64,000 nucleotides of DNA from an uncultured bacterium (GTDB lineage Bacteria > Armatimonadota > UBA5829). Shown piece after piece: positions 1-64,000 of the stretch (positions are counted from its first letter, which is position 1; the number at the start of each line of letters is the position of its first letter). The notes beneath the pieces were generated by a model. It ran no database searches. It was not told the origin of the DNA and was given only the letters and a program-made list of their open reading frames with translations. Both the position numbers and the translations under genes were made by a program. Where the stretch lies: the NCBI GenBank assembly GCA_938074205.1, contig CALJES010000012.1:278840-342839 (forward strand), given 5' to 3'.

Positions 1-2
1 CT

Positions 3-398
3 TTGTTCGCAGCAGACTTCTTGCGTAGCAGCGCTGCTCAGTCGCATATCGGCAGATTGATCGAGGCCGCAGCCGGTGGAAAACTGGCAGATGTGGTAGT
101 TGTTGCCCAGCGGAAGCTGGCGCTCAATCTAATGCTTGTATCAACAAGTGTCTGGAGCAAATTGCTGGGGCTGAGTATAGCAGCTTCAGCGGTTATTTAC
201 CTAGTTTCGAGGAGCACACTCTCAGCTGACTCGAAGGTAGGCAGTAAGATCGACAGTGTCGCCCTGAAGGGTGGAGCTGTTGCTGTGTTTGCAGCTTTTA
301 TCTTCAATGACTCAGGTGTTCTGGCGGCAGCCTCTTGCGCGGTTGTACTTTGGTCTTATATGGCATTATGGTACCACGATCTAGCCAAAGCATCTTGA
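3..398 (+). CDS. C-terminal fragment of a hypothetical integral membrane protein; the gene starts upstream of the window.
   Basis: The ORF is open from the window edge. Translation shows several hydrophobic helices, and I recognise no family. Confidence 0.3.
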   Translation: MFAADFLRSSAAQSHIGRLIEAAAGGKLADVVVVAQRKLALNLMLVSTSVWSKLLGLSIAASAVIYLVSRSTLSADSKVGSKIDSVALKGGAVAVFAAFIFNDSGVLAAASCAVVLWSYMALWYHDLAKAS

Positions 399-423
399 AA
401 GCCGCAAAAAGCAGAAAGTTAGA

Positions 424-1239
424 ATGTGCATTCTACCGTCGAAGGTGACCGGGCAAAAAGATCCTGTGATCGTTCTGCTCCGCGAGCTAACTACTGAAGA
501 GGGGCGGAGAGCGAGAAATCTGTTCTTTGCCGAAGGAGAGGAACTGGTCAACCGAGCTTTTGACTTTGGGGCTGTTGTTCATAGCGTGATTCTTTCCGAA
601 AAGTTTGCCTCTTCTGAGCCCGCTAAAGCGTTGGTCAACAAAGCTAGTGCCTATTGTACGCCTGTGTACACCGCTTCTGAGGGACTGATCGCCAAGGTCC
701 TGCAAGCGAAGCCAACACCTGAATGCCTTGCCATTGTAGAGCGCAGGCTGGTATCGCTTAGCCAGGTCTTTTCTGCTGATTGTCCTCTTCTCATAATGGT
801 CGAGGCAGGCGAAAACGCAGACAATCTCGGAATGCTACTCCGCTCTGCTGAGGCGGCAGGAGTTAGCGGTGTGGTTCTGGCAGCGGACACGGTGGACCCA
901 TTTTGTCGGCGAGCGGTTAGGGGCTCACGCGGAGCAGTGTTTGCGCTGCCGTTGTGTATTCAGAAGAACCCTGCTCGAGTCATAGAAGCAGCACGCGAGA
1001 ATGGGCTTCAAGTCGTGGCAAGCTCAGCTTGGGCTGACACCGAATATGTGCACGTAGACTTGAGGAAGCCGACCCTGCTCATAGTCGGAAACGAGCATCG
1101 TGGTATCTCAGACGTAGTGCGCAGTATGTCGGACCAAGTTGTTCGCATACCGATGCTCGGGCGTATCAACTCGTTGAATATTGCTGTTGCCGCGAGCATT
1201 CTTATGTTCGAGGCGGTGAGGCAACAACAGCTCTCTTAG
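424..1239 (+). CDS. SpoU/TrmH-family RNA 2'-O-methyltransferase (RlmB-like).
   Basis: The C-terminal SPOUT motifs 'LLIVGNEHRGIS...VRIPMLGRINSLNIAVAASILMFE' are present, behind an N-terminal substrate-binding region. Confidence 0.8.
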   Translation: MCILPSKVTGQKDPVIVLLRELTTEEGRRARNLFFAEGEELVNRAFDFGAVVHSVILSEKFASSEPAKALVNKASAYCTPVYTASEGLIAKVLQAKPTPECLAIVERRLVSLSQVFSADCPLLIMVEAGENADNLGMLLRSAEAAGVSGVVLAADTVDPFCRRAVRGSRGAVFALPLCIQKNPARVIEAARENGLQVVASSAWADTEYVHVDLRKPTLLIVGNEHRGISDVVRSMSDQVVRIPMLGRINSLNIAVAASILMFEAVRQQQLS

Positions 1240-1346
1240 CGAGTGCTGCGACGCGCGTGGCAGACGCAGAAGGGCGGCACTTCTAGCGTCTCACATCTCT
1301 CGACTATGCTCGACTGTGTTATAATTTCCTCTGGGTAATCGCATCA

Positions 1347-2345
1347 ATGGTCACATCATCCACCTTCACAGAAGAAGACAAAATCAAAGCTCTCGAACGC
1401 GCCCGCCAGACCCTCAGAAGCGAGGCTGAGGGCATTCTCAAACTGATCGACCGTCTTGGCGACTCGTTTGTTCAAGCTGTTGAGATGATTCTGACTTGCC
1501 GGGGTAGGCTGGTCGTAACCGGAATGGGCAAGTCCGGCGCGATTGGCAAGAAGCTGGCTGGTACGTTTTCGAGCACCGGTACGCCTTCTCTCTTCCTTCA
1601 TCCTGCTGAGGGCATTCATGGTGACCTGGGGATGGTTACCGGAGAAGATGTGGTTCTCGCCATATCCAATAGCGGAGAGTCGGAAGAGCTTGTAAAAATA
1701 CTGCCGGCAATTGCCCGTATTGGCGCGAAGTTGATCGCGATGGTGGGACGAACCAAATCCACGCTTGCTAGGTATGCCGAAGTGGTTTTGAACGTGTCGG
1801 TCGATTCCGAAGCTTGTCCCCTGGACCTAGCACCTACTACCAGCACTACCGCCGCACTTGCCTTGGGCGATGCTCTCGCGCTCGCAGTTATGGAAGCTCG
1901 CCGCTTCACCAAAGATGATTATGCCTTGCTTCACCCGGGTGGAACTCTGGGCCGAAGGCTGCTTCTGCGTGTGTGCGATGTGATGCGCACGGGTGATGCG
2001 GTAGCCATCGTCAGCAAAGAAGCTCTGCTGCGAGATGCGATGTTCGCAATTACTCGTGCGGGTGCTGGCGCGGCTTGCATCGTTGACGAAGAGGGCAAAC
2101 TGGTCGGAATAATCACCGACGGGGACATACGCCGAGCCTTGCTTGCAGACGAGCGAGCACTACAGAAAAAGGCATACGAGGTAATGACTCCCAATCCACT
2201 TACAATTACCCCCGACCGACTTGCCACAGAAGGTTTGCGTCAGATGCAGGGACCTCCTAAAATAGGCGAAATGCCTGTCCTCGTCGAAGGCCGACCTGTT
2301 GGTATGCTGATGCTCAAGGATCTTGTGGATGCAGGCATTGTGTAG
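1347..2345 (+). CDS. kdsD: Arabinose-5-phosphate isomerase (KdsD/KpsF family) with an SIS domain and tandem CBS domains.
   Basis: The SIS motif 'GRLVVTGMGKSGAIGKKLAGTFSSTGTPSLFLHPAEGIHGDLG' is present. The C-terminal CBS pair reads 'ACIVDEEGKLVGIITDGDIRR'. Confidence 0.85.
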   Translation: MVTSSTFTEEDKIKALERARQTLRSEAEGILKLIDRLGDSFVQAVEMILTCRGRLVVTGMGKSGAIGKKLAGTFSSTGTPSLFLHPAEGIHGDLGMVTGEDVVLAISNSGESEELVKILPAIARIGAKLIAMVGRTKSTLARYAEVVLNVSVDSEACPLDLAPTTSTTAALALGDALALAVMEARRFTKDDYALLHPGGTLGRRLLLRVCDVMRTGDAVAIVSKEALLRDAMFAITRAGAGAACIVDEEGKLVGIITDGDIRRALLADERALQKKAYEVMTPNPLTITPDRLATEGLRQMQGPPKIGEMPVLVEGRPVGMLMLKDLVDAGIV

Positions 2346-2382
2346 TGCGGCTTGTGCACAGAGGTGATGACGGAGCTCTTCG

Positions 2383-2964
2383 GTGAAAAAAGATAAGAAC
2401 CACTTGCAAAAAAGGCTCGCGAATGTGAAGTTGCTCGCGATGGACGTGGACGGCACACTCACTGACGGCGCGATGGTCGTTCAAGATGGCCATCAAATCA
2501 AGTTCTTCCACGCCCACGACGGGTTGGGAATCCGCTTGGCAATGAACCACGGCATCAAGATTGCATGGATTACTGGAAACCTTTCGTCGGCAGTAGCCGA
2601 CAGGGCTAGAGCGTTGGGCGTGACTGATCTTTTCCAGAATTGTTGGGTCAAGTCAAGGGCGATCGACGAACTAGCAGATCGCTATGGGCTTGATCCTGAG
2701 GAAATAGCCTTTATGGGCGACGACCTCAACGATTTACCTGCTTTTGAACGCGTTGGCTTGGCGATAGCTGTCGCCAACGCCACTGATGAAGTGAAGAAAC
2801 AGGCTCACTGCGTCACTAGTCGTCCTGGGGGTCGCGGGGCTGTGCGAGAGGCTGTCGAGATGATCCTCAAGGCTCGCGGCGAATGGGAGGATGCAGTGGC
2901 TCGTTTCCTGGAAGCACTGGAAGTTCAAGAAGCTGAGGGCGGCGGTCCGGAGGCGGTCGCTTGA
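2383..2964 (+). CDS. kdsC: 3-deoxy-D-manno-octulosonate 8-phosphate phosphatase (KdsC, HAD superfamily).
   Basis: HAD motifs 'LLAMDVDGTLTDG' and 'FMGDDLNDLPAF' are present, and the gene lies immediately downstream of kdsD. Confidence 0.75.
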   Translation: MKKDKNHLQKRLANVKLLAMDVDGTLTDGAMVVQDGHQIKFFHAHDGLGIRLAMNHGIKIAWITGNLSSAVADRARALGVTDLFQNCWVKSRAIDELADRYGLDPEEIAFMGDDLNDLPAFERVGLAIAVANATDEVKKQAHCVTSRPGGRGAVREAVEMILKARGEWEDAVARFLEALEVQEAEGGGPEAVA

Positions 2965-3725
2965 CGCCGCGGCTGACGATTTTTCACACATCAGATATTC
3001 ACAATCGCTTGACTCCTGAGCGAGCACGTTTCCTTGCGGACCTCAAGAGCAGTGTGCCGGACAGCTTGATGCTGGATTCAGGCGATGCAATTTGGGCGGG
3101 GAACATATTCTGGAGGCCACGTGGAGAGCCTGTCCTAGACCTTATGAACCAGGTTCCCTATGATGCAATGTGCCTTGGTAACCGCGAATTCCATTTCACC
3201 GCCGTGGGACTCCGGTCCAAGACCTCTCGGGCGCGATTTCCTATTCTGAGTGCCAACTTGCGTCATACGCGCTCTGCGGACGATGACGGACCAGCATTGT
3301 CGGAGGACAACCTGAAGTCGCACATTATAGTGGAGCGTGCGGGACTCCGCATTTGCATCTTGGGTCTTTCAGTGCCGTGCATAACGGAACAAATGGCCAT
3401 TAGGCGGATCTCCGACTATTTCTTCTTGGATCCGATTGAAGCAGCCTCGAAGCTCGTGCCCAGCCTTCAAGCTGAGTGCCACCTTGTCATAGCTCTGACC
3501 CATATAGGGTTGCACAATGACTTGAGGCTGGCTAAGAGCGTTCCAGGAATAAACATCATCCTTGGTGGTCACACTCACACGATGTCAGAAGAGGTTTGTG
3601 GCGAACGGGCCGTGCCGGTTTTGCACCACGGTTATCACTGCAAGTATGTCGGCAGGGTTGATTTGGTCATTTCTGCGGATGGCATTCACATAACAAGGTC
3701 GCTCATACCTCTTAACGGAGAGTAG
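2961..3725 (+). CDS. Calcineurin-like metallophosphoesterase (5'-nucleotidase/UshA N-terminal-domain-like).
   Basis: Metallophosphatase motifs are present: 'IFHTSDIHNRL', 'DSGDAIWAG', 'GNREFHF' and 'GGHTHT'. Confidence 0.6.
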   Translation: MTPRLTIFHTSDIHNRLTPERARFLADLKSSVPDSLMLDSGDAIWAGNIFWRPRGEPVLDLMNQVPYDAMCLGNREFHFTAVGLRSKTSRARFPILSANLRHTRSADDDGPALSEDNLKSHIIVERAGLRICILGLSVPCITEQMAIRRISDYFFLDPIEAASKLVPSLQAECHLVIALTHIGLHNDLRLAKSVPGINIILGGHTHTMSEEVCGERAVPVLHHGYHCKYVGRVDLVISADGIHITRSLIPLNGE

Positions 3726-3728
3726 ATA

Positions 3729-5573
3729 GTGGAGAGCTTGGCGGCGGTGTGCTTGTCTGGTCTGGTGCTTTTCGCTGCGTCGGGTTTGGGACGTATGGCG
3801 CGCACTCGCCGACTCGAGCGGGAGGAATCGCTGGACGAGCGGTTTCTGTACGACACTGTTGTTGGTATGGGCATCCTCTCGCTTCTAATGTTTGTCCTGG
3901 CTGCCCTACATTTGCTTCACTGCAGATGGATCCCCGCCGCTGTGTGCGGTCTAGGCTTACTGGGAGTGGGGATATGGCTGCCTGAGATTGTAAACGGCGT
4001 GGCTCGGTTTTTCAGGCGGGAGCGGAGTAAATCTCATGTACTGTGCGGGCTGTTGTTATTGGCCCTGTTCGTTAGTGCGTTTGTTCCAGCTGTAGCGCCT
4101 CCGGCCATGAGTGATTGGGATTCACTGGCTTACCACATGGCAGTTGTGAAGCTTTGGGTAAAACGCGGCGGCTTTTACTACATCGATTTTGTCTCCCATT
4201 CCAATTTTCCGTTCCTCTTGGAGATGCTGTACGTCCCCGGTATTATGATAGACCAGCCAGGCGCTGCGAAGCTGGTGCATTATTGGGTGGGGGTGTTACT
4301 GGTAACTGCGGTCGTCGTCCTAGCCAGGCGCCACATATCAAGAGGGTCTGCGTGGCCATCGGCTTTGGCATTGGCCGGTATGCCGATAGTATTGTGGGAA
4401 GCAACCACTGCGTACATAGACCTGGCAACTGCGTTGTACACTGTGGTGAGCGTCTGTTTGCTTTTGAACTACTTCGACACTTCGGACCGGCACTACCTAA
4501 CGGCAAGCGCTGTTTGCACGGGTTTTGCCGCTTCGACTAAGATGACAGGACTTCTGCTCATCCCCCTGCTGTTTTTGTGGTTAGTGATAGACAGGCGGTT
4601 CTTGGAAAGGCAGTTCATTCTCAAAGATGCTGCGCGGTTTGCGGTTTTGGCAATCGCCGTGTGTTCTCCTTGGTATGTGAAAACTCTCGTATACACCGGA
4701 AACCCCGTGTATCCGTTCTTTTATCGACTGTTCGACGGGAGAGACTGGAGTCTTGAGCTTGCGCGAAATTATTCTATGCTCCAGCGTGAATTTGGATTGG
4801 GGCGCAGTGTTCATGCCTTTCTAACCCTGCCGTACGACCTAACATTTCGCTCGGATGCCTTTTACGATACGCCAGGATTATACGTGGGTCCGCTCTTCTT
4901 GGCTGCGGTTCCGGTGTTGATTGTAGCGCGATGCGGATCGAAAAAACTCGCAGGGCTGCTGTGTCTTTTTGCTGCACAGTTGGTTGTGTGGTTCGCAATG
5001 ACTCAGCAGAGCCGATACCTTATACCGGCTTTAGCATTACTGGCACCACTCGCCTCAGGCTTATTGTGGCGCGATATGAGGCTTCAGAAAGCACGATCGG
5101 CCTGGTGGACGATGGTGATCGCAACCGCGCTTTTCGGACTCGTAACCCTTGTGCCTGGACTCAGCCAATCCCTGCCATACATGCTCGGTGTACAGGACCG
5201 TGATGAATATCTGACAAAGGCTTTGGATATATATCCGGCAGTGAAATTTGCCAACGAGAATCTGCCGGCAAACTCAAAGCTTGCTTTGTTCGGCGACACA
5301 AGGGGATTTTATTTAGACTGCGACTATGTGTGGGCAGACTACGGTCACAACCTGCGTTTCAGCGAGCACTGTGCTTCGTTAGAAGAATTTCTCCATTTAC
5401 TTAAATCCAACAACGTGACACACGTGTTAGTGAATTTCAGGTTCTTTCCTAGGGAGCAGGACGCCGTAGGAAACGCTAAATTGGTGTACCAAGCTATTCG
5501 CACGGGTAGATTCGAGCCAATATATCCGCGCTCATACGACGGCGGAAGTGCCGCGATATTTCGAATCAGATGA
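3729..5573 (+). CDS. Polytopic membrane protein, probably a GT-C fold glycosyltransferase (ArnT/PMT/GT39-like).
   Basis: The 614-aa product has at least 10 predicted TM helices in its N-terminal two thirds and a soluble C-terminal domain. It is translationally coupled to a GT2 dolichyl-phosphate-sugar-synthase-like gene. Confidence 0.45.
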   Translation: MESLAAVCLSGLVLFAASGLGRMARTRRLEREESLDERFLYDTVVGMGILSLLMFVLAALHLLHCRWIPAAVCGLGLLGVGIWLPEIVNGVARFFRRERSKSHVLCGLLLLALFVSAFVPAVAPPAMSDWDSLAYHMAVVKLWVKRGGFYYIDFVSHSNFPFLLEMLYVPGIMIDQPGAAKLVHYWVGVLLVTAVVVLARRHISRGSAWPSALALAGMPIVLWEATTAYIDLATALYTVVSVCLLLNYFDTSDRHYLTASAVCTGFAASTKMTGLLLIPLLFLWLVIDRRFLERQFILKDAARFAVLAIAVCSPWYVKTLVYTGNPVYPFFYRLFDGRDWSLELARNYSMLQREFGLGRSVHAFLTLPYDLTFRSDAFYDTPGLYVGPLFLAAVPVLIVARCGSKKLAGLLCLFAAQLVVWFAMTQQSRYLIPALALLAPLASGLLWRDMRLQKARSAWWTMVIATALFGLVTLVPGLSQSLPYMLGVQDRDEYLTKALDIYPAVKFANENLPANSKLALFGDTRGFYLDCDYVWADYGHNLRFSEHCASLEEFLHLLKSNNVTHVLVNFRFFPREQDAVGNAKLVYQAIRTGRFEPIYPRSYDGGSAAIFRIR

Positions 5574-6241
5574 AACTCTCGATCATTATACCTGCGTACA
5601 ACGAGATAGATACTATCGGAGAGGTGCTGGAACGCGTTCGCGCGCAGCCGTTCGATAAAGAAATAATAGTCGCGGATGACGCCTCCACAGACGGCACACG
5701 GGAGTTTCTTAGGACGCAGCCCGATGTTAAGCTGGTGGAGCAGCCTTGTCAGATGGGCAAGGGTTGTGCTATACGTGCTGCGCTGGAAGAAGTAGGCGGA
5801 GACATAGTACTTATTCAGGACGCAGACCTCGAGTACAACCCAGACGATTACGCGGCTCTCATCGCACCGATTGTTGAAGGCAGAGCCGACATGGTCTACG
5901 GAACGCGATTTGCCCATGGCAGACCCAAGATGCGCTTGATTAACTACATCGCAAATCGAATATTCGCCTGGCTGGCTACGCTCTTGTACCGCACAAAGGT
6001 AACCGACGAGGCAACTTGCTACAAAGCATTTCGCACTGAGGTTCTCAAGAGCATTGATCTTCGATGCAAGCGATTCGAGTTTTGCCCTGAAGTTACTGCT
6101 CGACTCCTCAAGCGTGGCTATCGATATGCAGAGGTGCCGGTACGCTATGAAGCTCGGACGCACGCTCAGGGCAAAAAGATCAAATGGTACGACGGGCTGG
6201 AGTGTATTTGGACGCTGATAAAGTACAGGTTTGTCGGCTGA
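5570..6241 (+). CDS. Family 2 glycosyltransferase (polyprenol-phosphate sugar synthase, DPM1-like).
   Basis: GT-A motifs are present: 'LSIIIPAYNE', 'VADDASTDGT' and the DxD in 'IQDADLEYNP'. Confidence 0.75.
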   Translation: MKLSIIIPAYNEIDTIGEVLERVRAQPFDKEIIVADDASTDGTREFLRTQPDVKLVEQPCQMGKGCAIRAALEEVGGDIVLIQDADLEYNPDDYAALIAPIVEGRADMVYGTRFAHGRPKMRLINYIANRIFAWLATLLYRTKVTDEATCYKAFRTEVLKSIDLRCKRFEFCPEVTARLLKRGYRYAEVPVRYEARTHAQGKKIKWYDGLECIWTLIKYRFVG

Positions 6242-6350
6242 GTTGGTTAGAATGAACGATATAGTTGTGTCGAGCGTCTTTAAGATAGGGTATAGTAAGT
6301 ACGGTCGAACTCTTCTGTCATATAGGCAGCTAGGTTATGCGAGGTCAGAG

Positions 6351-7139
6351 ATGAAGAGGACTTACTACCGCTTGGCTTTTATAACCGTGTTCCTGACGGT
6401 GCTTGCAGCAGCGTCGGCTTTTTCTGAAGAGCAACCACGAGTGGCAGGAGCGGAAAAGATAGTGAACCTAGAACTAAAAGATGTCTCGATCGAAGATGCT
6501 ATTGACGCCATCTTCCGGGGTAGCAATGTGCCATACGCTGTCCGTCCGGGAGTTACTGGTAGAGTGAAGGAGCTAAAACTGCACGGTCTAACCGTAGATG
6601 ATGCCATCAAAGCGTTAGTCGATGCCGCCAAGCTATCGGTGCGCATTGAAAACGGTGTCTACGTAATCGAACCGAAAACGGGGACGAGTGATACCGAGTC
6701 GAGAGTCGTGATCGGCAAGAGATCCTCTGCCACCGAAACACAATCCGAAAAGCAAACGTCTTCCGCCGAACAGCCGGGGTTAGCAGATCAGTCCTCATCT
6801 ACTCAGCAGCAAGCTCAAGCTGAGTCACCCCAGGTGCCAGCAATTGACGAATGGAATGCCGTAGCTCCGCCGGGATATTATCCGCAACCTCTCGGACCTT
6901 ATGGAGAGCCGTATGGTTACTATCCGTATTACTTCCCTTACAGGCCATCATATCAGCTTGGTCAACTTCAGATTCTCGGCGGGCGACTGCCGATAATCAT
7001 TTCCGAACCCGGAATACCGCCTTCAGCATTCCGAGGTAGGCTTGGAGGTCCGCGGCGGCCGGTCGTTCCGTATGGACCTGTCGGGGGTTGGCTGGTTCCG
7101 GAGGCTCCTATAGTACCGTATCCGATTTACCCGTGGTAA
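6351..7139 (+). CDS. Secreted protein with an STN/secretin-N-like domain and a Pro/Tyr/Gly-rich low-complexity C-terminus.
   Basis: The signal peptide is 'MKRTYYRLAFITVFLTVLAAASAFS'. The STN-like segment reads 'LELKDVSIEDAIDAIFRGSNVPYAV...LTVDDAIKALVDAAKLSVRIENGVYVIEP'. The tail reads 'PPGYYPQPLGPYGEPYGYYPYYFPYRPSY'. I chose the start at the internal Met carrying the signal peptide rather than the longest ORF (6231). Confidence 0.5.
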   Translation: MKRTYYRLAFITVFLTVLAAASAFSEEQPRVAGAEKIVNLELKDVSIEDAIDAIFRGSNVPYAVRPGVTGRVKELKLHGLTVDDAIKALVDAAKLSVRIENGVYVIEPKTGTSDTESRVVIGKRSSATETQSEKQTSSAEQPGLADQSSSTQQQAQAESPQVPAIDEWNAVAPPGYYPQPLGPYGEPYGYYPYYFPYRPSYQLGQLQILGGRLPIIISEPGIPPSAFRGRLGGPRRPVVPYGPVGGWLVPEAPIVPYPIYPW

Positions 7140-7237
7140 CTGGTAGCTTTAAACCTTTTTTGGCTATCTGTTACACTAACCGATACTCCTTAGCTCTTTA
7201 TCTGCAAATTTTTTCTTACAAGAGCCTAACAAACCCA

Positions 7238-7266
7238 TTGACACCTCACATGTGATGTGGTACACT
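7238..7266 (+). promoter_or_regulatory. Sigma70-like promoter upstream of nrdR (-35 TTGACA, 17-nt spacer, -10 TACACT) with a 10-bp palindrome TCACATGTGA in the spacer.
   Basis: I read it directly: ttgaca at 7238-7243, the spacer cctcacatgtgatgtgg, then tacact at 7261-7266. Confidence 0.4.
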
Positions 7267-7337
7267 ACCCCACGACGCTACACCTAGCGTTTTCAGCCCG
7301 ACGCTTGTAGGGTGCTAGAAGTCTATTAGGGCTCGAT

Positions 7338-7823
7338 ATGAAGTGTCCCTTTTGCGGCTTTCAGGAAGACAAGGTCCTCGAATCGCGTGCTGTTCGAGAT
7401 GGGGCAGCCACGCGGCGGCGGCGCGAGTGCCTTTCGTGCGGCAGGCGCTTCACCACCGTGGAAGAAGTGAAGGAGCCCACAGTTATGGTTGTTAAGCGCG
7501 ATGGTCGGCGCGAGGCGTTCGATAGAAATAAGATCTTGCGGGGTATGATGCTCGCGTGTCAGAAAAGGCCTGTGGCAACGGAGACACTGGAGGCTGCGGC
7601 GGACGAGATTGAGCGCCGAGTGTATGATTCGGGAGAGAAAGAAATATCCTCACAGCTGTTGGGCGAAATGGTGATTGATGCGCTCCACAAGATAGACCAG
7701 GTAGCCTACGTGCGCTTCGCGTCAGTTTATAGGCAGTTTGAGGATATTAGTCAGTTCAAGGAACTCGTTGAAATGCTCACCAGGCGCAGCAGACGGAAGC
7801 GTGTTCGGAGGGAGAAAGCTTAG
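7338..7823 (+). CDS. nrdR: Transcriptional repressor NrdR (zinc ribbon plus ATP-cone).
   Basis: The N-terminus 'MKCPFCGFQEDKVLESR...RRRECLSCGRRFTT' is followed by an ATP-cone. The gene sits directly upstream of the RNR gene. Confidence 0.9.
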   Translation: MKCPFCGFQEDKVLESRAVRDGAATRRRRECLSCGRRFTTVEEVKEPTVMVVKRDGRREAFDRNKILRGMMLACQKRPVATETLEAAADEIERRVYDSGEKEISSQLLGEMVIDALHKIDQVAYVRFASVYRQFEDISQFKELVEMLTRRSRRKRVRREKA

Positions 7824-7940
7824 GTTGACCGTTCACAACGGCTATGAGTTGCTGCGGTAGAAGTTTTTGCGCTTCGGAGGCGGAAAAATCTTCAACAAGA
7901 GTGGATTAAAGCAGATAGTATTGCTAGGAGGGCAGGTCAA

Positions 7941-10166
7941 GTGCTAACACAAAACGCACTCACCGTACTGGAAAAGAGGTATCTGAGGAAGGACGAAAAT
8001 GGAAATCTGCTCGAAGACGCCGACGGGATGTTTTGGCGCGTAGCGAATGCTGTGGCGAAGGCGGAAAGGCTTTACGGCGGTTCCGAGAAACACGTTGAGG
8101 GAGTAGCGCGCGAGTTTTATGAGATGATGCGCAGCCTAGAGTTTCTACCAAACAGCCCCACATTGATGAATGCAGGCAGAGAGTTAGGGCAGCTCTCAGC
8201 TTGCTTCGTGCTTCCAATCGAGGATTCGATGGAGAGCATTTTTGAGACAGTGAAGAACACGGCACTGATCCACAAAAGCGGAGGCGGAACGGGCTTTTCT
8301 TTCTCGCGGCTTAGACCGGCGAGAGATGTGGTTAGGAGTACTAACGGCGTGTCTAGCGGTCCCGTCTCGTTTATGGAGGTCTTCAACGCCGCTACGGAAG
8401 CCATAAAGCAGGGGGGCACGCGGCGCGGCGCCAATATGGGGTGTTTGCGAGTTGACCATCCCGACATCTTGGAGTTCATTACCTGCAAGCGCGACACTTC
8501 GCGGCTCACGAACTTCAATATCAGCGTACTACTGACTGAGGATTTCATGAAAGCAGCAATGGAGGGACGCGACTACGACTTGATAAGTCCGCGGACCGGT
8601 CAGCCCGTCAAGAAACTCAACGCGCGCAAAGTTTTCGACATGATAGTCAACATGGCTTGGTCGACCGGTGAGCCAGGCATCATCTTCATTGATCGCGTTA
8701 ACCGAGACAACCCCACTCCGAAACTTGGAGAGATTGAATCGACGAACCCTTGTGGTGAGCAACCGCTGCTTCCTTACGAGTCGTGCAACCTTGGGTCGAT
8801 CAACTTGGCTAGAATGGTTAAGGAAACGGGCGGTACGACAGATATCGACTGGGATCGCCTGCGCCGAACTGTACGGCTCGCAGTGCGTTTCCTGGATGAC
8901 GTGATCGACGTAAATCGGTATCCTCTAGAACGGATTGAGAAAATGACCCTCGGCAACCGCAAGATAGGGCTGGGCGTGATGGGTTTTGCAGACTTGCTTA
9001 TCCAGCTTGGTATACCGTATGATTCGGAAGAGGGCGTCTTGGTTGCAGAGCGCGTTATGAGCTTCATATCGAGCGAAGGCAGGAAAGCCTCAAGTGAGCT
9101 TGCGGCCGAACGCGGTGTGTTTCCGAATTTTGAGGGAAGCATATACGATAAGCCCGATGGAATGCCAGTGCGCAACGCCACTGTAACCACAATCGCGCCC
9201 ACCGGCACACTCTCCATAATAGCTGGCTGTTCGAGCGGTATAGAGCCGCTTTTTGCCGTAACCTACATAAAGCGCGTGATGGATGGCACAGATCTTCTCG
9301 AAGTGAACCCTTATTTCGAAAAAGTAGCTCGCGAGAGGGGATTCTATTCTGAAGGGCTTATGCGCAAAATCGCTGAAAAGGGCAGTGTGCGAGGGATGTC
9401 GGAGGTTCCGGAGGACGTACAAAGGATATTCGCTACGGCACTGGACATTTCTCCAACTTGGCACGTTCGCATGCAGGCCGCGTTCCAAAGATTTACCGAC
9501 AACGCGGTATCAAAAACTGTGAACTTCCCGGAGGATGCTACACCTGAAGATGTGCGGCAGGTGTTTGAACTTGCTTACAAAGAAGGATGCAAAGGGTGCA
9601 CAATATACCGCTATGGAAGTCGTGACTCGCAGGTTCTAAATGTAGCCGGCAAGGATAAAGCGAAGCAGGAGGGGTATGCCGCCGTCAGGGGTCCGAGGCC
9701 ACGTCCTACTCGAACATACGGTGCTACTGAGCGAATTAGTACCGGCTGCGGCACGATGTATGTTACAATCAATGAGGATGATCAGGGCTTGTGTGAAGTG
9801 TTTGTCGCAATGGGCAAGACCGGCGGATGCAACGCGAGCCAGCTGGAAGCTATCGGACGACTCATTTCTCTTGCCCTTCGCGCAGGAGTAGATCCCAATT
9901 CGATTCACAAGCACCTGAGGGGCATTCGCTGTCATTCGCCAGCGTGGGGCAACGGTGGAGCGGTCATGTCCTGCGCTGACGCTATCGGCATTGCCATAGA
10001 GCACTACTTGCAGGAGCGCAGAACCGGCATACCCACGGACGTAATCACTAAGCCTACGGACAAGCTTGATGTTCTGGTCGGGGCGTGTCCAGACTGTGGT
10101 TCAGCAGTAGAGCATGAATCCGGGTGCATTATTTGCAGATGCTGCGGATTCAGTAGGTGTGGTTAA
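7941..10166 (+). CDS. nrdJ: Class II adenosylcobalamin-dependent ribonucleoside-diphosphate reductase (NrdJ).
   Basis: The 741-aa product has the RNR barrel motifs ('NPCGEQPL', 'SCNLGSINL'). The C-terminus carries a Cys cluster '[26 protein letters not shown]'. Confidence 0.9.
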
Positions 10167-10330
10167 GTCTGGCGAGCTGCTAAGCATGCCAGCGTATTTT
10201 GCAGGAGGCACGTCAAGAGGCAAGGATGCCGGGGGTCGGGGAAGGGATGCCCCGGCCGCCACTGAGCCGGCATCACAGGCATTCGATTTTGCTGGGAGTA
10301 CCAAAACTAAACTAACATGTATGTTCGAAA

Positions 10331-10363
10331 GGCCTAGAGACGCAAGTCTAGGCCTTTTGCTTT
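10331..10363. terminator. Intrinsic terminator between the convergent nrdJ and GH130 genes.
   Basis: The hairpin is GGCCTAGA-gacgcaag-TCTAGGCC, followed by TTTTGCTTT. An A/T run on the other side gives a weaker reverse-strand U-tract. Confidence 0.55.
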
Positions 10364-10370
10364 ACTGCAC

Positions 10371-11432
10371 TTATTTGTGGACGGGCTCTAGGGTTTGCAA
10401 GATTTCGTGCAAGCTAAGATCCGCGCCCGCTATTACTTCGTCTGAGGCCCCGTAGTAGACTGAAACAGTATCGCCCTTAACTATGGCTCCACACGTGAAG
10501 ACGACGTTCGGTTTGAACCCCGATGTTTCGTAGATCGCCTCGGGCTTCATGATGGGTTCCGGCGTTTTGGCGAGAACCCGCTCTGGATACTCTGCGTCCA
10601 AAAGGACGGCTCCGAGGCAATAGTGGTCGTCAGGTGTTGCCGCGTGATAGATTTCGAGCCATCCTTCATCAGTTAGGAATGGGATCGCGCCGCCACCAAT
10701 GCGTCCGCTTTCCCAGCTGTTTGGATCACAAGCCAGTAACAGCTTGTGTTCTCCCCAATGTATAAGATCCTCCGAATAAGCAAGCCACATGTTAGGTGCG
10801 CCTATAAACCTTGGCTGAGGTCGGTGCAAAGCTACGTACTTGCCGCGGACTCGCGAAGGGAAGATCATACCGTCCATATTCTCCGGGCAGAATATAATCC
10901 CGTGTTTCGTCCATTCTATAAAGTCGCGAGTACTTGCAAGACACTGCGTTATTCCGTTCTCTGATACGCCTTTGTAGACGACGTAGTAAGTGTCTTCGAT
11001 TTTTGTAATGCGCGGGTCTTCTAGTCCGAACGTTTCGTAAGGCTGGTCAGGAACAAGAGCCGGCTCAGGGTCGACCGTAAAATGCCTACCGTTTTTGCTG
11101 CGAGCGATCCTTAGATGCGATATGGAAGTAAGATAAACTCGGTCCGGAAAACACACAACGCGAGGGTCGCCCAGATTAATATTGGGGTCACTACGCGAAA
11201 ACTCCAGGACTTCCACTCTCGGCTCGGATGCCGTGCAGTCCAAGACTGGTACCAACACCTTGTTAGAATCGCCAGATACGGGCCGTTCGGCGACACGCAT
11301 CAATAGCAGTATCTCACCATTGTGTTCAATTACGCCTGGATTGAATGTACACATGACTTCCCAGCCGTCCATCCACGGCTTAACGTCTTTCGGTCTTATA
11401 AGCGGATTCTCTGGATAGCGATATATTCTCAA
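10371..11432 (-). CDS. Glycoside hydrolase family 130 (beta-mannoside phosphorylase family).
   Basis: The 353-aa product begins with the N-terminal 'YPENPLIRPKDVKPW' typical of GH130 and has the 5-bladed beta-propeller pattern. Confidence 0.75.
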   Translation of the reverse strand: MRIYRYPENPLIRPKDVKPWMDGWEVMCTFNPGVIEHNGEILLLMRVAERPVSGDSNKVLVPVLDCTASEPRVEVLEFSRSDPNINLGDPRVVCFPDRVYLTSISHLRIARSKNGRHFTVDPEPALVPDQPYETFGLEDPRITKIEDTYYVVYKGVSENGITQCLASTRDFIEWTKHGIIFCPENMDGMIFPSRVRGKYVALHRPQPRFIGAPNMWLAYSEDLIHWGEHKLLLACDPNSWESGRIGGGAIPFLTDEGWLEIYHAATPDDHYCLGAVLLDAEYPERVLAKTPEPIMKPEAIYETSGFKPNVVFTCGAIVKGDTVSVYYGASDEVIAGADLSLHEILQTLEPVHK

Positions 11433-11676
11433 AACGGTGCACCTCCGCTAATCAAACTTCGTACTATTGTTGAGTCGTTCCTGCTCGAACACATAAGAGT
11501 AAACTACTATCGCCGGGGTGTTGTCTAATAACCCGTCTGGTTTCAGTATCCCCTGAAGCGCTTTATGAGGGTTAGCTACCTTACCCAAACTCATGTTGTC
11601 CGTTTGGGCACAGTGACATTGTCTCATTGCAGATACTGTTGGGTAGAACTGCGCTGCAATACCAATTTGCCCCTAT

Positions 11677-11705
11677 TTGACAGTTGTACCGAGTGAAATT
11701 ATCAT
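11677..11705 (+). promoter_or_regulatory. Sigma70-like promoter for the symporter gene (TTGACA-N17-TATCAT).
   Basis: I read ttgaca at 11677-11682 and tatcat at 11700-11705, about 35 nt upstream of the TTG start. Confidence 0.4.
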
Positions 11706-11740
11706 TGAGCGCAGATTTTGTTGGCCGGAGGTTGCAGTAG

Positions 11741-13447
11741 TTGTTCGGCGCTATTGATGCGGTTTTCTTCCTAGCGTACATGGTGATCGTGATGGTCATC
11801 GGTTTTGCAGTAGGACGCAGGGAGAAAGCCACCGTTGCCGACTACTTCCGCGCAGGCAATACTCTGCCATGGTATGCCATAGGCTTCTCAATAATCGCTG
11901 CTGGGATCTCCTCTGAGCAGTTCGTCGGCGAAATGGGCTACGCCTATAAGCTCGGCATGCCGGTTGTCAATTGGGAATGGCTGATATTCCCTTCGCTTTC
12001 GATCCTCTTGTGGATATTCGTGCCCCTTTACGTTCGGAATCGCATTACCACGATGCCTGAGTACCTCGAGAGACGTTTTGGTCCGCGGTGCCGCACCCTT
12101 TATGCCTCGCTTATCGTTGCCAGCTATGTGTTCGCAAACTTTGCGCTGGTATTTTATACTGCAGGATTCGCCATGGAACGGATGTGGGGATTCAACCGCT
12201 TCTTAGCGGTATGGATACTGGCTATTGCAACCGGTGCCTACACGATCTACGGCGGTCTTGCATCAGTTGCTTGGACGGACTTCTTTCAGTGCGCCCTACT
12301 TCTAGGGGGAGGGCTATATGTTTTCTTCGCAGGTATGGCGCGCATAGGATGGGACTTTGCGGCAGTAATCGGCAGTGGCGACCGCGCCCACTTGATAAAT
12401 CACTCCTGTCCCGATGTTCCCTGGACTGCGCTTATCATCTTGGCTCTCTCCACAAATGTGTGGTACTACGCAACCGATCAGTTCATAAATCAGCGGTGTC
12501 TCGGAGCAAAAAGCGAGTGGCATTCGAAGATGGGGGTTCTTCTCGCAGGAGCGCTGCAGCTCGTCCTGCCCCTGGCAACATGTTTTCCAGGGATGATCTA
12601 TGCCGTCATAAACCCGAATCTGAAAATCTCCGACGAGGCGTATCCGCGTATTGTTTCTACTGTCGTCCCTGCCGGTTTACGTGGTTTGGTAGCTGCTGCC
12701 ATACTCGGGGCAATAATGTCGACTATATCAGGGCTCGTTAATTCTACGGCCACTATGGTTACATTGGACATTTTCCGAAGGTGGAAGGGACAGCAGCTAC
12801 CTGAACGCAGACTTATACGCTTCGGAATGTGGGCTGGCGGTATAGCGCTGTTCACAGGCGCGTGTTTTTCAATACTAGTTTCGAAATGGGAGAATATGTT
12901 CCGGTACTGTCAAGACATCTGGGCACCGATGGCAGCTCCGGCAGTTGTGGTATTCCTCTCTGGAGCACTGTGGAAAAGAGCTTCAGAACGAGGCGCAATC
13001 GCATGCCTGTGGATTTCCATTCTAACCGTTCCTCTCACCTTTGCCAAACAAATCCTTGCAGACCGGGGCGTTCATTTTCTACCGTCGCCTCTTGAGAACT
13101 CGATGGTATTTGCCGGACTCGTATTCGTTGCTTCAAGCGCGGTGATGGTTGCTTTGTCCCTGATTCGGTCACGTGTCTTGGGCGCCTTAGCTTCTGTGGT
13201 TGCCTGCATGCCACTAACGTGGATAGCGGTACTAAGCACAGCTGCTATAGCCCTTACGGTGCTGGCCGAGGTACTATTGGCAATATTTTGGTTCGGATGG
13301 ACAGCTCGGCAAAAACGAGAGAATATGTGGGACCGCTCGATGTTGGCGCTGCCCCCAGGTGAAATGGAGCGTTGGTACTCGAGCCTCTGGGTGTGGTGGG
13401 CCGTCATAGGATGCTGCTTCGCCGTAATATATTGGCGGTTCTGGTAG
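11741..13447 (+). CDS. Sodium:solute symporter (SSF/SGLT family).
   Basis: The 568-aa product has 13-14 TM helices and the SSF N-terminal pattern 'DYFRAGNTLPWYAIGFSIIAAGISSEQFVG'. It starts at a TTG codon. Confidence 0.8.
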   Translation: MFGAIDAVFFLAYMVIVMVIGFAVGRREKATVADYFRAGNTLPWYAIGFSIIAAGISSEQFVGEMGYAYKLGMPVVNWEWLIFPSLSILLWIFVPLYVRNRITTMPEYLERRFGPRCRTLYASLIVASYVFANFALVFYTAGFAMERMWGFNRFLAVWILAIATGAYTIYGGLASVAWTDFFQCALLLGGGLYVFFAGMARIGWDFAAVIGSGDRAHLINHSCPDVPWTALIILALSTNVWYYATDQFINQRCLGAKSEWHSKMGVLLAGALQLVLPLATCFPGMIYAVINPNLKISDEAYPRIVSTVVPAGLRGLVAAAILGAIMSTISGLVNSTATMVTLDIFRRWKGQQLPERRLIRFGMWAGGIALFTGACFSILVSKWENMFRYCQDIWAPMAAPAVVVFLSGALWKRASERGAIACLWISILTVPLTFAKQILADRGVHFLPSPLENSMVFAGLVFVASSAVMVALSLIRSRVLGALASVVACMPLTWIAVLSTAAIALTVLAEVLLAIFWFGWTARQKRENMWDRSMLALPPGEMERWYSSLWVWWAVIGCCFAVIYWRFW

Positions 13448-13472
13448 GCATTTACTAAAGAGATACGAAAAC

Positions 13473-15371
13473 CTACTTCCTAATTATTTCGACCAATGTG
13501 ACGCAGTTGTTCGGCATATCGAAGATAAACGTTGCGGAGCCATCATCGAGCGTTGGAGTTGCAGGAATCCACTCCAGCGCACATCGGGATTCGTCGTTCC
13601 AGAGATTTGAGTGCGTTGCGTCAACTACATAGCGCTTGCACGTTAGTTCGTTTTCTTTTACACCCGTCAGCCCTCGAACAACAAGCCTAACCTTTCTGGG
13701 TGTTCCAAACCGTTCACCGAAGTTAATTATCAGCACTGTCACGCGTCTGGAGGCAGGGTCCGTAGATGCTACCGACGCTATTTGATCGTCTTCGCCTTTG
13801 CACTGGATCTTTTCAGAGGCCATTATTACATTGAACATCCGACAAACATTGGCAACCGGCTTGGGTTTATTGTTTGCAGTGAACATTCCCCAGTCCCCAC
13901 ATGGAGGCCAGCAGCCGTCTCGGGCATAGAACCAGCAGGGCTTTTCCACACCGGCGGCCATCCACCCTCTGAGCATCGACGCGGCGGCCCATGCGGCGCC
14001 CACCTCGTTGTCGTGAGCTCTGTCGTGCCACCAGGCATAACTCCACTCCGTAATTGCAAACTCTTTGACCTGAGCTTTGACCTTGGGGTACTCGTTCAAA
14101 TATTCCCGTATCTGTTCTGCTTCTTTTTTCATTATCCAGTGAGGTTGGAAGTATTCGTGCCACGTAATGAAGTCGAGCGGTGCGCCGGTTTTCTCGCAGT
14201 GTTCCATCAAACCGCGCATGAACTTCTCGCCGTTTACGCCCGGACCCCTGGGATCATTTTCGTTCCAGGGTCCTGAGGCAATCGCAGGTCCCCCAATCCA
14301 AGCGTCGGGATCTGCTCTCCGGACAGCCTTCCAGCAAGTGTCGTAGAGTGTCAGGTACGTTTTCAAGTGATCCCATCCGGGAGGGTCACGCATCCACCCC
14401 GTGTTGATCTCGTTCCAGACCTCCCAGTATTTTACCCGCGTGCCCCGTTCCATGGCATGCTTGGCTGCCTGATATACGAGCTCTCCGAACTCGTCCCAGT
14501 CTCGGGGATAGGAGTGTCTTTCGGGGTCCGGGACAGCGTCGAAAGGCTCGGGCATGTAGGAAATACAGAAGATGAGCTCGCAGCCGATCTTTTTCATAAA
14601 GTCAAGGCGGCGGTCGAGATCAGTCCAGTCGTAGCGAAGCGTGCCGTCTTCGTTCTTTTTCACCGCGTTCGTCAGCAGATTGTCCATGCGGAACCATTTT
14701 ATTCCCAGATCGCGAAAAAGTGCTGCGAAGTCGTCACTGTAATCTCCCAATCCACCGCCTTGGGATAAACCCGCAAAGGGGCGAGGCAGTTTCCCAAGTT
14801 GAACCGAAGCGTCCACCGATACTTCTAATGGTTCCTTAATGAGCTTCCTGTCTATGATTGCCAGGTCGCACTCGCTAAGCTCTGCCTCGTGCTCAGCGTC
14901 GTCGGCTCCCATGAATACTCTAACCGCCACGGGTACCACCAGCCCTGGTTGCGCGTTCTCCGTGAGGACTATAAACGCTGGGTGGTCATTGTCGTAGCGC
15001 ACGCATATCTTTCCGTCGACGAAGCACTCACCTCCGTCGCCGGCATTCCATCTGATGCCGATGGCTTCGCCCGCCGTTGGTCTATCATCAATCTTTTCGG
15101 GGATTGAAATCCTACCGCGGAACCAAGCAAATTTGCTTGACTTCCACTTGTGTCGAAATCTTGCTTCCTGCCATAAAGAGTCGTCGAAGTCCGGGCGTGC
15201 GAACTCAAGACTGTCTTGAGTTGTGAAACGCCAAACGATCGAGCGGCCTGGGTTTAGTTCTTCCGAGAAGCAAGACACACTGGCAGCTAGCAGAAGAGTA
15301 ACGCCGACCTTCGCCAAAAAATTCATTTCTGATCCTCGCGTTGCTTGGTGGCCGCTAGTTGTGCAGCGCAT
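13473..15371 (-). CDS. Secreted clan GH-A glycoside hydrolase (GH5/GH39-like) with an N-terminal beta-sandwich domain.
   Basis: A signal peptide is present. The acid/base motif is 'YWEVWNEIN' and the candidate nucleophile region is 'FAITEW'. Confidence 0.55.
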   Translation of the reverse strand: MRCTTSGHQATRGSEMNFLAKVGVTLLLAASVSCFSEELNPGRSIVWRFTTQDSLEFARPDFDDSLWQEARFRHKWKSSKFAWFRGRISIPEKIDDRPTAGEAIGIRWNAGDGGECFVDGKICVRYDNDHPAFIVLTENAQPGLVVPVAVRVFMGADDAEHEAELSECDLAIIDRKLIKEPLEVSVDASVQLGKLPRPFAGLSQGGGLGDYSDDFAALFRDLGIKWFRMDNLLTNAVKKNEDGTLRYDWTDLDRRLDFMKKIGCELIFCISYMPEPFDAVPDPERHSYPRDWDEFGELVYQAAKHAMERGTRVKYWEVWNEINTGWMRDPPGWDHLKTYLTLYDTCWKAVRRADPDAWIGGPAIASGPWNENDPRGPGVNGEKFMRGLMEHCEKTGAPLDFITWHEYFQPHWIMKKEAEQIREYLNEYPKVKAQVKEFAITEWSYAWWHDRAHDNEVGAAWAAASMLRGWMAAGVEKPCWFYARDGCWPPCGDWGMFTANNKPKPVANVCRMFNVIMASEKIQCKGEDDQIASVASTDPASRRVTVLIINFGERFGTPRKVRLVVRGLTGVKENELTCKRYVVDATHSNLWNDESRCALEWIPATPTLDDGSATFIFDMPNNCVTLVEIIRK

Positions 15372-15492
15372 CGAAATTTAACTGTGCGAACCCTATAGGC
15401 GATCGCGCTCTCCTTTTGTTGCAACAGCCTTCGGTCGGAACGCATTGAACATTGCCAAACTCATATGTGATGTGATTGGTAAGAAGCGCTAG

Positions 15493-16383
15493 CTAGCTCG
15501 GCTTTTTGATCTCAGCAAGTATCTCCCTAAGGTAATCAGCGTCGTCTCGGAGTATAGCTTTTTGCTTTTCCAGATCGTAGCGCCCCAAGGATTCATTTTC
15601 GATGCACAGATCGCCTTGATATCCTGCGTCGGCGAGTGTCCTAACCACCCACTTCATGTCGATATCGCCTTCGCGCAGGGACGACGCATAAGTCTCGTAT
15701 TCCCAGCCTAACTCACGCTGAATCTCGCGCTTTTCCGGGGGGAAGTTGATGTTTTTTATGTGCGTGTGTTTTACTCGCGGCGCGAAGTACTTGATTATTT
15801 GATGTACTTTGGAGAGCGGATGGCCGAACCAGTAGAAATTGGCGGTGTCTATCGTCACACCCACGCGAGGAGAGTTGACCTTGTTCAACACCTTGTCGAG
15901 GAAGTCCGGATCATTGCCGAGCACGCCGTGATTCTCGATTCCCATGTGAACGTCCAGACTGCTGGTTGCATCAAGGACGCGTGCCATGCACTCTGCAAAG
16001 TACTGCGTGCGCTTGTCGAGGTCCCAATCTCTGGTATCGTGCATAATGGCGTCTATCCTGACGGCTTTTATTCCCAGCTTACCGGCAGTCCTGACAGCTG
16101 AGATTACATAATCTATCTCGGACTCGATGTCCTCCGCACCGAAGTTATTTGATAGCAGAAACGCGCTTGGCTTGATATTTAGGCCTCTGCACTTGTAGGC
16201 GAATGCTTCCACAGCGGCTTCGGTTGCGAGCGATTCTACACCTGTGCTGTCGAGTGAGTGCACAGTTTTATCTTTGTTATAGACCAGTTCGACGGTTTCC
16301 AGAGCCATGGCGTCGAGTCCGGCTTTGATAGAGCCGAACAGCCCGGGCAGATGACAATCCCTCACTGATATGTACATTAGCAC
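15493..16383 (-). CDS. Sugar phosphate isomerase/epimerase (xylose-isomerase-like TIM barrel).
   Basis: The 296-aa product has metal-binding His/Glu/Asp spacing typical of the AP-endonuclease-2/xylose-isomerase-like fold ('GIENHG', 'VTIDTANF'). Confidence 0.6.
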   Translation of the reverse strand: MLMYISVRDCHLPGLFGSIKAGLDAMALETVELVYNKDKTVHSLDSTGVESLATEAAVEAFAYKCRGLNIKPSAFLLSNNFGAEDIESEIDYVISAVRTAGKLGIKAVRIDAIMHDTRDWDLDKRTQYFAECMARVLDATSSLDVHMGIENHGVLGNDPDFLDKVLNKVNSPRVGVTIDTANFYWFGHPLSKVHQIIKYFAPRVKHTHIKNINFPPEKREIQRELGWEYETYASSLREGDIDMKWVVRTLADAGYQGDLCIENESLGRYDLEKQKAILRDDADYLREILAEIKKPS

Positions 16384-16722
16384 ACTCCTAAGAGTTTTAT
16401 TATGTGTTCGGCCGCCTTGACAGACGTGCTTGAGTCATCGACCTGTTCCCACTTACACAAAAATCATTGCTGAACCTTCAGAACACCAAGAAAACTTGCA
16501 CCCAGCGAATGGCCGAGCAAACGCGTCTTTGAGCCTTTCATTGGTAGGGCGATAAAGGTAACCATAACGTTCCAAGCCGCAGCCAGTCCCACTGCTGCAC
16601 CTAGTCCGGACCAACGTTTGAACTCGACAACCACCAGTTCTTGAGCATCATGCACCCGGATTGCTAGGGATTGCGGTTGTTGCAGTTCAGTGCTAGACTC
16701 ATAGCTACAAAGAACGAGGGCT

Positions 16723-19263
16723 GTGGGAATGGATTTAGTGCTTAGATTGTCACTTCTTCTTTTTTGTGTCTGCGGTGCGGTTAGTTTGACAGTGGCCGCT
16801 CGAGGGTCTGAGGATCTGTTGCGTTCGAATAAACTAAAATGGGTGGCGCCTGTCGAGGGACCTACTTGTGATTTGCAAGACGGATTAGCGATATTTCATG
16901 TACCCCAGGCTCAGGATGGGTACAACCACTGGGTAGACGGTGTTGCAAATTCTCCGTCCCTGAGAATGGAAGTACCCGAGGGCGACTGGGATCTCTCAGC
17001 AAAAATCGATCTGATCGACTTCACCCCAAACTCTAATTTCCACATCGGCTTGGTTGTAGGATTTGCAGACGCCTTTGTGATGATATTTGGACCTTTCCAG
17101 GGGCCAGCCGTTTGGAGTGATGGAAACTGGCCTGAACTGTGGATCGAGGCTACCGGTATGCCTGCAATATCGAGGACAAAGACGGATACCAAATCTTTAT
17201 ATCTCCAGATACGCAAGCGCCGAAATGAATATGCTTGCTACTACCGAACAGGCGAGGGCGGCGACTGGAAAAGATGCGGGGAATATCTAGGAGTATTCCC
17301 GCCGAGATTCGTCGGCGTGATAGGCAAAACATTCTCGAACGGCCCCGGTATTACTTTTTCGGTTCAACAACTGCGCATCGACAGGGCTTCGTCAGAGTCC
17401 AGAGACGCTCGCATATTTGTCCGTGCAGACACCATAAGTGGCCGCATAGACCGCAACATCTACGGCCACTTCATCGAGCATCTGAGCAGGTGCATTTATG
17501 GCGGGATATGGGCTGAAATGCTCTACAACCGCAAGTTTACCGGTGGCGTTGACGGCCAAGGCGTAATCGAGTCGTGGGCTGCATTTGGCGAGGGTGCAAA
17601 GTATTCGCGTGACAACATCGAGTTCTACACATCGTGCCAGTCGCAGAGGATCGAACTATCGCCGGGTAAGGAGGCAGGTATCGGCAAACGAGACGCAAAG
17701 CTGGCAATAAAGCCGCAGCGTTACGTAGTTAGAGCAGTGCTCAAACAGAGAGGCCTTTCGAACAGTGTAAGGATCGCTCTTCACCAGGGTAATCACGTCT
17801 ACGCAAGCGCGGTTATTCCTCGAGTAAGTGAGGAGTGGTCAGAATATACGGTGAATCTAGACGTCCAAGAGTCTGACCCTAACGCTCAATTCTCCGTTTC
17901 AGCCGCTGGCCCCGGCACGCTTTGGATTGGCTGCTTGTCTATGATGCCAGCGGACAACGTCGAGGGAATGCGCCGGGATGTTTTAGAAGCGATAAAGCGA
18001 ATTAAACCGCCGTTGATACGTTGGCCCGGCGGCAACATGGCCTCAGGTTACCATTGGGAAGACGGAATCGGCCCCAGAGACAAGCGCATGCCCAGATGGG
18101 AACGGGCGTGGAACGCCTGGGAATGGAACGACTTTGGGACGGACGAATACATTCGCTTTTGCAGGTTGGTCGGCACGGAACCTTATATCTGCGTGAACGC
18201 CGGCGAGGGTCAAGCCGACGAGGCAGCCAGGTGGGTGGAATACTGTAATGGCTCAGCGAACACGCCCTATGGTAGGTTACGAGCACTGAATGGACATCCC
18301 GAACCATATAGGGTTAAGTACTGGGGCATCGGCAATGAGATGTATGGCGATTGGCAGCTTGGCCACCTGGATGCCACAAAGTACGCCCTTAAGTCCATAG
18401 AGTTCGCGAGAGCCATGAAAGCGGTCGACCCTTCCATTGTTCTAGTAGGGGTAGGGGTGGATTACGACTCATTCGGCAATTGGAATTCCACCGTAGCCCA
18501 GATTGCCGGGAGCTATTATGACTACTTGTCAGTTCATTACTACAAGGGTCCAAGAGTAAAAGATCCTCAGGAACTAACTTATCTGAACCTAATCTGTGCC
18601 TCGCTTGAAATTGAAAAGATGCTCGCCGCAACGGCTGATATAGTTCAGCGCAGTTCACCAAAGAGACTGCCGCTGGCATTTGACGAGTGGAACATCTGGC
18701 TCCCTCATGGGCTGGAAAGCTCAATATATGCATTGCGCGACGGGCTTTTTGCTGCCGGAGTCTTCCACGCTCTGCACAGGCTTTGTGACCGCGTAACAAT
18801 GGCCAACTTGGCTCAGCTTGTAAACGTCCTCGGCGCGATTCAGACGAGCATGACCGAGCTGGTTGAGACGCCGATCTACAAAGCGTTTGAGTTGTATTCA
18901 AATCTGTGTGAGAACAACCGTGTTGAAGTAAAAGTCGAGTGCAACTCTTTCGACACGCCTGCTGGGCGGATGCCGGTGCTCGACGTTTCTGCCACAGTGA
19001 GTGACGATGGCAAGAAGCTCGTTCTGGCAGTGATAAACCGAGATCCGGTGTCGGATTACAGGACTACGATAAATATATCAGGGTTCAGTTCCAAGTCCCA
19101 AGCTCAAATCGCGGTGCTCAACGGGCCAACTGCATTCTCAGTCAATGACTTCGGCAAGCCTGACCATGTGACAATCACGCGCAGGAATGAGCCAATTGAT
19201 CTTACTAAGCCCTACTCGTTCCCAGCACATTCAGCGACGATTATGATCATGCAAGCTCGATAG
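16723..19263 (+). CDS. GH51 alpha-L-arabinofuranosidase with a roughly 400-aa N-terminal extension (signal peptide plus a lectin/CBM-like domain).
   Basis: GH51 signatures are 'IRWPGGNMASGYHWEDGIGP' and 'YWGIGNEMYGDWQLGH'. An N-terminal signal peptide is present. Confidence 0.75.
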   Translation: MGMDLVLRLSLLLFCVCGAVSLTVAARGSEDLLRSNKLKWVAPVEGPTCDLQDGLAIFHVPQAQDGYNHWVDGVANSPSLRMEVPEGDWDLSAKIDLIDFTPNSNFHIGLVVGFADAFVMIFGPFQGPAVWSDGNWPELWIEATGMPAISRTKTDTKSLYLQIRKRRNEYACYYRTGEGGDWKRCGEYLGVFPPRFVGVIGKTFSNGPGITFSVQQLRIDRASSESRDARIFVRADTISGRIDRNIYGHFIEHLSRCIYGGIWAEMLYNRKFTGGVDGQGVIESWAAFGEGAKYSRDNIEFYTSCQSQRIELSPGKEAGIGKRDAKLAIKPQRYVVRAVLKQRGLSNSVRIALHQGNHVYASAVIPRVSEEWSEYTVNLDVQESDPNAQFSVSAAGPGTLWIGCLSMMPADNVEGMRRDVLEAIKRIKPPLIRWPGGNMASGYHWEDGIGPRDKRMPRWERAWNAWEWNDFGTDEYIRFCRLVGTEPYICVNAGEGQADEAARWVEYCNGSANTPYGRLRALNGHPEPYRVKYWGIGNEMYGDWQLGHLDATKYALKSIEFARAMKAVDPSIVLVGVGVDYDSFGNWNSTVAQIAGSYYDYLSVHYYKGPRVKDPQELTYLNLICASLEIEKMLAATADIVQRSSPKRLPLAFDEWNIWLPHGLESSIYALRDGLFAAGVFHALHRLCDRVTMANLAQLVNVLGAIQTSMTELVETPIYKAFELYSNLCENNRVEVKVECNSFDTPAGRMPVLDVSATVSDDGKKLVLAVINRDPVSDYRTTINISGFSSKSQAQIAVLNGPTAFSVNDFGKPDHVTITRRNEPIDLTKPYSFPAHSATIMIMQAR

Positions 19264-19274
19264 CGCATAAATAT

Positions 19275-20966
19275 TTACCATGACGTGCCATACGGCCAGG
19301 CTGCCAAGCCGCCGTCAAGGAACCGTACGCGCGTGAAACCTTCTCCTTCTAGAATGCGCTGAGCCTCCCACGCACGCATACTGGTCTTGCAGAAGACTAC
19401 GATGTCCTTGTCGCGAGGCAGATCATCCATCCTTTCGCGCAGTTTGCCCAGGGGTATATGCACCACTCTATTTTCCCTAAAAGGTTGCTCTTCTACTTCG
19501 CCTGGCATCCGGACATCGAGAAGCACAAAGTCATCGCCTGCATCCAACCGACTCTTGAGCTCTTGCGGAGTGCAAGACTTGGCAAGCCCTGAAAGCTTAT
19601 TGTCTATAACATTTGCAGCGTGCTGGATTATGTCGACTGCGGTCGAGTAGGGAGGAGCGTAAGCAAGATCCAAATCTGAAACGTCCCTTGCGTCTATTCC
19701 AAAAGTGATGGCTGTTGCAGCAACATCTATTCGCTTGGCGACTTCGCCACGACCAAGCGCTTGCACGCCTAACAGTCTGCCATTCTCAGCATGCACGACC
19801 ATTTTCATAATCACAGGCTTGGACGTGGGGTAATAATGTGCGCAGTCCGGTCCTGGCACCAAAACTGTGATACATGGAATGCCGTGCTTCTTACAGTCAT
19901 TCTCTGAAAGGCCCACCTTTCCAACGTTGAATTCGAAGGCCTTGAAGACCACCGTGCCCAAAATACCCTCAAACCTAGTGTTGCCGCCGGTTATGTTATC
20001 TCCTATCACTCGGCCGTGCTTGTTGGCAGTTGAACCCATTGGAGCGTAGACGGGTTTGCCTGTTATAAGATGCACATTCTCTACGCAGTCTCCGCCGGCA
20101 TATATCGAAGGATCCGAGGTTTGGAGGTACTCGTTGACTTTTATACCTCCTGTTTCGCCCAGCTCGAGTCCGGCATCCTTTGCGAGCTTTACGTTGGGTT
20201 TAACACCTATGGACACGAGAACCAACTGCGCAGTGACTTTTCCCTTGTCGGTAACAACCTCACGAACTGCCCCGCGGTCGTCCGATTCGAAGCAGATTAC
20301 CTGTGTGTCTGTCAGCACGGTAACGCCTTTGGACTCCAGATGCCTCTGCAAATGTACGGCCAACTCAGGATCCAAAACAGCGGGGACAACCGTGGACAGC
20401 ATTTCGATCATTGTTACGCGCAATCCCTGAGAAGCAAGTGCCTCTGCGACCTCTACGCCGATGAGTCCTGCTCCAACGATTACTGCTTCTTTGCAGCCGT
20501 CAGAGATGGCTTTTCTGATACCTTCCGCATCATACGGATGATTCAACCGAAAAATGCCTTTCAGATCGACGCCGGAACACGGCGGTACTGCAGCATCCGC
20601 ACCGGTTGCTAGAACCAGTTTGTCGTAGGGAACCTCATGCCTCACTGCGGTCTCGAGCGATACCACCTCGACTACTTTTCTTTCTCGGTCGATGCGCTCT
20701 GCCAGCGTCCTGCTCATTACGTTTATCGCCTTGACCCCTTTGAAAAAGGCCTCGTCGCGAAGTGCTCCGGCGGGAGTCATCATAAGCTCGTCCATCGTTT
20801 CAACTTGACCCTGAATATAGTACGGCATACCGCAGCCGGCGTATGAGAGCAGGTCACCTCGTTCTATGATGGTGATGTCCGCGCTCGGATCACGTCGCCT
20901 GGCGCGAGCTGCTGCCTTCGGACCGCATGCTACTCCCCCGATAATCACTATTCTGTTCGTGGTCAT
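19275..20966 (-). CDS. CoA-disulfide reductase/NADH oxidase family flavoprotein with a C-terminal rhodanese domain.
   Basis: The FAD motif is 'IVIIGGVACGPKAAARA' and the redox Cys is in 'SYAGCGMPYY'. A C-terminal rhodanese domain reads 'FVLLDVRMPGE...CKTSMRAWEA'. Confidence 0.8.
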   Translation of the reverse strand: MTTNRIVIIGGVACGPKAAARARRRDPSADITIIERGDLLSYAGCGMPYYIQGQVETMDELMMTPAGALRDEAFFKGVKAINVMSRTLAERIDRERKVVEVVSLETAVRHEVPYDKLVLATGADAAVPPCSGVDLKGIFRLNHPYDAEGIRKAISDGCKEAVIVGAGLIGVEVAEALASQGLRVTMIEMLSTVVPAVLDPELAVHLQRHLESKGVTVLTDTQVICFESDDRGAVREVVTDKGKVTAQLVLVSIGVKPNVKLAKDAGLELGETGGIKVNEYLQTSDPSIYAGGDCVENVHLITGKPVYAPMGSTANKHGRVIGDNITGGNTRFEGILGTVVFKAFEFNVGKVGLSENDCKKHGIPCITVLVPGPDCAHYYPTSKPVIMKMVVHAENGRLLGVQALGRGEVAKRIDVAATAITFGIDARDVSDLDLAYAPPYSTAVDIIQHAANVIDNKLSGLAKSCTPQELKSRLDAGDDFVLLDVRMPGEVEEQPFRENRVVHIPLGKLRERMDDLPRDKDIVVFCKTSMRAWEAQRILEGEGFTRVRFLDGGLAAWPYGTSW

Positions 20967-21087
20967 CCTAACTATCCCCCATTTGACGTTCAGTTGGATA
21001 ATTATACTACCGCCTGTCTAGGCCGAATAATACCGCCGCAGGATTAGGAGCACCCGTCATAGAAGCACACATTGAGGTTACGCAAAT

Positions 21088-21699
21088 ATGGAAATACCGA
21101 GGGTTTTAGGCGAATTTGCCACTGTGGTGACCGCGTTGGTCATTGTTTTAGACCCGCTTGCCATAGTTCCCATACTCATAAGTCTCAGCTCTAACCACAC
21201 TCCCCGAGAAGGGCGTCGATTAGCTTACCGGATTGTTGCTGGCGCAACTGTACTACTACTATTTTTCACTGTGACCGGAACGTGGGTGCTGCAGCTGTTT
21301 GGCGTAACGCTCAACGATCTGCGTATCGGTGGCGGATTGCTCTTGCTCCTGATATCGCTCAAAATGGTTGTCGAGGGTCGAATCAGCCCGGGCAAGGAAC
21401 AAGACTACCGAGCAGCGATCGTGCCTCTAATCTCACCGCTTTTGGTCGGCCCGGGCGCAATTACAGCAGCAGTTGTATTGGCTGCAATGCACGGGGTTTG
21501 GTTCACCGCCGTGGCAGGATTGGTATCGATGCTGATCTGCCTTCTTATATTTCTGTCGGCTGGGTTTGTTCAGCGCGTGCTTGGAGAATCCGGAACGGAC
21601 CTCGTGACGCGGGTGATGGGCATACTTGTGGCAACCATTGCGGTGGGTTATATCCGCGAAGGCATATTCTCCAGCGTAAGGGATTTCAGAAAGCTGTAG
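21088..21699 (+). CDS. MarC/UPF0056 family integral membrane protein.
   Basis: The 203-aa product has 6 TM helices and the conserved 'DPLAIVPI' and 'LVGPGAITA' segments. Confidence 0.65.
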   Translation: MEIPRVLGEFATVVTALVIVLDPLAIVPILISLSSNHTPREGRRLAYRIVAGATVLLLFFTVTGTWVLQLFGVTLNDLRIGGGLLLLLISLKMVVEGRISPGKEQDYRAAIVPLISPLLVGPGAITAAVVLAAMHGVWFTAVAGLVSMLICLLIFLSAGFVQRVLGESGTDLVTRVMGILVATIAVGYIREGIFSSVRDFRKL

Positions 21700-21731
21700 A
21701 TAAAAATCGCTAGAATTCGCCCCTACTAACA

Positions 21732-22211
21732 GTGGAAGGGCACAGCTTGATGACCGACGATACTCAAAACTTGGTCCGCGTCGTATTAGACACAAATGTG
21801 TTTGTTGCTGCTTATTGGGCACCGTCAAGTGCGTCAGCTCAACTTATCCAAGCTTGTAGAAAGGGACTAGCTCGCGCCCAGTACTCCACTGAGGTTCGAG
21901 AAGAAGTCGAACGCGTGTTGCGGGCCATCAAAGCTAGACCCCAATTCGTTTATTCACTTGAAGCATTCTGGTCTGCTGCTGAGAAAGTCCGTGCAGTCAG
22001 CGTAGGTTCTGTCCGGGTGCCTGACCCCGACGACCAAAAGTTCTTGGAAGCCGCGGTTGGCGGGGCGAGTGACCTTTTGGTAACAAACGACAACCACCTA
22101 CTAAGCTTGAAATCCGTAGGCCGAACCGAAATAGTGACGCCGTCGACAGCGATGAAGATTGTTTGCCAAATATATCGCGTAGGACCGAGCCATCCTATTG
22201 GTCATAGTTGA
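21732..22211 (+). CDS. PIN-domain protein (putative toxin-type PIN nuclease, TIGR00305-like).
   Basis: Motifs 'VVLDTNVFVAA' and 'PDPDDQKFLEAAVGGASDLLVTNDNHLL...IVTPS' are present. Confidence 0.55.
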   Translation: MEGHSLMTDDTQNLVRVVLDTNVFVAAYWAPSSASAQLIQACRKGLARAQYSTEVREEVERVLRAIKARPQFVYSLEAFWSAAEKVRAVSVGSVRVPDPDDQKFLEAAVGGASDLLVTNDNHLLSLKSVGRTEIVTPSTAMKIVCQIYRVGPSHPIGHS

Positions 22212-22266
22212 ATAGACGTTGAGAGATAATTAAACTTGTATAAATTATGGAACTGGCTCTACCCGA

Positions 22267-25200
22267 ATGTTCAAACGGAATAAAGTGGCGAAGAAAATGG
22301 GTGCTCCAGCATTTTCCAATCAAGAAACGACAAGACGATTCATAGATAACTGTATCAGCGCATTGGAAGACGAAATCCAAGCCGCTGAACACACCGGAGG
22401 TTCCAAAAGGACAGTCGCACTAGCTAACGGACGCTTTCAAAGAACGATTGATCGAACTCATATATACGTGTTTGTAGCATCTGATGGCATGCCGCCGTCC
22501 TACGAAGATGCTCCTGTGCAAATATTGGTTTCAGGACAGGAGATAGACGGATCTGTTGTAGGCATAGAGGAGTTTGAGGTGATAATTGCTCTCGAAGAAT
22601 ACGTGGGAATGTACGTAGCTACAGCAGAACTCGTCGTCGACCTAACGTTCATACTTGAGAAGCTCAGAGAGCTTTTGACTGAGCGGGCCTCTGCTTTAGA
22701 GGTCCACGATGTAACCCTGAAAGTCTTTGGATTTGGTCAGCCACGTATCTCTTTAAGTTCTGCAAAACACCTTTCTGCTGACGAATGTTACATGAACGAA
22801 GCCCAGAAGCACGCATTGGGCAAGTGTCTAGGCAGCGACTTCGTAATGGTTTGGGGACCTCCCGGTACAGGAAAAACGCACGTTTTGGCGAGGGTTCTCG
22901 GCGAGCAGATTTTGCAAGGACAGTCCATTGCTCTACTCTCGAACACTAACATCGCTGTAGACCAAGCGCTTGAGCAGCTACTTAAACTCTGTGAAAATAA
23001 CGAAAGACTCAAGTGTTTGAAAGACGAAGGAAAGATAATACGCTTGGGCACACCTCAATTGGAAAGCGTCTTATCCATTACTCTCGATAGGATGGCTGAA
23101 CGCATAGCGTCCCAATTGAAAGACGAACTAACAAGGCTAAAGCGGCGCCGGGATAGACGAACTAAACGCTTGGAACAAGTGAGGTCGAGGATTAAAAGGC
23201 TTAGGGAATTGCTGGAGTTACATCGTAGACTCAATGAAGTAGTGGACTCGGAAAAACGCATTGCCCACGAGCTGAAAAAAGTGTGCCACCAATACCACGT
23301 GCTTGCAGACGAGCTTCTTGCGCTAAATTTGCGACTGTCCGTCATCCAAAAAAGGCGCCGCCTGCTACGCCTGATATACAGGTCCAAACAGCGCCGCTTG
23401 GAGCAGCTCGTGACTCAAAAAGAAGAGGGTTGCAGAAAAATAAACGAGAATATGCGTAAGTTAACCGAAAAAGTCTTGGCTCACCGCGCTGAGGTCGAAA
23501 AACTTCGCCAACGGATGGCCACCTTGACAAATGGCGTAGTCGATCCAGCGAAATGGGAAACCTGTCTGGCTCGGCTTACAAGTCTTGAGACGAGGCTACA
23601 AAATGAGATGGCCATCTTCGCAGCGAGAATCCACGAGCTTGAAATCGCTCTCCAGACAGTTGAAGCAAGAATTCTTAACGAGGCTCTCCTTGTAGGGTGT
23701 ACCTGCGCTAAGAGCACCCTCGACGTTAATGTCAGTAGCCGTAGGTTTTCAACGGTGGCTGTAGATGAATCCAGTATGGTCTCCCTTCCGCAAACACTCT
23801 GGTGTACGAACTTGGCTAATAAAAGGTTCCTTTGTTTTGGGGACTTTCGCCAGTTGCCACCGATCACCTTGATCAAACCAGATTCTGGGCAGGAGTCATA
23901 TGAGATCATGCATAGTAGCATATTCGAAAGACATCGGTTGGGCGAGAGTTTACAGGACGCCCTTGGGGATCCGCGGGTAGCTTTGCTAAATGAACAATAT
24001 CGTATGAATCCAGAAATATGTGAGCTCGTGAACAAATGGATGTATGGGGGCCGCTTGATTACGGTACCTGGGACCGGCTGCGGAGCTATGCTGTCCCAGG
24101 ATCCACCTCTTGCACTGGTTGACACGTCGTTATTTGGTGCATGGAGCGACAAGAACGCGGATTTTTCGTGGTACAATTGGCACCACGCATTTGTGGTGCT
24201 GGAACTCGTGCGAGAATTGAGAAATGATTCAGGTGCCCAGGCAGATCAAGGTGCGCTAGTGCTGATACTTACGCCGTACCGCGCTCAGGTTCGCCTAATT
24301 CGAGCATTGCTGGAAGAAGCAGACCTTCAAGAGAACGCGAGAGTATCAACCGTCTGGGGTTGCCAAGGAACAGAAGCAAGCGTTGTCATATTTGATACCG
24401 TGTGTGCCCCTCCGTACAGCAAACCGGGACGATGGTTTCTGCATGAACCGGGGCCAGCGGACGGTGCCAGGTTAATTAACGTCGCCATAACAAGAGCCAA
24501 GGACAAGTTGTATATAGTGGGGCATAGGCAGCACCTTGTGCGGAGCTGCCCATCAACCGCGTTCATAAGGAAAATTCTGGATTGCTTAATCGCAAATGAC
24601 CATATTATCGATTCACGGGAAATCGCGAAAAACTTGATACCGGAAGAACCAGCCGACGATGGTGGCTTTCCTATTGGCGCATTTGGGACTGCCTCGTTCA
24701 AGTTGTTCGACCAAGAGACGTTTCTAGAGGCGTTTATAAGCGATCTTTGTCAACTTCCGCCAGGATCGCGGATAACCATCTTCCGGCCGTTCTTAAGTGG
24801 GGAATCCTTTGCACGTTGCAAGTCGCATTTTTGCACATTGCTCAAAAATGGCTGCAGCATCGAGCTATTTACACGAGATCGCTCTGCGCAGAACAGGGGC
24901 AGGCCACTCGACGCTGTCGATTCTATGATTGATGAGCTGGAAAGATTGGGGGCAAAGGTTGGGATAGATTCGTATCTGCGGGGCCAAAGATTCGAGCACC
25001 ACAAGTTGGCTTTTCTCGAGTACCCGCAGGAATCAGACCGAAGAAGCGAACCTGTTATCTGGATCGACAGCAAAAGGATTCTTGGTCACCGCTCTGGTTG
25101 GGAGACTATGCTGCGAATTCAGTCGCGCAATGTGTACAGCGTCTTTGCGAGTATCATCGGTTTAGAAGACCGGCGCAAGCACGTACCAGTACACGTTTTG

Positions 25201-25521
25201 ATAAGCAAACTGGAGAACACACTTCAGCGACAGCTGCAAGCAATTTGTCCTGTTCACAAATTACACATGAAGCTTCGTTTCTCGGTTAGAAGTAGTAAAA
25301 AGTCATTTTTTATGTGTTGTCCTACGTGGAGCAAAAGCAGATGTGACCAGAAGATGAATGTGTCGGTTGAAGAGCTTAACAAAGCTCTGGAGTTCATTCG
25401 GGCGACGTGCTTGGAACCCGGCTGCGACGCTCCGTTGGATGCAAGACGAGGTCGTGAAGGCATATACATAAGGTGCTCCGAAGGACACTATGTCCCCCTT
25501 ATTTCATACTTCCGTAGATAA
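22267..25521 (+). CDS. Upf1-like (DNA2/NAM7) SF1 helicase with a roughly 250-aa coiled-coil insertion and a roughly 330-aa C-terminal region with an HxK motif and a Cys/His cluster.
   Basis: Helicase motifs are I 'GPPGTGKT', II 'VAVDESSMV', III 'GDFRQLPPI', IV 'LNEQYRMNPEI', V 'ILTPYRAQV' and 'VWGCQGTEASVVIFD', and VI 'INVAITRAKDKLYIVG'. A heptad-rich Arg/Leu/Glu segment sits between motifs I and II. The C-terminal region contains 'FEHHKLAFLEY' and 'CCPTWSKSRC...CLEPGC...CSEGH'. Confidence 0.7.
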   Translation: MFKRNKVAKKMGAPAFSNQETTRRFIDNCISALEDEIQAAEHTGGSKRTVALANGRFQRTIDRTHIYVFVASDGMPPSYEDAPVQILVSGQEIDGSVVGIEEFEVIIALEEYVGMYVATAELVVDLTFILEKLRELLTERASALEVHDVTLKVFGFGQPRISLSSAKHLSADECYMNEAQKHALGKCLGSDFVMVWGPPGTGKTHVLARVLGEQILQGQSIALLSNTNIAVDQALEQLLKLCENNERLKCLKDEGKIIRLGTPQLESVLSITLDRMAERIASQLKDELTRLKRRRDRRTKRLEQVRSRIKRLRELLELHRRLNEVVDSEKRIAHELKKVCHQYHVLADELLALNLRLSVIQKRRRLLRLIYRSKQRRLEQLVTQKEEGCRKINENMRKLTEKVLAHRAEVEKLRQRMATLTNGVVDPAKWETCLARLTSLETRLQNEMAIFAARIHELEIALQTVEARILNEALLVGCTCAKSTLDVNVSSRRFSTVAVDESSMVSLPQTLWCTNLANKRFLCFGDFRQLPPITLIKPDSGQESYEIMHSSIFERHRLGESLQDALGDPRVALLNEQYRMNPEICELVNKWMYGGRLITVPGTGCGAMLSQDPPLALVDTSLFGAWSDKNADFSWYNWHHAFVVLELVRELRNDSGAQADQGALVLILTPYRAQVRLIRALLEEADLQENARVSTVWGCQGTEASVVIFDTVCAPPYSKPGRWFLHEPGPADGARLINVAITRAKDKLYIVGHRQHLVRSCPSTAFIRKILDCLIANDHIIDSREIAKNLIPEEPADDGGFPIGAFGTASFKLFDQETFLEAFISDLCQLPPGSRITIFRPFLSGESFARCKSHFCTLLKNGCSIELFTRDRSAQNRGRPLDAVDSMIDELERLGAKVGIDSYLRGQRFEHHKLAFLEYPQESDRRSEPVIWIDSKRILGHRSGWETMLRIQSRNVYSVFASIIGLEDRRKHVPVHVLISKLENTLQRQLQAICPVHKLHMKLRFSVRSSKKSFFMCCPTWSKSRCDQKMNVSVEELNKALEFIRATCLEPGCDAPLDARRGREGIYIRCSEGHYVPLISYFRR

Positions 25522-25540
25522 GTGTGACCTTTTCTGCATG

Positions 25541-27004
25541 TTACTCGGACGAATTCGCCAACAGCTCGCATATCTTGTTCTGCACAGCCGTTGCAGCGCT
25601 ATTTGGGCAAGGGTGGTTGTTCATCAGTATGGAGAATACCAGCGGTTCGCCGGACTTTGTTGTGAGGTAACCTGAGAGACTGCTTACTCTGCTTAAATAC
25701 CCCGTTTTTGCGCGAACGTTGTTCTCCGCAGACGTGCCCTTCATCCTATTCTTCAGAGTGCCGTCTACGCCGGCCAACGGTAGCGAATCTATGAACGCAC
25801 GGGCATGCGGATGACGATACATATGACTCAAAAGCTCAACCAAGCTCCTCGCGGTCACACAGTTCAGCCTGGAAAGACCCGACCCGTCGGCTATATAAAT
25901 GCCGCCGAGGTCAATGCCTATCTGAGTCATGAATTCCTTCTCGACTTCACGGCCGCACTCAGCTGAGCCCTTTCCCTTAACAAATGCGCCCAGCGTTTTT
26001 AGAAGAATCTCAGCTATGAGGTTGTCGCTGGGCTTGTTGAGAAGCTCGAGAATTTTCGATAACGGTGGGGAAACATGCTCGCACAGCAACGTTGCATCGC
26101 TCGGAATTTTGCCGCGTTTAACTTCACCCTCCACTACTATGCCCTGCTTGTGAAGTTCATTCTTAAACACGTGACCAGTGTAAAGAGCCGGCTCGTGAAT
26201 GGTAATAATCGCTTCCGAGGCAGTAACTTTCGTCCCCACAGGTATGCTACCGCCCGCTCGGATTATATTGGTGCCCAGAACCCTATAGACCCAGACGGTT
26301 TTCTGTGAATCGGTCTCTCCTGTTATCGGACAGCTCTCAATCTGCAAGAACGAGTTGACGGGATCCAGTTGCACGATTGCTGGATCCCCAGGTTTCTTGC
26401 CAGGGTAGACCCACACGTTTACGACGTTTCGGTTAAGGTTCAGCGCAGTTATCTCTGCTGAGTAGTAATAACACAGGTCGTTCCACGGCCAACCTGTTCC
26501 AAGCCGACAGTCATCAAATAGAGAATCGTCCACGATCAAATCACCCGTTACCTTCTTGATGCCCTGGGTTTTCAGTTTTTGGGCCATCTCCACCAGATCG
26601 TTGGTTTCCAGGGTCGGATCGCCGCCGCCCACTAACGCAATAGAACCCTTGACCAAACCGTGTGGGTTCACTGGCGCGCATGTAAACACCTTGGTGACGT
26701 ATGTAAAATCCGGCCCCAGGCGGTCAAGCGCGGCAGCAGAGACTAGGAGCTTCATATTTGAAGCCGGGATCATAGCCAGATCAGCATTCCGTTCATACAG
26801 GGTTTTGCCAGTCTGCAGAGATTTTACCAAGACTGCTTGGATGCCGTGATTTAGGTTCGGATCGGCGAGCATTTGATCGATCTGGTGATGCAGACTATTT
26901 GCTTGTGCATAAGTCGCAATCCAAACCGCGAGAATGCACCATAGGAGTACTAAGCGCGCCCTGCGATACGAGACTGCTGATAGTCTTCGATTGCTCCTGT
27001 TCAT
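25541..27004 (-). CDS. dacB: D-alanyl-D-alanine carboxypeptidase/endopeptidase (peptidase S13, PBP4/DacB).
   Basis: A signal peptide is followed by the S13 active-site region 'PASNMKLLVSAAAL' (SxxK). Confidence 0.8.
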   Translation of the reverse strand: MNRSNRRLSAVSYRRARLVLLWCILAVWIATYAQANSLHHQIDQMLADPNLNHGIQAVLVKSLQTGKTLYERNADLAMIPASNMKLLVSAAALDRLGPDFTYVTKVFTCAPVNPHGLVKGSIALVGGGDPTLETNDLVEMAQKLKTQGIKKVTGDLIVDDSLFDDCRLGTGWPWNDLCYYYSAEITALNLNRNVVNVWVYPGKKPGDPAIVQLDPVNSFLQIESCPITGETDSQKTVWVYRVLGTNIIRAGGSIPVGTKVTASEAIITIHEPALYTGHVFKNELHKQGIVVEGEVKRGKIPSDATLLCEHVSPPLSKILELLNKPSDNLIAEILLKTLGAFVKGKGSAECGREVEKEFMTQIGIDLGGIYIADGSGLSRLNCVTARSLVELLSHMYRHPHARAFIDSLPLAGVDGTLKNRMKGTSAENNVRAKTGYLSRVSSLSGYLTTKSGEPLVFSILMNNHPCPNSAATAVQNKICELLANSSE

Positions 27005-27526
27005 CTAGCTCAACTCCATTGGCTACTGCCGGTGTATACCATTCGCTTCGATACCATGCCTGTCCATAAGTTAGTGAAGCCGGTTTAGCCCGCTAGGCAT
27101 CGAACGATGCCGTGTGTGAAACGCTTATAGTAATATGGTCTGGAAAAACAGACGATTGCTACCTTGCTATTCACATTATACGCCAGCCTGGACAGCAAAA
27201 GCTGGCGCGAACACCGGATGTCGCAAAATTTATCTCATTCTCCTCACCTTCGAGCACCTTGGAAGCTATTGGAATGGCAGTCGGAGTAAACCACCGATGG
27301 TCATTTCAAAGTTTGATATCTACCGTTTACGGCTCAATGTGAAAGTTCTTATCCGCATCATCCAGGCGGCAAAGCGTATCCTGAGCTGACTCCAGTCCCT
27401 AGTGAATGCCAGGGTCAAGCTAAGGCGAACTCTTCCAGGTCATTGCTAAGTCCAGCGGACAGGTGTAGGGTGACTTTTCTTTTGTATAATGCGGTGCAAA
27501 TGCGCTGGATGCAGGATCAAAAACGC

Positions 27527-28099
27527 TCAGCTGCGTCGCTCTCTTACGGGCCCAAGGGATATGTCTATGTCATCAGTCAGAAGCTCAGAACCACTCTGTC
27601 GCGCCTGGATCTCACCGCGCCTAGAATCCTCAACTGTCAGCAGGATAGAGCGTGTTCCTAAAGGAAACGATTTTTGATTTCGGCGCGCCCAAGCCGCAGC
27701 ATCTTTGTTTACGGGGCTTGCCAAGTTGTAGCTTTTGTACTGGATCATATCGGCGATGTGAACAATGACATCTACCAAAGTAACACCAGGAGACCAGTAA
27801 TCGCCTATGCAGACGTAATCTCCTATGTTCGGGTGCCATATCGGGGTGCGCATCGTGCATCTTGGACCCTGCCTCGGGTAACCGGTCGACAGTACTATAT
27901 CCACAACGTGCTTCTCTGACACCACAGCTCTACTCGATGCCTCATCCCAAACAAGTCCCGTCAGCCTGTAAGTAACTCGGTAATACCAAGGCGGGTTACC
28001 CTGAATCGGTTCTACACACACAAACTCGTTGCCGGAAAGTTCCGATAAGATCTTTTCGTATTCGCGACGCAGACGCCTTGTCCGAATTGTCTCGCTCAC
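27527..28099 (-). CDS. Prokaryotic ubiquitin-conjugating enzyme (E2/UBC fold) homolog.
   Basis: The UBC signature is 'RLRREYEKI...YPRQGPRCTMRTPIWHPNIGDYVCIGDYWSPGVTL'. This gives the HPN motif, a candidate catalytic Cys 7 residues later, and WSP. Confidence 0.75.
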   Translation of the reverse strand: MSETIRTRRLRREYEKILSELSGNEFVCVEPIQGNPPWYYRVTYRLTGLVWDEASSRAVVSEKHVVDIVLSTGYPRQGPRCTMRTPIWHPNIGDYVCIGDYWSPGVTLVDVIVHIADMIQYKSYNLASPVNKDAAAWARRNQKSFPLGTRSILLTVEDSRRGEIQARQSGSELLTDDIDISLGPVRERRS

Positions 28100-28114
28100 G
28101 ATACCGCACCTGCC

Positions 28115-29536
28115 TCACTTTGGCTTTCCCAGACTTGCGCAGATACGCTTGACCTTCCGCCGGTCGCTTTCAGACAGCGCATGGAAAAGTCTGTCATACG
28201 GCTCTTCGCGACAGATCACTCCGTAAGCTATCTCCCGACTTCGTTCACCGCGTAGCCACCGAACAGCTTTCTCATGCCAAGCGTTCGAACCATGCTCGTC
28301 ATGAACAGCTACGCTTAGCTTCAGCGACCGCACAATGTCCCTTACGCGGCAGGCTCTCTCGATCCGCTTCTCACGGCTTGCAGCCGCCCGCTTGTAGACT
28401 TGGAGGGCTTGTTTAACGTAGTCCGGCGAGGCTACAATAATATCAGGTCGACGACTATTGGATGTGAATGAGCTTTCTATGTCTTTCACCAGCGACGGTT
28501 CCTGCGCCCGCGGTAGCTGCCGGGCGAGACGCGCCGCTGCAGCTAACTGCAAGTTGATTCTATCGAGCTTTTCACCCTCTTCGTTGCCAATTTCGCTATC
28601 GGACAGCGCCGCGCTTACACGCTGAAACTCCAAAAACGCTTGTCGGTTTTCCGGGTTAGCTGAAAGTTCGAGCCTAAGCAACCTCTCACCGCCTGTAAGA
28701 TCACCTATCGAAAGCATTTCAATAGCGGTTTCCAGGTACGTAGTAGGATGTGTTGCCTGCCTCCCGCGGAAAACGACAAGCCACAAAGCGATCTGCGAAG
28801 CCGCCAATAGTATAATTAGTGACCAGATAATCCCAGGAACTCTACCGACGTTAAGGCGATTATTCATTTGTGCTGGTCCTCTAGCCGTGACCGTGGAATG
28901 ATCTGACGTTGCAGATAGCTCCCTCATACATTCCCGCAGTGCTTCTTCATTGCTGCGTGGGGCGAATACATAGAATCCGGAAATGCGTACAAGAGACTCC
29001 TGCGACCACTCAAAAATAGCCCATTCGCCCAACTTGGAGTCGACAACCATCGCTATCTGGTAGGAATCAGCGAAGTAGTGCTGGTGAATGAATTCGTCTT
29101 CCTTGGAAAGAAACGCTCCTAGCCCTGGGTGGCTGTGATACCAACCAACGATTCTCTCGCGTGAGTACCGCTGGGCAAGCTGCGCGTGCACCTGCTCCCA
29201 AGCCTCGTGGGTGAAAGTGAGCGATATACCGGTGCTTTCGGCCATCTCTGCTCGGATAATGTCGTTGACCTGAATAAAGTAACCCCTGCCAAACTTGCAG
29301 AACTCGCCTACCAACACTCCGCCGAGCTCACGCTCCGGATCTGCGAGAAGATGTTCCCTAATTGCCCGGACAGCTTGTTCACTGATGAAAACGGGATACA
29401 AATCATCGGCCGGCTGACCGCACGCGCAAACTCTCATCGCCCTGTTTTCAAGTGGGCTCTTTCTTTTGACGGCAGATAAGCGAGTTGACCTGCCTAGCTC
29501 CAGTTGTATGTCGTCGTTCTCTTCTTCGCGCTGCAT
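28115..29536 (-). CDS. JAB/JAMM (MPN+) metallo-isopeptidase with a TM helix and a roughly 220-aa C-terminal extension.
   Basis: JAMM motifs are 'ELGGVLVGE', 'HSHP' and 'SKED'. The predicted TM is 'VPGIIWSLIILLAASQIALWLVVF'. Confidence 0.75.
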   Translation of the reverse strand: MQREEENDDIQLELGRSTRLSAVKRKSPLENRAMRVCACGQPADDLYPVFISEQAVRAIREHLLADPERELGGVLVGEFCKFGRGYFIQVNDIIRAEMAESTGISLTFTHEAWEQVHAQLAQRYSRERIVGWYHSHPGLGAFLSKEDEFIHQHYFADSYQIAMVVDSKLGEWAIFEWSQESLVRISGFYVFAPRSNEEALRECMRELSATSDHSTVTARGPAQMNNRLNVGRVPGIIWSLIILLAASQIALWLVVFRGRQATHPTTYLETAIEMLSIGDLTGGERLLRLELSANPENRQAFLEFQRVSAALSDSEIGNEEGEKLDRINLQLAAAARLARQLPRAQEPSLVKDIESSFTSNSRRPDIIVASPDYVKQALQVYKRAAASREKRIERACRVRDIVRSLKLSVAVHDEHGSNAWHEKAVRWLRGERSREIAYGVICREEPYDRLFHALSESDRRKVKRICASLGKPK

Positions 29537-29554
29537 ACTCTCGAATGTGTCGAT

Positions 29555-30061
29555 TCAGATCACAAGCCGGATCAAGAAGACGATCCCGCTTGAGCTGATA
29601 CTGAAGAGCACAACCGCTGGTCCAAAGCAGTTTTCGAAAAAGCGGTTTTCCCTAGCTGTGAAACGACAGTGCACACAAATGATCTGATTCTGCTTCACCG
29701 GTCTTCCGCACTTTATGCACCGCAGAGGCTGATCACTTTCGTCTGTCAGGTCTGTAGGCGCAATGACAATACGGCCCTCTGCAGTAGGCGAAATGCGATC
29801 AGAGATCTGCCGGTTCCATATTGCCCAACCGTCGCAGCCGTATACAGAGCAGCGGCCGTTGGACTTCCAGCACTCAGCATGATGCATTACGCCGCACTTG
29901 GGACAGCGTATCGCTTCTTCTTTCGATTCGATCGGACTTAGACAGTATGGGCAGTTCAGGCTTTCGTTTGTTGATCTCACCTTTCCACTCGATCGAACGC
30001 TTTGGGTAGTTGGTCTATGGTATCGAGGCTGCCGGTAGGAACCGCCGCCACTATCAGCCAA
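29555..30061 (-). CDS. Membrane-anchored C4HC3 RING-variant-like zinc-finger protein (paralog 2), with a second CxxC...CxxC ribbon and a C-terminal TM.
   Basis: Cys/His spacing is 'CPYC..(13)..CPKCGVMHHAECWKSNGRCSVYGC', then 'CIKCGRPVKQNQIICVHC', then the hydrophobic tail 'AVVLFSISSSGIVFLIRLVI'. The 5' end overlaps the upstream paralog by 85 nt, so the true start may be internal or non-ATG. Confidence 0.5.
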   Translation of the reverse strand: MADSGGGSYRQPRYHRPTTQSVRSSGKVRSTNESLNCPYCLSPIESKEEAIRCPKCGVMHHAECWKSNGRCSVYGCDGWAIWNRQISDRISPTAEGRIVIAPTDLTDESDQPLRCIKCGRPVKQNQIICVHCRFTARENRFFENCFGPAVVLFSISSSGIVFLIRLVI

Positions 30062-30459
30062 GCTAACAGAACTGCTGAGACGAGCAACATAATCAGTATA
30101 GGTCCCACGTTCTTTGCGTCCTGGTGTTCTAGGATAGATGTGGGCCTACACGTATTGCAGTAGAGTTCCCCTGGAGGAACCTGCTTCCCGCAGTGCACAC
30201 ACGGGTTGGAAACGCTCATCGCTTTTCTGTTACTTGCAGATTCGACTGCCTCACGCGTTAGAAGGAGTCTACTCCTTGCCGGTGGTGTATCGAAGTTGAT
30301 TTCGATTATCCGTCTTGCTTTGGGACATTCCTTTGCACAGCAGCCGCGGTGCTCTTCCCAACAATCGAAGTGATACACCGAGCCGCATGCGTCGCAGGTC
30401 ACAGTTTTTTCCTGCAGGGCAATTTCGCTCATACAATAGCGACAACTTCTGTCTGCCAC
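29977..30459 (-). CDS. Membrane-anchored C4HC3 RING-variant-like zinc-finger protein (paralog 1).
   Basis: Cys/His spacing is 'CRYC..(12)..CDACGSVYHFDCWEEHRGCCAKEC', then 'CVHCGKQVPPGELYCNTC', then the TM 'ILIMLLVSAVLLAWLIVAAV'. Confidence 0.55.
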   Translation of the reverse strand: MADRSCRYCMSEIALQEKTVTCDACGSVYHFDCWEEHRGCCAKECPKARRIIEINFDTPPARSRLLLTREAVESASNRKAMSVSNPCVHCGKQVPPGELYCNTCRPTSILEHQDAKNVGPILIMLLVSAVLLAWLIVAAVPTGSLDTIDQLPKAFDRVER

Positions 30460-30509
30460 TTCTGCTCACGTGTTAAAGTCGTTTGCTACGCGCCGCGCAA
30501 GCTATTCTC

Positions 30510-31721
30510 TTACGAACCCGGCAGTACGGATTTGGCATCTGATGATATCTCAATCTGCACGCAGCCTCTTTGCGATACCGCAGGAAGAATCTCCAATTGA
30601 CCAAAACCAAGCTCTTTTAGTGTGATATCTTCGTAGGGCGCGCCGCGCATATACTCGACATCTACTTCCGGCAGTCGCTCTGCGCCGCAGTCGGGACATC
30701 TTGCCTCTTCAGCGCGGATGCTATGTGCCAATCGGTAGAACGGTTGCGTGGAGCCACACCGATTGCACTTAAGTGATTTTACCATCTCAGAAGGTAGACC
30801 AATCACAGGGTTTGCACCCACGTAACGTGTTGCGAGATCCGCAACCTCAGCCAGCGTTGCTGATTCGCTGTTGAGCTGGGTTTCTACGATGTTTTCGAAC
30901 AACTCGTGGCTCATGCAGTCTTCGTTTCTCACGTAGTCAATAATGAAGCAGTCGTAGGTTGTGGCGTCAAAGTAGAAAGCCTTCCCGACCAGGGTAGGGC
31001 TCAGCCTCTGTCCTGGCGTTTGCAGGCAGGAGCGCGAGTGCAAGAGCTTTACGGCTTCGTGTACCTGGATGCCGGCTATTATGGATGCCATTGTAGGCGT
31101 CGTAGGAGTCCTGTCTTGAATATGAGCTTGAGCTGCCAGGATACCGCACGACTCACGCCACGCCATAATTTTTCTGTCCTGTTCGCCGAGCGTACACTCG
31201 TAGCAAGGGGTATCTGGGGGCACGAAGCTGCGCACAATACCGCGAGTGTCATCGACCGCTCCATCTACCCAGGGTGTGCCAACCTTCCAGCAAGCTCGGT
31301 TGATTGCAAGCCGCGCCTCACGGTTATCCAGTCCGCCGATCACGACATCCACGCGCCTGAAAATGCCAAGACCGATGTCCCTAGTTACATCAGCCTCCAG
31401 GCCGATGAACCGGCAGTCAGGATTCAGCGCCTCAGCTGCGCTCGCCGCTACTTGGGCTTTGGGCTTGCCTTCGTCTTGGGCTCTGAATAATGGACTTCGC
31501 GAAAGGTTGGAGAGCTCAACACGATCGAAGTCGACTATGATCACCGTCCCTGCGCCCAATAGTGCAAGGTTCTTTATTATCTCATTGCCAAGCGCACCGG
31601 CTCCAACGACCATGATTGATGCGGCGCGTAGGACGTCTTGGTTCCACCAGGAGATCAAGCGTAAACGCCAATATCGATCTTCTCCGATGTCAATCGGGAA
31701 GTGGGATTTCTCAGCAGACAC
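30510..31721 (-). CDS. E1-like adenylating enzyme (ThiF/MoeB/UBA family) with a C-terminal zinc-ribbon extension.
   Basis: The nucleotide-binding motif is 'VVGAGALGNEIIKNLALLGAGTVIIVDFDRVELSNLSRS'. CxxC is 'CYEC', and a later ribbon reads 'CNRCG...CPDCG'. The gene overlaps the Ubl gene by 11 nt. Confidence 0.8.
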   Translation of the reverse strand: MSAEKSHFPIDIGEDRYWRLRLISWWNQDVLRAASIMVVGAGALGNEIIKNLALLGAGTVIIVDFDRVELSNLSRSPLFRAQDEGKPKAQVAASAAEALNPDCRFIGLEADVTRDIGLGIFRRVDVVIGGLDNREARLAINRACWKVGTPWVDGAVDDTRGIVRSFVPPDTPCYECTLGEQDRKIMAWRESCGILAAQAHIQDRTPTTPTMASIIAGIQVHEAVKLLHSRSCLQTPGQRLSPTLVGKAFYFDATTYDCFIIDYVRNEDCMSHELFENIVETQLNSESATLAEVADLATRYVGANPVIGLPSEMVKSLKCNRCGSTQPFYRLAHSIRAEEARCPDCGAERLPEVDVEYMRGAPYEDITLKELGFGQLEILPAVSQRGCVQIEISSDAKSVLPGS

Positions 31722-31998
31722 AAAAGCACCCGCCTGCGGTGATCTCAGGTATTAGTCTGAGAACGTCCCCGTCTAGGACGTTGCATTCTGAAAGCGTGAG
31801 ATTGTCCAGCAAATGCCTGCCGGTTCCTTTGTGCAGGAGTTTGTAAGAAATCGGCGCGCCTGCGGTGTTGACCACTGGTAGGTAAAGAACCTCGACTAGT
31901 TTGTCAATAATTCTACTGATAGGCACGTCGTCTGGGAGCGTCGCATCTTGTTCTTTGCTTCCCGTTACGTCTATGATTGTGACGTTAACCTTACCCAT
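31711..31998 (-). CDS. Ubiquitin-like beta-grasp protein (95 aa) ending in ...AGG followed by a CFCVC tail.
   Basis: The beta-grasp pattern is 'KVNVTIIDVTGSKEQDATLPDDVPISRIIDKLVEVL...GDVLRLIPEITAGG'. A penultimate diglycine precedes a 5-residue Cys-rich extension. It is the first gene of the operon and overlaps E1. Confidence 0.6.
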   Translation of the reverse strand: MGKVNVTIIDVTGSKEQDATLPDDVPISRIIDKLVEVLYLPVVNTAGAPISYKLLHKGTGRHLLDNLTLSECNVLDGDVLRLIPEITAGGCFCVC

Positions 31999-32171
31999 TG
32001 GTGTTCACATTCCAATTCGGTTAATATTTCAGACGTTACATCGAGCAGAGTTGCCGAGATCTTGGCGTCCGCGTATTCGCCGCACCGCGGAAACCTTCCC
32101 TGCTGTATTATACCTCATTCCGTTAGTAAGATTCTTGGCGAATCAACAGGGAAGGGATGTTTTGCAGTACG

Positions 32172-32200
32172 TTGACAACCGTAAAACCTGATGTTATTCT
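32172..32200 (+). promoter_or_regulatory. Candidate sigma70 promoter (TTGACA-N17-TATTCT) for the GAF-PP2C gene, followed by a GC hairpin in the 5'UTR.
   Basis: I read ttgaca at 32172-32177 and tattct at 32195-32200. The hairpin CCTCGCGC...GCGCGAGG lies at 32201-32234. Confidence 0.3.
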
Positions 32201-32248
32201 CCTCGCGCTGCTGGTCTGAGTCGCGGCGCGAGGCAGCAAAAGAAGAAC

Positions 32249-34537
32249 ATGGAGAAACAGTCAATGCTCAAGGGAGTAGCACGCGCGGATGGGAGTGATT
32301 TCCCTGAAGACAGATACACTGCTATAGTGGCGCTATCGCATCTTTCTGAGAGGTTGGCTTCCGTAGAGTCGAAAAAGGCTTTCGTCATAGCTGCAGAAAC
32401 GGCCGCCACCTTGCTCCGAATGTCTTCTGTGCTCATATTTACAAAGGAAACCGACGGCCGGCTTGAGCTCCAGGCAGTGTATGCTGATTCGGCATCTGAA
32501 GAACTGGTCAGCGCATCGGGCAAAATAGCTCAGGAAGCGCTGAGTGTCAGCTCGCCGCTTTTGATTCCCAACACCGCGGCAACATCTTCTACTGCCGCGA
32601 AAATTATCCAGCGCAACGGGGTAGCGTCCTTGATATGTGTGCCAATGAGAATCGGCGGAACGGCATTGGGGGCGATCGTATGCCTTTCCGAGCAGGTCCG
32701 CAGTTTTTCACCGAGAGACATCGAACTCTTACACGTGATCGCATCTCATGCTGCCATAGCGGCGATGCGAACGAGAGCAGGCACCGAACGGCAGACACTA
32801 CCCAGCAGCGATGATCTTCTGGCGCTTGCGGACAGAAAGATTCGAGAGCTCTCGCTTCTCAACCAAATAAGCGAGGCAATGAACTCCACGTTGGAGCTCG
32901 ATGCGGTGCTCGACATCGCTTTGGAAGAATGCCTCGCGGCGATAGACGCCGACGCCGGCTCGCTGATGTTGATAAACGAGGATACGGGCAAGCTTGAGAT
33001 CGCGGCGTCGCGTGGTCTGCCGGAGGAACTGGTCGAGTCTACCTCGCAGGAGATCGGGCAGAGTATTGCCGGCTGGGTGGCTGAGCACGGTGAGAGCGTT
33101 CTCGTTACGGACGCACGCAATGACGACCGTTTTGAGATGCCATTCTATCGCGATGCCATCACTTCGTCCGCCTCGGTGCCGCTGAAGTCCAGAAACGGCT
33201 GCATTGGCGTGCTCAACGTTAACACTACGCGGCCTGATCGGATCTTCGACGAACGCGACCTCCAGTTTCTACAGACTATAGCAAACCAAATGGCTGCTGC
33301 TATCCAGAACGCCAGACTCTACACGCGCGTTCGCCGACGAACCCAACAACTCGACGGCTTGCTGAGGGTTTCGCGCAGCGTGACCTCCACGCTGAGCTTG
33401 GAAGATCGCTTGAAGCTCTTGAGCGAGGAAATGTGTAAGCTGCTGGAGTTTGATGTCTGCGTGATATTCCTAGTGGACGAAATTACAGGCAGGCTGCGGC
33501 ACGGAGTCGGCAGAGGGCTGAGAACGCGCTACAGATTCACCTACTATAACTTAGCAAATCCTCTGGCCCAGAAGGTTCTCAAAACGCGCAGAACGGTGTA
33601 TTTGAAGGATATCAATTCTTCGCCCACTGCGGCAAGCGATGTGTCGAAATCGGAGCGATTGACGTGTGCATTGGGACTGCCGCTGAGGAGCAATGGGAGG
33701 ATAGTAGCTGTTGCAACGCTTTTCGCTCGGGCTCCGCAAGAGCTACCACCGTCCAGACGTGCAGCATTGAAAATGCTAGCCGACTTGGCGGGCGTTGCCA
33801 TACACAACGCTTTGGCATATCAAAATAAGTATAGAGTGGCTTCATTGGTTCAAAGCAGGTTGGTACCCGCCGACGCCCCGACGGTTGACGGGCTCGAGAT
33901 AGGGCATAAGTTCTTCTCGGTGCGCGAGGTGGGCGGCGATTACTACGATTTCATTGTGCTTAATGATCGGCAGATCGGGATTGTAGTCGCCGATGTTTCG
34001 GGAAGCGATGTAGAAGCTGCCGAACACACCGCCATGAGCAGGCATGTTATACGTGCCTACGCACGGGAGTTTCCGCGTCCCGCTGATGTGCTCTATAAGA
34101 CGAACAACGTTATTTGCGAACTGACAAGTGCCGAGACGTTCGTAAGTGCATTCTACTGTGTAATCGACTTGGGTCGCGAGTGCTTCACGCACGCCAACGC
34201 CGGCTGTGAACCCCCGCTTCTCTACTGCGCAGCTCACGGAAACGTTCGGGACCTGCACACAAGCGGTGTTCTGCTCGGAGTAGCTGCAGGAATGCAATAC
34301 GCGGAGCAAGAGGTGTCCTTCAGATCTAAAGACGTTCTTGTCGCGTTCACCGACGGTGTAACTGAAGCATCCTGTGGTAATTCTCGTTTTGGAACGGACG
34401 CAGTGAAGCGCGTATTGTCGGCTAACGCTCATCTGGGTGCCCAGGCGATCGCGGACAAGCTCTTCGACGCTATTATGGAGTTTACCAACGGCAAGGTTTC
34501 CGATGACGTAGCGGTAGTCGTGGCAAAACGAGTGTAG
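32249..34537 (+). CDS. Multi-GAF-domain PP2C-type serine phosphatase (SpoIIE/RsbU family).
   Basis: The 762-aa product has 3 or more GAF-like segments. The C-terminal PP2C/SpoIIE domain carries 'GGDYYDF', 'VADVSG' and 'FTDGVTEA'. Confidence 0.75.
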   Translation: MEKQSMLKGVARADGSDFPEDRYTAIVALSHLSERLASVESKKAFVIAAETAATLLRMSSVLIFTKETDGRLELQAVYADSASEELVSASGKIAQEALSVSSPLLIPNTAATSSTAAKIIQRNGVASLICVPMRIGGTALGAIVCLSEQVRSFSPRDIELLHVIASHAAIAAMRTRAGTERQTLPSSDDLLALADRKIRELSLLNQISEAMNSTLELDAVLDIALEECLAAIDADAGSLMLINEDTGKLEIAASRGLPEELVESTSQEIGQSIAGWVAEHGESVLVTDARNDDRFEMPFYRDAITSSASVPLKSRNGCIGVLNVNTTRPDRIFDERDLQFLQTIANQMAAAIQNARLYTRVRRRTQQLDGLLRVSRSVTSTLSLEDRLKLLSEEMCKLLEFDVCVIFLVDEITGRLRHGVGRGLRTRYRFTYYNLANPLAQKVLKTRRTVYLKDINSSPTAASDVSKSERLTCALGLPLRSNGRIVAVATLFARAPQELPPSRRAALKMLADLAGVAIHNALAYQNKYRVASLVQSRLVPADAPTVDGLEIGHKFFSVREVGGDYYDFIVLNDRQIGIVVADVSGSDVEAAEHTAMSRHVIRAYAREFPRPADVLYKTNNVICELTSAETFVSAFYCVIDLGRECFTHANAGCEPPLLYCAAHGNVRDLHTSGVLLGVAAGMQYAEQEVSFRSKDVLVAFTDGVTEASCGNSRFGTDAVKRVLSANAHLGAQAIADKLFDAIMEFTNGKVSDDVAVVVAKRV

Positions 34538-34659
34538 TATTGAGGCTGCCACTCGCTTGGCAGTGAGTGTTACCCATAGAGCAGCGCGCAATACCTGCCA
34601 AAAATTAATAATGGATGTAAGGGGACGAGCACGTCCCTTAGTTTGAGGAGTGCAGTAGG

Positions 34660-35064
34660 TTGAGGCAAGGTGAGAGTATTCATTTGGAAATTCCCAGCTC
34701 ACCGGAGTACGTTGCTGTTGTCAGACGCGCTATTGAGGGAATCGCACAAAGAATGCATTTCAACGCAGCTCAGATTGAAGACTTGAAGGTAGCTGTAGGC
34801 GAAGCCTGCGCAAACGCGATTCTGCATGGGTGTCCGCGGTCTGAAGAAAACAATGTAGAAGTGCATTGTGAAGTACGCGCTGACGGTTTGCTTGTCGAAG
34901 TGAGAAACACCGTGGAAGGTCAATGCCGTCCGCACATACCAGCAAAGCCCGAGTTAAACCGCGAAGGAGGGCTGGGGCTCTATATCATTAACCAGCTTAT
35001 GGATGAAGTGCAGTTCACCTGGACCAACAGGACCGCAGTGCTACGTATGCTCAAGCGCCTGTGA
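34660..35064 (+). CDS. Anti-sigma regulatory factor/serine-protein kinase (RsbW/SpoIIAB-like, GHKL ATPase).
   Basis: The 134-aa HATPase_c domain has 'VGEACANAILHG' (N-box) and 'GGLGLYII' (G-box). Confidence 0.7.
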   Translation: MRQGESIHLEIPSSPEYVAVVRRAIEGIAQRMHFNAAQIEDLKVAVGEACANAILHGCPRSEENNVEVHCEVRADGLLVEVRNTVEGQCRPHIPAKPELNREGGLGLYIINQLMDEVQFTWTNRTAVLRMLKRL

Positions 35065-36477
35065 ATCTTTTGTTTCCGCTAGGATCTGGCGAGCCTTTTC
35101 GATCTGCCGTCTGACCTCCGCAGGAGCTGTTCCGCCATAGCAAGATCTACGATTCACACTGGAGTCCAGGGTTATCTCTTGTAAGGCGCTCGGTGCAGCA
35201 TTCGGCGCAAAGCGTCTTATTTCCTCGATCGAAAGGTTGGCAAGCTCCTTGCCGTTTTCTATACACCATGCCACCAGCTTGCCTACTTGCTCATGCGCTG
35301 TTCGGAAGGGAACTCCCTGGCGCACGAGATGCTCCGCCAGATCAGTCGCCGTGAGAAATCCTTGCAGTGCGGCTTGTCGCATTCGCTTGACGTTAAATCT
35401 AGCTGTACTGAGCATAAGCGCGAACGCCTGCACAGCGCCTGATACGGTATCCACGGTGTCGAACAGCGGTTCTTTATCCTCTTGCAGGTCCCTATTATAA
35501 GCCAAAGGCAGCCCCTTCTGCATACTCAAAAGGTTAACCGTGTTTCCTATCACCCTTGCGCACTTACCGCGAATGAGCTCTGCAACATCCGGGTTCTTCT
35601 TTTGAGGCATGAGCGATGAACCGGTTGCTACGGAGTCGTCTAGCTCTATGAAGCCGAATTCCTGTGTGTTCCAGACGATTATCTCTTCTGAAAAGCGTGA
35701 GAGGTGCGTCATCAAGATTGCGCAATCAGCTGCGAACTCGGCTGCAAAGTCCCTGTCTGAAACCGCGTCAATGCTGTTTTCGGATATGCTATCGAAACCA
35801 AGCTCACGTGCGACGAAATCGCGATCAATTGGCAGAGTAGTGCCAGCAAGGGCGCCAGAACCCAAGGGGCAGACGTTAACACGCTCAGCACAACTTGCCA
35901 ACCTTGCCTTGTCGCGCTCCAGCATCCAAAACCACGACATCAAGAGGTGCCCGAGGGTAATCGGCTGCGCATGCTGGAGATGTGTAAAGCCGGGCATTAT
36001 CGACTCCGCATGTTCCTGAGCTTTGTCAAGTATCACACTCTGCAAGTCTACCAGCGAGGAGAGAATGCCAGAGATCTGCTGTCTAAGGAAAAGCCTAATA
36101 TCTAAACAGACCTGATCGTTTCGGCTTCGGGCGGTGTGCAGCTTGCCGGCGGCCTCGCCGATTTTCTCAAAAAGGAGCCTTTCAACGTTCATATGAACGT
36201 CTTCAGCCGACGGATCAAACTCGACTTTCCCAGCCCTAGCATCTGCCAGGATGGCTTCTAATCCCTGAACGATTTTTTCTACTTCCTCTTGGCTTATAAT
36301 CCCGCACTTGCCGAGCATTTTCGCATGTGCGATTGACCCAGTTATGTCATGTTCTAGAAGACGGTAATCAAAACTGATGGACTGTGTAAACTGCTCCACC
36401 AGCTTGTCAGTTGACTTCGAAAACCGTCCGGACCAAGCCTTGCCTATCAACCCTGAGTTCTCCTTACGATCTGCCAC
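35041..36477 (-). CDS. argH: Argininosuccinate lyase.
   Basis: The fumarate-lyase signature 'GSSLMPQKKNPD' is present, with the N-terminal 'WSGRFSKSTD'. Confidence 0.9.
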   Translation of the reverse strand: MADRKENSGLIGKAWSGRFSKSTDKLVEQFTQSISFDYRLLEHDITGSIAHAKMLGKCGIISQEEVEKIVQGLEAILADARAGKVEFDPSAEDVHMNVERLLFEKIGEAAGKLHTARSRNDQVCLDIRLFLRQQISGILSSLVDLQSVILDKAQEHAESIMPGFTHLQHAQPITLGHLLMSWFWMLERDKARLASCAERVNVCPLGSGALAGTTLPIDRDFVARELGFDSISENSIDAVSDRDFAAEFAADCAILMTHLSRFSEEIIVWNTQEFGFIELDDSVATGSSLMPQKKNPDVAELIRGKCARVIGNTVNLLSMQKGLPLAYNRDLQEDKEPLFDTVDTVSGAVQAFALMLSTARFNVKRMRQAALQGFLTATDLAEHLVRQGVPFRTAHEQVGKLVAWCIENGKELANLSIEEIRRFAPNAAPSALQEITLDSSVNRRSCYGGTAPAEVRRQIEKARQILAETKDSQALEHT

Positions 36478-37643
36478 ATCCGCGCCTGCATCCCATGCGT
36501 TTTGACAATGCCTACGGCTTCAGACTGGTCAAACGTCTTTGAATCAAATGACGCTAAGTCCTCGTTGTAGAGGGCATATGGAGAACTGCGACCTATTACC
36601 GTGCAGCTGCCCTTATAGAGTCTAAGGTGAACGGTGCCCCTAACACGTGGCTGGATGTTGTTGATGAACGCTTCCAGGTCTTCCTTGAACGGGTCGTACC
36701 AAAGTCCCGCGTAAGCAAGCTCTCCCCATTTTTGATCGACCACTGCTTTGAAAGCCCTTTCTTCCTTAGTGCATACTAGAGCCTCCAGTGCTTGGTGGGC
36801 CGGAATAATCACCTTGGCTGCAGGGCATTCGTAGTTCTCTCGAACCTTTAGGCCGATTAGCCGGTCTTCCATAATGTCTATCCGGCCAACGCCGTTTGCC
36901 CCTGCTATCTTGTGAACCTCTTGAATCAATTCCAACCCAGGCATTTGTGAGCCGTTTAGAGCTACGGGCACGCCATTTTCAAACTCCAGGGTTATTTCCG
37001 TGGGAGTGTCCGGCGCCTTGCGTGGGTCAACCGTCCACTGGTAAATCTCCTCCGGCGGTGGAAAGTCCGGCTCTTCAAGCCGTCCGCCTTCTATAGATCT
37101 GCCCCAGAGGTTTTCGTCTATGGACCATATCTTCTCTTTAGATTGGCCTATAGGTATGCCTTTCTTTTGAGCGTACTCTATTTCCCAGCTTCGAGTGAGT
37201 GTTCTCTCGCGCATGGGTGCTATTATGGGAGTGTCGGGCATAAACGTGCGCATCACGAACTCGATTCTGAATTGGTCATTGCCCTTTCCCGTGCATCCGT
37301 GACAAAATGCATCAGCACCGATCTTCTGAGCAACCTCCACAGCTTTGAGCGCGATCAGCGGTCTGGCGATAGCCGTGCTTAATGGGTAGCCTTGGTAATC
37401 ACCGTTGGCTTTTATGGCTGGGAAGATGTAGTTTTCAACGAACTCCCGTTTCGCATCGATAGTGTAATGCTCGGTGCCCAGCAGCTTCGCCTTTTCTTCG
37501 GCTTGCTTGAGTTCCTCTGGCGGAAGTCCCACATCTACTGTGACAGTGACTACCCGCTCGAATCCGTAATCTTCCCGCATCATCGGTATGCAAACCGACG
37601 TATCAAGGCCTCCGGAGTACACCAAAACAACTGTTTTCGGCAT
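36447..37643 (-). CDS. argG: Argininosuccinate synthase.
   Basis: The N-terminus reads 'VVLVYSGGLDTSVCIPMM', and the body has the ArgG signature. Confidence 0.9.
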   Translation of the reverse strand: MPKTVVLVYSGGLDTSVCIPMMREDYGFERVVTVTVDVGLPPEELKQAEEKAKLLGTEHYTIDAKREFVENYIFPAIKANGDYQGYPLSTAIARPLIALKAVEVAQKIGADAFCHGCTGKGNDQFRIEFVMRTFMPDTPIIAPMRERTLTRSWEIEYAQKKGIPIGQSKEKIWSIDENLWGRSIEGGRLEEPDFPPPEEIYQWTVDPRKAPDTPTEITLEFENGVPVALNGSQMPGLELIQEVHKIAGANGVGRIDIMEDRLIGLKVRENYECPAAKVIIPAHQALEALVCTKEERAFKAVVDQKWGELAYAGLWYDPFKEDLEAFINNIQPRVRGTVHLRLYKGSCTVIGRSSPYALYNEDLASFDSKTFDQSEAVGIVKTHGMQARMWQIVRRTQG

Positions 37644-37678
37644 TTTGCTGGCTCCTATTCTGATTCCCTAGTTATTGT

Positions 37679-39085
37679 TTACGTTTGCGACAGGAGAACC
37701 ATAACAGCTTTCTGCACGTGCAGCCTGTTCTCAGCTTCATCGAACACTATGCTCTGCGGCGAATCGATAACATCATCCGTTACTTCGGACCCACGATGCG
37801 CCGGTAAGCAATGCATAAATACGGCATCCGGCTTCGCAAGCTTCATCAGCTCAGCATTGACCTGATATGGTGCAAAGATCTTTGCGCGTTCTTCAGCTTC
37901 GTATTCTTGTCCCATGCTTGCCCAGACGTCCGTGTATACAACATCCGCATCCGCAACTGCTTCTTTCGGATCTCGGATCACCTCGATTGTCGCGTTCGTT
38001 TCTGCTGCATCTTTACGAGCTTGTTCAACTATGTTAGTGTTGGGCTCGTAACCCTCCGGACAGGCTATGGTGAAATTTGTACCCACCTTTGCCGCAAGCA
38101 ACATCAAAGAGTGCGCTACGTTGTTACCGTCTCCCACAAAGACCACTTTAAGCCCCTGCAGAGTACCCTTTTTCTCGATAATTGTAAAGAAATCTGCCAG
38201 CGCTTGACACGGATGTTCGAGATCGGAAAGGCCGTTTATTACCGGAACACTCGCATGCTCGGCCAGCTCAACGACCGTGTTGTGCGCAAAAGTCCTCGCC
38301 ATTATGAGATCACACATTCGATCCAATGTGCGCGCCGCATCGGCTATGGACTCTCTCTTACCCAACTGAATATCGGAAGGCGCAAGATAGATCGCGTGCC
38401 CACCTAGTTGCGTCATTCCTGCTTCGAAAGACACCCGAGTGCGGAGGCTCGGCTTCTCAAATATCATCGCCAAGTTCTTCCCAGCTAGCAGCTGGCGCTG
38501 CTCTTCTGCTGGCACGTCACACTTGAGCCTGCGTGCCATATCGAAGACAGCCTCGATGTTTGAACGATCCAGCGAAGAAATGCTGATAAGGTCTTGGCCT
38601 GATAGTTTCTTTGATGGGTTACCAGCCACAAAATCCGACGAGGCCGTTCCCGCGTTTTGCTGCAGTTTGGCAACCGCATCTCTCGTTTTCTGGAGATCTA
38701 TGCCCATGGAGGCAAGAACCTTTGCAGCAATTCCTTCAGCTTCGCCAATCAGACCCAAAAGCAGGTGTTCCGTCCCGATAAAGTCGTTCATCATGCGCCG
38801 CGCCTCGTTATACGCAATGTCGATAGCACGCTTCGCACGCGGTGTGAGCTGTATATCTTCCCCCAGGCAAGACTCCCTATCTGCTATGTACTCTTCGATC
38901 TTCGAACGGACGTCGGCCGGATCCGCGGACATAGCTAGAAGCGCCCGACAAGCCAGACAGTTTTCGGCGCGTAGAATACCCAGCAGCAGGTGCTCTGTCG
39001 ACACGTGGCTCTCACCGTGTTTGCCGGCTTCCTCTGTGGCAAAGAATACTACCCGCCTTGCATCCTGAGTGAATCGCTGCCACAT
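37679..39085 (-). CDS. argF: Ornithine carbamoyltransferase fused to an N-terminal Clp_N (ClpA/ClpB N-domain) repeat domain.
   Basis: The C-terminal roughly 310 aa carry OTC motifs 'STRTRVSFE', 'HCLPA' and 'DVWASMG'. The N-terminal roughly 150 aa, 'RFTQDARRVVFFATEEAGKHGESHVSTEHLLLGILR...IGTEHLLLGLI', form a double Clp_N repeat. Confidence 0.8.
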   Translation of the reverse strand: MWQRFTQDARRVVFFATEEAGKHGESHVSTEHLLLGILRAENCLACRALLAMSADPADVRSKIEEYIADRESCLGEDIQLTPRAKRAIDIAYNEARRMMNDFIGTEHLLLGLIGEAEGIAAKVLASMGIDLQKTRDAVAKLQQNAGTASSDFVAGNPSKKLSGQDLISISSLDRSNIEAVFDMARRLKCDVPAEEQRQLLAGKNLAMIFEKPSLRTRVSFEAGMTQLGGHAIYLAPSDIQLGKRESIADAARTLDRMCDLIMARTFAHNTVVELAEHASVPVINGLSDLEHPCQALADFFTIIEKKGTLQGLKVVFVGDGNNVAHSLMLLAAKVGTNFTIACPEGYEPNTNIVEQARKDAAETNATIEVIRDPKEAVADADVVYTDVWASMGQEYEAEERAKIFAPYQVNAELMKLAKPDAVFMHCLPAHRGSEVTDDVIDSPQSIVFDEAENRLHVQKAVMVLLSQT

Positions 39086-39133
39086 TATTTGTTCCTCCCG
39101 CTTTATTCTGACGTCTCGACCGACCTGCGGATA

Positions 39134-40327
39134 TCACAGGCATTCCCAAAGAATTGCCACGGCTCGATCAACGAGTTCCGTCGTAATTGTCAGCGGCGGT
39201 ACGAACCGGAGAACGTGTTCCCCTATCGAGTTGACGATCAACCCCTTCTCAAGAGCGCAAGTCGCGACCGACTTCGCCTTCGGCTCGTCAAACTCTACCG
39301 CAATCATCAATCCGAGCCCTCGCACTTCTCGGATTCCAGGGAGATGGGACAACTGCTCTCTGAAGTGCGTTCCGACTCTTTCAGCGTTAGCAACCCAGCC
39401 TCCATCCTTGATCTCGCGCACAGCGGCGAGCGCTGCAGCGCAAGCAAGAGGATTGCCCCCGAACGTGCATGCGTGATCGCCAGGTTCAAAGACCTCTGCC
39501 CACTTGTCGCGCGCCAGACAGCATCCGATAGGAAAACCGCCTCCCAATGTCTTAGCCAACGTAAGCACATCGGGCCGAACGCCGTAGTGTTCGAATGCAA
39601 ACATCTTACCTGTGCGACCCAATCCAGTCTGTACCTCGTCGAATATAAGCGCGGCGTTGTACTTGTCGCAGCATTCGCGGGCGGCTATCATAAACTCTCG
39701 ATCGGCTGGATGAACGCCACTCTCGCCCTGAACCGGCTCAAGCATAACGGCGCAAGTGTTTTCATTCACGGCTGCGAGAAGGGACTTCGTATCGTTAAAT
39801 GGCACCGCTTTGAAGCCTGGTATCAGCGGTTCAAAAGGTTTTTGATACTTCGGTTGCGCTGTTGCGGAAACGGCGCCCATGGTTCGGCCATGGAATGATT
39901 GCTCGGCAGTTACTATTTCGAACTTATTTGGATTTCCCGATTTCTTTGCGGCTTTTCGTGCAAGCTTTATAGCCGCTTCATTGGCTTCCGCGCCGGAATT
40001 GCAGAAGAAAGCTCGACTCATGCCGCTTATCTGAGTTAGGATTTCGGCTAGCTTGGGCTGCTGGAGCGTATAGTACAGGTTGCTCGTATGCATAAGTTCG
40101 GAAGCCTGTTCGCAGATTGCCGACACAACTTTGGGATGGCAGTGTCCCAACCCGTTAACAGCTATTCCGGCAACGAGATCTATATATTCCTTGCCTTCGA
40201 CGTCATAGAGGAAGCAGTTATCGCCTCTAACGAAGACAACAGGCATCCGCGCATAGGTGCGCATTACGTACTTGCCGTCGAGTTCAAAAACATCTGTTTC
40301 CTTTAATTGCGGTATGTTCACTTTCAC
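39134..40327 (-). CDS. argD: Acetylornithine aminotransferase (class III PLP aminotransferase).
   Basis: The PLP-lysine region is 'IFDEVQTGLGRTGKMFAFEH', and the gene sits in the arg cluster. Confidence 0.85.
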   Translation of the reverse strand: MKVNIPQLKETDVFELDGKYVMRTYARMPVVFVRGDNCFLYDVEGKEYIDLVAGIAVNGLGHCHPKVVSAICEQASELMHTSNLYYTLQQPKLAEILTQISGMSRAFFCNSGAEANEAAIKLARKAAKKSGNPNKFEIVTAEQSFHGRTMGAVSATAQPKYQKPFEPLIPGFKAVPFNDTKSLLAAVNENTCAVMLEPVQGESGVHPADREFMIAARECCDKYNAALIFDEVQTGLGRTGKMFAFEHYGVRPDVLTLAKTLGGGFPIGCCLARDKWAEVFEPGDHACTFGGNPLACAAALAAVREIKDGGWVANAERVGTHFREQLSHLPGIREVRGLGLMIAVEFDEPKAKSVATCALEKGLIVNSIGEHVLRFVPPLTITTELVDRAVAILWECL

Positions 40328-40346
40328 TCCCTAGCTGCTGTGAACC

Positions 40347-41207
40347 CTATGGAACGATCATCGTTCCTATTCCTGTGTCGGTGAATATTTCAACTAAAAG
40401 AGCATGAGGAGCTGTGCCGTCGATGATGTGCGCCCGCTCAACGGATCCCGCCAAGGCGGTTATGCAAGCCTCGACCTTGGGGATCATGCCCTTGTCGATC
40501 TGCTTGGAGTCTATCATCCGCCGAGCCTGTTCTACTGTAAGTTCAGAAATCAGTGTCGACTTGTCCGAAAAGTCGCGGTAGATTCCCGGAACGTCCGTCA
40601 TCATGATCAGCTTGGTCGCTCCGATAGCTGCTGCTATCTCGCCAGCGATGTGGTCCGCATTCACGTTAAAGCTTTCGCCGCCTGGGCCGATCGCTACTGA
40701 GGAGATTACTGGTATGTACCCGTGGTCCATTAGATCAAGAAGTATTGACGGGTTTATCTTGGCCACTTCACCGACATAGCCGAGATCCACATCCCGCTCG
40801 GCTTTGTCTGCAACTATCAAATTTGCATCCTTGCCCGAAAGTCCGACCGCCTTTCCACCCACGTTGTTGATTATAGATACGATGCCCTTGTTAGTCTTGC
40901 CGGCAAGGACCATTTCCACGATTTCCATAGTCTCCGCGTCGGTTACGCGAAGGCCGTTTACGAACTCCGGCTTTTTGCCAAGTTTGTGCATCAGTGCGCT
41001 GATCTCAGGTCCACCGCCGTGCACCAGGATCGGCTTCATGCCGACGTAGTGCATAAGTACGATGTCTCGGCAGACTGAGCGTTTGAGCTCCTCGTCGATC
41101 ATGGCGTTGCCGCCATATTTGATGACAATTATCTTGCCATAATAGCGCTGAATATAAGGCAGTGCTTGAACAAGGATGTTGGCTTCTGCACTGGTGTAAC
41201 TCATCAT
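40347..41207 (-). CDS. argB: Acetylglutamate kinase.
   Basis: The amino-acid-kinase motifs 'IVIKYGGNAM' and 'LVHGGGPEI' are present. Confidence 0.9.
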   Translation of the reverse strand: MMSYTSAEANILVQALPYIQRYYGKIIVIKYGGNAMIDEELKRSVCRDIVLMHYVGMKPILVHGGGPEISALMHKLGKKPEFVNGLRVTDAETMEIVEMVLAGKTNKGIVSIINNVGGKAVGLSGKDANLIVADKAERDVDLGYVGEVAKINPSILLDLMDHGYIPVISSVAIGPGGESFNVNADHIAGEIAAAIGATKLIMMTDVPGIYRDFSDKSTLISELTVEQARRMIDSKQIDKGMIPKVEACITALAGSVERAHIIDGTAPHALLVEIFTDTGIGTMIVP

Positions 41208-41317
41208 GTGGAACTATCCAGGTGTCGAGTTGTTGGGACATACCATTCTAAGCGGTACGATAGGGATCGTCAAGGACACGGTCGCGCTTCCGGCTACACC
41301 AGCTGCTACCAGCTGCA

Positions 41318-41899
41318 TCATTCCAGGGCTTCGAATGCTGCTGTATAAGCATAGAACGTCTTGTTGTCGAAAAGCACGAAACGTACGAGTTGAATGCCGT
41401 CTCGGTTCCGTACGAAATCAGCAACTGTCGAGATCGCTATCTGAGCAGCTTCTTCTACCGGATATCGGTAGGCTCCGCAGCTTATAGCAGGGAACGCTAT
41501 GGACTTTATCCCATTTTCCAAAGCTATTTCCAAACTGCGTCGATAACAGCTTGCCAGGAGTTCTGGCTCGCCGTGTTTGCCGTCGCGATAGACCGGTCCC
41601 ACTGCGTGAATTACCCACTTCGCCTTCAGATTACCGCCGGTAGTGATCTTGGCGTCGCCGGTCTCGCAGCCGCCGAGTTTGCGGCATTCTTCCAGTATGG
41701 CAGGTCCTCCTGCGCGGTGTATGGCTCCGTCCACACCTCCGCCGCCCAGAAGCGTCTTATTCGCGGCATTCACAATGGCTTCGGTGTCCTGCTGCGTTAT
41801 GTCACCTTGGATTAGCTCTATCGCGCAGTCTCCTATCTGCTTTCTCATAGGGCCAACCTCCATCTCACGATACAGATTTTGTATGCTGAGCTCTACCAA
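41318..41899 (-). CDS. Macro domain protein (ADP-ribose/O-acetyl-ADP-ribose processing, YmdB-like).
   Basis: Motifs 'IELIQGDITQQDTEAIVNAAN' and 'GGGGVDGAIHRAGG' are present. Confidence 0.8.
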   Translation of the reverse strand: MVELSIQNLYREMEVGPMRKQIGDCAIELIQGDITQQDTEAIVNAANKTLLGGGGVDGAIHRAGGPAILEECRKLGGCETGDAKITTGGNLKAKWVIHAVGPVYRDGKHGEPELLASCYRRSLEIALENGIKSIAFPAISCGAYRYPVEEAAQIAISTVADFVRNRDGIQLVRFVLFDNKTFYAYTAAFEALE

Positions 41900-42047
41900 G
41901 CCAAAGTGCAGTCCCTTCGGCTGCTACCTCTGCAATTATATCATCGCCGTCCGCACAGGGTTTGCTGAGATGCCTTGGGCAGTGATATCATTCCCCTGCA
42001 CAATGGGGATAAACACTCGGTAGAGTCACTGTGGAGGAAACAGCCAA

Positions 42048-43160
42048 ATGACCGATCCGCGGATGCTCAAACTTGCCGACGTCTTGGTAGGCTACTCGAC
42101 CAAAGTGCAGCCTGGCGAGCGAGTATTAATCGACGCATACGACGTGCCTGAGGAGATGGTCTGCGTGCTTGTAGATCGGGTCGTGCAGGCAGGCGGACTG
42201 CCATTTGTGCAAGAGCACAGAGGACGCGTGGGACGCTCGATGTTAATGGTGGCCACTGATGAGCAGCTTGAGATTATAGGCAAACACGCCCTCGAGTTAA
42301 TGAAGGATATGAACTGCTATATTGGCCTGAGAGGCAGCCACAACATAACTGAGCTCGCAGACGTACCCGACGAAAAGATCAAGCTTCGAGAAACATATCT
42401 AAAGCCTGTGCTAGACTACAGGGTGAATAATACGAAATGGGTTGTTCTGCGTTGGCCCTCGCCTTCGATGGCGCAGTTAGCAGGAATGTCTACTGAGCAG
42501 TTCGAAAACTTTTACTTCGCCGTTTGCACAATCGACTACGCCAAGATGGCTGTCGCGGAAGTCCCGCTGAAAGAGAGAATGGAAAGGACCGACAAGGTGC
42601 GCATTATCGGTCCTATGGACACCAATATAACGTTTTCGATAAATGGCATGCCCGCAATTCCGTGCGTAGGAGAAAGAAACATTCCTGACGGCGAGCTCTA
42701 CACTGCGCCGGTTCGCGACAGCATAAACGGCGTCATCCACTTCAACGCAGGCACGATATACCACGGCCGGCCGTTTGACGATATACGACTGGTGTTCGAA
42801 AAGGGCAAGATAATCGAAGCGACCGCTTCAGACACCAAAGCCCTAAACGACATTTTGGACACCGATGAGGGTGCCCGCTACGTCGGCGAGTTTTCACTTG
42901 GGTTCAATCCTCATATAACTTGCCCCATACGAGATATTCTCTTCGACGAGAAGATCAGAGGTTCTATTCACCTAACTCCGGGACAAGCATACGCCGAAGC
43001 GGATAACGGCAACCGGTCTAAGATACACTGGGACTTGGTGCTGATTCAGACGGCGGAATACGGCGGCGGGGAGATTTGGTTCGATGACGAACTCATCCGC
43101 AAGGACGGGCTCTTCGTCCCGGATTATCTTCAGCCACTAAACCCAGAAAACCTGGTATGA
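42048..43160 (+). CDS. Aminopeptidase, peptidase family M29 (AmpS/PepS-like).
   Basis: The 370-aa product shows the M29 family pattern throughout ('LADVLVGYSTKVQPGERVLI'). Confidence 0.7.
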   Translation: MTDPRMLKLADVLVGYSTKVQPGERVLIDAYDVPEEMVCVLVDRVVQAGGLPFVQEHRGRVGRSMLMVATDEQLEIIGKHALELMKDMNCYIGLRGSHNITELADVPDEKIKLRETYLKPVLDYRVNNTKWVVLRWPSPSMAQLAGMSTEQFENFYFAVCTIDYAKMAVAEVPLKERMERTDKVRIIGPMDTNITFSINGMPAIPCVGERNIPDGELYTAPVRDSINGVIHFNAGTIYHGRPFDDIRLVFEKGKIIEATASDTKALNDILDTDEGARYVGEFSLGFNPHITCPIRDILFDEKIRGSIHLTPGQAYAEADNGNRSKIHWDLVLIQTAEYGGGEIWFDDELIRKDGLFVPDYLQPLNPENLV

Positions 43161-43198
43161 GAACGTATTGCCGCCTGTCAAATAGGAAATGGTTGCTG

Positions 43199-43227
43199 TT
43201 GACACACCGCCAACCTAGTGATATAGT
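43199..43227 (+). promoter_or_regulatory. Strong sigma70-type promoter (TTGACA-N17-TATAGT) inside the ampS-glcD intergenic region.
   Basis: I read ttgaca at 43199-43204 and tatagt at 43222-43227. Confidence 0.5.
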
Positions 43228-43234
43228 GGGGACG

Positions 43235-43418
43235 ACAAGAAGGGAGGTGGTGACTAGCATGGTAGATAGTCAACGAGGTGACCGCGGGGGCTAGTATTTT
43301 AGCCTGTGGTTAGCTAACCACCCTGGTCATGAATGCGAGCCCTCACGCGCAAGCCTCAACTACTCGTGAGGGTAGGAAAAACGAAAGGCTGCTGCCCCGT
43401 AGGCAGCGGCCTTTTCAC
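43235..43418 (+). ncRNA. Candidate small RNA or riboregulatory leader, about 185 nt, ending in a strong intrinsic terminator. I could not assign a family.
   Basis: The promoter lies just upstream. An internal hairpin is CCCTCACG-(17 nt)-CGTGAGGG. The terminal stem GGCUGCUGCC-ccgua-GGCAGCGGCC is followed by UUUU. No ORF longer than 11 codons starts near the 5' end. Confidence 0.3.
43387..43418 (+). terminator. Rho-independent terminator.
   Basis: A 10-bp GC-rich stem with one G.U pair and a 5-nt loop is followed by a TTTT tract. Confidence 0.6.
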
Positions 43419-43524
43419 TGTATCGAGAAAACTGCACATTCCTGTGGGAACGACGGCGCGGTGGTCTGGATTCAGTATCTGGGGTGCCACACAAGCTTTC
43501 CACCGATTTCCTTAACCCGAAAGC

Positions 43525-44961
43525 ATGCTCAGCAATTTGACTGAGCTCAAGTGTAAGCGTATCCTGTACACTATGAAACCGTCTCGAATATCTTCCTCCG
43601 TAGTAGAAAAGCTGGTATCTATTGTTGGCGGCGAGCACGTTCTCGTGAGTGATGAAGATCGTTTGGCCTACGCATACGACAGCCAGCGAGTAGAGTTTAT
43701 TCCAGACGCAGTTGTTAGACCAGGCACCGCCGATGACATTGCCCAGATTATGCGGATTGCAAACGAAGAACTCTTCCCTGTTGTACCGCGAGGCTCCGGG
43801 ACTGGGCTGAGCGGTGGTTCAGTGGCATCTCAAGGTGGTGTTGTGCTGGACCTTTCAAGGATGAACCGCATAGTCGAAATTGATCTCGGAAACCTCCATG
43901 CAGTATGTCAGCCTGGGGTAATAACTGCCACTCTCGCTACGGCGGTCGAAAAGCACGGTCTTCTCTATCCTCCTGATCCCGGCAGCATAAAAGTGTCCAC
44001 GTTGGGGGGAAACGTGGCAGAAAACGCAGGCGGGTTGCGCGCCATAAAGTACGGCGTTACGCGGAATTACTTGATGCAGGTGTGCGCCGTGGTTCCCACG
44101 GGGGAAGAGTTCGTGAGCGGCGCAAAAACCCGAAAGTGCGTAGCCGGATACGATCTAGCATCGCTTCTTTGCGGTTCTGAGGGTACGCTAGCAGTGATAA
44201 CTGAGATAACGGTGCGTTTGGTGCCGTTCCCAAGGTTCAGACGTTCTCTCACCGCAGTTTTCGAAACTGCCTCAGCTGCAGGGCGTGCCGTATCGGAGAT
44301 TATGGCTGAAGGCCTCACACCGGCAACTCTGGAGATACTTGATCAGCGCACTATTCAAGTTGTCGAAGACTATGCGCACCTAGGTCTGCCAACCGAAGCC
44401 GGAGCCCTGCTGCTCGCTGAGTTCGACGGTTTCTCAGAAACTGCAGTTGCTGATGAAGCCGAAGCGGCGCGCGCTGTGCTTGAGCGAAGCAGCGCGCAGC
44501 AAATCAGAGAAGCCCAAGATGCTGAAGAGCGAGAACGTATTTGGGAAGCCCGACGCGTGGCGCTTGCTGCTTTGGCGCGTGTGCGACCGACGACTATTCT
44601 AGAAGATGTGACTGTGCCACTTCCGAAGCTGAGCGCCATGATAGAACGTATTGCCGAAATAGCCCGCAGCAATTCCCTTCTGATAGGAACATTTGGACAT
44701 GCCGGAGATGGCAATCTGCACCCGACCATACTGACCGACGAACGGGATGCGGAAGAAATGGAGCGAGTTGAAAAGGCGATTGCGCAACTTTTCGAAGCTG
44801 CTCTTGAACTCGGCGGCACAGTAAGTGGTGAACACGGAATCGGTTTCGCCAAAGCCCCTTTTCTGCCTAAGGAAGTGGGCGAGAACACTATCGAGATAAT
44901 GCGTCGAATCAAGCGATCGCTGGATCCGAACAATATCCTAAACCCAGGCAAATTCCTCTGA
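43525..44961 (+). CDS. glcD: FAD-linked oxidase (glycolate oxidase subunit GlcD/D-lactate dehydrogenase family).
   Basis: The FAD-binding PCMH domain has 'VVPRGSGTGLSGG', and the C-terminal FAD-oxidase_C domain follows. Confidence 0.75.
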   Translation: MLSNLTELKCKRILYTMKPSRISSSVVEKLVSIVGGEHVLVSDEDRLAYAYDSQRVEFIPDAVVRPGTADDIAQIMRIANEELFPVVPRGSGTGLSGGSVASQGGVVLDLSRMNRIVEIDLGNLHAVCQPGVITATLATAVEKHGLLYPPDPGSIKVSTLGGNVAENAGGLRAIKYGVTRNYLMQVCAVVPTGEEFVSGAKTRKCVAGYDLASLLCGSEGTLAVITEITVRLVPFPRFRRSLTAVFETASAAGRAVSEIMAEGLTPATLEILDQRTIQVVEDYAHLGLPTEAGALLLAEFDGFSETAVADEAEAARAVLERSSAQQIREAQDAEERERIWEARRVALAALARVRPTTILEDVTVPLPKLSAMIERIAEIARSNSLLIGTFGHAGDGNLHPTILTDERDAEEMERVEKAIAQLFEAALELGGTVSGEHGIGFAKAPFLPKEVGENTIEIMRRIKRSLDPNNILNPGKFL

Positions 44962-45024
44962 TGATCTGCTTTCCAAAAACGCCGACTGCATTTTGTCGTT
45001 GGGACAGCTGGAACAAGACCGAGA

Positions 45025-46284
45025 ATGCAAGATAAGTTAGCCTATAGACTAGATGATTTGGTTGCTGCGTGCATGAAGTGCGGCTTTTGTAAAGCCGTCT
45101 GCCCTCTACATTCGGATATCGAAACTACATCGCCGCGTGCCAAGGTGAGATTAGCAAAGGCTATAATGCGAGGCGAGCTTCAAGTGGGCACCGGCGTCAG
45201 ATATCAAATGGAGCGTTGCTTAAACTGCCGAGCTTGTGCAAGCGAGTGCCCCAGCGGTGTCGAGCCGAACAAAGTTGCACTGGCTATGCGGGCTCTCTAT
45301 GTCGAACAGTTTGGAATGCACCCCATAAAGCGACTGGTGTTTCGAGTGGGGCTGTCTAGACCGCGGCTTATGGCTTGGGCGCTAAAGGGCTTGGGGCTGA
45401 TCGAGCAATTGACAGCTATAGAACTCCAAAATAACCCGCTGCGATGTGTACTGCCTCTCGTGGGCCTCAGACAGGACAAAGACCTGCCTACGCTCGGTCG
45501 CCGCACTCTTATGTCGCGAATTCCGGAGCGAATTCGCCCCTTCGGCGAAATTAAGACCAGCGTTCTATACTTCCCAGGTTGCGCGATAAATTTCATTTAT
45601 CCCGAGATGGGACTTGCGACGGTGAGTATTTTGAGGAAGCTGGGTGCAGAGGTCGTGCTTCCCCATAACCTAGTATGCTGCTCCACTCCGGTATTTAACT
45701 CGGGAGATCTAGACGCCGCGCGGGCTCTGGCAAGTAGGAATATCGAAATTATGCTCGGCGCGAACGTCGAGACTATAGTCACCTCCTGCGGTTCGTGTGG
45801 GCTAACTATCAAACACGAGTGGGCCGACACATTGGGCGTACAAGGTGCAGATACCATATCGAGGAAAGCAATGGACATCACCGAGTTTGTTGCGCAGTAT
45901 TTTCAAGAAAGAATGCTCAAGCGGCTTGATAGTCTCGGGGTCGTGACGTACCACGATTCCTGTCACCTGCGCCGCGGTATGGGTGTTCAATCAGAACCTC
46001 GGTATCTTCTGGCCGCCGCTTTTGGCAATCACTTCGTGGGAATGGAACAAGCCGATAGATGCTGCGGCGGAGGCGGCACGTTCAGCATTTTCCATCCGGA
46101 GCTGTCGCAAGATGTGGCAGAGTTAAAGGTTCAGCGTGTAATTGAGTCGGGAGCGAGCATCGTTGCTGCCGGTTGTCCAGCGTGCGTAATGCAACTTCGC
46201 GATTCGTTCATTCATCGTAGAGTCAACTGCAAAGCTGTTCACACAGTTGAGATTATTGATCAGGCGCTGCTATCAGGCGTATAA
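45025..46284 (+). CDS. glcF: Glycolate oxidase iron-sulfur subunit-like protein (2x 4Fe-4S plus CCG domains).
   Basis: Two ferredoxin-type CxxCxxCxxxCP motifs are followed by two Cys-rich CCG repeats. Confidence 0.7.
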   Translation: MQDKLAYRLDDLVAACMKCGFCKAVCPLHSDIETTSPRAKVRLAKAIMRGELQVGTGVRYQMERCLNCRACASECPSGVEPNKVALAMRALYVEQFGMHPIKRLVFRVGLSRPRLMAWALKGLGLIEQLTAIELQNNPLRCVLPLVGLRQDKDLPTLGRRTLMSRIPERIRPFGEIKTSVLYFPGCAINFIYPEMGLATVSILRKLGAEVVLPHNLVCCSTPVFNSGDLDAARALASRNIEIMLGANVETIVTSCGSCGLTIKHEWADTLGVQGADTISRKAMDITEFVAQYFQERMLKRLDSLGVVTYHDSCHLRRGMGVQSEPRYLLAAAFGNHFVGMEQADRCCGGGGTFSIFHPELSQDVAELKVQRVIESGASIVAAGCPACVMQLRDSFIHRRVNCKAVHTVEIIDQALLSGV

Positions 46285-47629
46285 CCCTACAGGTTGTCTC
46301 CGTAACTCTGGCTTCCTCAGAAGCTGTAACGCCGACCACCCACAGCACCCTTTCGTCGTCAACAACCACTGCAGCTTGGCTCCGCTCGCCAGGCGGGATC
46401 TTCTTGTCCACAAAGACGTCTTGAAGTTTCTTAGTGCCCGTCATGCCAAACGGTTGGATTCGGTCTCCAGGTTTTGCGTTTCGTATGCGAAGCCTGCCGC
46501 GAACTTTGTCGGCGTCAAGCAGAGCCACGTTGGGTTTCACTCGTAGAACTCGCACCTTGTCCAAGAGTTGCGTTTCAATTGTGATGCCCAGTGCTGGAAT
46601 ATTCGTGCATCCTGGCACAGCAAGGTCTATCTCGAACGGCTCGGCACGCTCATAGGCTTCGCGAGGTCCTATTCGGATATCGTTGCCCAGCTTCTCGACC
46701 GATATATCCCCGCCGGGAAGCTCAATTGCGAAATCCTCGCCCTGCAGAATACCCGCCAGAATCTGTTCTACGTGTTCGTACGTTACATCCTTCAGATCGC
46801 CTCTTACCCTTTGTATTTCTGCTCGAATAACTTCCGCAGCAAGTCCCGGTAGCAGGTCAGATGCAAGCCTCGCGTCAAGCGCAGATCCGTACTCTACCGC
46901 AAGTGCAGTTTGCGAGGCAAAATACTCCATAGCTTCCACAGATCGCTCTGCGATTTTGCCTATTCGGATGAGTGCGTGTTTTATCTGCGGGTTGTAGTCC
47001 TTTTCCAGAAGAGGCACCAGCTGCAATCTGATTCGATTTCGCACATACGAGGTGTCTAGGTTAGAACTATCGATTCTGTGTGCGAGACCGTTCTTGAGTA
47101 GGTACTCGATGATCTCGGTTCGCCATGTTTCGATTAACGGTCTTACTACATGTCCTGCGATGGGACGCATGCAAGCCAAGCCATCCAGTCCTGTTCCTCT
47201 GAGAATGTTGAGGAGAATAGTTTCGGCTTTATCGTCAGCCGTATGCCCTACTGCAAGCTTGTTACAGCCAAGCTCTGATAAAGAATATTGCAAAAAATTA
47301 TATCTAAGCTGTCGGGCTGCTTCCTCTTCACCCAGCTTTGCATTTTTCCGATAGCTTCTCACTTCGGCTCGACCTGTTTTATACGGCAACTTGAGCGCAT
47401 TAGCCAATTCGATGACAAAGCGTTCGTCTTCATCGGATTCTGCCCCTCGAAGGCAGTGGTTGAAGTGAGCGACGTGAAGAATTATGCCTAGCTCTTCAGC
47501 ACACAGGTGGAGCGCATGAAGCATGGCTACGGAATCCGGTCCGCCGGAAACGGCGACGAGCACGCGATCGCCGGGCGAGAACATGGAATGCAAACGCGCT
47601 GCTTTGAGGATGTCAGGTATACAGCTCAT
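46253..47629 (-). CDS. tilS: tRNA(Ile)-lysidine synthetase.
   Basis: The PP-loop is 'RVLVAVSGGPDSVAMLHAL'. The C-terminal TilS substrate-binding domain follows. Confidence 0.8.
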   Translation of the reverse strand: MSCIPDILKAARLHSMFSPGDRVLVAVSGGPDSVAMLHALHLCAEELGIILHVAHFNHCLRGAESDEDERFVIELANALKLPYKTGRAEVRSYRKNAKLGEEEAARQLRYNFLQYSLSELGCNKLAVGHTADDKAETILLNILRGTGLDGLACMRPIAGHVVRPLIETWRTEIIEYLLKNGLAHRIDSSNLDTSYVRNRIRLQLVPLLEKDYNPQIKHALIRIGKIAERSVEAMEYFASQTALAVEYGSALDARLASDLLPGLAAEVIRAEIQRVRGDLKDVTYEHVEQILAGILQGEDFAIELPGGDISVEKLGNDIRIGPREAYERAEPFEIDLAVPGCTNIPALGITIETQLLDKVRVLRVKPNVALLDADKVRGRLRIRNAKPGDRIQPFGMTGTKKLQDVFVDKKIPPGERSQAAVVVDDERVLWVVGVTASEEARVTETTCRVIRLIAAPDQ

Positions 47630-47638
47630 CGAATAATA

Positions 47639-48835
47639 TTATTCAATTTGGAAGAGCATTTTCATCAAATTCGGAGCGTACTCGACTCGCAACTTCGTAT
47701 CTTCCACGGCACGTTCATCGAAAGGCAAATGGTTTCTTTCCGGCTTGGTCGAATCGAACAACAAAAACGGTACTGGATGTTCTGAATGTGAGCCGGAAGA
47801 AATTGGCGTTCGATGGTCTGGCATCAGCAGTATTCGGACGTCATAACCGTGTTTCTTTATACCGTCCAGGATGGTTCCCAGTACCTTCTGGTCACATTCC
47901 TGGATTGCCTCGATTTTCTTGTCGACGTCTCTTTCGTGTCCGGCTTCATCCGGCGCTTCGACGTGCACCCAAACGAAGTCGTAATTGCTGAGTGCGCGAA
48001 CTGCGTACTGTCCCTTCCCGAGATAATTCGTATCTACATAACCGGTCGCGCCTGGCACATCGATCAACTTTAAACCAACTAATCTCCCCAAGCCTCGTAT
48101 AAGATCGACTGCTGCAACGACTGCGCCGGTTCTACCAAATTGCTGAAAGAAACTGGGCATTTCTGGAGCTGTGCTTTCTCCCCAGAGCCAAATCATATTG
48201 GCAGGAAGCAAACCTTCTTCTTTCCTGCGACGGTTAATCGGGTGATTGTCCAATATTTCATAAGAATCTTCCATTAACCTAATCAACTTTTCGGCGCCGT
48301 CGCCAGCTGGATAGTACTGCTTAAAGGGTTGATCGTGGAACTTATATGGTGCGGTGCAGTGGATGTCCCTGGGTCCGCCGTGCCATATCATTATGTGGCG
48401 GTAGCTCACTCCGGGATAGAACCGAATCACGTTCGTGCGCAGCTTTTCGTCTACCAGGCTAATTAGTTCGCGCGCATCTTCGGTTGAAATGTGGCCGCCT
48501 GTGGAGTCTAACATAAGCTCGCCATCAGTAGAAACTAGATTGGCCCGGAATACGATATCCGACTTTTCGAGTGGAATGTCTAGGCTTGCAGCTTCAATTG
48601 CACCTCTGCCCGTATAATAGTCGCGCGGGTCGTATCCCAGGATTGCCATATTTGTTATGTCGCTGCCGGGCGGCATGCCCTGGGGGGTAGTGGTCACTGC
48701 GCCGACAACGCTCTGAGACGCCAGATCGTCCATATAGGGCTTCTTGGCAACCTGCATTGGGGTCTTACCGTCAAGTTCTTCAATCGGTTCATCTGCCATT
48801 CCGTCGAATACGATCAGAAGATACTTCATCATCAC
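47639..48835 (-). CDS. apgM: Cofactor-independent phosphoglycerate mutase, archaeal-type (ApgM family).
   Basis: The N-terminus 'MKYLLIVFDGMADEP' and overall length match ApgM. Confidence 0.75.
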   Translation of the reverse strand: MMMKYLLIVFDGMADEPIEELDGKTPMQVAKKPYMDDLASQSVVGAVTTTPQGMPPGSDITNMAILGYDPRDYYTGRGAIEAASLDIPLEKSDIVFRANLVSTDGELMLDSTGGHISTEDARELISLVDEKLRTNVIRFYPGVSYRHIMIWHGGPRDIHCTAPYKFHDQPFKQYYPAGDGAEKLIRLMEDSYEILDNHPINRRRKEEGLLPANMIWLWGESTAPEMPSFFQQFGRTGAVVAAVDLIRGLGRLVGLKLIDVPGATGYVDTNYLGKGQYAVRALSNYDFVWVHVEAPDEAGHERDVDKKIEAIQECDQKVLGTILDGIKKHGYDVRILLMPDHRTPISSGSHSEHPVPFLLFDSTKPERNHLPFDERAVEDTKLRVEYAPNLMKMLFQIE

Positions 48836-48951
48836 CTTACACCCAAACTAGCACACCTATAAACACTTCAGCTCATGGAGACAAGCGGTTCGGTTCACTA
48901 TTCCAAGATTCTCAAATGACTACCGCTAGGATGAGGCCGAGGAATCCTAGA

Positions 48952-49887
48952 TTACGTTAAAGGTTTACCGACAAGCCTATGATATGCTTCTCGATATTTC
49001 TCTGCAGTCCTGGCTACAATATCCTCGGGCAGCTCCGGGCCAGGATAAGTGCGGTCCCAATCAAGACCCAGCAAGTAGTCCCTCACAAACTGCTTGTCGA
49101 AACTCGGCTGGCTTCGTCCTGGAGTATATAGATTTGCGTCCCAAAACCTAGACGAGTCCGGCGTCAGGACCTCGTCTATCAAGATAATGCGATCGTTGAG
49201 CTGTCCGAACTCAAATTTAGTATCGCTTATTATGATCCCATGTTCGGCTGCGTATTCTGAAGCGCGATTATACAACGCAAGGCTTAAAGCCTCGAGCTGC
49301 TTTCCAAGATCTTCTCCTACGATCTGCCGCGCTTGCTGAGCACTAATGTTCACATCGTGTCCCGTACTCTCCTTTGTCGCAGGTGTGAAAACAGGCCGGG
49401 GCATTTTCTGGCATTCGACCATATCTGCCGGCAGCTCGATTCCGTGAAGCACCACCGGCTTACTGCTGCCGGAAGCCGTTCGCAGGACAGAATACTCCTT
49501 CCACGCGGAGCCTGCTAGGTAACCCCTTACAACGCACTCGATCGGAATCGGCTTCGTCTTTACGACAAGCATTGACCGCCCGTCCAGCAGCTCCCTGTAT
49601 TGCTCGGGATTTTCAACTCCAGCGTTTCTAATACGTGCAAGGATCTCATCGGTATTCGCGGTAATTAGGTGGTTTTCTACGATGTCCTTGGTGAGGTCGA
49701 ACCAAAAGAGTGACATCTGCGTCAGGACTTTTCCCTTATCTGGTATCGGCGTGGGCAGCACCACATCAAACGCCGAAATCCGGTCCGTCGCCACAATCAG
49801 CAGTTCGTTTCCAAGGTCGTACACATCCCGCACCTTGCCTGTAACGAATTTGGGCAAGCCTTTGATGTCTGTTGTGGTGACGATCAT
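48952..49887 (-). CDS. purC: Phosphoribosylaminoimidazole-succinocarboxamide synthase (SAICAR synthetase).
   Basis: Motifs '[25 protein letters not shown]' and 'KFEFG' are present. Confidence 0.9.
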
Positions 49888-51032
49888 ATGAGCCTCATCT
49901 CCTTTGCAACCGCTTCGGTATCAGCCGGCAGTTCAATGATCGGCGGCGCAATCTTGATCGCTCGGTCCGGATCCTTCAAACCGTGTCCCGTCAGCACGCA
50001 AACTACCTCGCACTTTTCTTTGAAGAAACCTTCTTTGGCTTTCTTTATCACCCCGGCAACTGACGCCGCTGATGCCGGCTCGCAGAAGATACCTTCCGTA
50101 GAGGCAAGCAGCTTCTGCGCGTCGGTTATCTCGTCGTCAGTGACCTTGTCAATGATACCTCCAGACTCGTCTCGTGCTGCCACCGCCTGCTTCCAGCTTG
50201 CTGGATTACCGATGCGTATCGCGGTCGCTATGGTTTCAGGATTTTCAATTGGGTGACCGTCTACTATAGGAGCCGATTTGGCGGCTTGGAAACCCAGCAT
50301 TATGGGCAATCTGTCAATCTTTCCCGCGCTGTAATATGCCTTATATCCTGCCCAATAGGCCGTTATGTTGCCGGCATTGCCCACTGGGATTGCATGATAA
50401 GTGGGTGCTTTCCCCAACTCGTCACAGATTTCAAAAGCACCTGTCTTCTGCCCCTCTATTCTGTAGGGGTTTAGCGAGTTGACCAACGTAATGGGAAAGG
50501 ACTCAGAGATTTCACGCGTGATTCTTAGTGCGTCGTCGAAGTTGCCGTCTACTGCAATTACCTTCGCGCCGTGAATAAGCGATTGAGATACCTTCCCAAT
50601 TGCAACGGCTCCTTTGGGTAATATAACGGCACATACCAGTCCTGCACGCGCCGAATAAGCAGCCGCAGAGGCGGCAGTATTACCAGTAGAAGCGCAGATA
50701 GTGGCCTTGCTGCCTGCTTCCACCGCTTTGGAGATCGCCATGGTCATCCCGCGATCCTTGAAGCTGCCCGTTGGGTTCATTCCTTCAAACTTGAGATAAA
50801 GCGTCACCTTATCACCAAGCATAGATGCTAGCCTATCCGCTCTAACTAGCGGAGTGTAACCTTCCGAAAGCGAAATGATGGGGGTGCGGTCGGTGACGGG
50901 TAGAAAATCGCGGTATCTCTCAATTAGAGGAACCCTTTTAAATGACTGAAAACTCATAGGCTCTCCTAGTGGTGTTCGGGTAAACAATAAACTTTTTCGT
51001 GTGTCAGTCTTCAACCCTGATTCTGCTTCCAA
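49884..51032 (-). CDS. thrC: Threonine synthase.
   Basis: The PLP-lysine motif is '[11 protein letters not shown]', and the product has ThrC length. Confidence 0.85.
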
Positions 51033-52290
51033 TCTGCTTTACAACTGGCAGGTGCCCTATCGCATCCAGCGCGGCTCTCATACTCGGCTCCGGAGCTTCA
51101 TGGGTAAGCCAGACAATTTCCGCGCAAGAATCGGGAAGCACGTGTTGCAGTACCGATTCTATAGACACGTCATAGTTAGCGAACTCTGCTGCGATGGCTG
51201 CAAGTACCCTGGGCTTGTCCTCGGCAATTATTCTGACATAGTTCCGGCAGCTCACGCTTTCCATCCCAAGCATGGGCAGCTGGTCAAAACATGTACACGG
51301 CACGCGTCCGGTGGCACCCATGTTTATGTTGCGGGCAATGTCAATTATGTCGCCCACTACTGCGCTGCCTGCTGCCTCACTGCCAGCACCTCTACCGAAG
51401 AACATCACCTCGCCGACTGCGCTCCCGCGTACAAATATCGCGTTATATACGCCATGAACGTGCGCCAACGGATGAGTCTTCGGCACAAATGCAGGGTGGA
51501 CTCGCACCGACATTCCATCGCTGAACTTTTTTGCGATTGCAAGAAGCTTCACTGCAAATCCGAGCTGATCGGCATAATTAAGGTCGTCGGCAGTTATCTC
51601 CCTGATACCTTCACGGTAAACAGCCGTAACATCTGCTCTGCTTGTAAACGCGATCGATGCGAGGATTGCTATCTTGTACGCCGCGTCGTGTCCGTCGACG
51701 TCGCTTGTAGGGTCGGCTTCCGCATAGCCTTTTTCTTGTGCTTGACGCAGCGCCTCCACAAACGATATCCCCTCGTCTTTCATTCGGGTCAAGATATAGT
51801 TGGTGGTGCCGTTTACTATGCCCTTAATCTCGAGTATTTCGTTTCCCGCTAGACACGTCTTGAGGGGCCGGATTATAGGGATCCCGCCGCCGACAGAGGC
51901 TTCGAACATCAGGTCGCGCTTCAACTGAGAGGCTAGCGGAAACAGATTTGCGCCTTCCTTGGCAATGAGCTCCTTGTTTGCGGTCACTACGTGCTTTCCG
52001 AATTCAAGCGCGCGCTTGATGTAGTCGCCAGCTGGGCTCACACCCCCTATGACCTCGACAACTATATCGATCTCCGGATCGTTGAGGATATCATCAGCGT
52101 TCGTAGTAAGCAGCGATGGATCCATGGATACCGATCTCGGTGTAGTTATGTCTAGGTCCGCAATGCGCTTTATGACGAGTCTAGATCCGACTTTGCGAGC
52201 TATTGAATCAGCATTTTCGGACAGCAGTTTGACTGTCCCGACTCCAACTGTCCCGAAACCTATGATTCCGACGTTGATAACTTCCTTCAC
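51004..52290 (-). CDS. hom: Homoserine dehydrogenase with a C-terminal ACT domain.
   Basis: The Rossmann motif is 'INVGIIGFGTVGVG', and the gene is adjacent to thrC. Confidence 0.85.
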   Translation of the reverse strand: MKEVINVGIIGFGTVGVGTVKLLSENADSIARKVGSRLVIKRIADLDITTPRSVSMDPSLLTTNADDILNDPEIDIVVEVIGGVSPAGDYIKRALEFGKHVVTANKELIAKEGANLFPLASQLKRDLMFEASVGGGIPIIRPLKTCLAGNEILEIKGIVNGTTNYILTRMKDEGISFVEALRQAQEKGYAEADPTSDVDGHDAAYKIAILASIAFTSRADVTAVYREGIREITADDLNYADQLGFAVKLLAIAKKFSDGMSVRVHPAFVPKTHPLAHVHGVYNAIFVRGSAVGEVMFFGRGAGSEAAGSAVVGDIIDIARNINMGATGRVPCTCFDQLPMLGMESVSCRNYVRIIAEDKPRVLAAIAAEFANYDVSIESVLQHVLPDSCAEIVWLTHEAPEPSMRAALDAIGHLPVVKQIGSRIRVED

Positions 52291-52793
52291 TCTTCGACCC
52301 TTACTCTGACCAGCGTTTCACCCTTTTGGACGAGCTTGCCGTTCTCCGCTGGAATAGCAACCACTTCTCCGGCGACATCGCTTGGTATCGGACTAAATAC
52401 TTTCATCGCCTCAATCAGTCCTATTTCGGTCCCTACCTCGATATGATCTCCGACTTCCACAAACGGAGGCGCATCCGGCGCCGGAGCTCGATAGAATACG
52501 CCTACCAAAGGCGCGACGATGTCCACTATATTGCCCACCAGCTCCGGCTCGACCGTTGTTTCGGATGTAAGTTCTGTGGTCCCCGATACATCCTCCGAAG
52601 TCGCTGAGTCTTGTGTCTGGGCTGCGTTTGCAGGCACCGAGACAGCAGCGGAGGAATCGGGCGCAGGTTCTGACGAGCTCTTAATGGTGACAATCAGATC
52701 GCCTTCTTCAACGGTCAGTTCAGCCAGGCCGTGTGCTTCAACGAGTTTGAGAAGCTTGCCGATTTGCTCTACGTCTATTTCTCGCTTTGCCAA
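52287..52793 (-). CDS. accB: Biotin carboxyl carrier protein (AccB-like). The start is probably a TTG rather than the longest ORF.
   Basis: The N-terminal helix 'AKREIDVEQIGKLLKLVEAHGLAELTVEEGD' is followed by a Pro/Ala/Ser linker and the biotinyl domain 'GVFYRAPAPDAPPFVEVGD...IEAMKV'. The longest ORF runs to 52868 but adds a non-AccB leader. Confidence 0.6.
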   Translation of the reverse strand: MAKREIDVEQIGKLLKLVEAHGLAELTVEEGDLIVTIKSSSEPAPDSSAAVSVPANAAQTQDSATSEDVSGTTELTSETTVEPELVGNIVDIVAPLVGVFYRAPAPDAPPFVEVGDHIEVGTEIGLIEAMKVFSPIPSDVAGEVVAIPAENGKLVQKGETLVRVRVEE

Positions 52794-53208
52794 ATATGTA
52801 CCACCTACATGCAAAAACAGAAGGACGGACCCACTTCCGCCCTCCTGGACGTTACGTTCCCTCGGCAACAGCTAGTATAACATTGGCCAACTTATGCGTC
52901 AACTTACCTACGGGCTAGTCAGGACGGGTTATTATATTGCGGGTTTGGAGTGTAACAATCTTCGAGATAGCACATCGCAAGCTACCTAAGCTTCCATTGA
53001 GTCTGAGGATCTCAATTATAGCGAAGACGACAAGTTCATGGATTACACCGTTTAGATGTATGATGATCGCTTGGAGCTTTTGTCTTGATTCCCTGAGTGC
53101 AGGTCAATACTTGTAAGACGGCCGGGTCTGTTGTGCTGGGCTGCAGTTCTTCAGATCTTAATCCCCTATCGGGAATTTGGTGTTTTCAGACCGTCTGCAC
53201 ACCGTCAG

Positions 53209-53254
53209 TTGACTCTAGGGGCTTTCAAGGATACACTGCAAAAAATGGTATAAC
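53209..53254 (+). promoter_or_regulatory. Two overlapping candidate promoters for the C1 peptidase gene: TTGACT-N17-TACACT and an extended -10 TGgTATAAC.
   Basis: I read ttgact at 53209-53214, tacact at 53232-53237, and tggtataac at 53246-53254. Confidence 0.35.
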
Positions 53255-53278
53255 TTCGTCGAAGGGAAGTTTTCCAGG

Positions 53279-56200
53279 ATGTATTCCTTTTGTTTGTCAC
53301 ATGCTAGGCTGCTGGGATGGCTCGCAATTTCAGCCCTGGGGAGTGTGTCTTGGGCTGCACAACCCAGTCTAGCTCCCCACAACCCAGCTTTTGAGAAATT
53401 CCTTACATCTTCAGAATTAGCTGCTCTCGGTTCTTCGGATGAACAGCACAGCTTAGGGTTGGTACCTCCACCTTTAGACCTGTATCACAATAAGGGCAAG
53501 CGTATAATGGTCGGCGGTGCAGTGCTCTGGAGTTTCCCACCTTCGTTTGATCTGCGTACCGTTTCTCCCGCTAAGCTAACCCCGGTTAGATCTCAGGGCA
53601 ACTGCGGAAGCTGTTGGGCGTTTGCCTCCTATGGTTCGCTGGAATCGTGTTTGCTACCGGCTGAGTTGTTCGATTTTTCAGAGAACCATATGAAAAACAC
53701 ACATGGTTTTGACCCATCCTGCTGCGATGGCGGCAACCACTGGATGGCGACAGCGTATCTTGCTCGCTGGTCTGGCCCTGCGCTGGAATCGGATGATCCT
53801 TATAACCCTTCCTCCTGCATATCTGCCTCAAACGTGCCTGTAATAAAACACATACAACGTGTCGATTTCCTGCCAGATCGCGCCGGACCGCTCGACAACG
53901 ATAATATTAAGCAAGCCGTGATGACTTACGGTGCCGTCTACACCTCCTTTTACTGGAACAGCAACTACTACAAAGCTTCCACCTATTCCTATTACTATCA
54001 CAAGACGACTGACTTAGCCAACCACGCCGTGTGCATAGTCGGTTGGGACGACAACTACGACAAAAGCCGTTTCGCAACCACTCCGCCAGGCAATGGAGCC
54101 TTTATTGTTAGGAACAGCTGGGGATCTGGCTTTGGACAGGGAGGCTACTTCTATATTTCTTACTACGACACCTTAATCGGGTGCCAGAACGCGGTTTTCG
54201 CAACCGCGGAAGATGTTACCAACTACGACCAAGTTTACCAGTACGATCCTCTTGGGTGGACCGATAGCTTAGGGTACGGCAACAATACTGCTTGGTTTGC
54301 CAATGTTTTTACGGCTGTCTCGAATGCTGATCTTCGAGCGGTTAGTTTTTACACGGCGTCGCCTAATTCGACATACGAGCTGCGAGTCTACTTAGACCCG
54401 AACGCCGGACCAATTCGAACGACCGGTCCAGTGCTTACTCAAACCGGCACCATTGCGAATGCGGGTTACCAGACGGTCGTACTGAACTCGAGTGTCGGAA
54501 TAGTAGGTGGACAGAAGTTCTCTGTGGTAGTTAAGCTGACGACCCCCGGCTATAACTACCCGGTGCCGTTTGAGCAACCGATCAACGGATACTCCAGTGC
54601 GGCAACTGCTAGTCCGGGCCAGAGCTATATAAGTTCCAACGGTGTCTCCTGGACGGACATTACTTCAGTCTACTCTAACTCCAACGTTTGCCTTAAAGCT
54701 TTTGCTACATCACTTGGCGGCATTTCGGTAGAGCCTACTACGGACTTCACAACGTGTGGGCCGATCGGTGGTCCGTTTGCCCCTTCCGAGGTTGTTTATC
54801 GAATTACCAACAACGGTTCCTCGAGTGTTCAGTGGATGGCACAGTCAAGCAGTTCTTGGGTAAACCTATCGATTACTAGCGGAACACTTGGCCCCGGTCA
54901 AAGCTGTGACGTCACAGTTTCCATTGACCCCTCAGCACAGAGTTTGCCTCCCGGACACTATGCCGCTTCGGTTGCCTTTACCAATCTAACAAACGGAAAC
55001 GGCAACACAACACGAAGCATCACTATGGACATTTTCACGCCTTACCATATTAAGTCAGCGCGTTTTGCTTGGATGGATCCTTCTACTCACATTGAACTGG
55101 CGCTTTCGGACGACGGTGTGAGTCAGGCAATTCCAATTCCTTTCGACTTCAGTTTGTATGAGAGGCCTTTCCAAGAACTCTATGTTGGCGCAAACGGACT
55201 GCTGGGATTCTTGAACGTGGGTCTCAATTCATATGCGAATACCGATATTCCGAGCACTGGCTTCCCTAACGCTGCTTTGTACCCTTACTGGGACGATCTT
55301 AATCCTGCTGCAGCTGGGAGTGTGCGTGTAGGAGTTGAGGGCGCTCCTCCAAACCGAAAGCTTGTGGTCAGCTGGGTAGGAGTTCCACATTTCTACTCGC
55401 GCCAGAGTACTCTGCACTTCCAGGTAGTGCTTTTCGAAGGGACTCGGGACATCTTGTTCCAGTATCTTGATGTCAAACCTGCCGACCAGACCTACGGTGC
55501 CGGCCGCAGTGCCACGGTCGGTATCGAAGGCATATGCGGCACTTTCGCAGCGAAGTATTCTTACAACGGAAGCTCGCTGCTTGGCAACCGCCAAGCCATA
55601 CTCTTCTCGTCGCGTGGTCCTGAGATCTCCGAAATCAAGCGTCTTCCGGACGGGGCCAGTGTGGTTGTCAGAAGGGCTGTGGTTACGAGGGTGTTCGACA
55701 ACATATTCTACATCGAATCCGATGACAGGACATCAGGGATTCGAGTGGCAACAAGTGGTCATTCGTTGACATCAGGAATGAGGGCGGATGTAATTGGTGT
55801 GCTCGCGACGAACGCAGACGGCGAGCGGTATGTTATGGCATCGTGGGTAAACGAATCGGGTGAAGGGTCTGTTCAGCCGGTCGGTGTGAGCGGCATATCG
55901 GTAGGAGGCGGCGACTACGAGTACAACCCCGTCACAGGCGCTGGCCAGCGGGGAGTTACAGCATGGCGTAGAGTGCGAGATGAAGGGGGCGACTGGCGTT
56001 GGGAGCCTTATCAGGTTCAGGGGCTTAACAACATAGGCTTACTGGTTCGGACGTGGGGGCGTGTAACTTGGTCCGGCGACGACGAGTTTTATATAGACGA
56101 TGGAAGCGGTCTCAGGGACGCCAGTGGGCACTCTGGTCTGCGAGTGTACGCACCAAATGCAGATCTTCCTTCAGTAGGTGATTTCGTTAAGGTGACCGGG

Positions 56201-56284
56201 ATCGTGTCCTGCTGGGAAGCAAGTGGCGTGTTGTGCAGGATGCTACTTGTGGCCGATCAGTCGGACATTATTGTCGTTTATTGA
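53279..56284 (+). CDS. Secreted papain-family (C1A) cysteine peptidase with a roughly 600-aa C-terminal beta-rich extension.
   Basis: The signal peptide ends 'VSWA|AQ'. The catalytic Cys is in 'QGNCGSCWAFAS' and the catalytic His in 'NHAVCIVGWDDN'. The long Thr/Ser/Gly-rich C-terminal domains are predicted beta-sandwich. Confidence 0.75.
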   Translation: MYSFCLSHARLLGWLAISALGSVSWAAQPSLAPHNPAFEKFLTSSELAALGSSDEQHSLGLVPPPLDLYHNKGKRIMVGGAVLWSFPPSFDLRTVSPAKLTPVRSQGNCGSCWAFASYGSLESCLLPAELFDFSENHMKNTHGFDPSCCDGGNHWMATAYLARWSGPALESDDPYNPSSCISASNVPVIKHIQRVDFLPDRAGPLDNDNIKQAVMTYGAVYTSFYWNSNYYKASTYSYYYHKTTDLANHAVCIVGWDDNYDKSRFATTPPGNGAFIVRNSWGSGFGQGGYFYISYYDTLIGCQNAVFATAEDVTNYDQVYQYDPLGWTDSLGYGNNTAWFANVFTAVSNADLRAVSFYTASPNSTYELRVYLDPNAGPIRTTGPVLTQTGTIANAGYQTVVLNSSVGIVGGQKFSVVVKLTTPGYNYPVPFEQPINGYSSAATASPGQSYISSNGVSWTDITSVYSNSNVCLKAFATSLGGISVEPTTDFTTCGPIGGPFAPSEVVYRITNNGSSSVQWMAQSSSSWVNLSITSGTLGPGQSCDVTVSIDPSAQSLPPGHYAASVAFTNLTNGNGNTTRSITMDIFTPYHIKSARFAWMDPSTHIELALSDDGVSQAIPIPFDFSLYERPFQELYVGANGLLGFLNVGLNSYANTDIPSTGFPNAALYPYWDDLNPAAAGSVRVGVEGAPPNRKLVVSWVGVPHFYSRQSTLHFQVVLFEGTRDILFQYLDVKPADQTYGAGRSATVGIEGICGTFAAKYSYNGSSLLGNRQAILFSSRGPEISEIKRLPDGASVVVRRAVVTRVFDNIFYIESDDRTSGIRVATSGHSLTSGMRADVIGVLATNADGERYVMASWVNESGEGSVQPVGVSGISVGGGDYEYNPVTGAGQRGVTAWRRVRDEGGDWRWEPYQVQGLNNIGLLVRTWGRVTWSGDDEFYIDDGSGLRDASGHSGLRVYAPNADLPSVGDFVKVTGIVSCWEASGVLCRMLLVADQSDIIVVY

Positions 56285-56309
56285 TACCGTTTGGGCAGGA
56301 CTCGTTATT

Positions 56310-57050
56310 TTATTCTTCCTCCCGGCGTGCGGCTTCGAGTGCTTCGGGCAGTGTAAGCGTACCCGAATACAAAGCGGTGACAACTACAACCGCTTCTACC
56401 CCGAACTCTTCCAGTTTTTTCAGGGATTTGATGTCTTGCACGTTGCGAACGCCCCCGGATGCGATAATCGGAACGGTAACTGCTTCTGCTATTCGCTTGA
56501 CGGATGACACGTTGACTCCGCCACGCAGACCCTTCCGGGAGACGTCGGTGAAAACTAGGCGCTTAGCACCTAGCGCAACCATGCGCTTTGCGAAATCTTC
56601 GGCCCGCTCATCAGTTCTCGCTTGCCAATCCCGCACGGCCACGTAGCCATTCAAGCTGGCTACACTTACTATGGTTAGATCTCCGACCGCGTCCAGTATC
56701 TCTCGAGCTAGTTCTTCCTCAAGCGCCGCGGTGGTGCCGATAACTATGCGGTCCGCGCCGGCGGCAAGCACTTGCTCTGCTTGTTTAATGGTTCGGATAC
56801 CGCCTCCGAAATCCAACCGAAGCCCTTCAGGTATTGCATCTAGAATGGCGGGTACTGCATCCAGGTTCTGAGGGTTGCCCATTCGAGCGCCATCAAGATC
56901 TGCCAAATAGATCCTGGTAGCTCCCTGATCTACCCACATTTTTGCCACTTCTACCGGGTTGTGCGAAAATGTCCCAGTACGAGCAAATGACATGTGTACT
57001 GGACAGACGGATTTTCCGTCCATCAAATCTATGCCAGGGATTACTTCCAT
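56310..57050 (-). CDS. HisA/HisF-family (beta/alpha)8 barrel protein. It is a second, divergent HisA-like paralog and could act as the cyclase.
   Basis: Motifs 'VIPGIDLMDGKSV...', 'GGGIRTIKQAEQVLAAGADRIVIGTTA' and 'VIASGGVRNVQDIKSL' are present. Confidence 0.6.
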   Translation of the reverse strand: MEVIPGIDLMDGKSVCPVHMSFARTGTFSHNPVEVAKMWVDQGATRIYLADLDGARMGNPQNLDAVPAILDAIPEGLRLDFGGGIRTIKQAEQVLAAGADRIVIGTTAALEEELAREILDAVGDLTIVSVASLNGYVAVRDWQARTDERAEDFAKRMVALGAKRLVFTDVSRKGLRGGVNVSSVKRIAEAVTVPIIASGGVRNVQDIKSLKKLEEFGVEAVVVVTALYSGTLTLPEALEAARREEE

Positions 57051-57056
57051 GGTCGG

Positions 57057-57785
57057 CTAACTCGCTGCAGCAAGAGCATCGGAAAACTTTAATTCTCCGG
57101 AGTATAGGGCTCTGCCGAGAATTGCGCCTTCGACTCCGAGCTGTTCCAGTTCCTTCAGCGCTTTTATGTCTTTTATTGTGCTTATGCCGCCAGAAGCTAT
57201 AACTGGTATTGACAACGCCTCAGCCATTAGCCGTATGCTCTCGATGTTAGCTCCCGCAAGCGTGCCGTCGCGGGCGATGTCCGTATAGATCACTCTGGAT
57301 GCCCCCAGTGTTTCCATGCGATGCGCAAACTCTATTGCATCTTCGACTGTTGTCTCAATCCAACCCTTGACAGCCACTTTGCCATCTCGGGCGTCTATCG
57401 CGAGAGCTATCTTGCTGCCCAGAGCTTGAAAAAGTTCGCGCGCAAGACCTTCGTCAAGAACAGCCGACGTTCCCACGATTACGCGCTCGACTCCCATATC
57501 AAGCATTCTGAGGGCAGTCTCGAGGTTTCTTATGCCGCCACCTACTTGCACCGGCACGCTGGTTGCGGCTAGGATGCGCTGCAGAGAGCGAATCTCTTGC
57601 GGTTCGCCGACGGCAGAACCCTTGAGGTCGACCACGTGAATCCTCGTCGCTCCTTGGTCGGCCCACATCTTAGCTGCATCTGCGGGGTTGTCAAAGTAGA
57701 CCGTTACTTGGTCAAATCTGCCCTGATGGAGGCGAACACATTTGCCGTCCAGGATGTCGATAGCAGGTATTATCTCCACATCCAC
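57057..57785 (-). CDS. hisA: ProFAR isomerase (HisA).
   Basis: Motifs 'IIPAIDILDGKCVRLHQG', 'VQVGGGIRN' and 'IYTDIARDGTLAG' are present. Confidence 0.8.
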   Translation of the reverse strand: MDVEIIPAIDILDGKCVRLHQGRFDQVTVYFDNPADAAKMWADQGATRIHVVDLKGSAVGEPQEIRSLQRILAATSVPVQVGGGIRNLETALRMLDMGVERVIVGTSAVLDEGLARELFQALGSKIALAIDARDGKVAVKGWIETTVEDAIEFAHRMETLGASRVIYTDIARDGTLAGANIESIRLMAEALSIPVIASGGISTIKDIKALKELEQLGVEGAILGRALYSGELKFSDALAAAS

Positions 57786-58004
57786 TAGTATAGCAAAGCT
57801 GACTGCTGCTGTGCCAGTGGATGGTCTTTACAAGTGTTCAACAATCGTATACAATTCTCGACGGTTGATTCAATAATCTCGCTGCGGCGAAGAGCGCAGA
57901 GATCCTATCAAGGTCAAAGGCTTACAAATGCCGTGGCAGGGATAGTTCGGTGTCGGAGGGATCGGCGGATAACGCGGCGCTATCTGATTCATTGTAGTTG
58001 ATGT

Positions 58005-58526
58005 TTGCTAAGAACGCGTTGTCGGAACGGGCGTGTTATGCCTATACGAGAAGAAAGGATTGACTACTACGAAGCCAAACGGTGGTTTTGGTTGCGCACT
58101 TGGTTATGGTTCTTATTAGGCAGCGTGGTCTCTACCGTGGTGTGCTTCTTTTTCAGTGGACGATTGATAGAAGACTCTGGTGCTAGGTTTTGGTTGTCGG
58201 TTTCGCTTGGATTGGGTTTGGAGCTGCTGGGCTTGTTGGCTGCTTACGTTTCGCTCCAGTTTCCGTGGATGCGTTCCGGTTGGCGTTCCAGCTTTTTGCT
58301 TAATGGTCCTGTTTGCGCGGCGATATCCGCTGTCTGCGCGTTTATGTGCGCGGGAGTGGTTTTCGCTTATTTGCAGAGCGATGCGGCACATCTGCCATCG
58401 GCGGAATTGATACAGCTTGCGCAAACAGTGATGGTATTTGGCATTGTCGTGGGCGCTCTGTGGGGATTCGTGCTCGGAAGTTGGTTTGCCCTAAGGCGCG
58501 ACAAGTACTTCTTGGAGCCAATCTAG
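58005..58526 (+). CDS. Hypothetical 4-TM membrane protein.
   Basis: The call rests on ORF length and hydrophobic helices only. Confidence 0.3.
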   Translation: MLRTRCRNGRVMPIREERIDYYEAKRWFWLRTWLWFLLGSVVSTVVCFFFSGRLIEDSGARFWLSVSLGLGLELLGLLAAYVSLQFPWMRSGWRSSFLLNGPVCAAISAVCAFMCAGVVFAYLQSDAAHLPSAELIQLAQTVMVFGIVVGALWGFVLGSWFALRRDKYFLEPI

Positions 58527-58557
58527 GCCTCCCCTACGTTCGCGGCACGTTACTAGT

Positions 58558-61257
58558 GTGCCGGAATCTTCATCGTCATACGCAAAACCTTGGGAGTTTT
58601 TGGGGAAAGTTATGCGCGATCCAAAATCGTTGCCTACCGTATATGATCCAAGCAATGTGGAGCAGAAGTGGTATGCCTTCTGGCTCGAAAAACGCTATTT
58701 TCACGCAGAGGTTGACCCCTCACGGCCTCGGTATTGCATAACCATTCCGCCGCCCAATGTAACCGGATCACTCCATATCGGTCATGCACTCTGCTACACT
58801 ATTCAAGACGTATTAACTCGTTGGAAGAGAATGCAGGGTTACAATACTTTGTGTCTGCCAGGCACCGACCACGCCGGTATAGCTACACAAAACAAGGTGG
58901 AGCAGCAGCTTGCTGAGGAAGGTCTGACTAGGCACGACCTCGGAAGAGAAGAGTTTCTGAAGCGAGTTTGGGCTTGGAAGGAGAAATACGGCAGCGAAAT
59001 TCTTAACCAATTCAAACGAATGGGCTTTTCGTTCGACTGGGAACGCGAGCGGTTTACAATGGACGATGATTACGTGGACGCGGTCTTGGAAGCGTTTGTG
59101 CGCCTTTTCAACAAGGGTTACATATATCGAGGCGTACGCGTTATCAACTGGTGTCCGCGGTGTCATACTGCCATCTCCGACATAGAAGTCGAGTATATCG
59201 AGCAACCGAGCTACCTTTGGTATATCCGGTATCCTTACGAGGACAGCTCGGGCTACATAACCGTCGCAACCACTCGTCCCGAGACAATGCTGGGCGATAC
59301 GGCTGTAGCTGTCAATCCGAGTGATCCGCGCTACAAAGAGATAGTGGGCAAGACGGTTCGCCTTCCTCTGGTTAATCGTCTGATACCTGTCGTCGCTGAC
59401 GAGTTTGTGGACCCCGAGTTTGGAACCGGTGCGGTAAAGGTTACACCGGCTCACGACCCCAACGACTTCGAAATAGGACTTCGCCACAACCTGCCGCAAG
59501 TTATCGTGATAGGTCCTGAAGGGATGATGACAGAGGAGGCCGGTGAGCGATACAAGGATCTGGATCGCTTTGTTGCACGCGCAAGAGTAGTGAAAGATCT
59601 TGAGGCTCAAGGACTGGTTGAAAAGATTGAAGATTATGTGCACTCTGTGGGCAAGTGTGCACGGTGTGACACGATTATAGAGCCGCTTCTTTCGGAACAG
59701 TGGTTCTGTCGGATGAAAGAGTTGGCGCAGCCGGCAATCGATGTCGTTCGAGAAGGCCAGATCAAGTTCTACCCTGATCGCTACGCCCGTTCTTACATCG
59801 AATGGCTCGAGAATGTGCGCGACTGGTGCATCAGCCGTCAGCTTTGGTGGGGACACCGCATTCCTGTGTGGAAGTGCAACGACTGCGGGGAGTATACTGC
59901 TTCGAAGCAAGCTGTCGATGCCTGCTCGAAGTGCGGCAGTCCGAACGTCGTGCAGGAAGAAGACGTGCTCGATACGTGGTTTTCGTCGGCCCTGTGGCCG
60001 TTTGCGACCCTTGGTTGGCCCAAGCAGACACCAGAACTCGAATACTTCTACCCCACTGATGTACTCGTCACCGCTCGTGACATCATCTACCTGTGGGTAG
60101 CGCGAATGGTTTTTTCCAGCTTGGAGTACCTGGGCAAGATTCCGTTCCGAGATGTTTACATATACGCAACCGTGCTCAACGAAGAGGGCAAGCGGATGTC
60201 TAAGTCGTTGGGTACTGGCGTGGATCCCCTGGAAGCAATAGAGCGATTTGGCGCAGACGCTCTGCGGTTTGCTCTAATTCAACAGACCGGCAAAACTCAG
60301 GATATACGTTTCTCCGACAGACGCGTTGAGCTCGCCAGAAACTTCGCCAACAAGATCTGGAACGCTTCCAGATTCGTGATAATGAACCTTGAGGGCTGGA
60401 AACCGGTTGAACTCGGGGAGGTGCCGGAGAACTCGCTTAGACTCGAGGACCGGTGGATACTGTCGCGGCTCACTAACACTATCCGGACGGTGAACGCGGC
60501 GCTCTCATCTTACGATATGGACCACGCTGCTAGGGCTCTGTATGAGTTTGTGTGGAGTGAGTTCTGTGATTGGTACGTTGAACTTGCCAAACCCAGGCTT
60601 CGAGACGAAGCAGGCGAAAGGCATGTTGTGCAAACAATACTTTACCACGTTCTTGAGACCACTCTTCGACTCCTCCATCCGATTATGCCCTTCATAACAG
60701 AGGAAATATGGCAAGCGTTACCTCACGAAGGCGAGAGCATTATGGTTGCATCCTTTCCTGTACCGGACGATTTGCTAGTGGACGAGCCTGCAGAACGTTT
60801 GATGAACCTCGTGATGGAAGGCGTGCGAGCGCAGCGAGATCTCAAAGCAACCGCCGGCATTCCGGTTCGAAAAACCGTCGAAATAAAATGTCAGCCGGCG
60901 TCACGTGATTTGCTAGCTGACGAGGTAAAAACGCTGCTCGAGCGAGGAGCTGGCGCAGTGATCAAGTATACCGATACGTCCCCAGCCGATTCACAGTCTT
61001 GTCTGGTGCAGACCGTTCCGGACGTCGGCGTTTTCTATCTGCGGGTGCCTGAAGTCGACCGAGAGAAAGAACGCGCGCGCATTTCGGCGGAGTTGGAATC
61101 GGTCAAACGAGACCTAGCTCGTTCCCAGGCAAAGCTTGCCAATGAACAGTTCCTCTCTCGTGCGCCTGCCCAAATTGTAGAGAAGGAACGGCGTATAGCT
61201 GCCGAACTGGCGGAAAAAGCTGCCAAGCTGGAGGAACAGCTTGCGGCACTGGCTTAA
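58558..61257 (+). CDS. valS: Valine--tRNA ligase.
   Basis: The HIGH motif is 'PPPNVTGSLHIGHAL' and the KMSKS motif is 'KMSKSLGT'. A C-terminal coiled coil is present. The biological start may be the internal Met at 58612. Confidence 0.9.
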   Translation: MPESSSSYAKPWEFLGKVMRDPKSLPTVYDPSNVEQKWYAFWLEKRYFHAEVDPSRPRYCITIPPPNVTGSLHIGHALCYTIQDVLTRWKRMQGYNTLCLPGTDHAGIATQNKVEQQLAEEGLTRHDLGREEFLKRVWAWKEKYGSEILNQFKRMGFSFDWERERFTMDDDYVDAVLEAFVRLFNKGYIYRGVRVINWCPRCHTAISDIEVEYIEQPSYLWYIRYPYEDSSGYITVATTRPETMLGDTAVAVNPSDPRYKEIVGKTVRLPLVNRLIPVVADEFVDPEFGTGAVKVTPAHDPNDFEIGLRHNLPQVIVIGPEGMMTEEAGERYKDLDRFVARARVVKDLEAQGLVEKIEDYVHSVGKCARCDTIIEPLLSEQWFCRMKELAQPAIDVVREGQIKFYPDRYARSYIEWLENVRDWCISRQLWWGHRIPVWKCNDCGEYTASKQAVDACSKCGSPNVVQEEDVLDTWFSSALWPFATLGWPKQTPELEYFYPTDVLVTARDIIYLWVARMVFSSLEYLGKIPFRDVYIYATVLNEEGKRMSKSLGTGVDPLEAIERFGADALRFALIQQTGKTQDIRFSDRRVELARNFANKIWNASRFVIMNLEGWKPVELGEVPENSLRLEDRWILSRLTNTIRTVNAALSSYDMDHAARALYEFVWSEFCDWYVELAKPRLRDEAGERHVVQTILYHVLETTLRLLHPIMPFITEEIWQALPHEGESIMVASFPVPDDLLVDEPAERLMNLVMEGVRAQRDLKATAGIPVRKTVEIKCQPASRDLLADEVKTLLERGAGAVIKYTDTSPADSQSCLVQTVPDVGVFYLRVPEVDREKERARISAELESVKRDLARSQAKLANEQFLSRAPAQIVEKERRIAAELAEKAAKLEEQLAALA

Positions 61258-61322
61258 TAAGTTCGCAGTCGGCTAGCTTATTACGAATGCCGAACAGCAA
61301 ATCTTTGGGAGAGTTACTTCTC

Positions 61323-64000
61323 ATGCAGTGGGTAGTGTCGTTTCTAGCGCTGTTGTCTTTGAACTTTGTCGTTGTGGCATCAATTCCAAGTAGAGCTTTC
61401 GGAGGAATCATGGTCGCTGCCAAACCGACTATCACGGCTCTTTATATCGGGGCGAACTGGACACCTAAGAATATCGAAGAAGAGATTTGGATTAAAGCAG
61501 AACGGCACGGGGGGTTTCGTTTGGTCGAAGCCAATCTCCCAGCCACGCAGCAAACTGACGTACGCATATGCTACGACCGCACCGCACTTTACGTTCGCTT
61601 CGATTGTTTCGAAGACCGAATGGACTCATTGGTTACGGCTTTCAAGAAAGATGGTGAACCTGTTTGGCAGGACGATTCCGTGGAGTTTTGGATTTCTCCT
61701 TATGCAGTAGCTTCGCGAGATAAGTGCTACCAGTTTGTCGTCAATGCGAGTGGAGTCAAGACGTGTTTGAAAGCCGATTTTACACCTCATCAATGCAAAT
61801 GGGAAGCTAAAACCGTAAAAATGCCTGACCGTTGGGTTGCGATCTTGACCATTCCATATACCGCGCTGAGCCCGACCGGACGTAACGAAGATTGCTGGCG
61901 TGTGTTGTTTGGTCGAAATGAGCGACCCCACATGGAAACCAGCAGCTGGCCTAGCGTGCCTCAGTTTTTCGCAACGTTTTCTCATTTTGCCCGGCTAGTT
62001 CCATCTTCATCACTTTTCCGATTCAACACGTTCAGAGGTAAACTGACAGTGTTGACGCCACCTTCGGATGCTCCTTCCGGACTCGAGCTAGTTACTGTGC
62101 CGGTCAAGTCGGCTTCCCGTAAGGCGCCGTTAGTGATTCCTGAGCCTCAGGAAATACACGTCCGCACAAGTGTTGAGCCCTTCGCTTTTTCATCTGCGAC
62201 GAAAATCATTATAGATTCGGACGCTGATGAAACGGATCTTTGGGCAGTGGAAGAGCTGAATGATGCCATCGAGCAGCTCGGCGGCAAGAGATTGGAGACC
62301 GTACATGCTTTTGCTGTAACGAAAGACCCTTCAGCAATTCGCGATGCTATCATTTTGGGGGAGACATCCAGAAACGAAGTGCTTCAAGCTATCTGCCAGG
62401 CGGAGAACATTTGGCAACCGAGTTCTCCGTGGGGAACTGGTGCGTACGTTGTAGATGTTAATAACTCGCGCGTGGTGCTGTGGGGCGAGAACAAGGTAGA
62501 AACATTTTATGCGGTGCAAACTCTAAAGCAGTTGATCCAAAAAGGGGAGGGCAGTAGGCTATACGTTCCCAGTGTCGTAATCCGCGACTACCCTCGCTTT
62601 GCCTTTAGAGGAACGCATTTACTTTCTGCCAAGGATGGGCTGCAGTATATAGGAAAACTGATCGAAAGGGTTTTGGCTCCTTTGAAGGTCAATCATATCG
62701 TGTTGCAGATGGATAAGGTTGCTTGGACGAGTCATCCGGAGATTGTGGATCCCCAGAACCATATGACCCCGGATGATGTTCGTCAGCTGGTAGATATTGC
62801 ACGGCGCCATCACATCGCTTTAACTCCACTCGTTCAGTCTCCGGGCCATCTTGAGTGGGCATTCCGCGACAAACGAAATCTTGAGTTCGCTGAGGATCCC
62901 GAACATCCCTATAGTTATTGCATGTCAAACCCCAAGTCCTACGATTTTATTTTCTCAATCATGGACGAAGCAATAGAAATGTGCGGAAATCCGGAGTACT
63001 TGCACGCTGGGAGAGACGAATTTGACATGCGGGGCAGGATGCCTTTTGACGACAAATGCAAGGAGACAGGAAAAGAAAAGCTTTACATTCAGGATACGCT
63101 TCGCATATATGAGCACCTAAAGTCAAAAGGCTGCAAGATGATGATGTGGGGCGATGTTCTAATTAGGCCGGAGTTTAGCGAGTTTGTGGACGACCTTCCA
63201 AAGGATATTCTGATCAACGACTGGCACTATGCGCCTACGGAGACCTATCCAAGCATAGACTTCTACGTGTCACACGGGTTTCCGGTTGTGGGCTGCACTT
63301 GGTACGATCCGCGCAACATTGCCCGTTTCTCCCGGTACGCTGCTGAACGCAGCGTTCTGGGAATGATGCAGACTACCTGGACCGGTTTCCAGCCGGAGGA
63401 AGTAGTGCTTAAAAAATGGCCTGAGCAGGCTTACGCATACGTTTTGTCCGCTGCCTGGGCCTGGAATCCGAAAACTGCTGATCTTGCCAAACTACCTTAT
63501 AGGGGCGACGTAGTTTTCAAAAAAGCTTGGGGTGAACTACCTTCGCATCAATCTGGCAAGTACGCCGTTGTTAGGTTGGATAGTTACTGCAATGTGGCTC
63601 GTGTTGATTCGGCGCGCAAAATAGGATGGCTGGGTGTCGGGCGCGGATACGACTTGGGGGAACTGCCAGCAGGGCTCGTTTCCATAGATGAGGTTCCTTT
63701 CTATATATTGCCTGCAAATAGGAACACGCCGTCTGCAATAATGCTCGGCGGAACTGGTGTGGCGCAAGACCTTCCGAGTGTTGTCAAGCAGGTTCGTCTA
63801 GATGGTTACGTAAAATCGCTTCGTTTCCTGCACGGTTGCGCCTATGGGGTCGAAAGTGGGTGCGGCGTCGGCAAGTACGTTGTACGCTTCGAAGACGGCA
63901 CAACGGAAATGATCGAGTTGATATGTGGGAACAATATCTTTGCTTGGGATGACCAATCGACAGCGGCTACCTACGGGCATTCTTGGAAGACTCTTCTGCG
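61323..64000 (+). CDS. Secreted GH20-like glycoside hydrolase (beta-N-acetylhexosaminidase family) with an N-terminal CBM9/DOMON-like domain. It is truncated at the window end.
   Basis: This ORF is not in the supplied track because it has no stop within the window. I translated it myself. The signal peptide is 'MQWVVSFLALLSLNFVVVASIP'. The GH20 motifs are 'RDYPRFAFRGTHL' and 'HAGRDE'. A CBM9-like segment reads 'LYVRFDCFED...WQDDSVEFWISP'. Confidence 0.55.
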   Translation, partial: MQWVVSFLALLSLNFVVVASIPSRAFGGIMVAAKPTITALYIGANWTPKNIEEEIWIKAERHGGFRLVEANLPATQQTDVRICYDRTALYVRFDCFEDRMDSLVTAFKKDGEPVWQDDSVEFWISPYAVASRDKCYQFVVNASGVKTCLKADFTPHQCKWEAKTVKMPDRWVAILTIPYTALSPTGRNEDCWRVLFGRNERPHMETSSWPSVPQFFATFSHFARLVPSSSLFRFNTFRGKLTVLTPPSDAPSGLELVTVPVKSASRKAPLVIPEPQEIHVRTSVEPFAFSSATKIIIDSDADETDLWAVEELNDAIEQLGGKRLETVHAFAVTKDPSAIRDAIILGETSRNEVLQAICQAENIWQPSSPWGTGAYVVDVNNSRVVLWGENKVETFYAVQTLKQLIQKGEGSRLYVPSVVIRDYPRFAFRGTHLLSAKDGLQYIGKLIERVLAPLKVNHIVLQMDKVAWTSHPEIVDPQNHMTPDDVRQLVDIARRHHIALTPLVQSPGHLEWAFRDKRNLEFAEDPEHPYSYCMSNPKSYDFIFSIMDEAIEMCGNPEYLHAGRDEFDMRGRMPFDDKCKETGKEKLYIQDTLRIYEHLKSKGCKMMMWGDVLIRPEFSEFVDDLPKDILINDWHYAPTETYPSIDFYVSHGFPVVGCTWYDPRNIARFSRYAAERSVLGMMQTTWTGFQPEEVVLKKWPEQAYAYVLSAAWAWNPKTADLAKLPYRGDVVFKKAWGELPSHQSGKYAVVRLDSYCNVARVDSARKIGWLGVGRGYDLGELPAGLVSIDEVPFYILPANRNTPSAIMLGGTGVAQDLPSVVKQVRLDGYVKSLRFLHGCAYGVESGCGVGKYVVRFEDGTTEMIELICGNNIFAWDDQSTAATYGHSWKTLL

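Follow-up and report, generated by a model that had tools for sequence, protein, structure and literature searches.

[quoted passage not shown] YjhR of E. coli is a fused MkoA-MkoB Mokosh protein (Cury et al., 10.1101/2022.12.12.520048).

The window analysed here, a stretch of 64,000 nucleotides from an uncultured bacterium of the Armatimonadota, contains an intact ORF of 1084 aa (22267-25521, + strand) that encodes a helicase, a PLD-like nuclease domain and zinc ribbons, and that resembles type II Mokosh in several respects. It is a single, stand-alone gene without a conserved partner, and its product comprises a Upf1-like COG1112 SF1B helicase, with an intact ATP site, and then a C-terminal single-HKD PLD-fold domain; the predicted domain order of the polypeptide is the type II order. 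Whereas type II Mokosh is a defence system, the protein described here is a defence candidate. In our view, held with moderate confidence, the gene is a divergent single-gene Mokosh-II-like defence candidate that was acquired by insertion, and not part of a system with the PIN gene that precedes it; with similar confidence, the region can be said to hold two unrelated things, a resident PIN gene and an inserted helicase-PLD gene.

Domain architecture and comparison with known systems

The assignment of the ORF to the SF1B Upf1-like helicases, already made in a preliminary description of this DNA, is borne out by the matches to Pfam AAA_11 (1e-28) and AAA_12 (9e-33) and by the intact helicase motifs, which include Walker A (GPPGTGKT), motif II (DESS, within VDESSM at 23761-23778), GDFRQLPP (23839-23862), QYRM (23995-24006) and NVAITRAK (24478-24501). 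An alternative start at M11 (22297) fits the N-termini of the homologs slightly better. The match to the IGHMBP2-family model TIGR00376 (9e-54, 183 bits) falls below the cut-off of 348.9 bits. Sequence relatives in the PDB are Sen1, Ighmbp2, Upf1 and Dna2, and fold neighbours include Senataxin, Ighmbp2 and Upf1, with Foldseek alignments to the latter two of ~810 columns. The AF2 model of the full-length protein has a pLDDT of 83.8.

The N-terminal region (aa 1-170, 22267-22776) combines, in the AF2 secondary structure, a beta-barrel (aa 47-125) with one long helix and with helices that connect them; it is conserved across the family, with Y67, F69, D81 and G95 invariant, and may correspond to the 1B barrel and stalk of Upf1-like helicases. 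It is followed by the first part of RecA1 (1A, 22777-23061), with Walker A at 22855-22878 (aa 197-204), by an unusually long three-helix coiled-coil insertion in RecA1 of ~200 aa (23062-23682), and by the rest of RecA1 and RecA2 (23683-24546), which carry the AAA_11 and AAA_12 matches and invariant columns. The coiled coil, modelled by AF2 as helices 273-362, 368-421 and 427-463, occupies the position of Upf1 domain 1C and is present in 15/15 aligned family members, and the weak SMC, LmuB and JetC matches of the protein are a coiled-coil effect. The final ~275 residues, unseen in the preliminary description like the coiled coil, form a PLD-fold nuclease-like domain (aa ~811-965, 24697-25161) and two zinc-ribbon modules of the topoisomerase-type class (25246-25488), all on the + strand. 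The ribbons show invariant cysteines and, in the models, beta-hairpin pairs, the ligands being C994, H997, C1018 and C1026 in the first and C1048, C1053, C1070 and H1074 in the second; their match to Pfam Zn_ribbon_Top1 is weak (E 0.01). The nuclease partner that had been sought in the neighbouring PIN gene is fused inside the helicase protein, as the PLD domain.

Among the PADLOC profiles, the best matches of the helicase-PLD protein are MkoA (2e-61 and 1e-40) and MkoC (4e-32). The best stretch of the MkoC match is confined to the C-terminal part of the model (positions 770-1074 of 1136), and MkoA has the higher HMM score. MkoA and MkoC are both matched by 30/30 aligned family members, MkoB by 17/30 and DrmC by 9/30. 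When the C-terminal domain of the clade was aligned by hhalign with the PLD part of E. coli YjhR, HxK and GSxN fell in register (E 1.7e-4), and the two proteins share the domain order and the layout 'ITI.SP.LS ... HxK ... GSxN'. In contrast, the two C-terminal zinc ribbons are absent from YjhR, whose gene is a remnant in E. coli K-12, and the protein, with its RecA1 coiled coil of ~200 aa, is ~115 residues longer over the stretch spanned by the MkoA model (604 residues against 489 model positions). Type I Mokosh shares the helicase family and the nuclease superfamily, but consists of two genes, MkoA, a helicase with a Ser/Thr kinase domain, and MkoB, a PLD nuclease, whereas here everything is fused and there is no kinase domain.

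The comparison extends to other combinations of a helicase with a nuclease. SauUSI, an ATP-dependent type IV restriction enzyme, has an N-terminal PLD domain, an SF2 motor and a domain that reads modified DNA, in contrast to the SF1B Upf1-like motor, C-terminal PLD domain and zinc ribbons found here. MOV10L1 and Zucchini/PLD6 of the animal piRNA pathway are separate eukaryotic proteins with extra domains, PLD6 being membrane-anchored, and a piRNA-like pathway is not implied for the helicase-PLD protein. The comparison with Nhi-like and Hachiman-like systems that had been drawn earlier does not survive. Both likewise join a nuclease and a helicase for defence, but the domain types do not fit: Nhi has an SF1 Upf1-like helicase and, as its nuclease, a domain of the restriction-endonuclease fold at the N-terminus instead of a PLD domain, Hachiman (HamAB) joins the nuclease HamA and the helicase HamB in a two-protein complex, and neither is known to use a PIN. 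No PADLOC match of the helicase-PLD protein to Nhi or Hachiman was returned.

The PLD active site and a possible mode of action

The HxK(x)4D(x)6GSxN signature is partly retained in this copy: H911, K913 and S935 are kept, and are conserved in the alignments of 15 and 30 family members, whereas the Asp and the rest of GSxN are replaced. The HxK motif (H911-H912-K913, 24997-25005) is part of the stretch HHKLAFLE, in which E stands where the HKD Asp is expected, and WIDSKR (25060-25077) takes the place of GSxN. The Asp is lost across the clade, where R, E or N takes its place (E in this copy), but DSKR occurs in this copy only: the other 14/14 sequences of the 15-member alignment carry GS[ML]N, and the positions of G934 and N937, which are D and R here, are at least 90% conserved in 30 sequences. 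This copy reaches the threshold of neither Pfam PLDc_2 nor PADLOC MkoB, which also sets it apart from type II Mokosh, as does an identity of at most ~30% to the detectable PLDc_2-bearing relatives. Because the Asp and GSxN are lost, cutting by this copy may be weakened or lost, and its nuclease activity is uncertain.

That the gene is a decaying or nuclease-dead Mokosh-II-like copy, either non-working or acting as a helicase only, for example by stalling or remodelling without cutting, is nevertheless a rather unlikely reading. The substitutions in the HKD signature (D to E, G to D and N to R) do point in this direction, and the motif Asn contacts the scissile phosphate in the PLD-family nucleases Nuc, BfiI and Zucchini, but the reading frame runs through its 1084 codons without a break, the protein retains every helicase motif and every zinc ligand as well as S935 and the His/Lys dyad, AF2 models the PLD domain with confidence, and the Asp is missing clade-wide, so that its change is at least tolerated. 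A tolerance of loss is also suggested by another clade member (L006/L007), which is frameshifted in two independent assemblies. The apparent split of that gene was considered as a type I Mokosh arrangement and rejected, since the split is the frameshift.

As a Mokosh-II-like defence protein, the product would act alone as an anti-phage or anti-mobile-element effector. By analogy with the families to which its domains belong, the helicase would load on single-stranded phage RNA, or on RNA/DNA or single-stranded DNA replication intermediates, and translocate 5'->3' using ATP, and the zinc ribbons may help to hold the nucleic acid. In PLD nucleases with a single HKD motif, for example Nuc and Zucchini, one active site takes two copies of the protein; two protomers, perhaps joined through the coiled coil, would thus bring their PLD domains together and cleave the strand being threaded.

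The inserted segment and the relatives of the helicase

Comparison with relatives and composition show that a single-gene segment of ~3.4 kb was inserted precisely between the stop region of the PIN gene and the stop of dacB, and that the insertion rewrote the last ~15 PIN codons. The segment (22164-25540, with boundaries approximate to ~20 nt) has no counterpart at the syntenic PIN-dacB junction of the relatives; besides the helicase-PLD gene it comprises the new tail of the PIN gene and an AT-rich leader. Its right flank is dacB (peptidase S13, 25541-27004, - strand, Pfam 6e-127). In a blastn comparison with the closest relative (L073), 16690-22159 aligns at 75% identity and 25614-26893 at 73%, the DNA similarity stops at 22159, and the aligned blocks are separated by 128 nt in L073 versus 3455 nt in the window. 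Neither L073 nor L076-L078 has the helicase gene at the syntenic site.

The AT-richness, which had been judged by eye, is confirmed by calculation, with a GC of 0.345 in the intergenic region 22212-22266, 0.427 in 22150-22449 and 0.488 in the helicase gene, the lowest value among 44 ORFs (z = -2.9). The 3377-nt segment as a whole has a GC of 0.485, while same-size windows elsewhere all lie between 0.505 and 0.549, and its tetranucleotide distance is surpassed in only 4/135 comparison windows. If a genomic island is recognised by atypical composition combined with presence or absence at a conserved locus, only 22164-25540 qualifies, and not the PIN gene; the horizontally acquired island proposed earlier is thus upheld for the helicase segment and not for the PIN gene, which is syntenic and has a GC typical of the genome (z -0.8). 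At the segment junctions no terminal repeats, target duplication, integrase or tRNA were found. No helicase relatives were found on phage records or viral contigs, and the plasmid matches to the helicase-PLD protein cover the helicase core only. The AT-rich leader (22212-22266, + strand, 55 nt) is a candidate for the gene's own promoter, which is only suggestive, the sigma-70-like match in it (TTGAGA-16 nt-TAAATT, 22219-22246) being weak and no better than the shuffled expectation.

Close homologs of the helicase-PLD protein (at least 38% identity) number only 6-7 among 5.8 billion proteins, each in a different context and with no common neighbour, and full-length relatives at 25-29% identity carry precomputed Pfam PLDc_2 and Zn_ribbon_Top1 annotations. 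Among the 16 best-matching homolog loci no conserved neighbour was found, except in two closely related Frankiaceae genomes, and in the loci of the closest homologs (n=5) the sole neighbour of a defence type, found in L002 at a distance of ~8 kb, encodes a TIR domain. The scan of more distant relatives against PADLOC covered five loci (for four of them 10 large ORFs on the flanks, and for P0008 the precomputed Pfam context), of which only L032 adjoins a recognisable defence system, the relative there sitting directly after a type I R-M system.

The close homologs and P0008 have ordinary neighbours (MutS, ThiC, URO-D, DnaB, ribosomal proteins), no mobile-element signature flanks the helicase gene, and the closest solved structures, Senataxin, Dna2, Ighmbp2 and Upf1, are cellular RNA/DNA-processing helicases, all of which would suit a housekeeping enzyme of nucleic-acid processing, similar to Dna2, Senataxin or Ighmbp2 and working, for example, in the turnover of RNA, in resolving R-loops or replication intermediates, or in repair. 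We consider this improbable, as such a gene is expected to be syntenic and widespread within the clade, whereas this one is very sparse and patchy, has no conserved context, is missing at the same locus in the nearest relatives, is a compositional outlier and has defence models as its top profile matches. From its outlier composition, its absence at the locus of the closest relative and its Mokosh matches, it follows that the terms acquired and defence candidate hold for the helicase gene by itself; the latter had been applied to the PIN-helicase pair, for which it does not hold.

The resident PIN gene

Upstream of the helicase gene, the frame 21732-22211 (+ strand) is open and would give 159 aa from the GTG at 21732; gene callers and the ortholog alignment prefer the ATG at 21750, which gives a protein of 153 aa (21750-22211). 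Its earlier typing as TIGR00305 is sound, with matches to Pfam PIN_3 (8e-19, 69 bits) and to TIGR00305 (4.7e-12, 46.2 bits, above the model cut-off of 29.15), and the acidic residues D14, E52, D92/D95 and D114 are invariant in the ortholog alignment. Orthologs have identities of 50-78% overall, and of 57-78% in three related Armatimonadota lineages. The C-terminal tail, formed by the last 15 codons (22164-22208, CQIYRVGPSHPIGHS), is unique to this genome and has no counterpart in the orthologs.

The surroundings had been described correctly, with a MarC gene upstream, dacB convergent downstream and a gap of 55 nt to the helicase gene. The MarC-family membrane protein gene (21088-21699, + strand, Pfam MarC 1.7e-37) lies outside the inserted element and forms a conserved pair with the PIN gene, which it precedes: the order is kept in L073, L074/L075 and L076-L078, which represent the three Armatimonadota lineages, and in L076 the two genes overlap by 11 nt. 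In L073 and L076-L078 the PIN gene directly abuts dacB, without a helicase, and farther PIN homologs are likewise solitary. Synteny thus shows the PIN gene to be a resident core gene of this Armatimonadota clade, paired with MarC and no partner of the helicase. From the side of the helicase the picture is the same, since a PIN profile search found a PIN in 0/5 loci of the closest homologs and in 0/71 loci of helicase relatives in total, and no other locus with both genes was found.

A co-transcribed two-gene defence or RNA-surveillance module, with the PIN as effector and the helicase as sensor or motor, is therefore very unlikely and largely refuted by synteny, because the PIN gene is an old resident paired with MarC and the helicase gene a recently inserted stand-alone gene that differs from it in GC, adjoins it in one genome only and already encodes its own nuclease-like domain, even though the two genes lie on the same strand with no convincing terminator between them, the PIN retains all its catalytic acidic residues and has no antitoxin, the insertion touches the 3' end of the PIN gene, making read-through transcription possible, and defence systems often pair a nuclease with a helicase. 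Compositional identity with the flanks and helicase orthologs without the PIN gene in core synteny were named in the preliminary description as findings that would count against the module; helicase orthologs do occur without it and the PIN gene does lie in core synteny, but the composition is distinct.

The lack of a neighbouring antitoxin, noted before, also stands, as no antitoxin-like ORF of at least 20 aa was found around the PIN gene and no Rfam RNA beside it. In the orthologous PIN loci there is no antitoxin gene either, the order being MarC, PIN and then directly the next gene. The protein thus matches the PIN_3/TIGR00305 'putative toxin-antitoxin toxin' family above the cut-off and with conserved catalytic acidic residues, but differs from these toxins, and from VapC-like type II toxin-antitoxin modules, in lacking the adjacent small antitoxin gene, which usually shares an operon with the toxin gene. 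Conserved across its clade and fixed in its synteny with MarC, the gene behaves more like a resident cellular gene than like the toxin gene of a mobile toxin-antitoxin system.

The PIN gene and the insertion between PIN and dacB

The two genes are present as in the preliminary description, 55 nt apart, with MarC upstream and a convergent dacB (peptidase S13) downstream. The PIN frame (21732-22211, plus strand) opens at a GTG codon, and the same-contig gene callers and the ortholog alignment favour ATG 21750 (153 aa) as the start. Its product scores 8e-19 with Pfam PIN_3 and 46.2 bits with TIGR00305 (cut-off 29.15). In agreement with the earlier remark that it has no antitoxin, we found neither an antitoxin-sized ORF nor an Rfam RNA around it, and the Rfam scan, covering 20.5-27.5 kb, returned zero RNA. 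The helicase ORF (22267-25521, plus strand) has 1084 codons and no interruption, and its protein matches AAA_11 and AAA_12, as well as the IGHMBP2-family model below the curated cut-off, with Sen1, Ighmbp2, Upf1 and Dna2 as sequence relatives in the PDB. If started at ATG 22267, the protein carries approximately 10-20 residues more than its homologs (window 22267-22299), and ATG 22297 (M11, MGAPAF...) is a better match to the homolog N-termini. There is no clear Shine-Dalgarno sequence at ATG 22267 or ATG 22297, and a promoter and terminator scan returned nothing better than shuffled sequence.

PIN orthologs are plentiful at 50-78% identity, and all those with a source name come from Armatimonadota MAGs. 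In the closest-relative locus (L073, GCA_029907315.1) the gene order is that of the window, namely arabinofuranosidase, a pyridine-nucleotide-disulfide oxidoreductase with a rhodanese domain, MarC, PIN and dacB, with 29 nt between the PIN and dacB stops and with the helicase absent. Placement of the window in Armatimonadota is based on this synteny and on the orthologs of PIN, MarC and dacB. In other Armatimonadota lineages, the order is either MarC-PIN-dacB, with an 11-nt overlap between MarC and PIN (L076-L078), or MarC-PIN followed by a histidine kinase (L074/L075). All acidic residues of PIN are invariant, and the distant homologs (41-45% identity) stand alone, lacking both MarC and a helicase as neighbours. 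PIN is resident in this clade and coupled to MarC. The MarC-PIN pair (window 21088-22211; L073 9342-10429; L074 9332-10411; L076 9400-10426), in which PIN is an orphan PIN_3 (TIGR00305) gene, is kept across three Armatimonadota lineages without an antitoxin. A family annotated as 'toxin' has here the behaviour of a resident cellular gene that is tied to one for a membrane protein.

The AT-richness previously judged by eye was confirmed once GC was computed, both for the intergenic stretch (0.345) and for the first 300 nt around the helicase start (0.427), and it extends to the whole segment. The helicase gene has the minimum GC among the 44 ORFs of the window (0.488, z = -2.9), and the 3377-nt block at 22164-25540 has a GC of 0.485, against 0.505-0.549 for all equal-size blocks elsewhere in the window; only 4 of 135 comparison blocks lie further from the rest of the window in tetranucleotide usage.

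Comparison of L073 with the window by blastn gave two aligned regions, 16690-22159 and 25614-26893, at 73-75% identity, and the gap between them is 128 nt in L073 versus 3455 nt in the window. The left junction lies within the final codons of PIN, where similarity to L073 DNA stops, and the right junction lies within approximately 20 nt past the helicase stop. The C-terminal 15 residues of PIN (CQIYRVGPSHPIGHS, 22164-22208) have a counterpart in no ortholog; the original C-terminal end of PIN, stop codon included, was apparently replaced when the helicase gene was inserted. Since PIN abuts dacB in two independent outgroup lineages, the parsimonious scenario is that the lineage of the window gained the helicase gene, and the adjacency of PIN and helicase is therefore a by-product of the landing site of the 3.4-kb segment. 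Thus, the suggestion of an acquired island holds for 22164-25540, which is of low GC and absent in relatives, but not for PIN, which is resident and syntenic. Direct and inverted repeats at the insertion borders were limited to short matches at chance level, and no integrase, tRNA or flanking repeats accounting for the arrival of the segment were found. In tblastn searches no helicase relative was matched in phage records, and plasmids gave helicase-core matches only (coverage of at most 53%); matches in IMG/VR did not go beyond that part of the N-terminal helicase core which surrounds Walker A.

Architecture of the helicase and its PLD-like domain

Close homologs of the helicase are rare: among 5.8 billion proteins searched there are only 6-7, at 38-44% identity and all metagenomic. 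The next tier comprises full-length relatives at 25-29% identity, to which precomputed Pfam assigns AAA_11/AAA_12, PLDc_2 and Zn_ribbon_Top1. The full-length structure model (pLDDT 83.8) has five elements. At the N-terminus a helix and a beta-barrel (aa 47-125) putatively correspond to the stalk and 1B barrel known from Upf1-like helicases. Two RecA domains follow, the first of which is interrupted by a set of three very long helices (273-362, 368-421 and 427-463) at the position of Upf1 domain 1C, and the remaining elements are a PLD-like domain and two zinc-ribbon hairpins. The top Foldseek matches of this model in the PDB are Senataxin, Dna2, Ighmbp2 and Upf1. When searched alone against Pfam and PADLOC, the terminal fragments (N-terminal 176 aa and C-terminal 313 aa) gave only a weak Zn_ribbon_Top1 match.

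In a 15-sequence alignment, H911 and K913 coincide with the HxK of the PLD signature and S935 with the Ser of GSxN, and six invariant cysteines lie within the final 90 residues. The Asp of HxK(x)4D is missing across the whole close clade, which has R, E or N there, and 9-12 residues are inserted ahead of GSxN in this clade. At the latter motif DSKR is unique to the window protein, the other 14 of 14 aligned sequences having GS[ML]N, and G934 and N937 are at least 90% conserved among 30 sequences. Neither Pfam PLDc_2 nor PADLOC MkoB recognises the window protein.

One close homolog of the helicase is split into ORFs of 707 and 330 aa (L006 2502-5678, L007 2489-5665), and the same split is present in two independent assemblies (JGI, ENA), being either a genuine pseudogene or an assembly error common to both. 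A type I-like arrangement was considered for these ORFs and rejected, the frameshift lying inside the conserved NVA.TRA motif region.

Relationship to Mokosh and alternative explanations

The search of defence profiles proposed in the preliminary description was productive, as the top PADLOC matches of the helicase are to Mokosh, a phage-defence system that occurs as type I, with the helicase MkoA and the PLD nuclease MkoB, and as the single-gene type II, MkoC (MkoA 2e-61 and 1e-40, MkoC 4e-32). In the wider family alignment, MkoA and MkoC are matched by 30 of 30 sequences, MkoB by 17 and DrmC by 9. The NCBIfam 'PLuB system helicase-like protein' model was matched at 1e-27, far under its cut-off, and no relevant PLuB literature was found. 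[quoted passage not shown] E. coli K-12 YjhR was described as such a helicase-PLD fusion by Cury et al., who draw a comparison with MOV10L1 plus PLD6 (10.1101/2022.12.12.520048). In the yjhR translation the helicase end is followed by the PLD domain (RVHSKIVIED...GSFN); the pairwise BLAST alignment with YjhR is limited to the helicase end (2e-9), and a profile of the window clade aligned to the PLD part brings HxK and GSxN into register (hhalign E 1.7e-4, probability 50%).

On balance, we favour the view that the helicase gene was acquired by insertion and encodes a Mokosh-II-like helicase-nuclease in one polypeptide. Membership in type II Mokosh is supported by the number of genes, the type of helicase and the PLD fold, and is less clear for the full HKD signature and for formal profile calling; by analogy the window protein most probably works like this type and belongs near it. 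The helicase would then translocate 5'->3', driven by ATP, along foreign single-stranded RNA or RNA/DNA intermediates, the zinc ribbons may grip the nucleic acid, and two single-HKD PLD domains would pair, perhaps via the coiled coil, and then cut. The window protein has a zinc-ribbon tail, whereas the YjhR remnant has none, and it is set apart from the compared Mokosh proteins by a long coiled coil, a divergent PLD motif and its host phylum, Armatimonadota. The likeness to Nhi and Hachiman proposed earlier did not hold, as the domain types differ; the Nhi nuclease is N-terminal and of the restriction-endonuclease fold, and Hachiman is described as a complex of two proteins, the HamA nuclease and the HamB helicase.

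No conserved neighbour gene was found among the 16 best-matching helicase loci, and members of the family behave as accessory genes that stand alone. The contexts of the relatives vary, including MutS, ThiC, URO-D and ribosomal-protein neighbourhoods. A locus from a Nanopelagicales MAG (L032, 2472-10688) has a helicase-PLD relative right after a type I R-M system, directly downstream of HsdS-like and HsdR genes (PADLOC E = 0). This is the sole clear defence-island context among five checked loci of more distant relatives, a check in which 10 ORFs flanking four of these loci were compared with PADLOC and the fifth (P0008) was judged by its precomputed Pfam context.

Given the eroded PLD signature, with the Asp lost clade-wide and DSKR replacing GS[ML]N in the window protein alone, nuclease competence is in doubt, and the Mokosh-II-like enzyme has a genuine, if unlikely, rival in a copy that is decaying or nuclease-dead. 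A housekeeping role also seems improbable, being disfavoured by a gene that is rare, non-syntenic and compositionally atypical. It is conceivable, though we would give it little weight, that the window protein and its 6-7 metagenomic homologs form a distinct Mokosh-like subtype, beyond a mere divergent copy, on account of three features: a PLD module without the canonical Asp and, in the window protein, also without GSxN; the 9-12 extra residues between HxK and GSxN; and zinc ribbons of the CHCC and CCCH type. In such a subtype the C-terminus might be a nucleic-acid clamp or sensor, or have altered chemistry, and assembly would be driven by the long coiled coil. An effector logic of this kind, centred on the helicase, would be one that has yet to be described for Mokosh. 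In a weaker variant, insertion beside an active orphan PIN gene, with rewriting of the PIN tail, would have created a new functional coupling in one lineage.

The two-gene PIN-helicase module originally proposed is highly improbable, since PIN orthologs, syntenic with MarC, and helicase relatives each occur without the other. PIN was beside none of the close helicase homologs in the five loci inspected, and a profile built from PIN orthologs, which recovers PIN in 8 of 8 loci where it is expected, found no such co-occurrence in 71 loci encoding helicase relatives. ORFs of 130 and 210 aa upstream of two close homologs were considered as alternative partners and rejected; one resembles neither PIN nor any Pfam family, and the other is a URO-D fragment. 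The nuclease of the helicase locus is fused inside the helicase gene, and the proposed two-gene system is an artefact of juxtaposition, which the synteny shows to be a chance result of a gene-sized insertion.

These results correct a plausible mis-reading, in which a nuclease and a helicase adjacent on one strand were taken for a novel defence system of two genes, and for specialists none of them is a major surprise. What is left is a rare and divergent protein, a probable type II Mokosh relative with a naturally eroded PLD active site, from a phylum, Armatimonadota, that has seen few experiments. A natural variant that retains His/Lys, the zinc ribbons and the long coiled coil, and lacks Asp and GSxN, could help to separate the roles of helicase and nuclease.

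Other loci in the window

Beyond dacB we observed a ubiquitin-like conjugation cluster on the minus strand (27527-31998), comprising an E2 (UQ_con, 27527-28099), a JAB/MPN protease (28115-29536), two overlapping Prok-RING_1 ORFs (29555-30061 and 29977-30459, a single 151-aa gene according to the gene caller on the same contig), a ThiF-type E1 (30510-31721) with weak PADLOC matches to E1-E2 and BilD models, and a YukD-like ubiquitin-fold protein (31711-31998). The cluster is absent at the corresponding position of L073, where an H+-pyrophosphatase gene follows dacB instead, so it has the appearance of a second lineage-specific insertion flanking dacB. With the helicase gene on one side of dacB and the E1/E2/RING/JAB cluster on the other, this suggests a local hotspot for accessory genes, and the cluster is perhaps a more interesting target than the PIN-helicase finding.

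The strongest tetranucleotide outlier of the window is a separate region, at approximately 52000-56400. It includes the gene for a 1001-aa papain-family (Peptidase_C1) protein with lectin-like and BACON domains (53279-56284), which adjoins homoserine dehydrogenase, and is probably just an unusual secreted-protein gene.

What the first reader, a model, noticed from the sequence alone, without database searches (positions are those of the whole stretch)
24530..25521. Unassigned C-terminal region of the helicase: HxK-containing module plus terminal Cys/His cluster
After helicase motif VI there are about 330 residues. They include 'FEHHKLAFLEY...VIWIDSKRIL'; the H-x-K reminded me of phospholipase-D (HKD) nucleases, but the aspartate position is occupied by glutamate and no GSxN follows, so this is only a loose resemblance. 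A terminal 'CCPTWSKSRC...CLEPGC...C..GH' cluster follows, reminiscent of topoisomerase/GRF-type zinc ribbons. A nuclease or nucleic-acid-binding effector domain fused to the motor would fit an immunity enzyme, but the HKD resemblance is loose (Glu replaces the Asp and no GSxN follows), so it is a hypothesis only.
Basis: inference. Interest (0 to 1): 0.55.

Follow-up and report, generated by a model that had tools for sequence, protein, structure and literature searches.

The report
Divergent PLD nuclease tail on helicase
The unassigned tail of this 1084-residue helicase is a genuine but highly diverged phospholipase-D-type nuclease domain followed by two topoisomerase-I-type zinc ribbons, the layout of the known single-gene 'Mokosh type II' anti-phage enzymes, except that this copy alone has lost two residues of the catalytic pocket.

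Summary
ORF 22267-25521 (+) encodes a 1084-aa Upf1-like SF1 helicase. Its last ~330 residues contain HHK (911-913), E918, DSKR (934-937) and the Cys/His cluster. A profile built only from distant full-length relatives that carry Pfam PLDc_2 + Zn_ribbon_Top1 aligns to residues 812-1072 at 79 bits. An AlphaFold model (pLDDT 89.6) hits NucT, SauUSI, Zucchini, Nuc and BfiI. The family profile hits Zucchini and the E. coli topoisomerase I zinc ribbons. The tail is therefore a linker, a single-HKD PLD domain (808-965), a helix and two zinc ribbons (C994/H997/C1018/C1026; C1048/C1053/C1070/H1074). This is a Mokosh-type-II-like helicase-nuclease. H911, K913, S935 and E946 are invariant in all relatives. 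The close clade (about 9 sequences, one in an Armatimonadota MAG) has lost the motif Asp and gained a 9-12-residue insertion. This protein alone replaces GS[LM]N with DSKR and shows a modest PLD-specific excess of changes at conserved sites. Whether the nuclease still works is open; I lean towards impaired or altered. A new variant of a known kind, of modest interest.

The parts
22267..25521 (+). Whole gene: 1084-aa helicase-PLD-zinc-ribbon fusion protein (the stop codon is included)
   Evidence: ORF listing. An identical protein is on record from independent assemblies. The full-length AlphaFold model has pLDDT 86.7 and pTM 0.77.
22267..22776 (+). N-terminal domain (res 1-170): helix 18-44 plus beta-barrel 47-125. 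It is conserved in the family (Y67, F69, D81 invariant). Function unknown.
   Evidence: Alignment A1; full-length model.
22792..24528 (+). Upf1-like SF1B helicase core (res 176-754): Walker A GPPGTGKT 197-204, DESS 500-503, motif VI 739-746
   Evidence: Pfam AAA_11 at 1e-28 and AAA_12 at 9e-33. NCBIfam IGHMBP2-family at 9e-54. PDB profile hits to UPF1, DNA2 and IGHMBP2. Foldseek hits to Senataxin, IGHMBP2, Dna2 and UPF1.
23083..23655 (+). Three-helix coiled-coil insertion of about 190 residues inside RecA1 (res 273-463). The sequence is poorly conserved (16-22% identity) but the insertion is present throughout the family.
   Evidence: Full-length model helices 273-362, 368-421 and 427-463. Per-region identity. 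Coiled-coil PDB hits.
24529..24687 (+). Post-helicase linker (res 755-807)
   Evidence: Models. The PADLOC MkoA match runs to residue 773.
24688..25161 (+). Single-HKD PLD-superfamily domain (res 808-965)
   Evidence: AlphaFold model of residues 800-1084, pLDDT 89.6. Foldseek hits: NucT 6ehi at 2e-5, SauUSI 7clg, Zucchini 4gel/4ggj, Nuc 1byr, BfiI 2c1l. Canonical-clade HMM at 79 bits. PLDc_2 is the top Pfam hit for all five orthologs' C-termini.
24997..25020 (+). HxK(x)4E motif: H911-H912-K913-LAFL-E918. His and Lys are invariant in all relatives. Glu occupies the Asp position.
   Evidence: The family profile aligns it column-for-column with the MHHKFAIVD of Zucchini.
25021..25053 (+). Clade-specific insertion of 9-12 residues between the HxK strand and the GSxN strand (res 919-929)
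   Evidence: Alignments A1 and A3. It is present in P0002-P0006, P0121-P0123 and the L003 ortholog, and absent in the canonical clade.
25066..25077 (+). Degenerate GSxN: D934-S935-K936-R937. Gly->Asp and Asn->Arg are unique to this protein; Ser is retained.
   Evidence: The columns align to the GSLN of Zucchini.
25102..25104 (+). E946, an invariant Glu in the E-x-M-x-R motif. It is the inferred counterpart of the Glu that positions the nucleophilic His in Nuc and PLD3/4.
   Evidence: Invariant in A1, A3 and A5. Its role is inferred from PMC10690185.
25162..25236 (+). Long connecting helix (res 966-990)
   Evidence: Models.
25246..25362 (+). Zinc ribbon 1 (res 994-1032). Ligands are C994, H997, C1018 and C1026. 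Canonical relatives have CxxC...C...C.
   Evidence: The ligand columns are invariant in the clade. Strands and pLDDT above 90 in the models. The family profile hits the Topo I zinc ribbons.
25408..25488 (+). Zinc ribbon 2 (res 1048-1074). Ligands are C1048, C1053, C1070 and H1074. It is Top1-type.
   Evidence: Pfam Zn_ribbon_Top1 scores E=0.17 on the query and 2e-13 on canonical relative P0009. PDB hits to 4rul and 9gda.

Best explanation
Residues 755-1084 are the effector module of a single-gene helicase-nuclease of the Mokosh type II kind. The module is a linker, one PLD-superfamily (Nuc/Zucchini-type, single-HKD) domain at 808-965, a connecting helix, and two topoisomerase-I-type zinc ribbons at 994-1032 and 1048-1074.

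Inferred mechanism for the family: the Upf1-like SF1B motor translocates on single-stranded RNA or DNA using ATP. The zinc ribbons hold the single strand, as they do in topoisomerase I. The PLD domain cuts the strand through a metal-independent phospho-histidine mechanism. A single HKD domain provides only half an active site, so cutting should need two PLD domains to pair, which makes dimerisation a likely control point.

The domain identity is shown. The mechanism is inferred from the families involved.

Specific to this copy: the nucleophile His911, Lys913, Ser935 and Glu946 are kept. The motif Asp is Glu, which is tolerated in the active enzymes PLD3 and PLD4. The Gly and the phosphate-binding Asn of GSxN are replaced by Asp934 and Arg937. 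I judge it somewhat more likely than not (about 55%) that nuclease activity here is weakened, lost or changed in specificity, while helicase and nucleic-acid binding are intact.
For: - Independent homology test: an HMM built from 12 canonical relatives only (the query's clade excluded) aligns to query residues 812-1072 across the PLD and both ribbons at 79 bits, E 1e-26 for one target.
- Those relatives have the same length and about 96% coverage, and pass Pfam PLDc_2 (43-48 bits) and Zn_ribbon_Top1 (33-50 bits).
- PLDc_2 is the best Pfam hit for the C-termini of all five close orthologs (E 2e-5 to 4e-3).
- The AlphaFold model of residues 800-1084 has pLDDT 89.6. Its significant Foldseek PDB hits are PLD-superfamily folds, led by NucT, SauUSI, Zucchini, Nuc and PLD1, with BfiI just below (E 5e-3). 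The viral library gives the same fold.
- The family profile hits Zucchini/MitoPLD (2e-8 and 4e-6), NucT, and the E. coli Topo I C-terminal zinc ribbons (1e-8 and 2e-7). The HxK, D and GSxN columns align one-to-one.
- H911, K913, S935 and E946 are invariant in all 35+ relatives examined.
- All eight zinc ligands are invariant in the clade.
- PADLOC: MkoA 2e-61; MkoC 4e-32, with the match running past the helicase to residue 899. Canonical relatives match MkoC through the PLD, and also match MkoB and DrmC.
- Type II Mokosh is defined as one gene with an N-terminal Upf1-like helicase and a C-terminal PLD, both needed for defence.
- No neighbouring gene is conserved across six loci, so this is a single-gene unit.
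- For impairment in this copy: DSKR in place of GS[LM]N is unique among all relatives found in 5.8 billion clusters and 1.84 billion representatives.
- The query departs at 7/29 deeply conserved PLD columns, against 6/88 helicase columns (p=0.017) and 3/113 for its orthologs' PLD domains (p=6e-4).
- The motif Asn hydrogen-bonds the phosphate of the phospho-histidine intermediate in PLD3/4.
Against: - The query's C-terminus passes no curated threshold on its own: no Pfam, NCBIfam or PADLOC hit, and Zn_ribbon_Top1 at 12 bits against a cut-off of 32. The assignment is transitive and structure-based.
- The structure is a prediction, and I could not inspect the coordinates of the pocket.
- The MkoC HMM match is partial (profile 770-1074 of 1136) and weaker than the MkoA match. 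The family differs from MkoC in its N-terminal region, and the MkoC model ends just after the PLD match, so it appears to lack the zinc ribbons.
- The immune role has no direct support. The neighbourhoods of relatives are mostly housekeeping genes (ftsZ/ftsA, dnaB and ribosomal genes, mutS, cytochromes). The adjacent ubiquitin-like operon gives only weak hits to defence models.
- Against impairment: the four most critical residues are retained. The ORF, the helicase motifs and the zinc ligands are intact. Arg could in principle still contact phosphate. Tajima relative-rate tests with single outgroups were not significant. The raw 20/60 count was inflated by tree topology, and only 7 of those changes are confidently on the query's branch.
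- E. coli Mokosh II is reported as monomeric, which does not fit a simple constitutive-dimer model.
Confidence: 0.72

Rival explanations
1. The module is the same, but this copy is a fully competent nuclease. H911, K913, S935 and E946 carry the chemistry. Glu918 does the structural job of the Asp, and Arg937 replaces the Asn as the phosphate ligand. The DSKR change is then neutral, or adaptive (for example a change in substrate preference, or escape from a phage inhibitor).
For: - The nucleophile His, the Lys, the Ser and the His-positioning Glu are all retained.
- Glu at the Asp position occurs in the active enzymes PLD3 and PLD4, where the acidic residue is structural.
- The whole close clade lacks the Asp yet keeps H, K, GSxN and E strictly, so the Asp is dispensable here.
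- The ORF is intact, and the helicase and zinc ribbons show no excess divergence, as expected if the whole enzyme is still in use.
- The relative-rate tests were not significant.
Against: - Gly934 and Asn937 are invariant in every other relative, including all eight or more members of the close clade.
- The Asn contacts the phosphate of the covalent intermediate in solved PLD enzymes.
- Five further deeply conserved PLD positions changed on this branch (S840R, R856C, R861N, P872R, M910E). That is a rate of 7/29, and the motif residues are hit at about the same rate as the rest of the domain.
- No closer relative exists to show that D934 and R937 are themselves conserved.
Confidence: 0.4
2. The family is not an immune system. 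It is a housekeeping nucleic-acid-processing enzyme, a Dna2- or Upf1-like helicase-nuclease acting on cellular RNA or on replication or repair intermediates. The resemblance to Mokosh reflects shared domains only.
For: - The genes around relatives are mostly housekeeping: ftsZ/ftsA, mutS, dnaB, ssb and ribosomal genes, and cytochromes.
- The MkoC HMM match is partial and modest (109 bits).
- The closest solved motors (UPF1, IGHMBP2, Senataxin, Dna2) are all cellular RNA or DNA surveillance enzymes.
Against: - The distribution is extremely sparse and patchy. The clade occurs in 1 of about 186,000 species representatives, and the module gave 23 hits in 1.84 billion representatives. That is typical of accessory or defence genes and not of housekeeping ones.
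- Its location differs in every genome.
- The best defence-library matches are MkoA and MkoC.
- The defining domain order of type II Mokosh is met.
- GC content dips slightly over the gene (0.48 against about 0.52).
Confidence: 0.3
3. The HxK and Cys/His patterns are chance motifs in a non-PLD, non-zinc-binding C-terminal extension.
For: - H-x-K is expected about 0.56 times by chance in this region.
- No curated library recognises the region when it is searched alone.
Against: - A profile alignment at 79 bits over about 260 residues, using a profile that excludes the query's clade.
- A confident model whose significant structural neighbours are PLD-superfamily folds.
- The motif columns are invariant across all relatives.
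- All eight zinc-ligand columns are conserved.
Confidence: 0.02

Closest known systems
Mokosh type II (MkoC), the single-gene anti-phage helicase-PLD nuclease (Millman et al. 2022, bioRxiv 10.1101/2022.05.11.491447)
   Same: It is one gene with an Upf1-like (COG1112) SF1 helicase followed by a C-terminal PLD-family domain. The PADLOC MkoA and MkoC models are the best defence-library matches. No partner gene is conserved.
   Different: - The MkoC model is matched only in part (profile 770-1074 of 1136, 109 bits).
- The N-terminal region differs: here it is a beta-barrel domain plus a coiled-coil insertion of about 190 residues in RecA1.
- Two C-terminal zinc ribbons are added. The MkoC model ends just after the PLD match.
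- In this clade the HKD Asp is lost and 9-12 residues are inserted. In this copy GSxN is DSKR.
- No defence phenotype has been tested.
Single-HKD PLD nucleases: Nuc (1byr), NucT (6ehi), Zucchini/MitoPLD (4gel, 4ggj), BfiI (2c1l)
   Same: The predicted fold is the same (Foldseek E 2e-5 to 5e-3, target-normalised TM 0.5-0.65). The HxK, Ser and downstream Glu align. With one HKD per domain, an active site should need two domains (PMC5714352).
   Different: Sequence identity is only 12-15%. The domain is fused to a helicase and zinc ribbons rather than free-standing. Asp is replaced by Glu, Gly by Asp and Asn by Arg. There is an extra loop after the HxK strand.
C-terminal zinc-ribbon domains of bacterial topoisomerase I (E. 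coli TopA, 4rul; Pfam PF01396)
   Same: The family profile aligns to Topo I residues about 598-794 (E 1e-8 and 2e-7). The ribbons occur in tandem with two-knuckle ligand geometry. In Topo I these domains bind single-stranded DNA (from my own knowledge of the 4RUL work, not checked here).
   Different: In this clade one Cys per ribbon is replaced by His (CHCC and CCCH). The query scores only 12 bits against PF01396. There are two ribbons, not the series of zinc-ribbon and ribbon-like domains I recall for Topo I (not checked here).
SauUSI (7clg), an ATP-dependent type IV restriction enzyme with a PLD nuclease and a helicase
   Same: It is a PLD nuclease domain fused to a helicase-family ATPase in a defence enzyme, and it is the second-best structural hit for the PLD domain.
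   Different: From my own knowledge, not checked here: the domain order is reversed (PLD at the N-terminus), the motor is SF2, it has a modified-DNA target-recognition domain and it has no zinc ribbons.
Non-catalytic PLD folds: FAM83 / BJ-TSA-9 (5qhm, 4urj), TrmBL2 C-domain (5bqt), MITD1 (2ymb)
   Same: They also appear among the structural neighbours. They show that a PLD fold can persist as a binding or dimerisation module after the catalytic motif decays, which is a precedent for the 'impaired' reading.
   Different: To my knowledge (not checked here) those proteins have lost the catalytic residues. Here His911 and Lys913 are intact.

Membership tests
PLD superfamily (single-HKD nuclease type; Pfam PLDc_2 PF13091) | alpha/beta PLD fold | tested here: met
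   The AlphaFold model has pLDDT 89.6. The significant Foldseek hits are PLD-superfamily folds in the PDB and in the viral library. This is a prediction, not an experimental structure.
PLD superfamily (single-HKD nuclease type; Pfam PLDc_2 PF13091) | Score above the curated Pfam threshold (27 bits) | tested here: not met
   The query C-terminus gives no PLDc_2 hit at E<=1. The close orthologs score 17-25 bits, below threshold; canonical relatives score 43-48 bits. Homology is established transitively: 79 bits to the canonical-clade profile.
PLD superfamily (single-HKD nuclease type; Pfam PLDc_2 PF13091) | H-x-K (nucleophile His and Lys) | tested here: met
   H911 and K913 are invariant in all relatives and align to the HHK of Zucchini.
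PLD superfamily (single-HKD nuclease type; Pfam PLDc_2 PF13091) | Asp four residues after the Lys (HxK(x)4D) | tested here: not met
   The query has Glu918; the other members of the close clade have R, E or N. HxK(x)4E does occur in the active enzymes PLD3 and PLD4, where the acidic residue is structural.
PLD superfamily (single-HKD nuclease type; Pfam PLDc_2 PF13091) | G-S-x-N following the HKD | tested here: not met
   The query has D934-S935-K936-R937, so only the Ser is kept. Gly and Asn are present in every other relative.
PLD superfamily (single-HKD nuclease type; Pfam PLDc_2 PF13091) | Acidic residue that positions the nucleophilic His | tested here: inconclusive
   E946 is invariant and lies nine residues after the Asn column. 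Its equivalence to Glu122 of Nuc or E227/E242 of PLD3/4 is inferred, because I could not inspect the coordinates.
PLD superfamily (single-HKD nuclease type; Pfam PLDc_2 PF13091) | Pairing of two HKD domains to form the active site; metal-independent phosphodiesterase activity | not testable with these tools
   There is only one PLD domain per chain and no second PLD gene in the window. Oligomeric state and activity need experiment.
Mokosh type II (MkoC) | Single gene with an N-terminal Upf1-like (COG1112) helicase | tested here: met
   AAA_11 and AAA_12. IGHMBP2-family at 9e-54. UPF1 at 5e-62 with the family profile. No conserved neighbouring gene.
Mokosh type II (MkoC) | C-terminal PLD nuclease with an intact active site (required for defence) | tested here: inconclusive
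   The PLD fold and the HxK are present, but the Asp and the Gly and Asn of GSxN are replaced.
Mokosh type II (MkoC) | Full-length match to the MkoC profile | tested here: inconclusive
   PDLC03924 scores E 4e-32 and 109 bits, with residues 571-899 matching profile positions 770-1074 of 1136. MkoA scores higher at 2e-61. PADLOC's system-level cut-offs were not available.
Mokosh type II (MkoC) | Anti-phage protection that depends on the ATPase and PLD sites | not testable with these tools
   This needs phage challenge assays.
Topoisomerase-I-type zinc ribbon (Pfam PF01396) | Four zinc ligands in two knuckles on a beta-ribbon | tested here: met
   The ligand sets are C994/H997/C1018/C1026 and C1048/C1053/C1070/H1074. 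All are invariant in the clade. The strands are modelled at pLDDT above 90.
Topoisomerase-I-type zinc ribbon (Pfam PF01396) | Score above the curated Pfam threshold (32 bits) | tested here: not met
   The query scores 12.1 bits, E 0.17. Canonical relatives score 33-50 bits. The family profile hits Topo I 4rul and 9gda at 1e-8 and 2e-7.
Topoisomerase-I-type zinc ribbon (Pfam PF01396) | Zinc binding and single-strand binding | not testable with these tools
   This needs metal analysis and binding assays.
   None of these families appears at E<=1 in the Pfam scan of the C-terminal region, and none is among the 25 best Pfam families listed for the whole protein. They are also absent for the orthologs' C-termini.

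The most novel reading that the evidence does not exclude
This lineage may be a rewired form of the HKD site. The Asp was lost clade-wide and a 9-12-residue loop inserted, and in this copy Gly->Asp and Asn->Arg followed. Two versions are possible. In the first, the protein still cuts nucleic acid with a previously undescribed pocket (His/Lys/Ser/Arg/Glu). In the second, it is a naturally nuclease-dead helicase 'sensor' that has handed cleavage to another protein. The obvious candidate is the orphan PIN_3 RNase encoded 55 nt upstream on the same strand, a neighbour seen at none of the five relatives' loci whose upstream flank is on the contig.
Probability: 0.12. Interest if true: 0.5.

Novelty: new variant of a known kind. 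Interest (0 to 1): 0.3.

Why it matters
This gives a concrete annotation to a 330-residue region that every standard library leaves blank. It also places a rare clade, probably from Armatimonadota, within the helicase-PLD (Mokosh type II-like) enzymes. The Mokosh mechanism is still unknown, and its parts parallel the animal piRNA factors MOV10L1 and Zucchini.

The family described here adds two Topo-I-type zinc ribbons, a long coiled-coil insertion and an N-terminal barrel to the Mokosh plan. These may help explain how such enzymes hold their substrate.

The clade is also a natural experiment on which residues of the HKD signature are dispensable. The Asp is lost in the whole clade, and the Gly and Asn are lost in this one copy. 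Comparing this protein with a GSMN-bearing ortholog would be a cheap test.

The practical lesson for genome scans is that a sub-threshold motif in a helicase tail can be resolved by a transitive profile search through full-length relatives.

Tried and rejected
- **C-terminus searched alone.** Pfam, NCBIfam and PADLOC gave no hit except Zn_ribbon_Top1 at E=0.17. The word-indexed search of 5.8 billion clusters gave nothing. The full-length search was what made progress possible.
Rejected.
- **Genome scan with the mixed-clade alignment A5:** I repeated it with the close clade only and got one locus.
- **Raw count of query-specific changes** (20/60 PLD columns, p=3e-7). I withdrew this as the headline figure because it is confounded if the query is the deepest branch of its clade. 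After polarisation with outgroups, 7 changes are on the query's branch, 2 on the stem of the other five, and 11 are ambiguous. The defensible figures are 7/29 against 6/88 (p=0.017) and against 3/113 (p=6e-4). Tajima relative-rate tests with single outgroups were not significant.
- **Frameshift or sequencing error as the cause of DSKR.** Rejected. W932 and L939-G940-H941 flank it in frame with the same spacing as the orthologs, and several nucleotide changes are needed.
- **A second PLD gene in the window** that could complete the site in trans: none found.
- **PIN_3 as a conserved partner.** It is not seen at any of the five relatives' loci whose upstream flank is on the contig. I keep it only as a speculation.
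- **Defence-island context.** The neighbouring E1 and JAB genes give only weak PADLOC hits, and the E2 and Ubl genes give none. Relatives sit among housekeeping genes. I do not use context as support.
- **Promoter and terminator scan:** counts at chance level. No tRNA and no Rfam family in the window.
- **Whole-protein fold search:** only Upf1-class helicases, and no solved structure with the whole architecture.

Full report
**1. The observation**

The window holds a 1084-codon ORF at 22267..25521 on the + strand. Walker A (GPPGTGKT) is at residues 197-204 and motif VI (VAITRAKD) at 739-746, which leaves 330 residues after residue 754.

The finding's start coordinate is one base out of frame; codon 755 starts at 24529. 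An H-x-K tripeptide on its own means little. About 0.56 are expected by chance in this region, and two occur.

**2. Standard libraries leave the tail blank**

Pfam assigns residues 176-754 to AAA_11 and AAA_12, the Upf1-like SF1 helicases. It gives nothing for residues 755-1084 except Zn_ribbon_Top1 at E=0.17. NCBIfam and PADLOC also give nothing for the tail searched alone, and a word-indexed search of 5.8 billion protein clusters found no relative.

There was one hint. PADLOC's MkoC model, which represents the Mokosh type II helicase-nuclease fusion, matched the whole protein beyond the helicase, out to residue 899.

**3. Relatives resolve it**

A full-length search found three tiers:
- the identical protein, from NCBI, ENA and Logan assemblies;
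- five full-length orthologs at 38-43% identity (P0002-P0006) with no precomputed PLD call;
- a second tier of the same length (about 1030-1050 aa, 25-29% identity, about 96% coverage) that carries Pfam PLDc_2 and Zn_ribbon_Top1.

In the alignment the canonical tier reads MHEKIAIID...LWHGSLNILSH...E.M.R exactly where the query reads EHHKLAFLEY...VIWIDSKRILGH...ETMLR.

As an independent test I built an HMM from the 12 canonical sequences only, leaving out the query and its close clade. It aligns to query residues 812-1072, across the PLD domain and both zinc ribbons, at 79 bits.

PLDc_2 is also the top Pfam hit for the C-termini of all five close orthologs. Their E-values run from 2e-5 to 4e-3, below the curated threshold. 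Canonical relatives score 1e-11 to 1e-12.

**4. Structure**

An AlphaFold model of residues 800-1084, built with 31 aligned sequences, has mean pLDDT 89.6 and pTM 0.82. Against the PDB, its 19 matches at E<=1e-3 are PLD-superfamily folds:
- NucT (6ehi, 2e-5), SauUSI (7clg), PLD1, Zucchini (4gel, 4ggj) and Nuc (1byr), with BfiI (2c1l) just below at 5e-3;
- the non-catalytic PLD folds FAM83/BJ-TSA-9 and TrmBL2, with MITD1 lower in the list.

The viral structure library gives the same fold.

The family profile hits Zucchini/MitoPLD (2e-8 and 4e-6), NucT, and the C-terminal zinc ribbons of E. coli topoisomerase I (1e-8 and 2e-7). The alignment puts the family's H-x-K, D and G-S-x-N on Zucchini's MHHKFAIVD...TGSLN column for column. 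The query's D934 and R937 therefore sit at the Gly and Asn of the catalytic GSxN.

**5. Anatomy of the whole protein**

This comes from the full-length model (pLDDT 86.7, pTM 0.77).

| Residues | Element |
|---|---|
| 18-44, 47-125 | N-terminal helix and beta-barrel |
| 176-270 and 475-555 | RecA1 |
| 273-463 | Three-helix coiled-coil insertion that interrupts RecA1 |
| 560-754 | RecA2 |
| 755-807 | Linker |
| 808-965 | PLD domain |
| 966-990 | Long helix |
| 994-1032 | Zinc ribbon 1 (C994, H997, C1018, C1026) |
| 1034-1043 | Short helix |
| 1048-1074 | Zinc ribbon 2 (C1048, C1053, C1070, H1074) |

All eight ligand columns are invariant in the close clade. Canonical relatives have Cys where this clade has H997, and their last ligand is a Cys further downstream in place of H1074.

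C1017 is not a conserved ligand.

The motor's structural neighbours are Senataxin, IGHMBP2, Dna2, UPF1, Sen1 and ZNFX1. No solved structure shares the whole architecture.

**6. How unusual the tail is**

An exhaustive HMMER scan of 1.84 billion representatives found only 23 proteins at E<=1e-3 and 6 at E<=1e-10. Among about 186,000 species-representative genomes, one carries the close clade's module. It is an Armatimonadota MAG at 42% identity.

*Shared by the whole close clade* (P0002-P0006, P0121-P0123 and the MAG ortholog):
- the HKD Asp is replaced by R, E or N;
- 9-12 residues are inserted right after it;
- H, K, G-S-M-N and the downstream Glu are strictly kept.

*Unique to the query:* G934D and N937R. 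No other relative in either database has them, and there is no relative between 43% and 100% identity. So it cannot be tested whether D934 and R937 are themselves under selection.

**7. Is the PLD domain of this copy decaying?**

My first count looked striking. The query departs at 20 of the 60 PLD columns where its five orthologs are identical, against 0-4 of 40-44 for each ortholog. That count is confounded if the query is the deepest branch of the clade.

After polarising with 12 outgroups, 7 of the 20 changes fall on the query's branch (S840R, R856C, R861N, P872R, M910E, G934D, N937R). Two fall on the stem of the other five and 11 are ambiguous.

I then restricted the test to columns where the other five and at least half of the outgroups agree. 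There the query departs at:
- 7/29 PLD columns against 6/88 helicase columns (p=0.017);
- 7/29 against 3/113 for the orthologs' PLD domains (p=6e-4);
- in the helicase, 6/88 against 12/422 for the orthologs (p=0.10).

Tajima relative-rate tests with single outgroups point the same way (ratio 1.5-1.8 in the PLD, 1.05-1.6 in the helicase) but are not individually significant.

My conclusion is that there is a modest, PLD-specific excess of changes at deeply conserved sites. The motif residues are hit at about the same rate as the rest of the domain.

**8. What the literature says about these residues**

- The family signature is HxK(x)4D(x)6GSxN. The His is the nucleophile, all PLD members are dimers, and the active site lies at the dimer interface. 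NucT H124N is inactive (PMC5714352).
- In PLD3 and PLD4 the motif is HxK(x)4D/E. The acidic residue only stabilises the fold through backbone hydrogen bonds. The motif Asn residues (N216, N430) hydrogen-bond the phosphate of the phospho-histidine intermediate, and a Glu hydrogen-bonds the nucleophilic His (PMC10690185).
- So Glu918 is not disqualifying, and loss of the Asp across the clade is plausible for an active enzyme. Asn937->Arg, however, removes a direct phosphate ligand. Whether Arg can substitute for it is unknown.

**9. System-level comparison**

[quoted passage not shown] Mutations in the ATP-binding site and in the PLD active site each abolish defence (bioRxiv 10.1101/2022.05.11.491447). 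E. coli Mokosh II behaves as a monomer of about 132 kDa and protected only against one ssDNA phage in one screen (bioRxiv 10.1101/2025.07.10.664194). Mokosh has been linked to the piRNA factors MOV10L1 and PLD6/Zucchini (bioRxiv 10.1101/2022.12.12.520048).

The query meets the domain-order definition, and MkoA and MkoC are its best defence-library hits. Canonical relatives match MkoC through the PLD, and also match MkoB and the DISARM PLD protein DrmC.

The MkoC match is partial, though. The family also has its own N-terminal domain, a coiled-coil insertion and two zinc ribbons.

No neighbouring gene is conserved across six loci, so it is a single-gene unit. Those neighbourhoods are mostly housekeeping genes. 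The immune role therefore rests on architecture and on the sparse, patchy distribution, not on genomic context.

**10. Mechanism (inferred)**

- An SF1B motor moves along single-stranded RNA or DNA.
- The tandem zinc ribbons grip the strand.
- The PLD domain cleaves it through a covalent phospho-histidine, without metal.
- With one HKD domain per chain, and no second PLD gene in the window, a complete pocket needs two PLD domains. Pairing of protomers on a substrate is therefore a natural switch.

For this copy I put about 55% on a weakened, lost or altered nuclease and about 40% on full competence. The remainder covers other outcomes.

**11. Verdict**

Its cautiously stated interpretation is supported at the level of homology and architecture. 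Catalysis and the immune role remain untested.

This is a new variant of a known kind: a divergent, rare subfamily of helicase-PLD enzymes, with a uniquely degenerate copy here. Interest is modest (0.3).

Noticed in passing
window 27527-31998, minus strand: A ubiquitin-like conjugation operon: an E2-like UQ_con protein (27527-28099, with the HPN motif), a JAB/Prok-JAB deubiquitinase-like protein (28115-29536), an unknown 151-aa protein (29977-30432), a ThiF-type E1 (30510-31721) and a YukD-type ubiquitin-like protein (31711-31998). The gene content resembles Bil-type or CBASS-associated E1/E2/JAB modules. However, the PADLOC matches are weak (E1-E2 6e-17, BilD 5e-10, JAB 1e-7), and the E2 and Ubl proteins give none.
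   Followed up: partly
window 21732-22211, plus strand: An orphan PIN_3-domain protein (159 aa) whose acidic catalytic residues look intact by eye. It ends 55 nt upstream of the helicase start codon on the same strand, and no antitoxin gene is visible. The five relatives' loci whose upstream flank is on the contig show no PIN neighbour. It could be co-transcribed with the helicase. A link to the degenerate PLD pocket is speculation only.
   Followed up: partly
window 23083-23655 (residues 273-463): A three-helix coiled-coil insertion of about 190 residues sits inside RecA1 of the helicase. It is present throughout the family, but its sequence is barely conserved (16-22% identity even among close orthologs). 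It draws SMC, tropomyosin and other coiled-coil hits in the PDB. From my own recollection (not measured here) it is much longer than the stalk of Upf1 or IGHMBP2. Its function is unknown.
   Followed up: partly
window 22267-22776 (residues 1-170): A family-specific N-terminal domain made of a long helix and a beta-barrel. Y67, F69 and D81 are invariant. No library assigns it. The true start codon may be Met11 (22297), because the orthologs begin around query residue 29.
   Followed up: no
window 22001-24000: GC content dips to 0.48 over the 5' two-thirds of the helicase gene, against 0.50-0.545 for the other 2-kb bins. This is mild and fits either horizontal acquisition or the Lys/Glu-rich coiled coil.
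   Followed up: no
window 32264-35064 (L001 19998-22798): A GAF-GAF-GAF-SpoIIE (PP2C) phosphatase is followed by a small HATPase_c_2 protein. This looks like a partner-switching, anti-sigma-type regulatory pair next to the ubiquitin-like operon.
   Followed up: no
L002 14772-15863 (contig carrying ortholog P0003): A CAP12-PCTIR_TIR-domain protein lies about 8 kb from the ortholog. It is the only clearly defence-associated neighbour seen at any relative's locus.
   Followed up: no

Follow-up and report, generated by a model that had tools for sequence, protein, structure and literature searches.

The six tightly packed genes described here raise the question of whether an uncultured member of the Armatimonadota carries, in a single operon, a complete ubiquitin-like conjugation cascade and, if so, what purpose it serves. 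Within the window (the whole 64,000-nucleotide stretch of DNA that was analysed), the minus strand holds at positions 27527-31998 six co-directional ORFs, encoding in order a ubiquitin-like protein (Ubl), an E1, two RING proteins (RING1 and RING2), a JAB peptidase and an E2 (Table 1). All six are present as claimed in the preliminary description, and the spacings it gave, an 11-nt overlap of the Ubl and E1 genes and a 15-nt gap between JAB and E2, are exact. In our view this one operon is likely to specify a self-contained and reversible cascade for conjugating a ubiquitin-like modifier, operating on the cytoplasmic side of the cell membrane. What the analysis shows is that the products belong to the expected families, that the modelled E2 has a UBC fold, that the key residues are conserved, that hydrophobic anchors are present and that the gene neighbourhood is conserved. 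The genes would be transcribed as one operon and, judging by gene spacing only, the divergent intergenic region is presumed to contain its promoter; consensus scans for promoters and terminators gave no more hits than shuffled sequence does, and an Rfam search of the intergenic region gave no match.

Table 1. Coordinates of the genes, key residues and intergenic region of the locus (positions in the window)
Feature	Position	Strand	Product	Remarks
Ubl	31711-31998	minus	95 aa	YukD-type beta-grasp
Ubl Gly89 codon	31732-31734	minus		predicted mature end
Ubl residues 90-95	31714-31731	minus		putative pro-peptide tail
E1	30510-31721	minus	403 aa	ThiF-type
E1 Cys192 codon	31146-31148	minus		candidate catalytic residue
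RING1	29977-30459	minus	160 aa	Prok-RING_1
RING2	29555-29980	minus	141 aa from GTG 29980	longest ORF 29555-30061, TTG 30061
JAB/MPN+ (JAMM) metallopeptidase	28115-29536	minus	473 aa	
E2	27527-28099	minus	190 aa	UBC fold, UQ_con
E2 H89-P-N91	27827-27835	minus		
E2 catalytic Cys97	27809-27811	minus		
E2 conserved tail	27533-27556	minus		
Divergent intergenic region	31999-32248		250 nt	between Ubl gene and GAF-PP2C gene

Profile searches place all six products in the Pfam families expected of them, each above its curated cut-off (YukD 27 bits, ThiF 28, Prok-RING_1 29.1, Prok-JAB 25, JAB 22.5 and UQ_con 27). Across 70-103 homologues from about 90 loci, conservation of the catalytic residues and zinc ligands is 98-100%, and the motifs originally proposed for the E1, E2 and JAB were found at the residues named below. 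The E1 (ThiF, 182 bits, 1.2e-53) has a Rossmann adenylation domain with the motif G40-x-G42-x-x-G45, a CxxC (C173-Y-E-C176), a candidate catalytic cysteine, Cys192, in the motif R-E-S-C-G, the residues C269/H272 and a Cys4 zinc ribbon (C319, C322, C342, C345); the short domain at its C-terminus may adopt a ubiquitin fold. The residues listed are 98-100% conserved among 70 homologues (C192 100%). Among solved structures the E1 is nearest to the active adenylation domains of Uba7 (1e-31) and Uba1 (1e-24), with ThiF (8e-21) and MoeB (4e-17) ranking lower.

The E2 (UQ_con, 41 bits, 1.8e-10) consists of a UBC domain, with HPN, Cys97 and W102-S-P, followed by a disordered linker and a conserved tail, I-x-L-G-P-x-R-x-R. 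HPN, C97 and W102 are invariant in 33 aligned homologues and 100% conserved in 71. The expected fold is borne out by an AlphaFold2 model (pLDDT 85), which Foldseek matches in the PDB to the canonical UBC-fold enzymes UbcH5, Ubc13 and EhUbc5 (probability 1.0, E about 1e-7); a profile search of the PDB returned eukaryotic E2s only. The JAB (Prok-JAB, 42.8 bits, 5.6e-11; Pfam JAB, 41 bits, 1.9e-10) has a catalytic domain at about residues 45-215 with the motif E70, H134-S-H136-P and S144-K-E-D147, of which E70, H134, H136, S144 and D147 are 98-100% conserved in 84 homologues. Rpn11 (5e-10) and the Rpn11-like protein of Caldiarchaeum (1.6e-8) are the nearest proteins of solved structure.

Both RING proteins carry the C4HC3 ligands that the preliminary description had reported as RING-variant fingers, but their family is Prok-RING_1 (30.7 bits, 3.1e-7 for RING1; 37.2 bits for RING2) and not RINGv, which neither matches at E<=0.1; with RINGv and PHD fingers they share the ligand pattern only. 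In RING1 an N-terminal finger (C6, C9, C22, C25, H30, C33, C40, C45) is followed by a Cys4 zinc ribbon (C87, C90, C101, C104); orthologues in four other genomes are 41-65% identical, and in the public annotation the gene begins 9 codons further downstream, with the first CxxC lost. The RING2 finger (C10, C13, C26, C29, H34, C37, C44, C49, with W38) is likewise accompanied by a ribbon (C88, C91, C102, C105) and by the motif E-N-C-x-G-P. Its most likely start is the GTG that overlaps the RING1 stop as GTGA, in line with orthologues of 140-142 aa. The eight RING ligands are 99-100% conserved among the 70-103 homologues, and RING1 and RING2 are anciently diverged paralogues.

The modifier itself matches YukD (53.6 bits, 3.8e-14) and, weakly, ubiquitin (0.008). 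It had been described as ending in GG, which is literally so in this copy (…EITAG89-G90-CFCVC), but the conserved end is Ala-Gly, at Gly89. PEITAG is invariant in 29 aligned homologues, as are K15 and K53, and also across about 70 homologues, at least eight of which terminate exactly at AG and none at AGG. The residue after AG is G in about half of the homologues and A, S, E, C, R, N or T in the others, and tails beyond AG measure 0-31 aa. An invariant end with such tails fits the expectation for a processed precursor. We predict that the mature Ubl is residues 1-89, ending …LRLIPEITAG, and that residues 90-95 (GCFCVC) are a variable pro-peptide tail.

The machinery is probably membrane-anchored, as RING1, RING2 and the JAB each have one strongly hydrophobic helix; a hydrophobicity scan found no such helix in the Ubl, E1 or E2. 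The preliminary description did not mention this anchoring of three of the six products. RING1 has a predicted transmembrane helix at about 121-139 (19-residue hydrophobicity maximum 2.96) and then a tail of about 20 aa, while the predicted helix of RING2, 123-141, coincides with the protein end as a tail anchor. The predicted JAB helix (236-256) has balanced flanking charges and leads into a helical, conserved C-terminal domain of about 215 aa, without a Pfam match, confined among the loci compared to Armatimonadota-type operons. This domain is probably extracytoplasmic, the proposed topology resting on one hydrophobic segment per protein. In relatives, RING or JAB is fused to TM2, CD225, DUF4190, Big_2 or LysM, which are membrane or extracytoplasmic modules.

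From these observations we infer the chemical steps and the targets as follows. The membrane-anchored JAMM peptidase would cut GCFCVC from the Ubl precursor, exposing Gly89 (…PEITAG), which the E1 would adenylate before holding the Ubl as a thioester on Cys192. The Ubl would then move to Cys97 of the E2, and the tail-anchored RING1 and RING2, acting as E3s singly or as a heterodimer, would bind the charged E2 at the membrane and promote transfer onto lysines of membrane or membrane-proximal targets. The same peptidase would later strip the Ubl off, a step that may be tied to the cell envelope through the C-terminal domain lying past its transmembrane helix. It counts against this reading that the neighbouring genes include no linked target, effector or proteasome-like partner.

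As for the role, a resident function in regulation or quality control seems to us more probable than mobile defence against phage. In the latter case, the Ubl would be put on a phage or host protein upon infection, as in Bil or type II CBASS, perhaps at the membrane during phage entry or assembly. We regard this as unlikely, although the experimentally studied bacterial E1/E2/JAB operons (Bil, CBASS Cap2/Cap3) do defend against phage and the uncharacterised families are predicted to do so (PMC10557695; PMC11601603). A Mokosh-like helicase (MkoA 2e-61, MkoC 4e-32) and a PIN_3 gene also lie just past dacB, some distant relatives sit beside an integrase (L066) or a HEPN/nucleotidyltransferase pair (L011), and a related E1-Ubl-E2-JAB cluster is found on a mobilizable cyanobacterial plasmid. 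Against this, PADLOC gave only generic E1 and JAB matches at this locus, the E1 match to BilD being partial (4.6e-10), with none to BilA, BilB or BilC and none for the Ubl, E2, RING1 or RING2. The order Ubl-E1-RING-RING-JAB-E2 recurs among diverged Armatimonadota (L001, L007, L008, L009, L013, L018) with differing flanks; the conservation of gene order sought at the outset is thus seen in related genomes, and the module lies next to housekeeping genes (arg genes, FeoAB, ribosomal protein S1, CoaE). The base composition of the operon equals that of its flanks; searches of 2.9 million viral contigs, 50,697 phage records and 72,556 plasmids returned no Ubl relative. Between genomes whose E2s share 58-79% identity, the Ubl retains 79-93%, unlike fast-evolving defence components.

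The cascade could also operate with RING1 and RING2 as PHD-like or zinc-ribbon membrane adaptors or substrates; its E2, like that of Bil, would then need no E3 to transfer the Ubl. C4HC3 is the PHD ligand pattern too, fold and sequence searches give PHD fingers and RING-H2 domains at similarly weak scores, and Bil operons are described as Ubl, E2, JAB and E1 only, with no E3 (PMC11601603). We nevertheless think it quite improbable that these proteins are not E3s: the domain passes the Prok-RING_1 cut-off, the RING E3 domains of RNF165, ZNRF1 and RNF38, solved in complex with E2, superpose at 0.8-2.3 Å rmsd, and an archaeal small RING protein stimulates its E2 (PMC5654768). Genomic linkage points the same way, as a RING gene joins the set in 36 of the 38 Ubl loci with sufficient flank. 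The cascade as a whole is supported by the 34 of these 38 loci that have E1, E2, JAB and RING together, and by the E1 gene immediately following the Ubl gene in 75/77 loci. Finally, it is very hard to credit that the Ubl is not conjugated at all and instead serves type VII secretion through non-covalent contacts, as YukD/EsaB do, or partners the E1 as a sulfur carrier of the ThiS/MoaD type. Its YukD membership does count against a cascade, studied members being described in one account as acting non-covalently in T7SSb (PMC12637312), and the E1 has significant matches to ThiF and MoeB as well. But among the called genes within 10 kb of the operon none is annotated by Pfam for type VII secretion, thiamine or molybdopterin, the terminal glycine is invariant with removable tails, the E1 scores Uba7/Uba1 above ThiF/MoeB, and the Ubl is consistently linked to RING fingers, an MPN+ peptidase and an E2 whose HPN and Cys are intact.

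A conjugation cascade with RING-type E3s also has precedents. The preliminary description held that such neighbourhoods had been predicted computationally but not studied experimentally, in agreement with the literature we searched, where we found no experimental study of a bacterial RING-type ubiquitin-like operon. Burroughs, Iyer and Aravind reportedly predicted prokaryotic RING-finger systems of this kind in Mol Biosyst in 2011, a work said to be the source of Pfam PF14446 (Prok-RING_1). Their neighbourhood is said to comprise a C4HC3 Prok-RING_1, a ThiF-type E1, a UQ_con E2 with HPN, a JAB and a YukD-like Ubl, and the RING proteins of bacteria reportedly carry transmembrane helices. The parts list is common to both, with no difference in kind; detailed here are an Armatimonadota example with a fixed gene order, the Ala-Gly end of the Ubl, two diverged RING paralogues, a conserved E2 tail, and a JAB with a transmembrane helix and a C-terminal domain without Pfam match.

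The operon of Candidatus Caldiarchaeum subterraneum, with ubiquitin, E1, E2, a small RING protein and Rpn11, has been reconstituted in vitro (PMC5654768; PMC6043591). Both clusters are compact and combine a modifier made as a tailed precursor with an E1, an E2 of UBC type, a small RING protein and a JAMM peptidase resembling Rpn11, but in our locus the modifier is of YukD type with an Ala-Gly end rather than of the ubiquitin family with a Gly-Gly end, the RING proteins (two paralogues) and JAB are predicted to be membrane-anchored, the host is bacterial and no proteasome gene is linked. With Bil (BilABCD), our locus shares a bacterial ubiquitination-like pathway of separate Ubl, E2, JAB and E1, and with type II CBASS Cap2/Cap3 and Bub it shares bacterial E1, E2 and JAB chemistry (PMC10557695; PMC11601603). 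It differs from Bil in having RING proteins, a single YukD-type Ubl domain and a resident, housekeeping-like context. The E1-E2 or Ubl-E2 and JAB-E1 fusions of CBASS and Bub, the CD-NTase partner of CBASS and the DUF6527 serine protease of Bub are all absent here. In eukaryotes, the MARCH/RING-CH family comprises C4HC3 RING E3s anchored by transmembrane helices. RING1 and RING2 differ from it in having no RINGv match, in ligand spacing (the last two being C-x4-C here) and in domain order, which is RING, zinc ribbon and a single C-terminal helix. The common C4HC3 pattern and membrane anchor nevertheless offer a lead, making a role in the modification of membrane proteins plausible by analogy.

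Six tightly packed, adjoining and co-directional open reading frames make up the minus-strand operon (Table). Their products, namely the ubiquitin-like modifier Ubl, E1, RING1, RING2, JAB and E2, all fall in the expected Pfam families above the curated cut-off, which bears out the operon of Ubl, E1, two RING genes, JAB and E2 that the preliminary description had proposed. Going from Ubl to E2, the first two genes overlap by 11 nt, a gap of 50 nt separates E1 from RING1, the two RING genes overlap by 4 nt, and gaps of 18 nt and 15 nt precede JAB and E2. The longest frame of RING2 begins at a TTG at 30061; we place its start at the GTG at 29980, since this codon overlaps the RING1 stop as GTGA and gives a length matching that of the orthologues (140-142 aa). 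The GC content of the operon is 0.53, and its base composition does not differ from that of its flanks. Promoter and terminator consensus scans of the operon returned the counts of shuffled sequence (chance level) and an Rfam search gave no match, so it is from gene spacing and conserved order alone that we infer a single transcript. The 522 nt between the E2 gene and dacB hold no convincing open reading frame and no Rfam match; in the closest relative, L001, this gap is only 72 nt. No extra copy of any component was found across the 64-kb window. In the public gene calls on the contig, RING1 begins nine codons late and loses its first CxxC, and RING2 is uncalled; neither, as delimited here, has an exact sequence match in a collection of 15 billion proteins. 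Existing annotation would therefore show the operon as RING-less.

Coordinates and conserved features of the operon, its surroundings and related loci (positions are those of the window unless a locus or residues are named; RING residues follow RING2 numbering)
Feature	Position	Strand	Length	Pfam match	Conserved residues	Identity between genomes
Operon	27527-31998	minus	4.5 kb			
Ubl	31711-31998	minus	95 aa	YukD, E 3.8e-14		79-93%
E1	30510-31721	minus	403 aa	ThiF, E 1.2e-53	G40/G42/G45, C173-x2-C176, C192 (in R-x-S-C), C269/H272: 98-100% of 70 homologues	51-75%
E1 Cys4 ribbon					C319/C322/C342/C345: 98-100% of 70 homologues	
RING1	29977-30459	minus	160 aa	Prok-RING_1, E 3.1e-7, 30.7 bits (cut-off 29.1)		41-68%
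RING2	29555-29980 (GTG start)	minus	141 aa	Prok-RING_1, E 2.9e-9, 37.2 bits (cut-off 29.1)		41-68%
RING domain					C10, C13, C26, C29, H34, C37, C44, C49 (C4HC3): 99-100% of 103 domains; W38: 97%	
RING1 hydrophobic helix	residues 121-139					
RING2 hydrophobic helix	residues 123-141 (protein end)					
JAB	28115-29536	minus	473 aa	Prok-JAB, E 5.6e-11; JAB, E 1.9e-10	E70, H134, H136, S144, D147: 98-100% of 84 homologues	34-64%
JAB hydrophobic helix	residues 236-256					
JAB C-terminal domain	28115-28765 (residues 258-473)		about 215 aa			
E2	27527-28099	minus	190 aa	UQ_con, E 1.8e-10	H89, P90, N91, C97, W102: 100% of 71 homologues	58-79%
E2 C-terminal tail	27533-27556 (residues 182-189)				I-x-L-G-P-x-R-x-R	
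Interval from E2 gene to dacB	27005-27526		522 nt			
SF1 helicase	22267-25521	plus	1084 aa			
PIN_3 gene just past the helicase	L003 15889-16350					
GAF-PP2C/RsbW-like pair	32249-35064	plus				
Split E1 and JAB genes	L002 6964-9992					
Human-gut cluster	L066 5180-15831					
Crinalium plasmid cluster	L093 38825-42302					

By sequence, E1, E2 and JAB are the most eukaryote-like components. Residue conservation was calculated with HMMs from our own alignments applied to 92 loci. Among solved adenylation domains, E1 matches the active ones of Uba7 (1e-31) and Uba1 (1e-24), followed by ThiF (8e-21) and MoeB (4e-17). Its invariant Cys192 sits 16 residues past the CYEC motif, the position of the crossover-loop cysteine of ThiF and MoeB, which by position only makes it the candidate thioester site. 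An AlphaFold2 model of E2 (33 homologues, pLDDT 85) was matched by Foldseek to UbcH5, Ubc13 and EhUbc5 (probability 1.0, E about 1e-7, target TM 0.65-0.70), and the profile search of PDB sequences with E2 returned eukaryotic E2s exclusively. This UBC fold, together with the fully conserved HPN motif and catalytic-type Cys97, upholds the E2 assignment. Beyond a variable, low-confidence linker, E2 ends in a short tail motif that nearly all close homologues retrieved with E2 share (about 52-79% identity); in the most distant homologues, such as P0092, P0095, P0096 and P0098, it is absent or divergent. JAB likewise carries the JAMM/MPN+ motif claimed for it (E...H-x-H-x7-S-x2-D), and among solved structures it matches Rpn11 (5e-10) best, followed by the Rpn11-like protein of Caldiarchaeum (1.6e-8). 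It has one strongly hydrophobic 19-mer; none occurs in Ubl, E1 or E2. Past this predicted transmembrane helix lies a conserved helical domain for which Pfam at E<=10 offered nothing usable (best match TPR-like, E 0.14). The domain is confined to operons whose genes are ordered as in the window. Other lineages have a JAB paralogue with LysM at the corresponding place, which suggests that the domain is extracytoplasmic.

RING1 and RING2 are 24% identical and collinear, each consisting of a finger, a linker, a Cys4 zinc ribbon and a predicted C-terminal transmembrane helix (a hydrophobic 19-mer with a Kyte-Doolittle mean of 2.96 in RING1 and 2.30 in RING2). Both have separate sets of orthologues in five genomes, so their duplication is old. 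They had been described as RING-variant-like; this identity has to be withdrawn, as the RINGv profile has no match in either at E<=0.1 and only Prok-RING_1 passes its cut-off, with PHD, C1, zf-RING_2 and zf-RING_16 below threshold. Foldseek matched the finger to RING-H2 and PHD fingers only, with weak E-values; as modelled, the fold is a cross-brace finger of RING/PHD type, compatible with E3 activity but by itself not diagnostic of it.

The modifier differs from the first account of it. The preliminary description gave Ubl a C-terminal Gly-Gly; this copy does have a second glycine, but that residue is not conserved, the conserved end being Ala-Gly. The PEITAG motif is invariant among 72 Ubl clusters; at least eight proteins have AG as their last two residues, and none stops after AGG. 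Glycine comes next in about half of the cases and A, S, E, C, R, N or T in the others, and the tails beyond AG span 0 to 31 residues. Based on this pattern, the activated residue is most likely Gly89, with GCFCVC as a putative pro-peptide. This tail would presumably be cleaved off by the JAMM peptidase, much as Rpn11 processes the pro-ubiquitin of Caldiarchaeum (PMC5654768), and a lone terminal glycine still fits E1 chemistry. Against the Pfam ubiquitin model, Ubl scores 16.3 bits, below the cut-off of 25.4. Its identity between genomes lies far above that of its enzymes (Table), the pattern expected for a modifier that has to fit many partners. A role as the YukD/EsaB protein of type VII secretion is very unlikely: called genes within 10 kb bear no secretion-system Pfam label, and in 75 of 77 loci it is the E1 gene, rather than type VII genes, that directly follows Ubl.

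The closest named relatives of E2 are Armatimonadota MAGs. As for the conservation of the six-gene order, Ubl-E1-RING-RING-JAB-E2 recurs in six other loci (L001, L007, L008, L009, L013 and L018), and L002 and L016 have the same order with a single RING gene. L002 comes from a long-read MAG, and both its E1 gene and its JAB gene are broken across two frames, probably by assembly indels and not as pseudogenes. The flanks differ between loci: the window, L001 and L009 have a GAF-PP2C/RsbW-like pair and arg genes at one end of the operon, the window and L001 have dacB at the other end, and FeoAB/DtxR (L007, L008) or S1/CoaE (L009) are found elsewhere. Therefore neither dacB nor the phosphatase pair, each present only beside the closest relatives and replaced by other genes elsewhere, is a conserved partner. 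The pair, divergent from the operon, encodes a triple-GAF PP2C (SpoIIE-type) phosphatase and an RsbW-like HATPase_c_2 kinase; it is entire in L009, L001 ends inside the GAF-PP2C gene, and it probably stands outside the conjugation system.

An E2-seeded scan of GTDB genomes yielded two loci only, its peptide patterns being too specific, and a Ubl profile run on metagenomes was far more productive, giving at least 472 relatives, some of them in human gut samples. E1, E2, JAB and RING occur together in 34 of the 38 Ubl loci with enough flank (RING in 36). Additional parts among the relatives are FHA proteins, E2-FHA fusions, a trypsin-like or M48 peptidase, VWA, a Ser/Thr kinase and JAB-LysM, as well as RING proteins fused to TM2, CD225, DUF4190 or Big_2. 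In human-gut contigs a zinc ribbon and transmembrane helices follow ITAG within Ubl itself. Given these gut modifiers and the fusions of RING and JAB to membrane or extracytoplasmic modules, the predicted link with the membrane is general to the family. The human-gut cluster L066 opens with a RING-zinc ribbon-TM-Big_2 protein, Ubl, E1 and an E2-FHA fusion and continues with a trypsin-like peptidase, JAB, RING and JAB-LysM; L054 and L062 are similar, and a phage-type integrase adjoins L066. The expanded clusters L004 and L005 hold two E2s, three JABs and four to five RING frames, along with M48 peptidase, VWA, FHA and RelA/SpoT-RyR genes, and in L006 the additions are an FHA-ABC transporter and a Ser/Thr kinase, contents that hint at ties with phospho-signalling in some lineages. 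FHA and Ser/Thr kinase genes are linked in more distant relatives.

All the parts of a conjugation cascade are present, with their catalytic residues intact, and we infer each chemical step, the membrane topology, the E3 activity of the RING proteins and the targets as follows. A reversible E1-E2-RING cascade would be located at the inner face of the membrane. The JAMM peptidase would trim the Ubl precursor back to Gly89, which E1 would adenylate and then hold as a thioester on Cys192 before handing it to Cys97 of E2. The tail-anchored RING proteins would then drive Ubl onto lysines of membrane-proximal targets, from which the JAMM peptidase could take it off again. We favour a resident regulatory or quality-control function, because the operon is syntenic with housekeeping genes, shows no compositional anomaly, encodes a highly conserved modifier and did not turn up in searches of viral, phage and plasmid collections. 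Indeed, relatives of Ubl were found in none of 2.9 million viral contigs, 50,697 phage genomes and 72,556 plasmids. The plasmid search with E2 gave one distant relative, on the mobilizable plasmid pCRI9333.03 of the cultured cyanobacterium Crinalium epipsammum PCC 9333. This cluster (L093) encodes E1, two small Ubl-like frames, one ending in AEGGY, an E2 30% identical to that of the window and an MPN peptidase, with a weak RING-like match downstream.

Antiphage defence is an unlikely alternative. In its favour, the E1/E2/JAB systems of bacteria that have been studied to date serve in defence (PMC10557695, PMC11601603), and a Mokosh-like helicase with a PIN gene lies near the operon. This SF1 helicase matches the Mokosh models MkoA (2.2e-61) and MkoC (4.3e-32), has an H-x-K (PLD-like) motif in its C-terminal part (RFEHHKLAFLE), and is followed by a PIN_3 gene. 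It lies two genes away from the operon and may represent a Mokosh-like defence gene of type II. Returning to a resident function, a possible but tentative joint reading would be a non-defence, membrane-localised bacterial Ubl system in which tail-anchored RING1/RING2 heterodimers act as E3s that mark membrane proteins. The mark would be the Ala-Gly-ended YukD-type modifier, serving regulation or extraction; a transmembrane Rpn11-like deubiquitinase governed by an envelope-sensing extracytoplasmic domain would reverse it, and relatives would add phospho-dependent targeting via E2-FHA fusions. Such a system could be likened to the eukaryotic MARCH or ERAD ligases. If this reading is true, E3-dependent ubiquitin-type membrane signalling has a bacterial origin that is independent of the archaeal and eukaryotic system or precedes it.

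A role in phage defence is established for Bil and CBASS (PMC10557695, PMC11601603) and Bub is under biochemical study; RING-containing Ubl operons are a bacterial E1/E2 class for which the literature searched gave no experimental study. The six-gene version is compact, at 4.5 kb with a single copy of each part, its active sites are intact and its E1, E2 and JAB are the most eukaryote-like parts, which makes it a practical candidate for reconstitution and for putting a bacterial RING E3 cascade to its first biochemical test. Reconstitution could establish whether a RING finger from a bacterium genuinely works as an E3, to which targets a YukD-type modifier is attached, and whether ubiquitin-type tagging at membranes exists outside eukaryotes. 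As the family is widespread, whatever function is found here would probably hold for many uncultured bacteria.

Among the known systems, PADLOC gave for the operon generic matches of E1 and JAB alone, with a partial BilD match for E1, and no match for Ubl, E2 or the RING proteins; the operon is therefore not filed under Bil or CBASS. Bil (BilABCD) lacks an E3, whereas two RING genes are present here. Type II CBASS Cap2/Cap3 and Bub were set aside as well: the window's proteins are separate, and not E1-E2, Ubl-E2 or JAB-E1 fusions, and neither a CD-NTase nor a DUF6527 protease domain is found in the operon or within 10 kb. The preliminary description considered such neighbourhoods to be predicted computationally and never studied experimentally, and full-text literature searches agree, having found no published test of a bacterial RING-containing Ubl operon. 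Chambers et al. describe these operons as uncharacterised (PMC10557695), and Grau-Bové et al. reported a complete ubiquitin toolkit in no bacterium (PMC4327156). The closest tested system is the Caldiarchaeum operon (PMC5654768), from which there are clear differences. Caldiarchaeum, an archaeon, has a true ubiquitin ending in Gly-Gly, a single RING protein and a soluble RING and Rpn11, whereas the bacterial operon of the window has a YukD-type modifier with a conserved Ala-Gly end, two RING proteins, and predicted transmembrane helices on both of these and on JAB. The operon is real and well formed, and belongs to a known, if experimentally untested, kind rather than to a new category. It is most closely described by the neighbourhood of RING-finger, E1, E2, JAB and YukD-like Ubl genes in prokaryotes that Burroughs, Iyer and Aravind reportedly predicted in 2011, the work from which Pfam PF14446 (Prok-RING_1) derives. 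With this kind the operon shares Prok-RING_1 above its cut-off and the E1/E2/JAB/Ubl neighbourhood, and the bacterial RING proteins of that kind reportedly bear transmembrane helices, as RING1 and RING2 are predicted to do.
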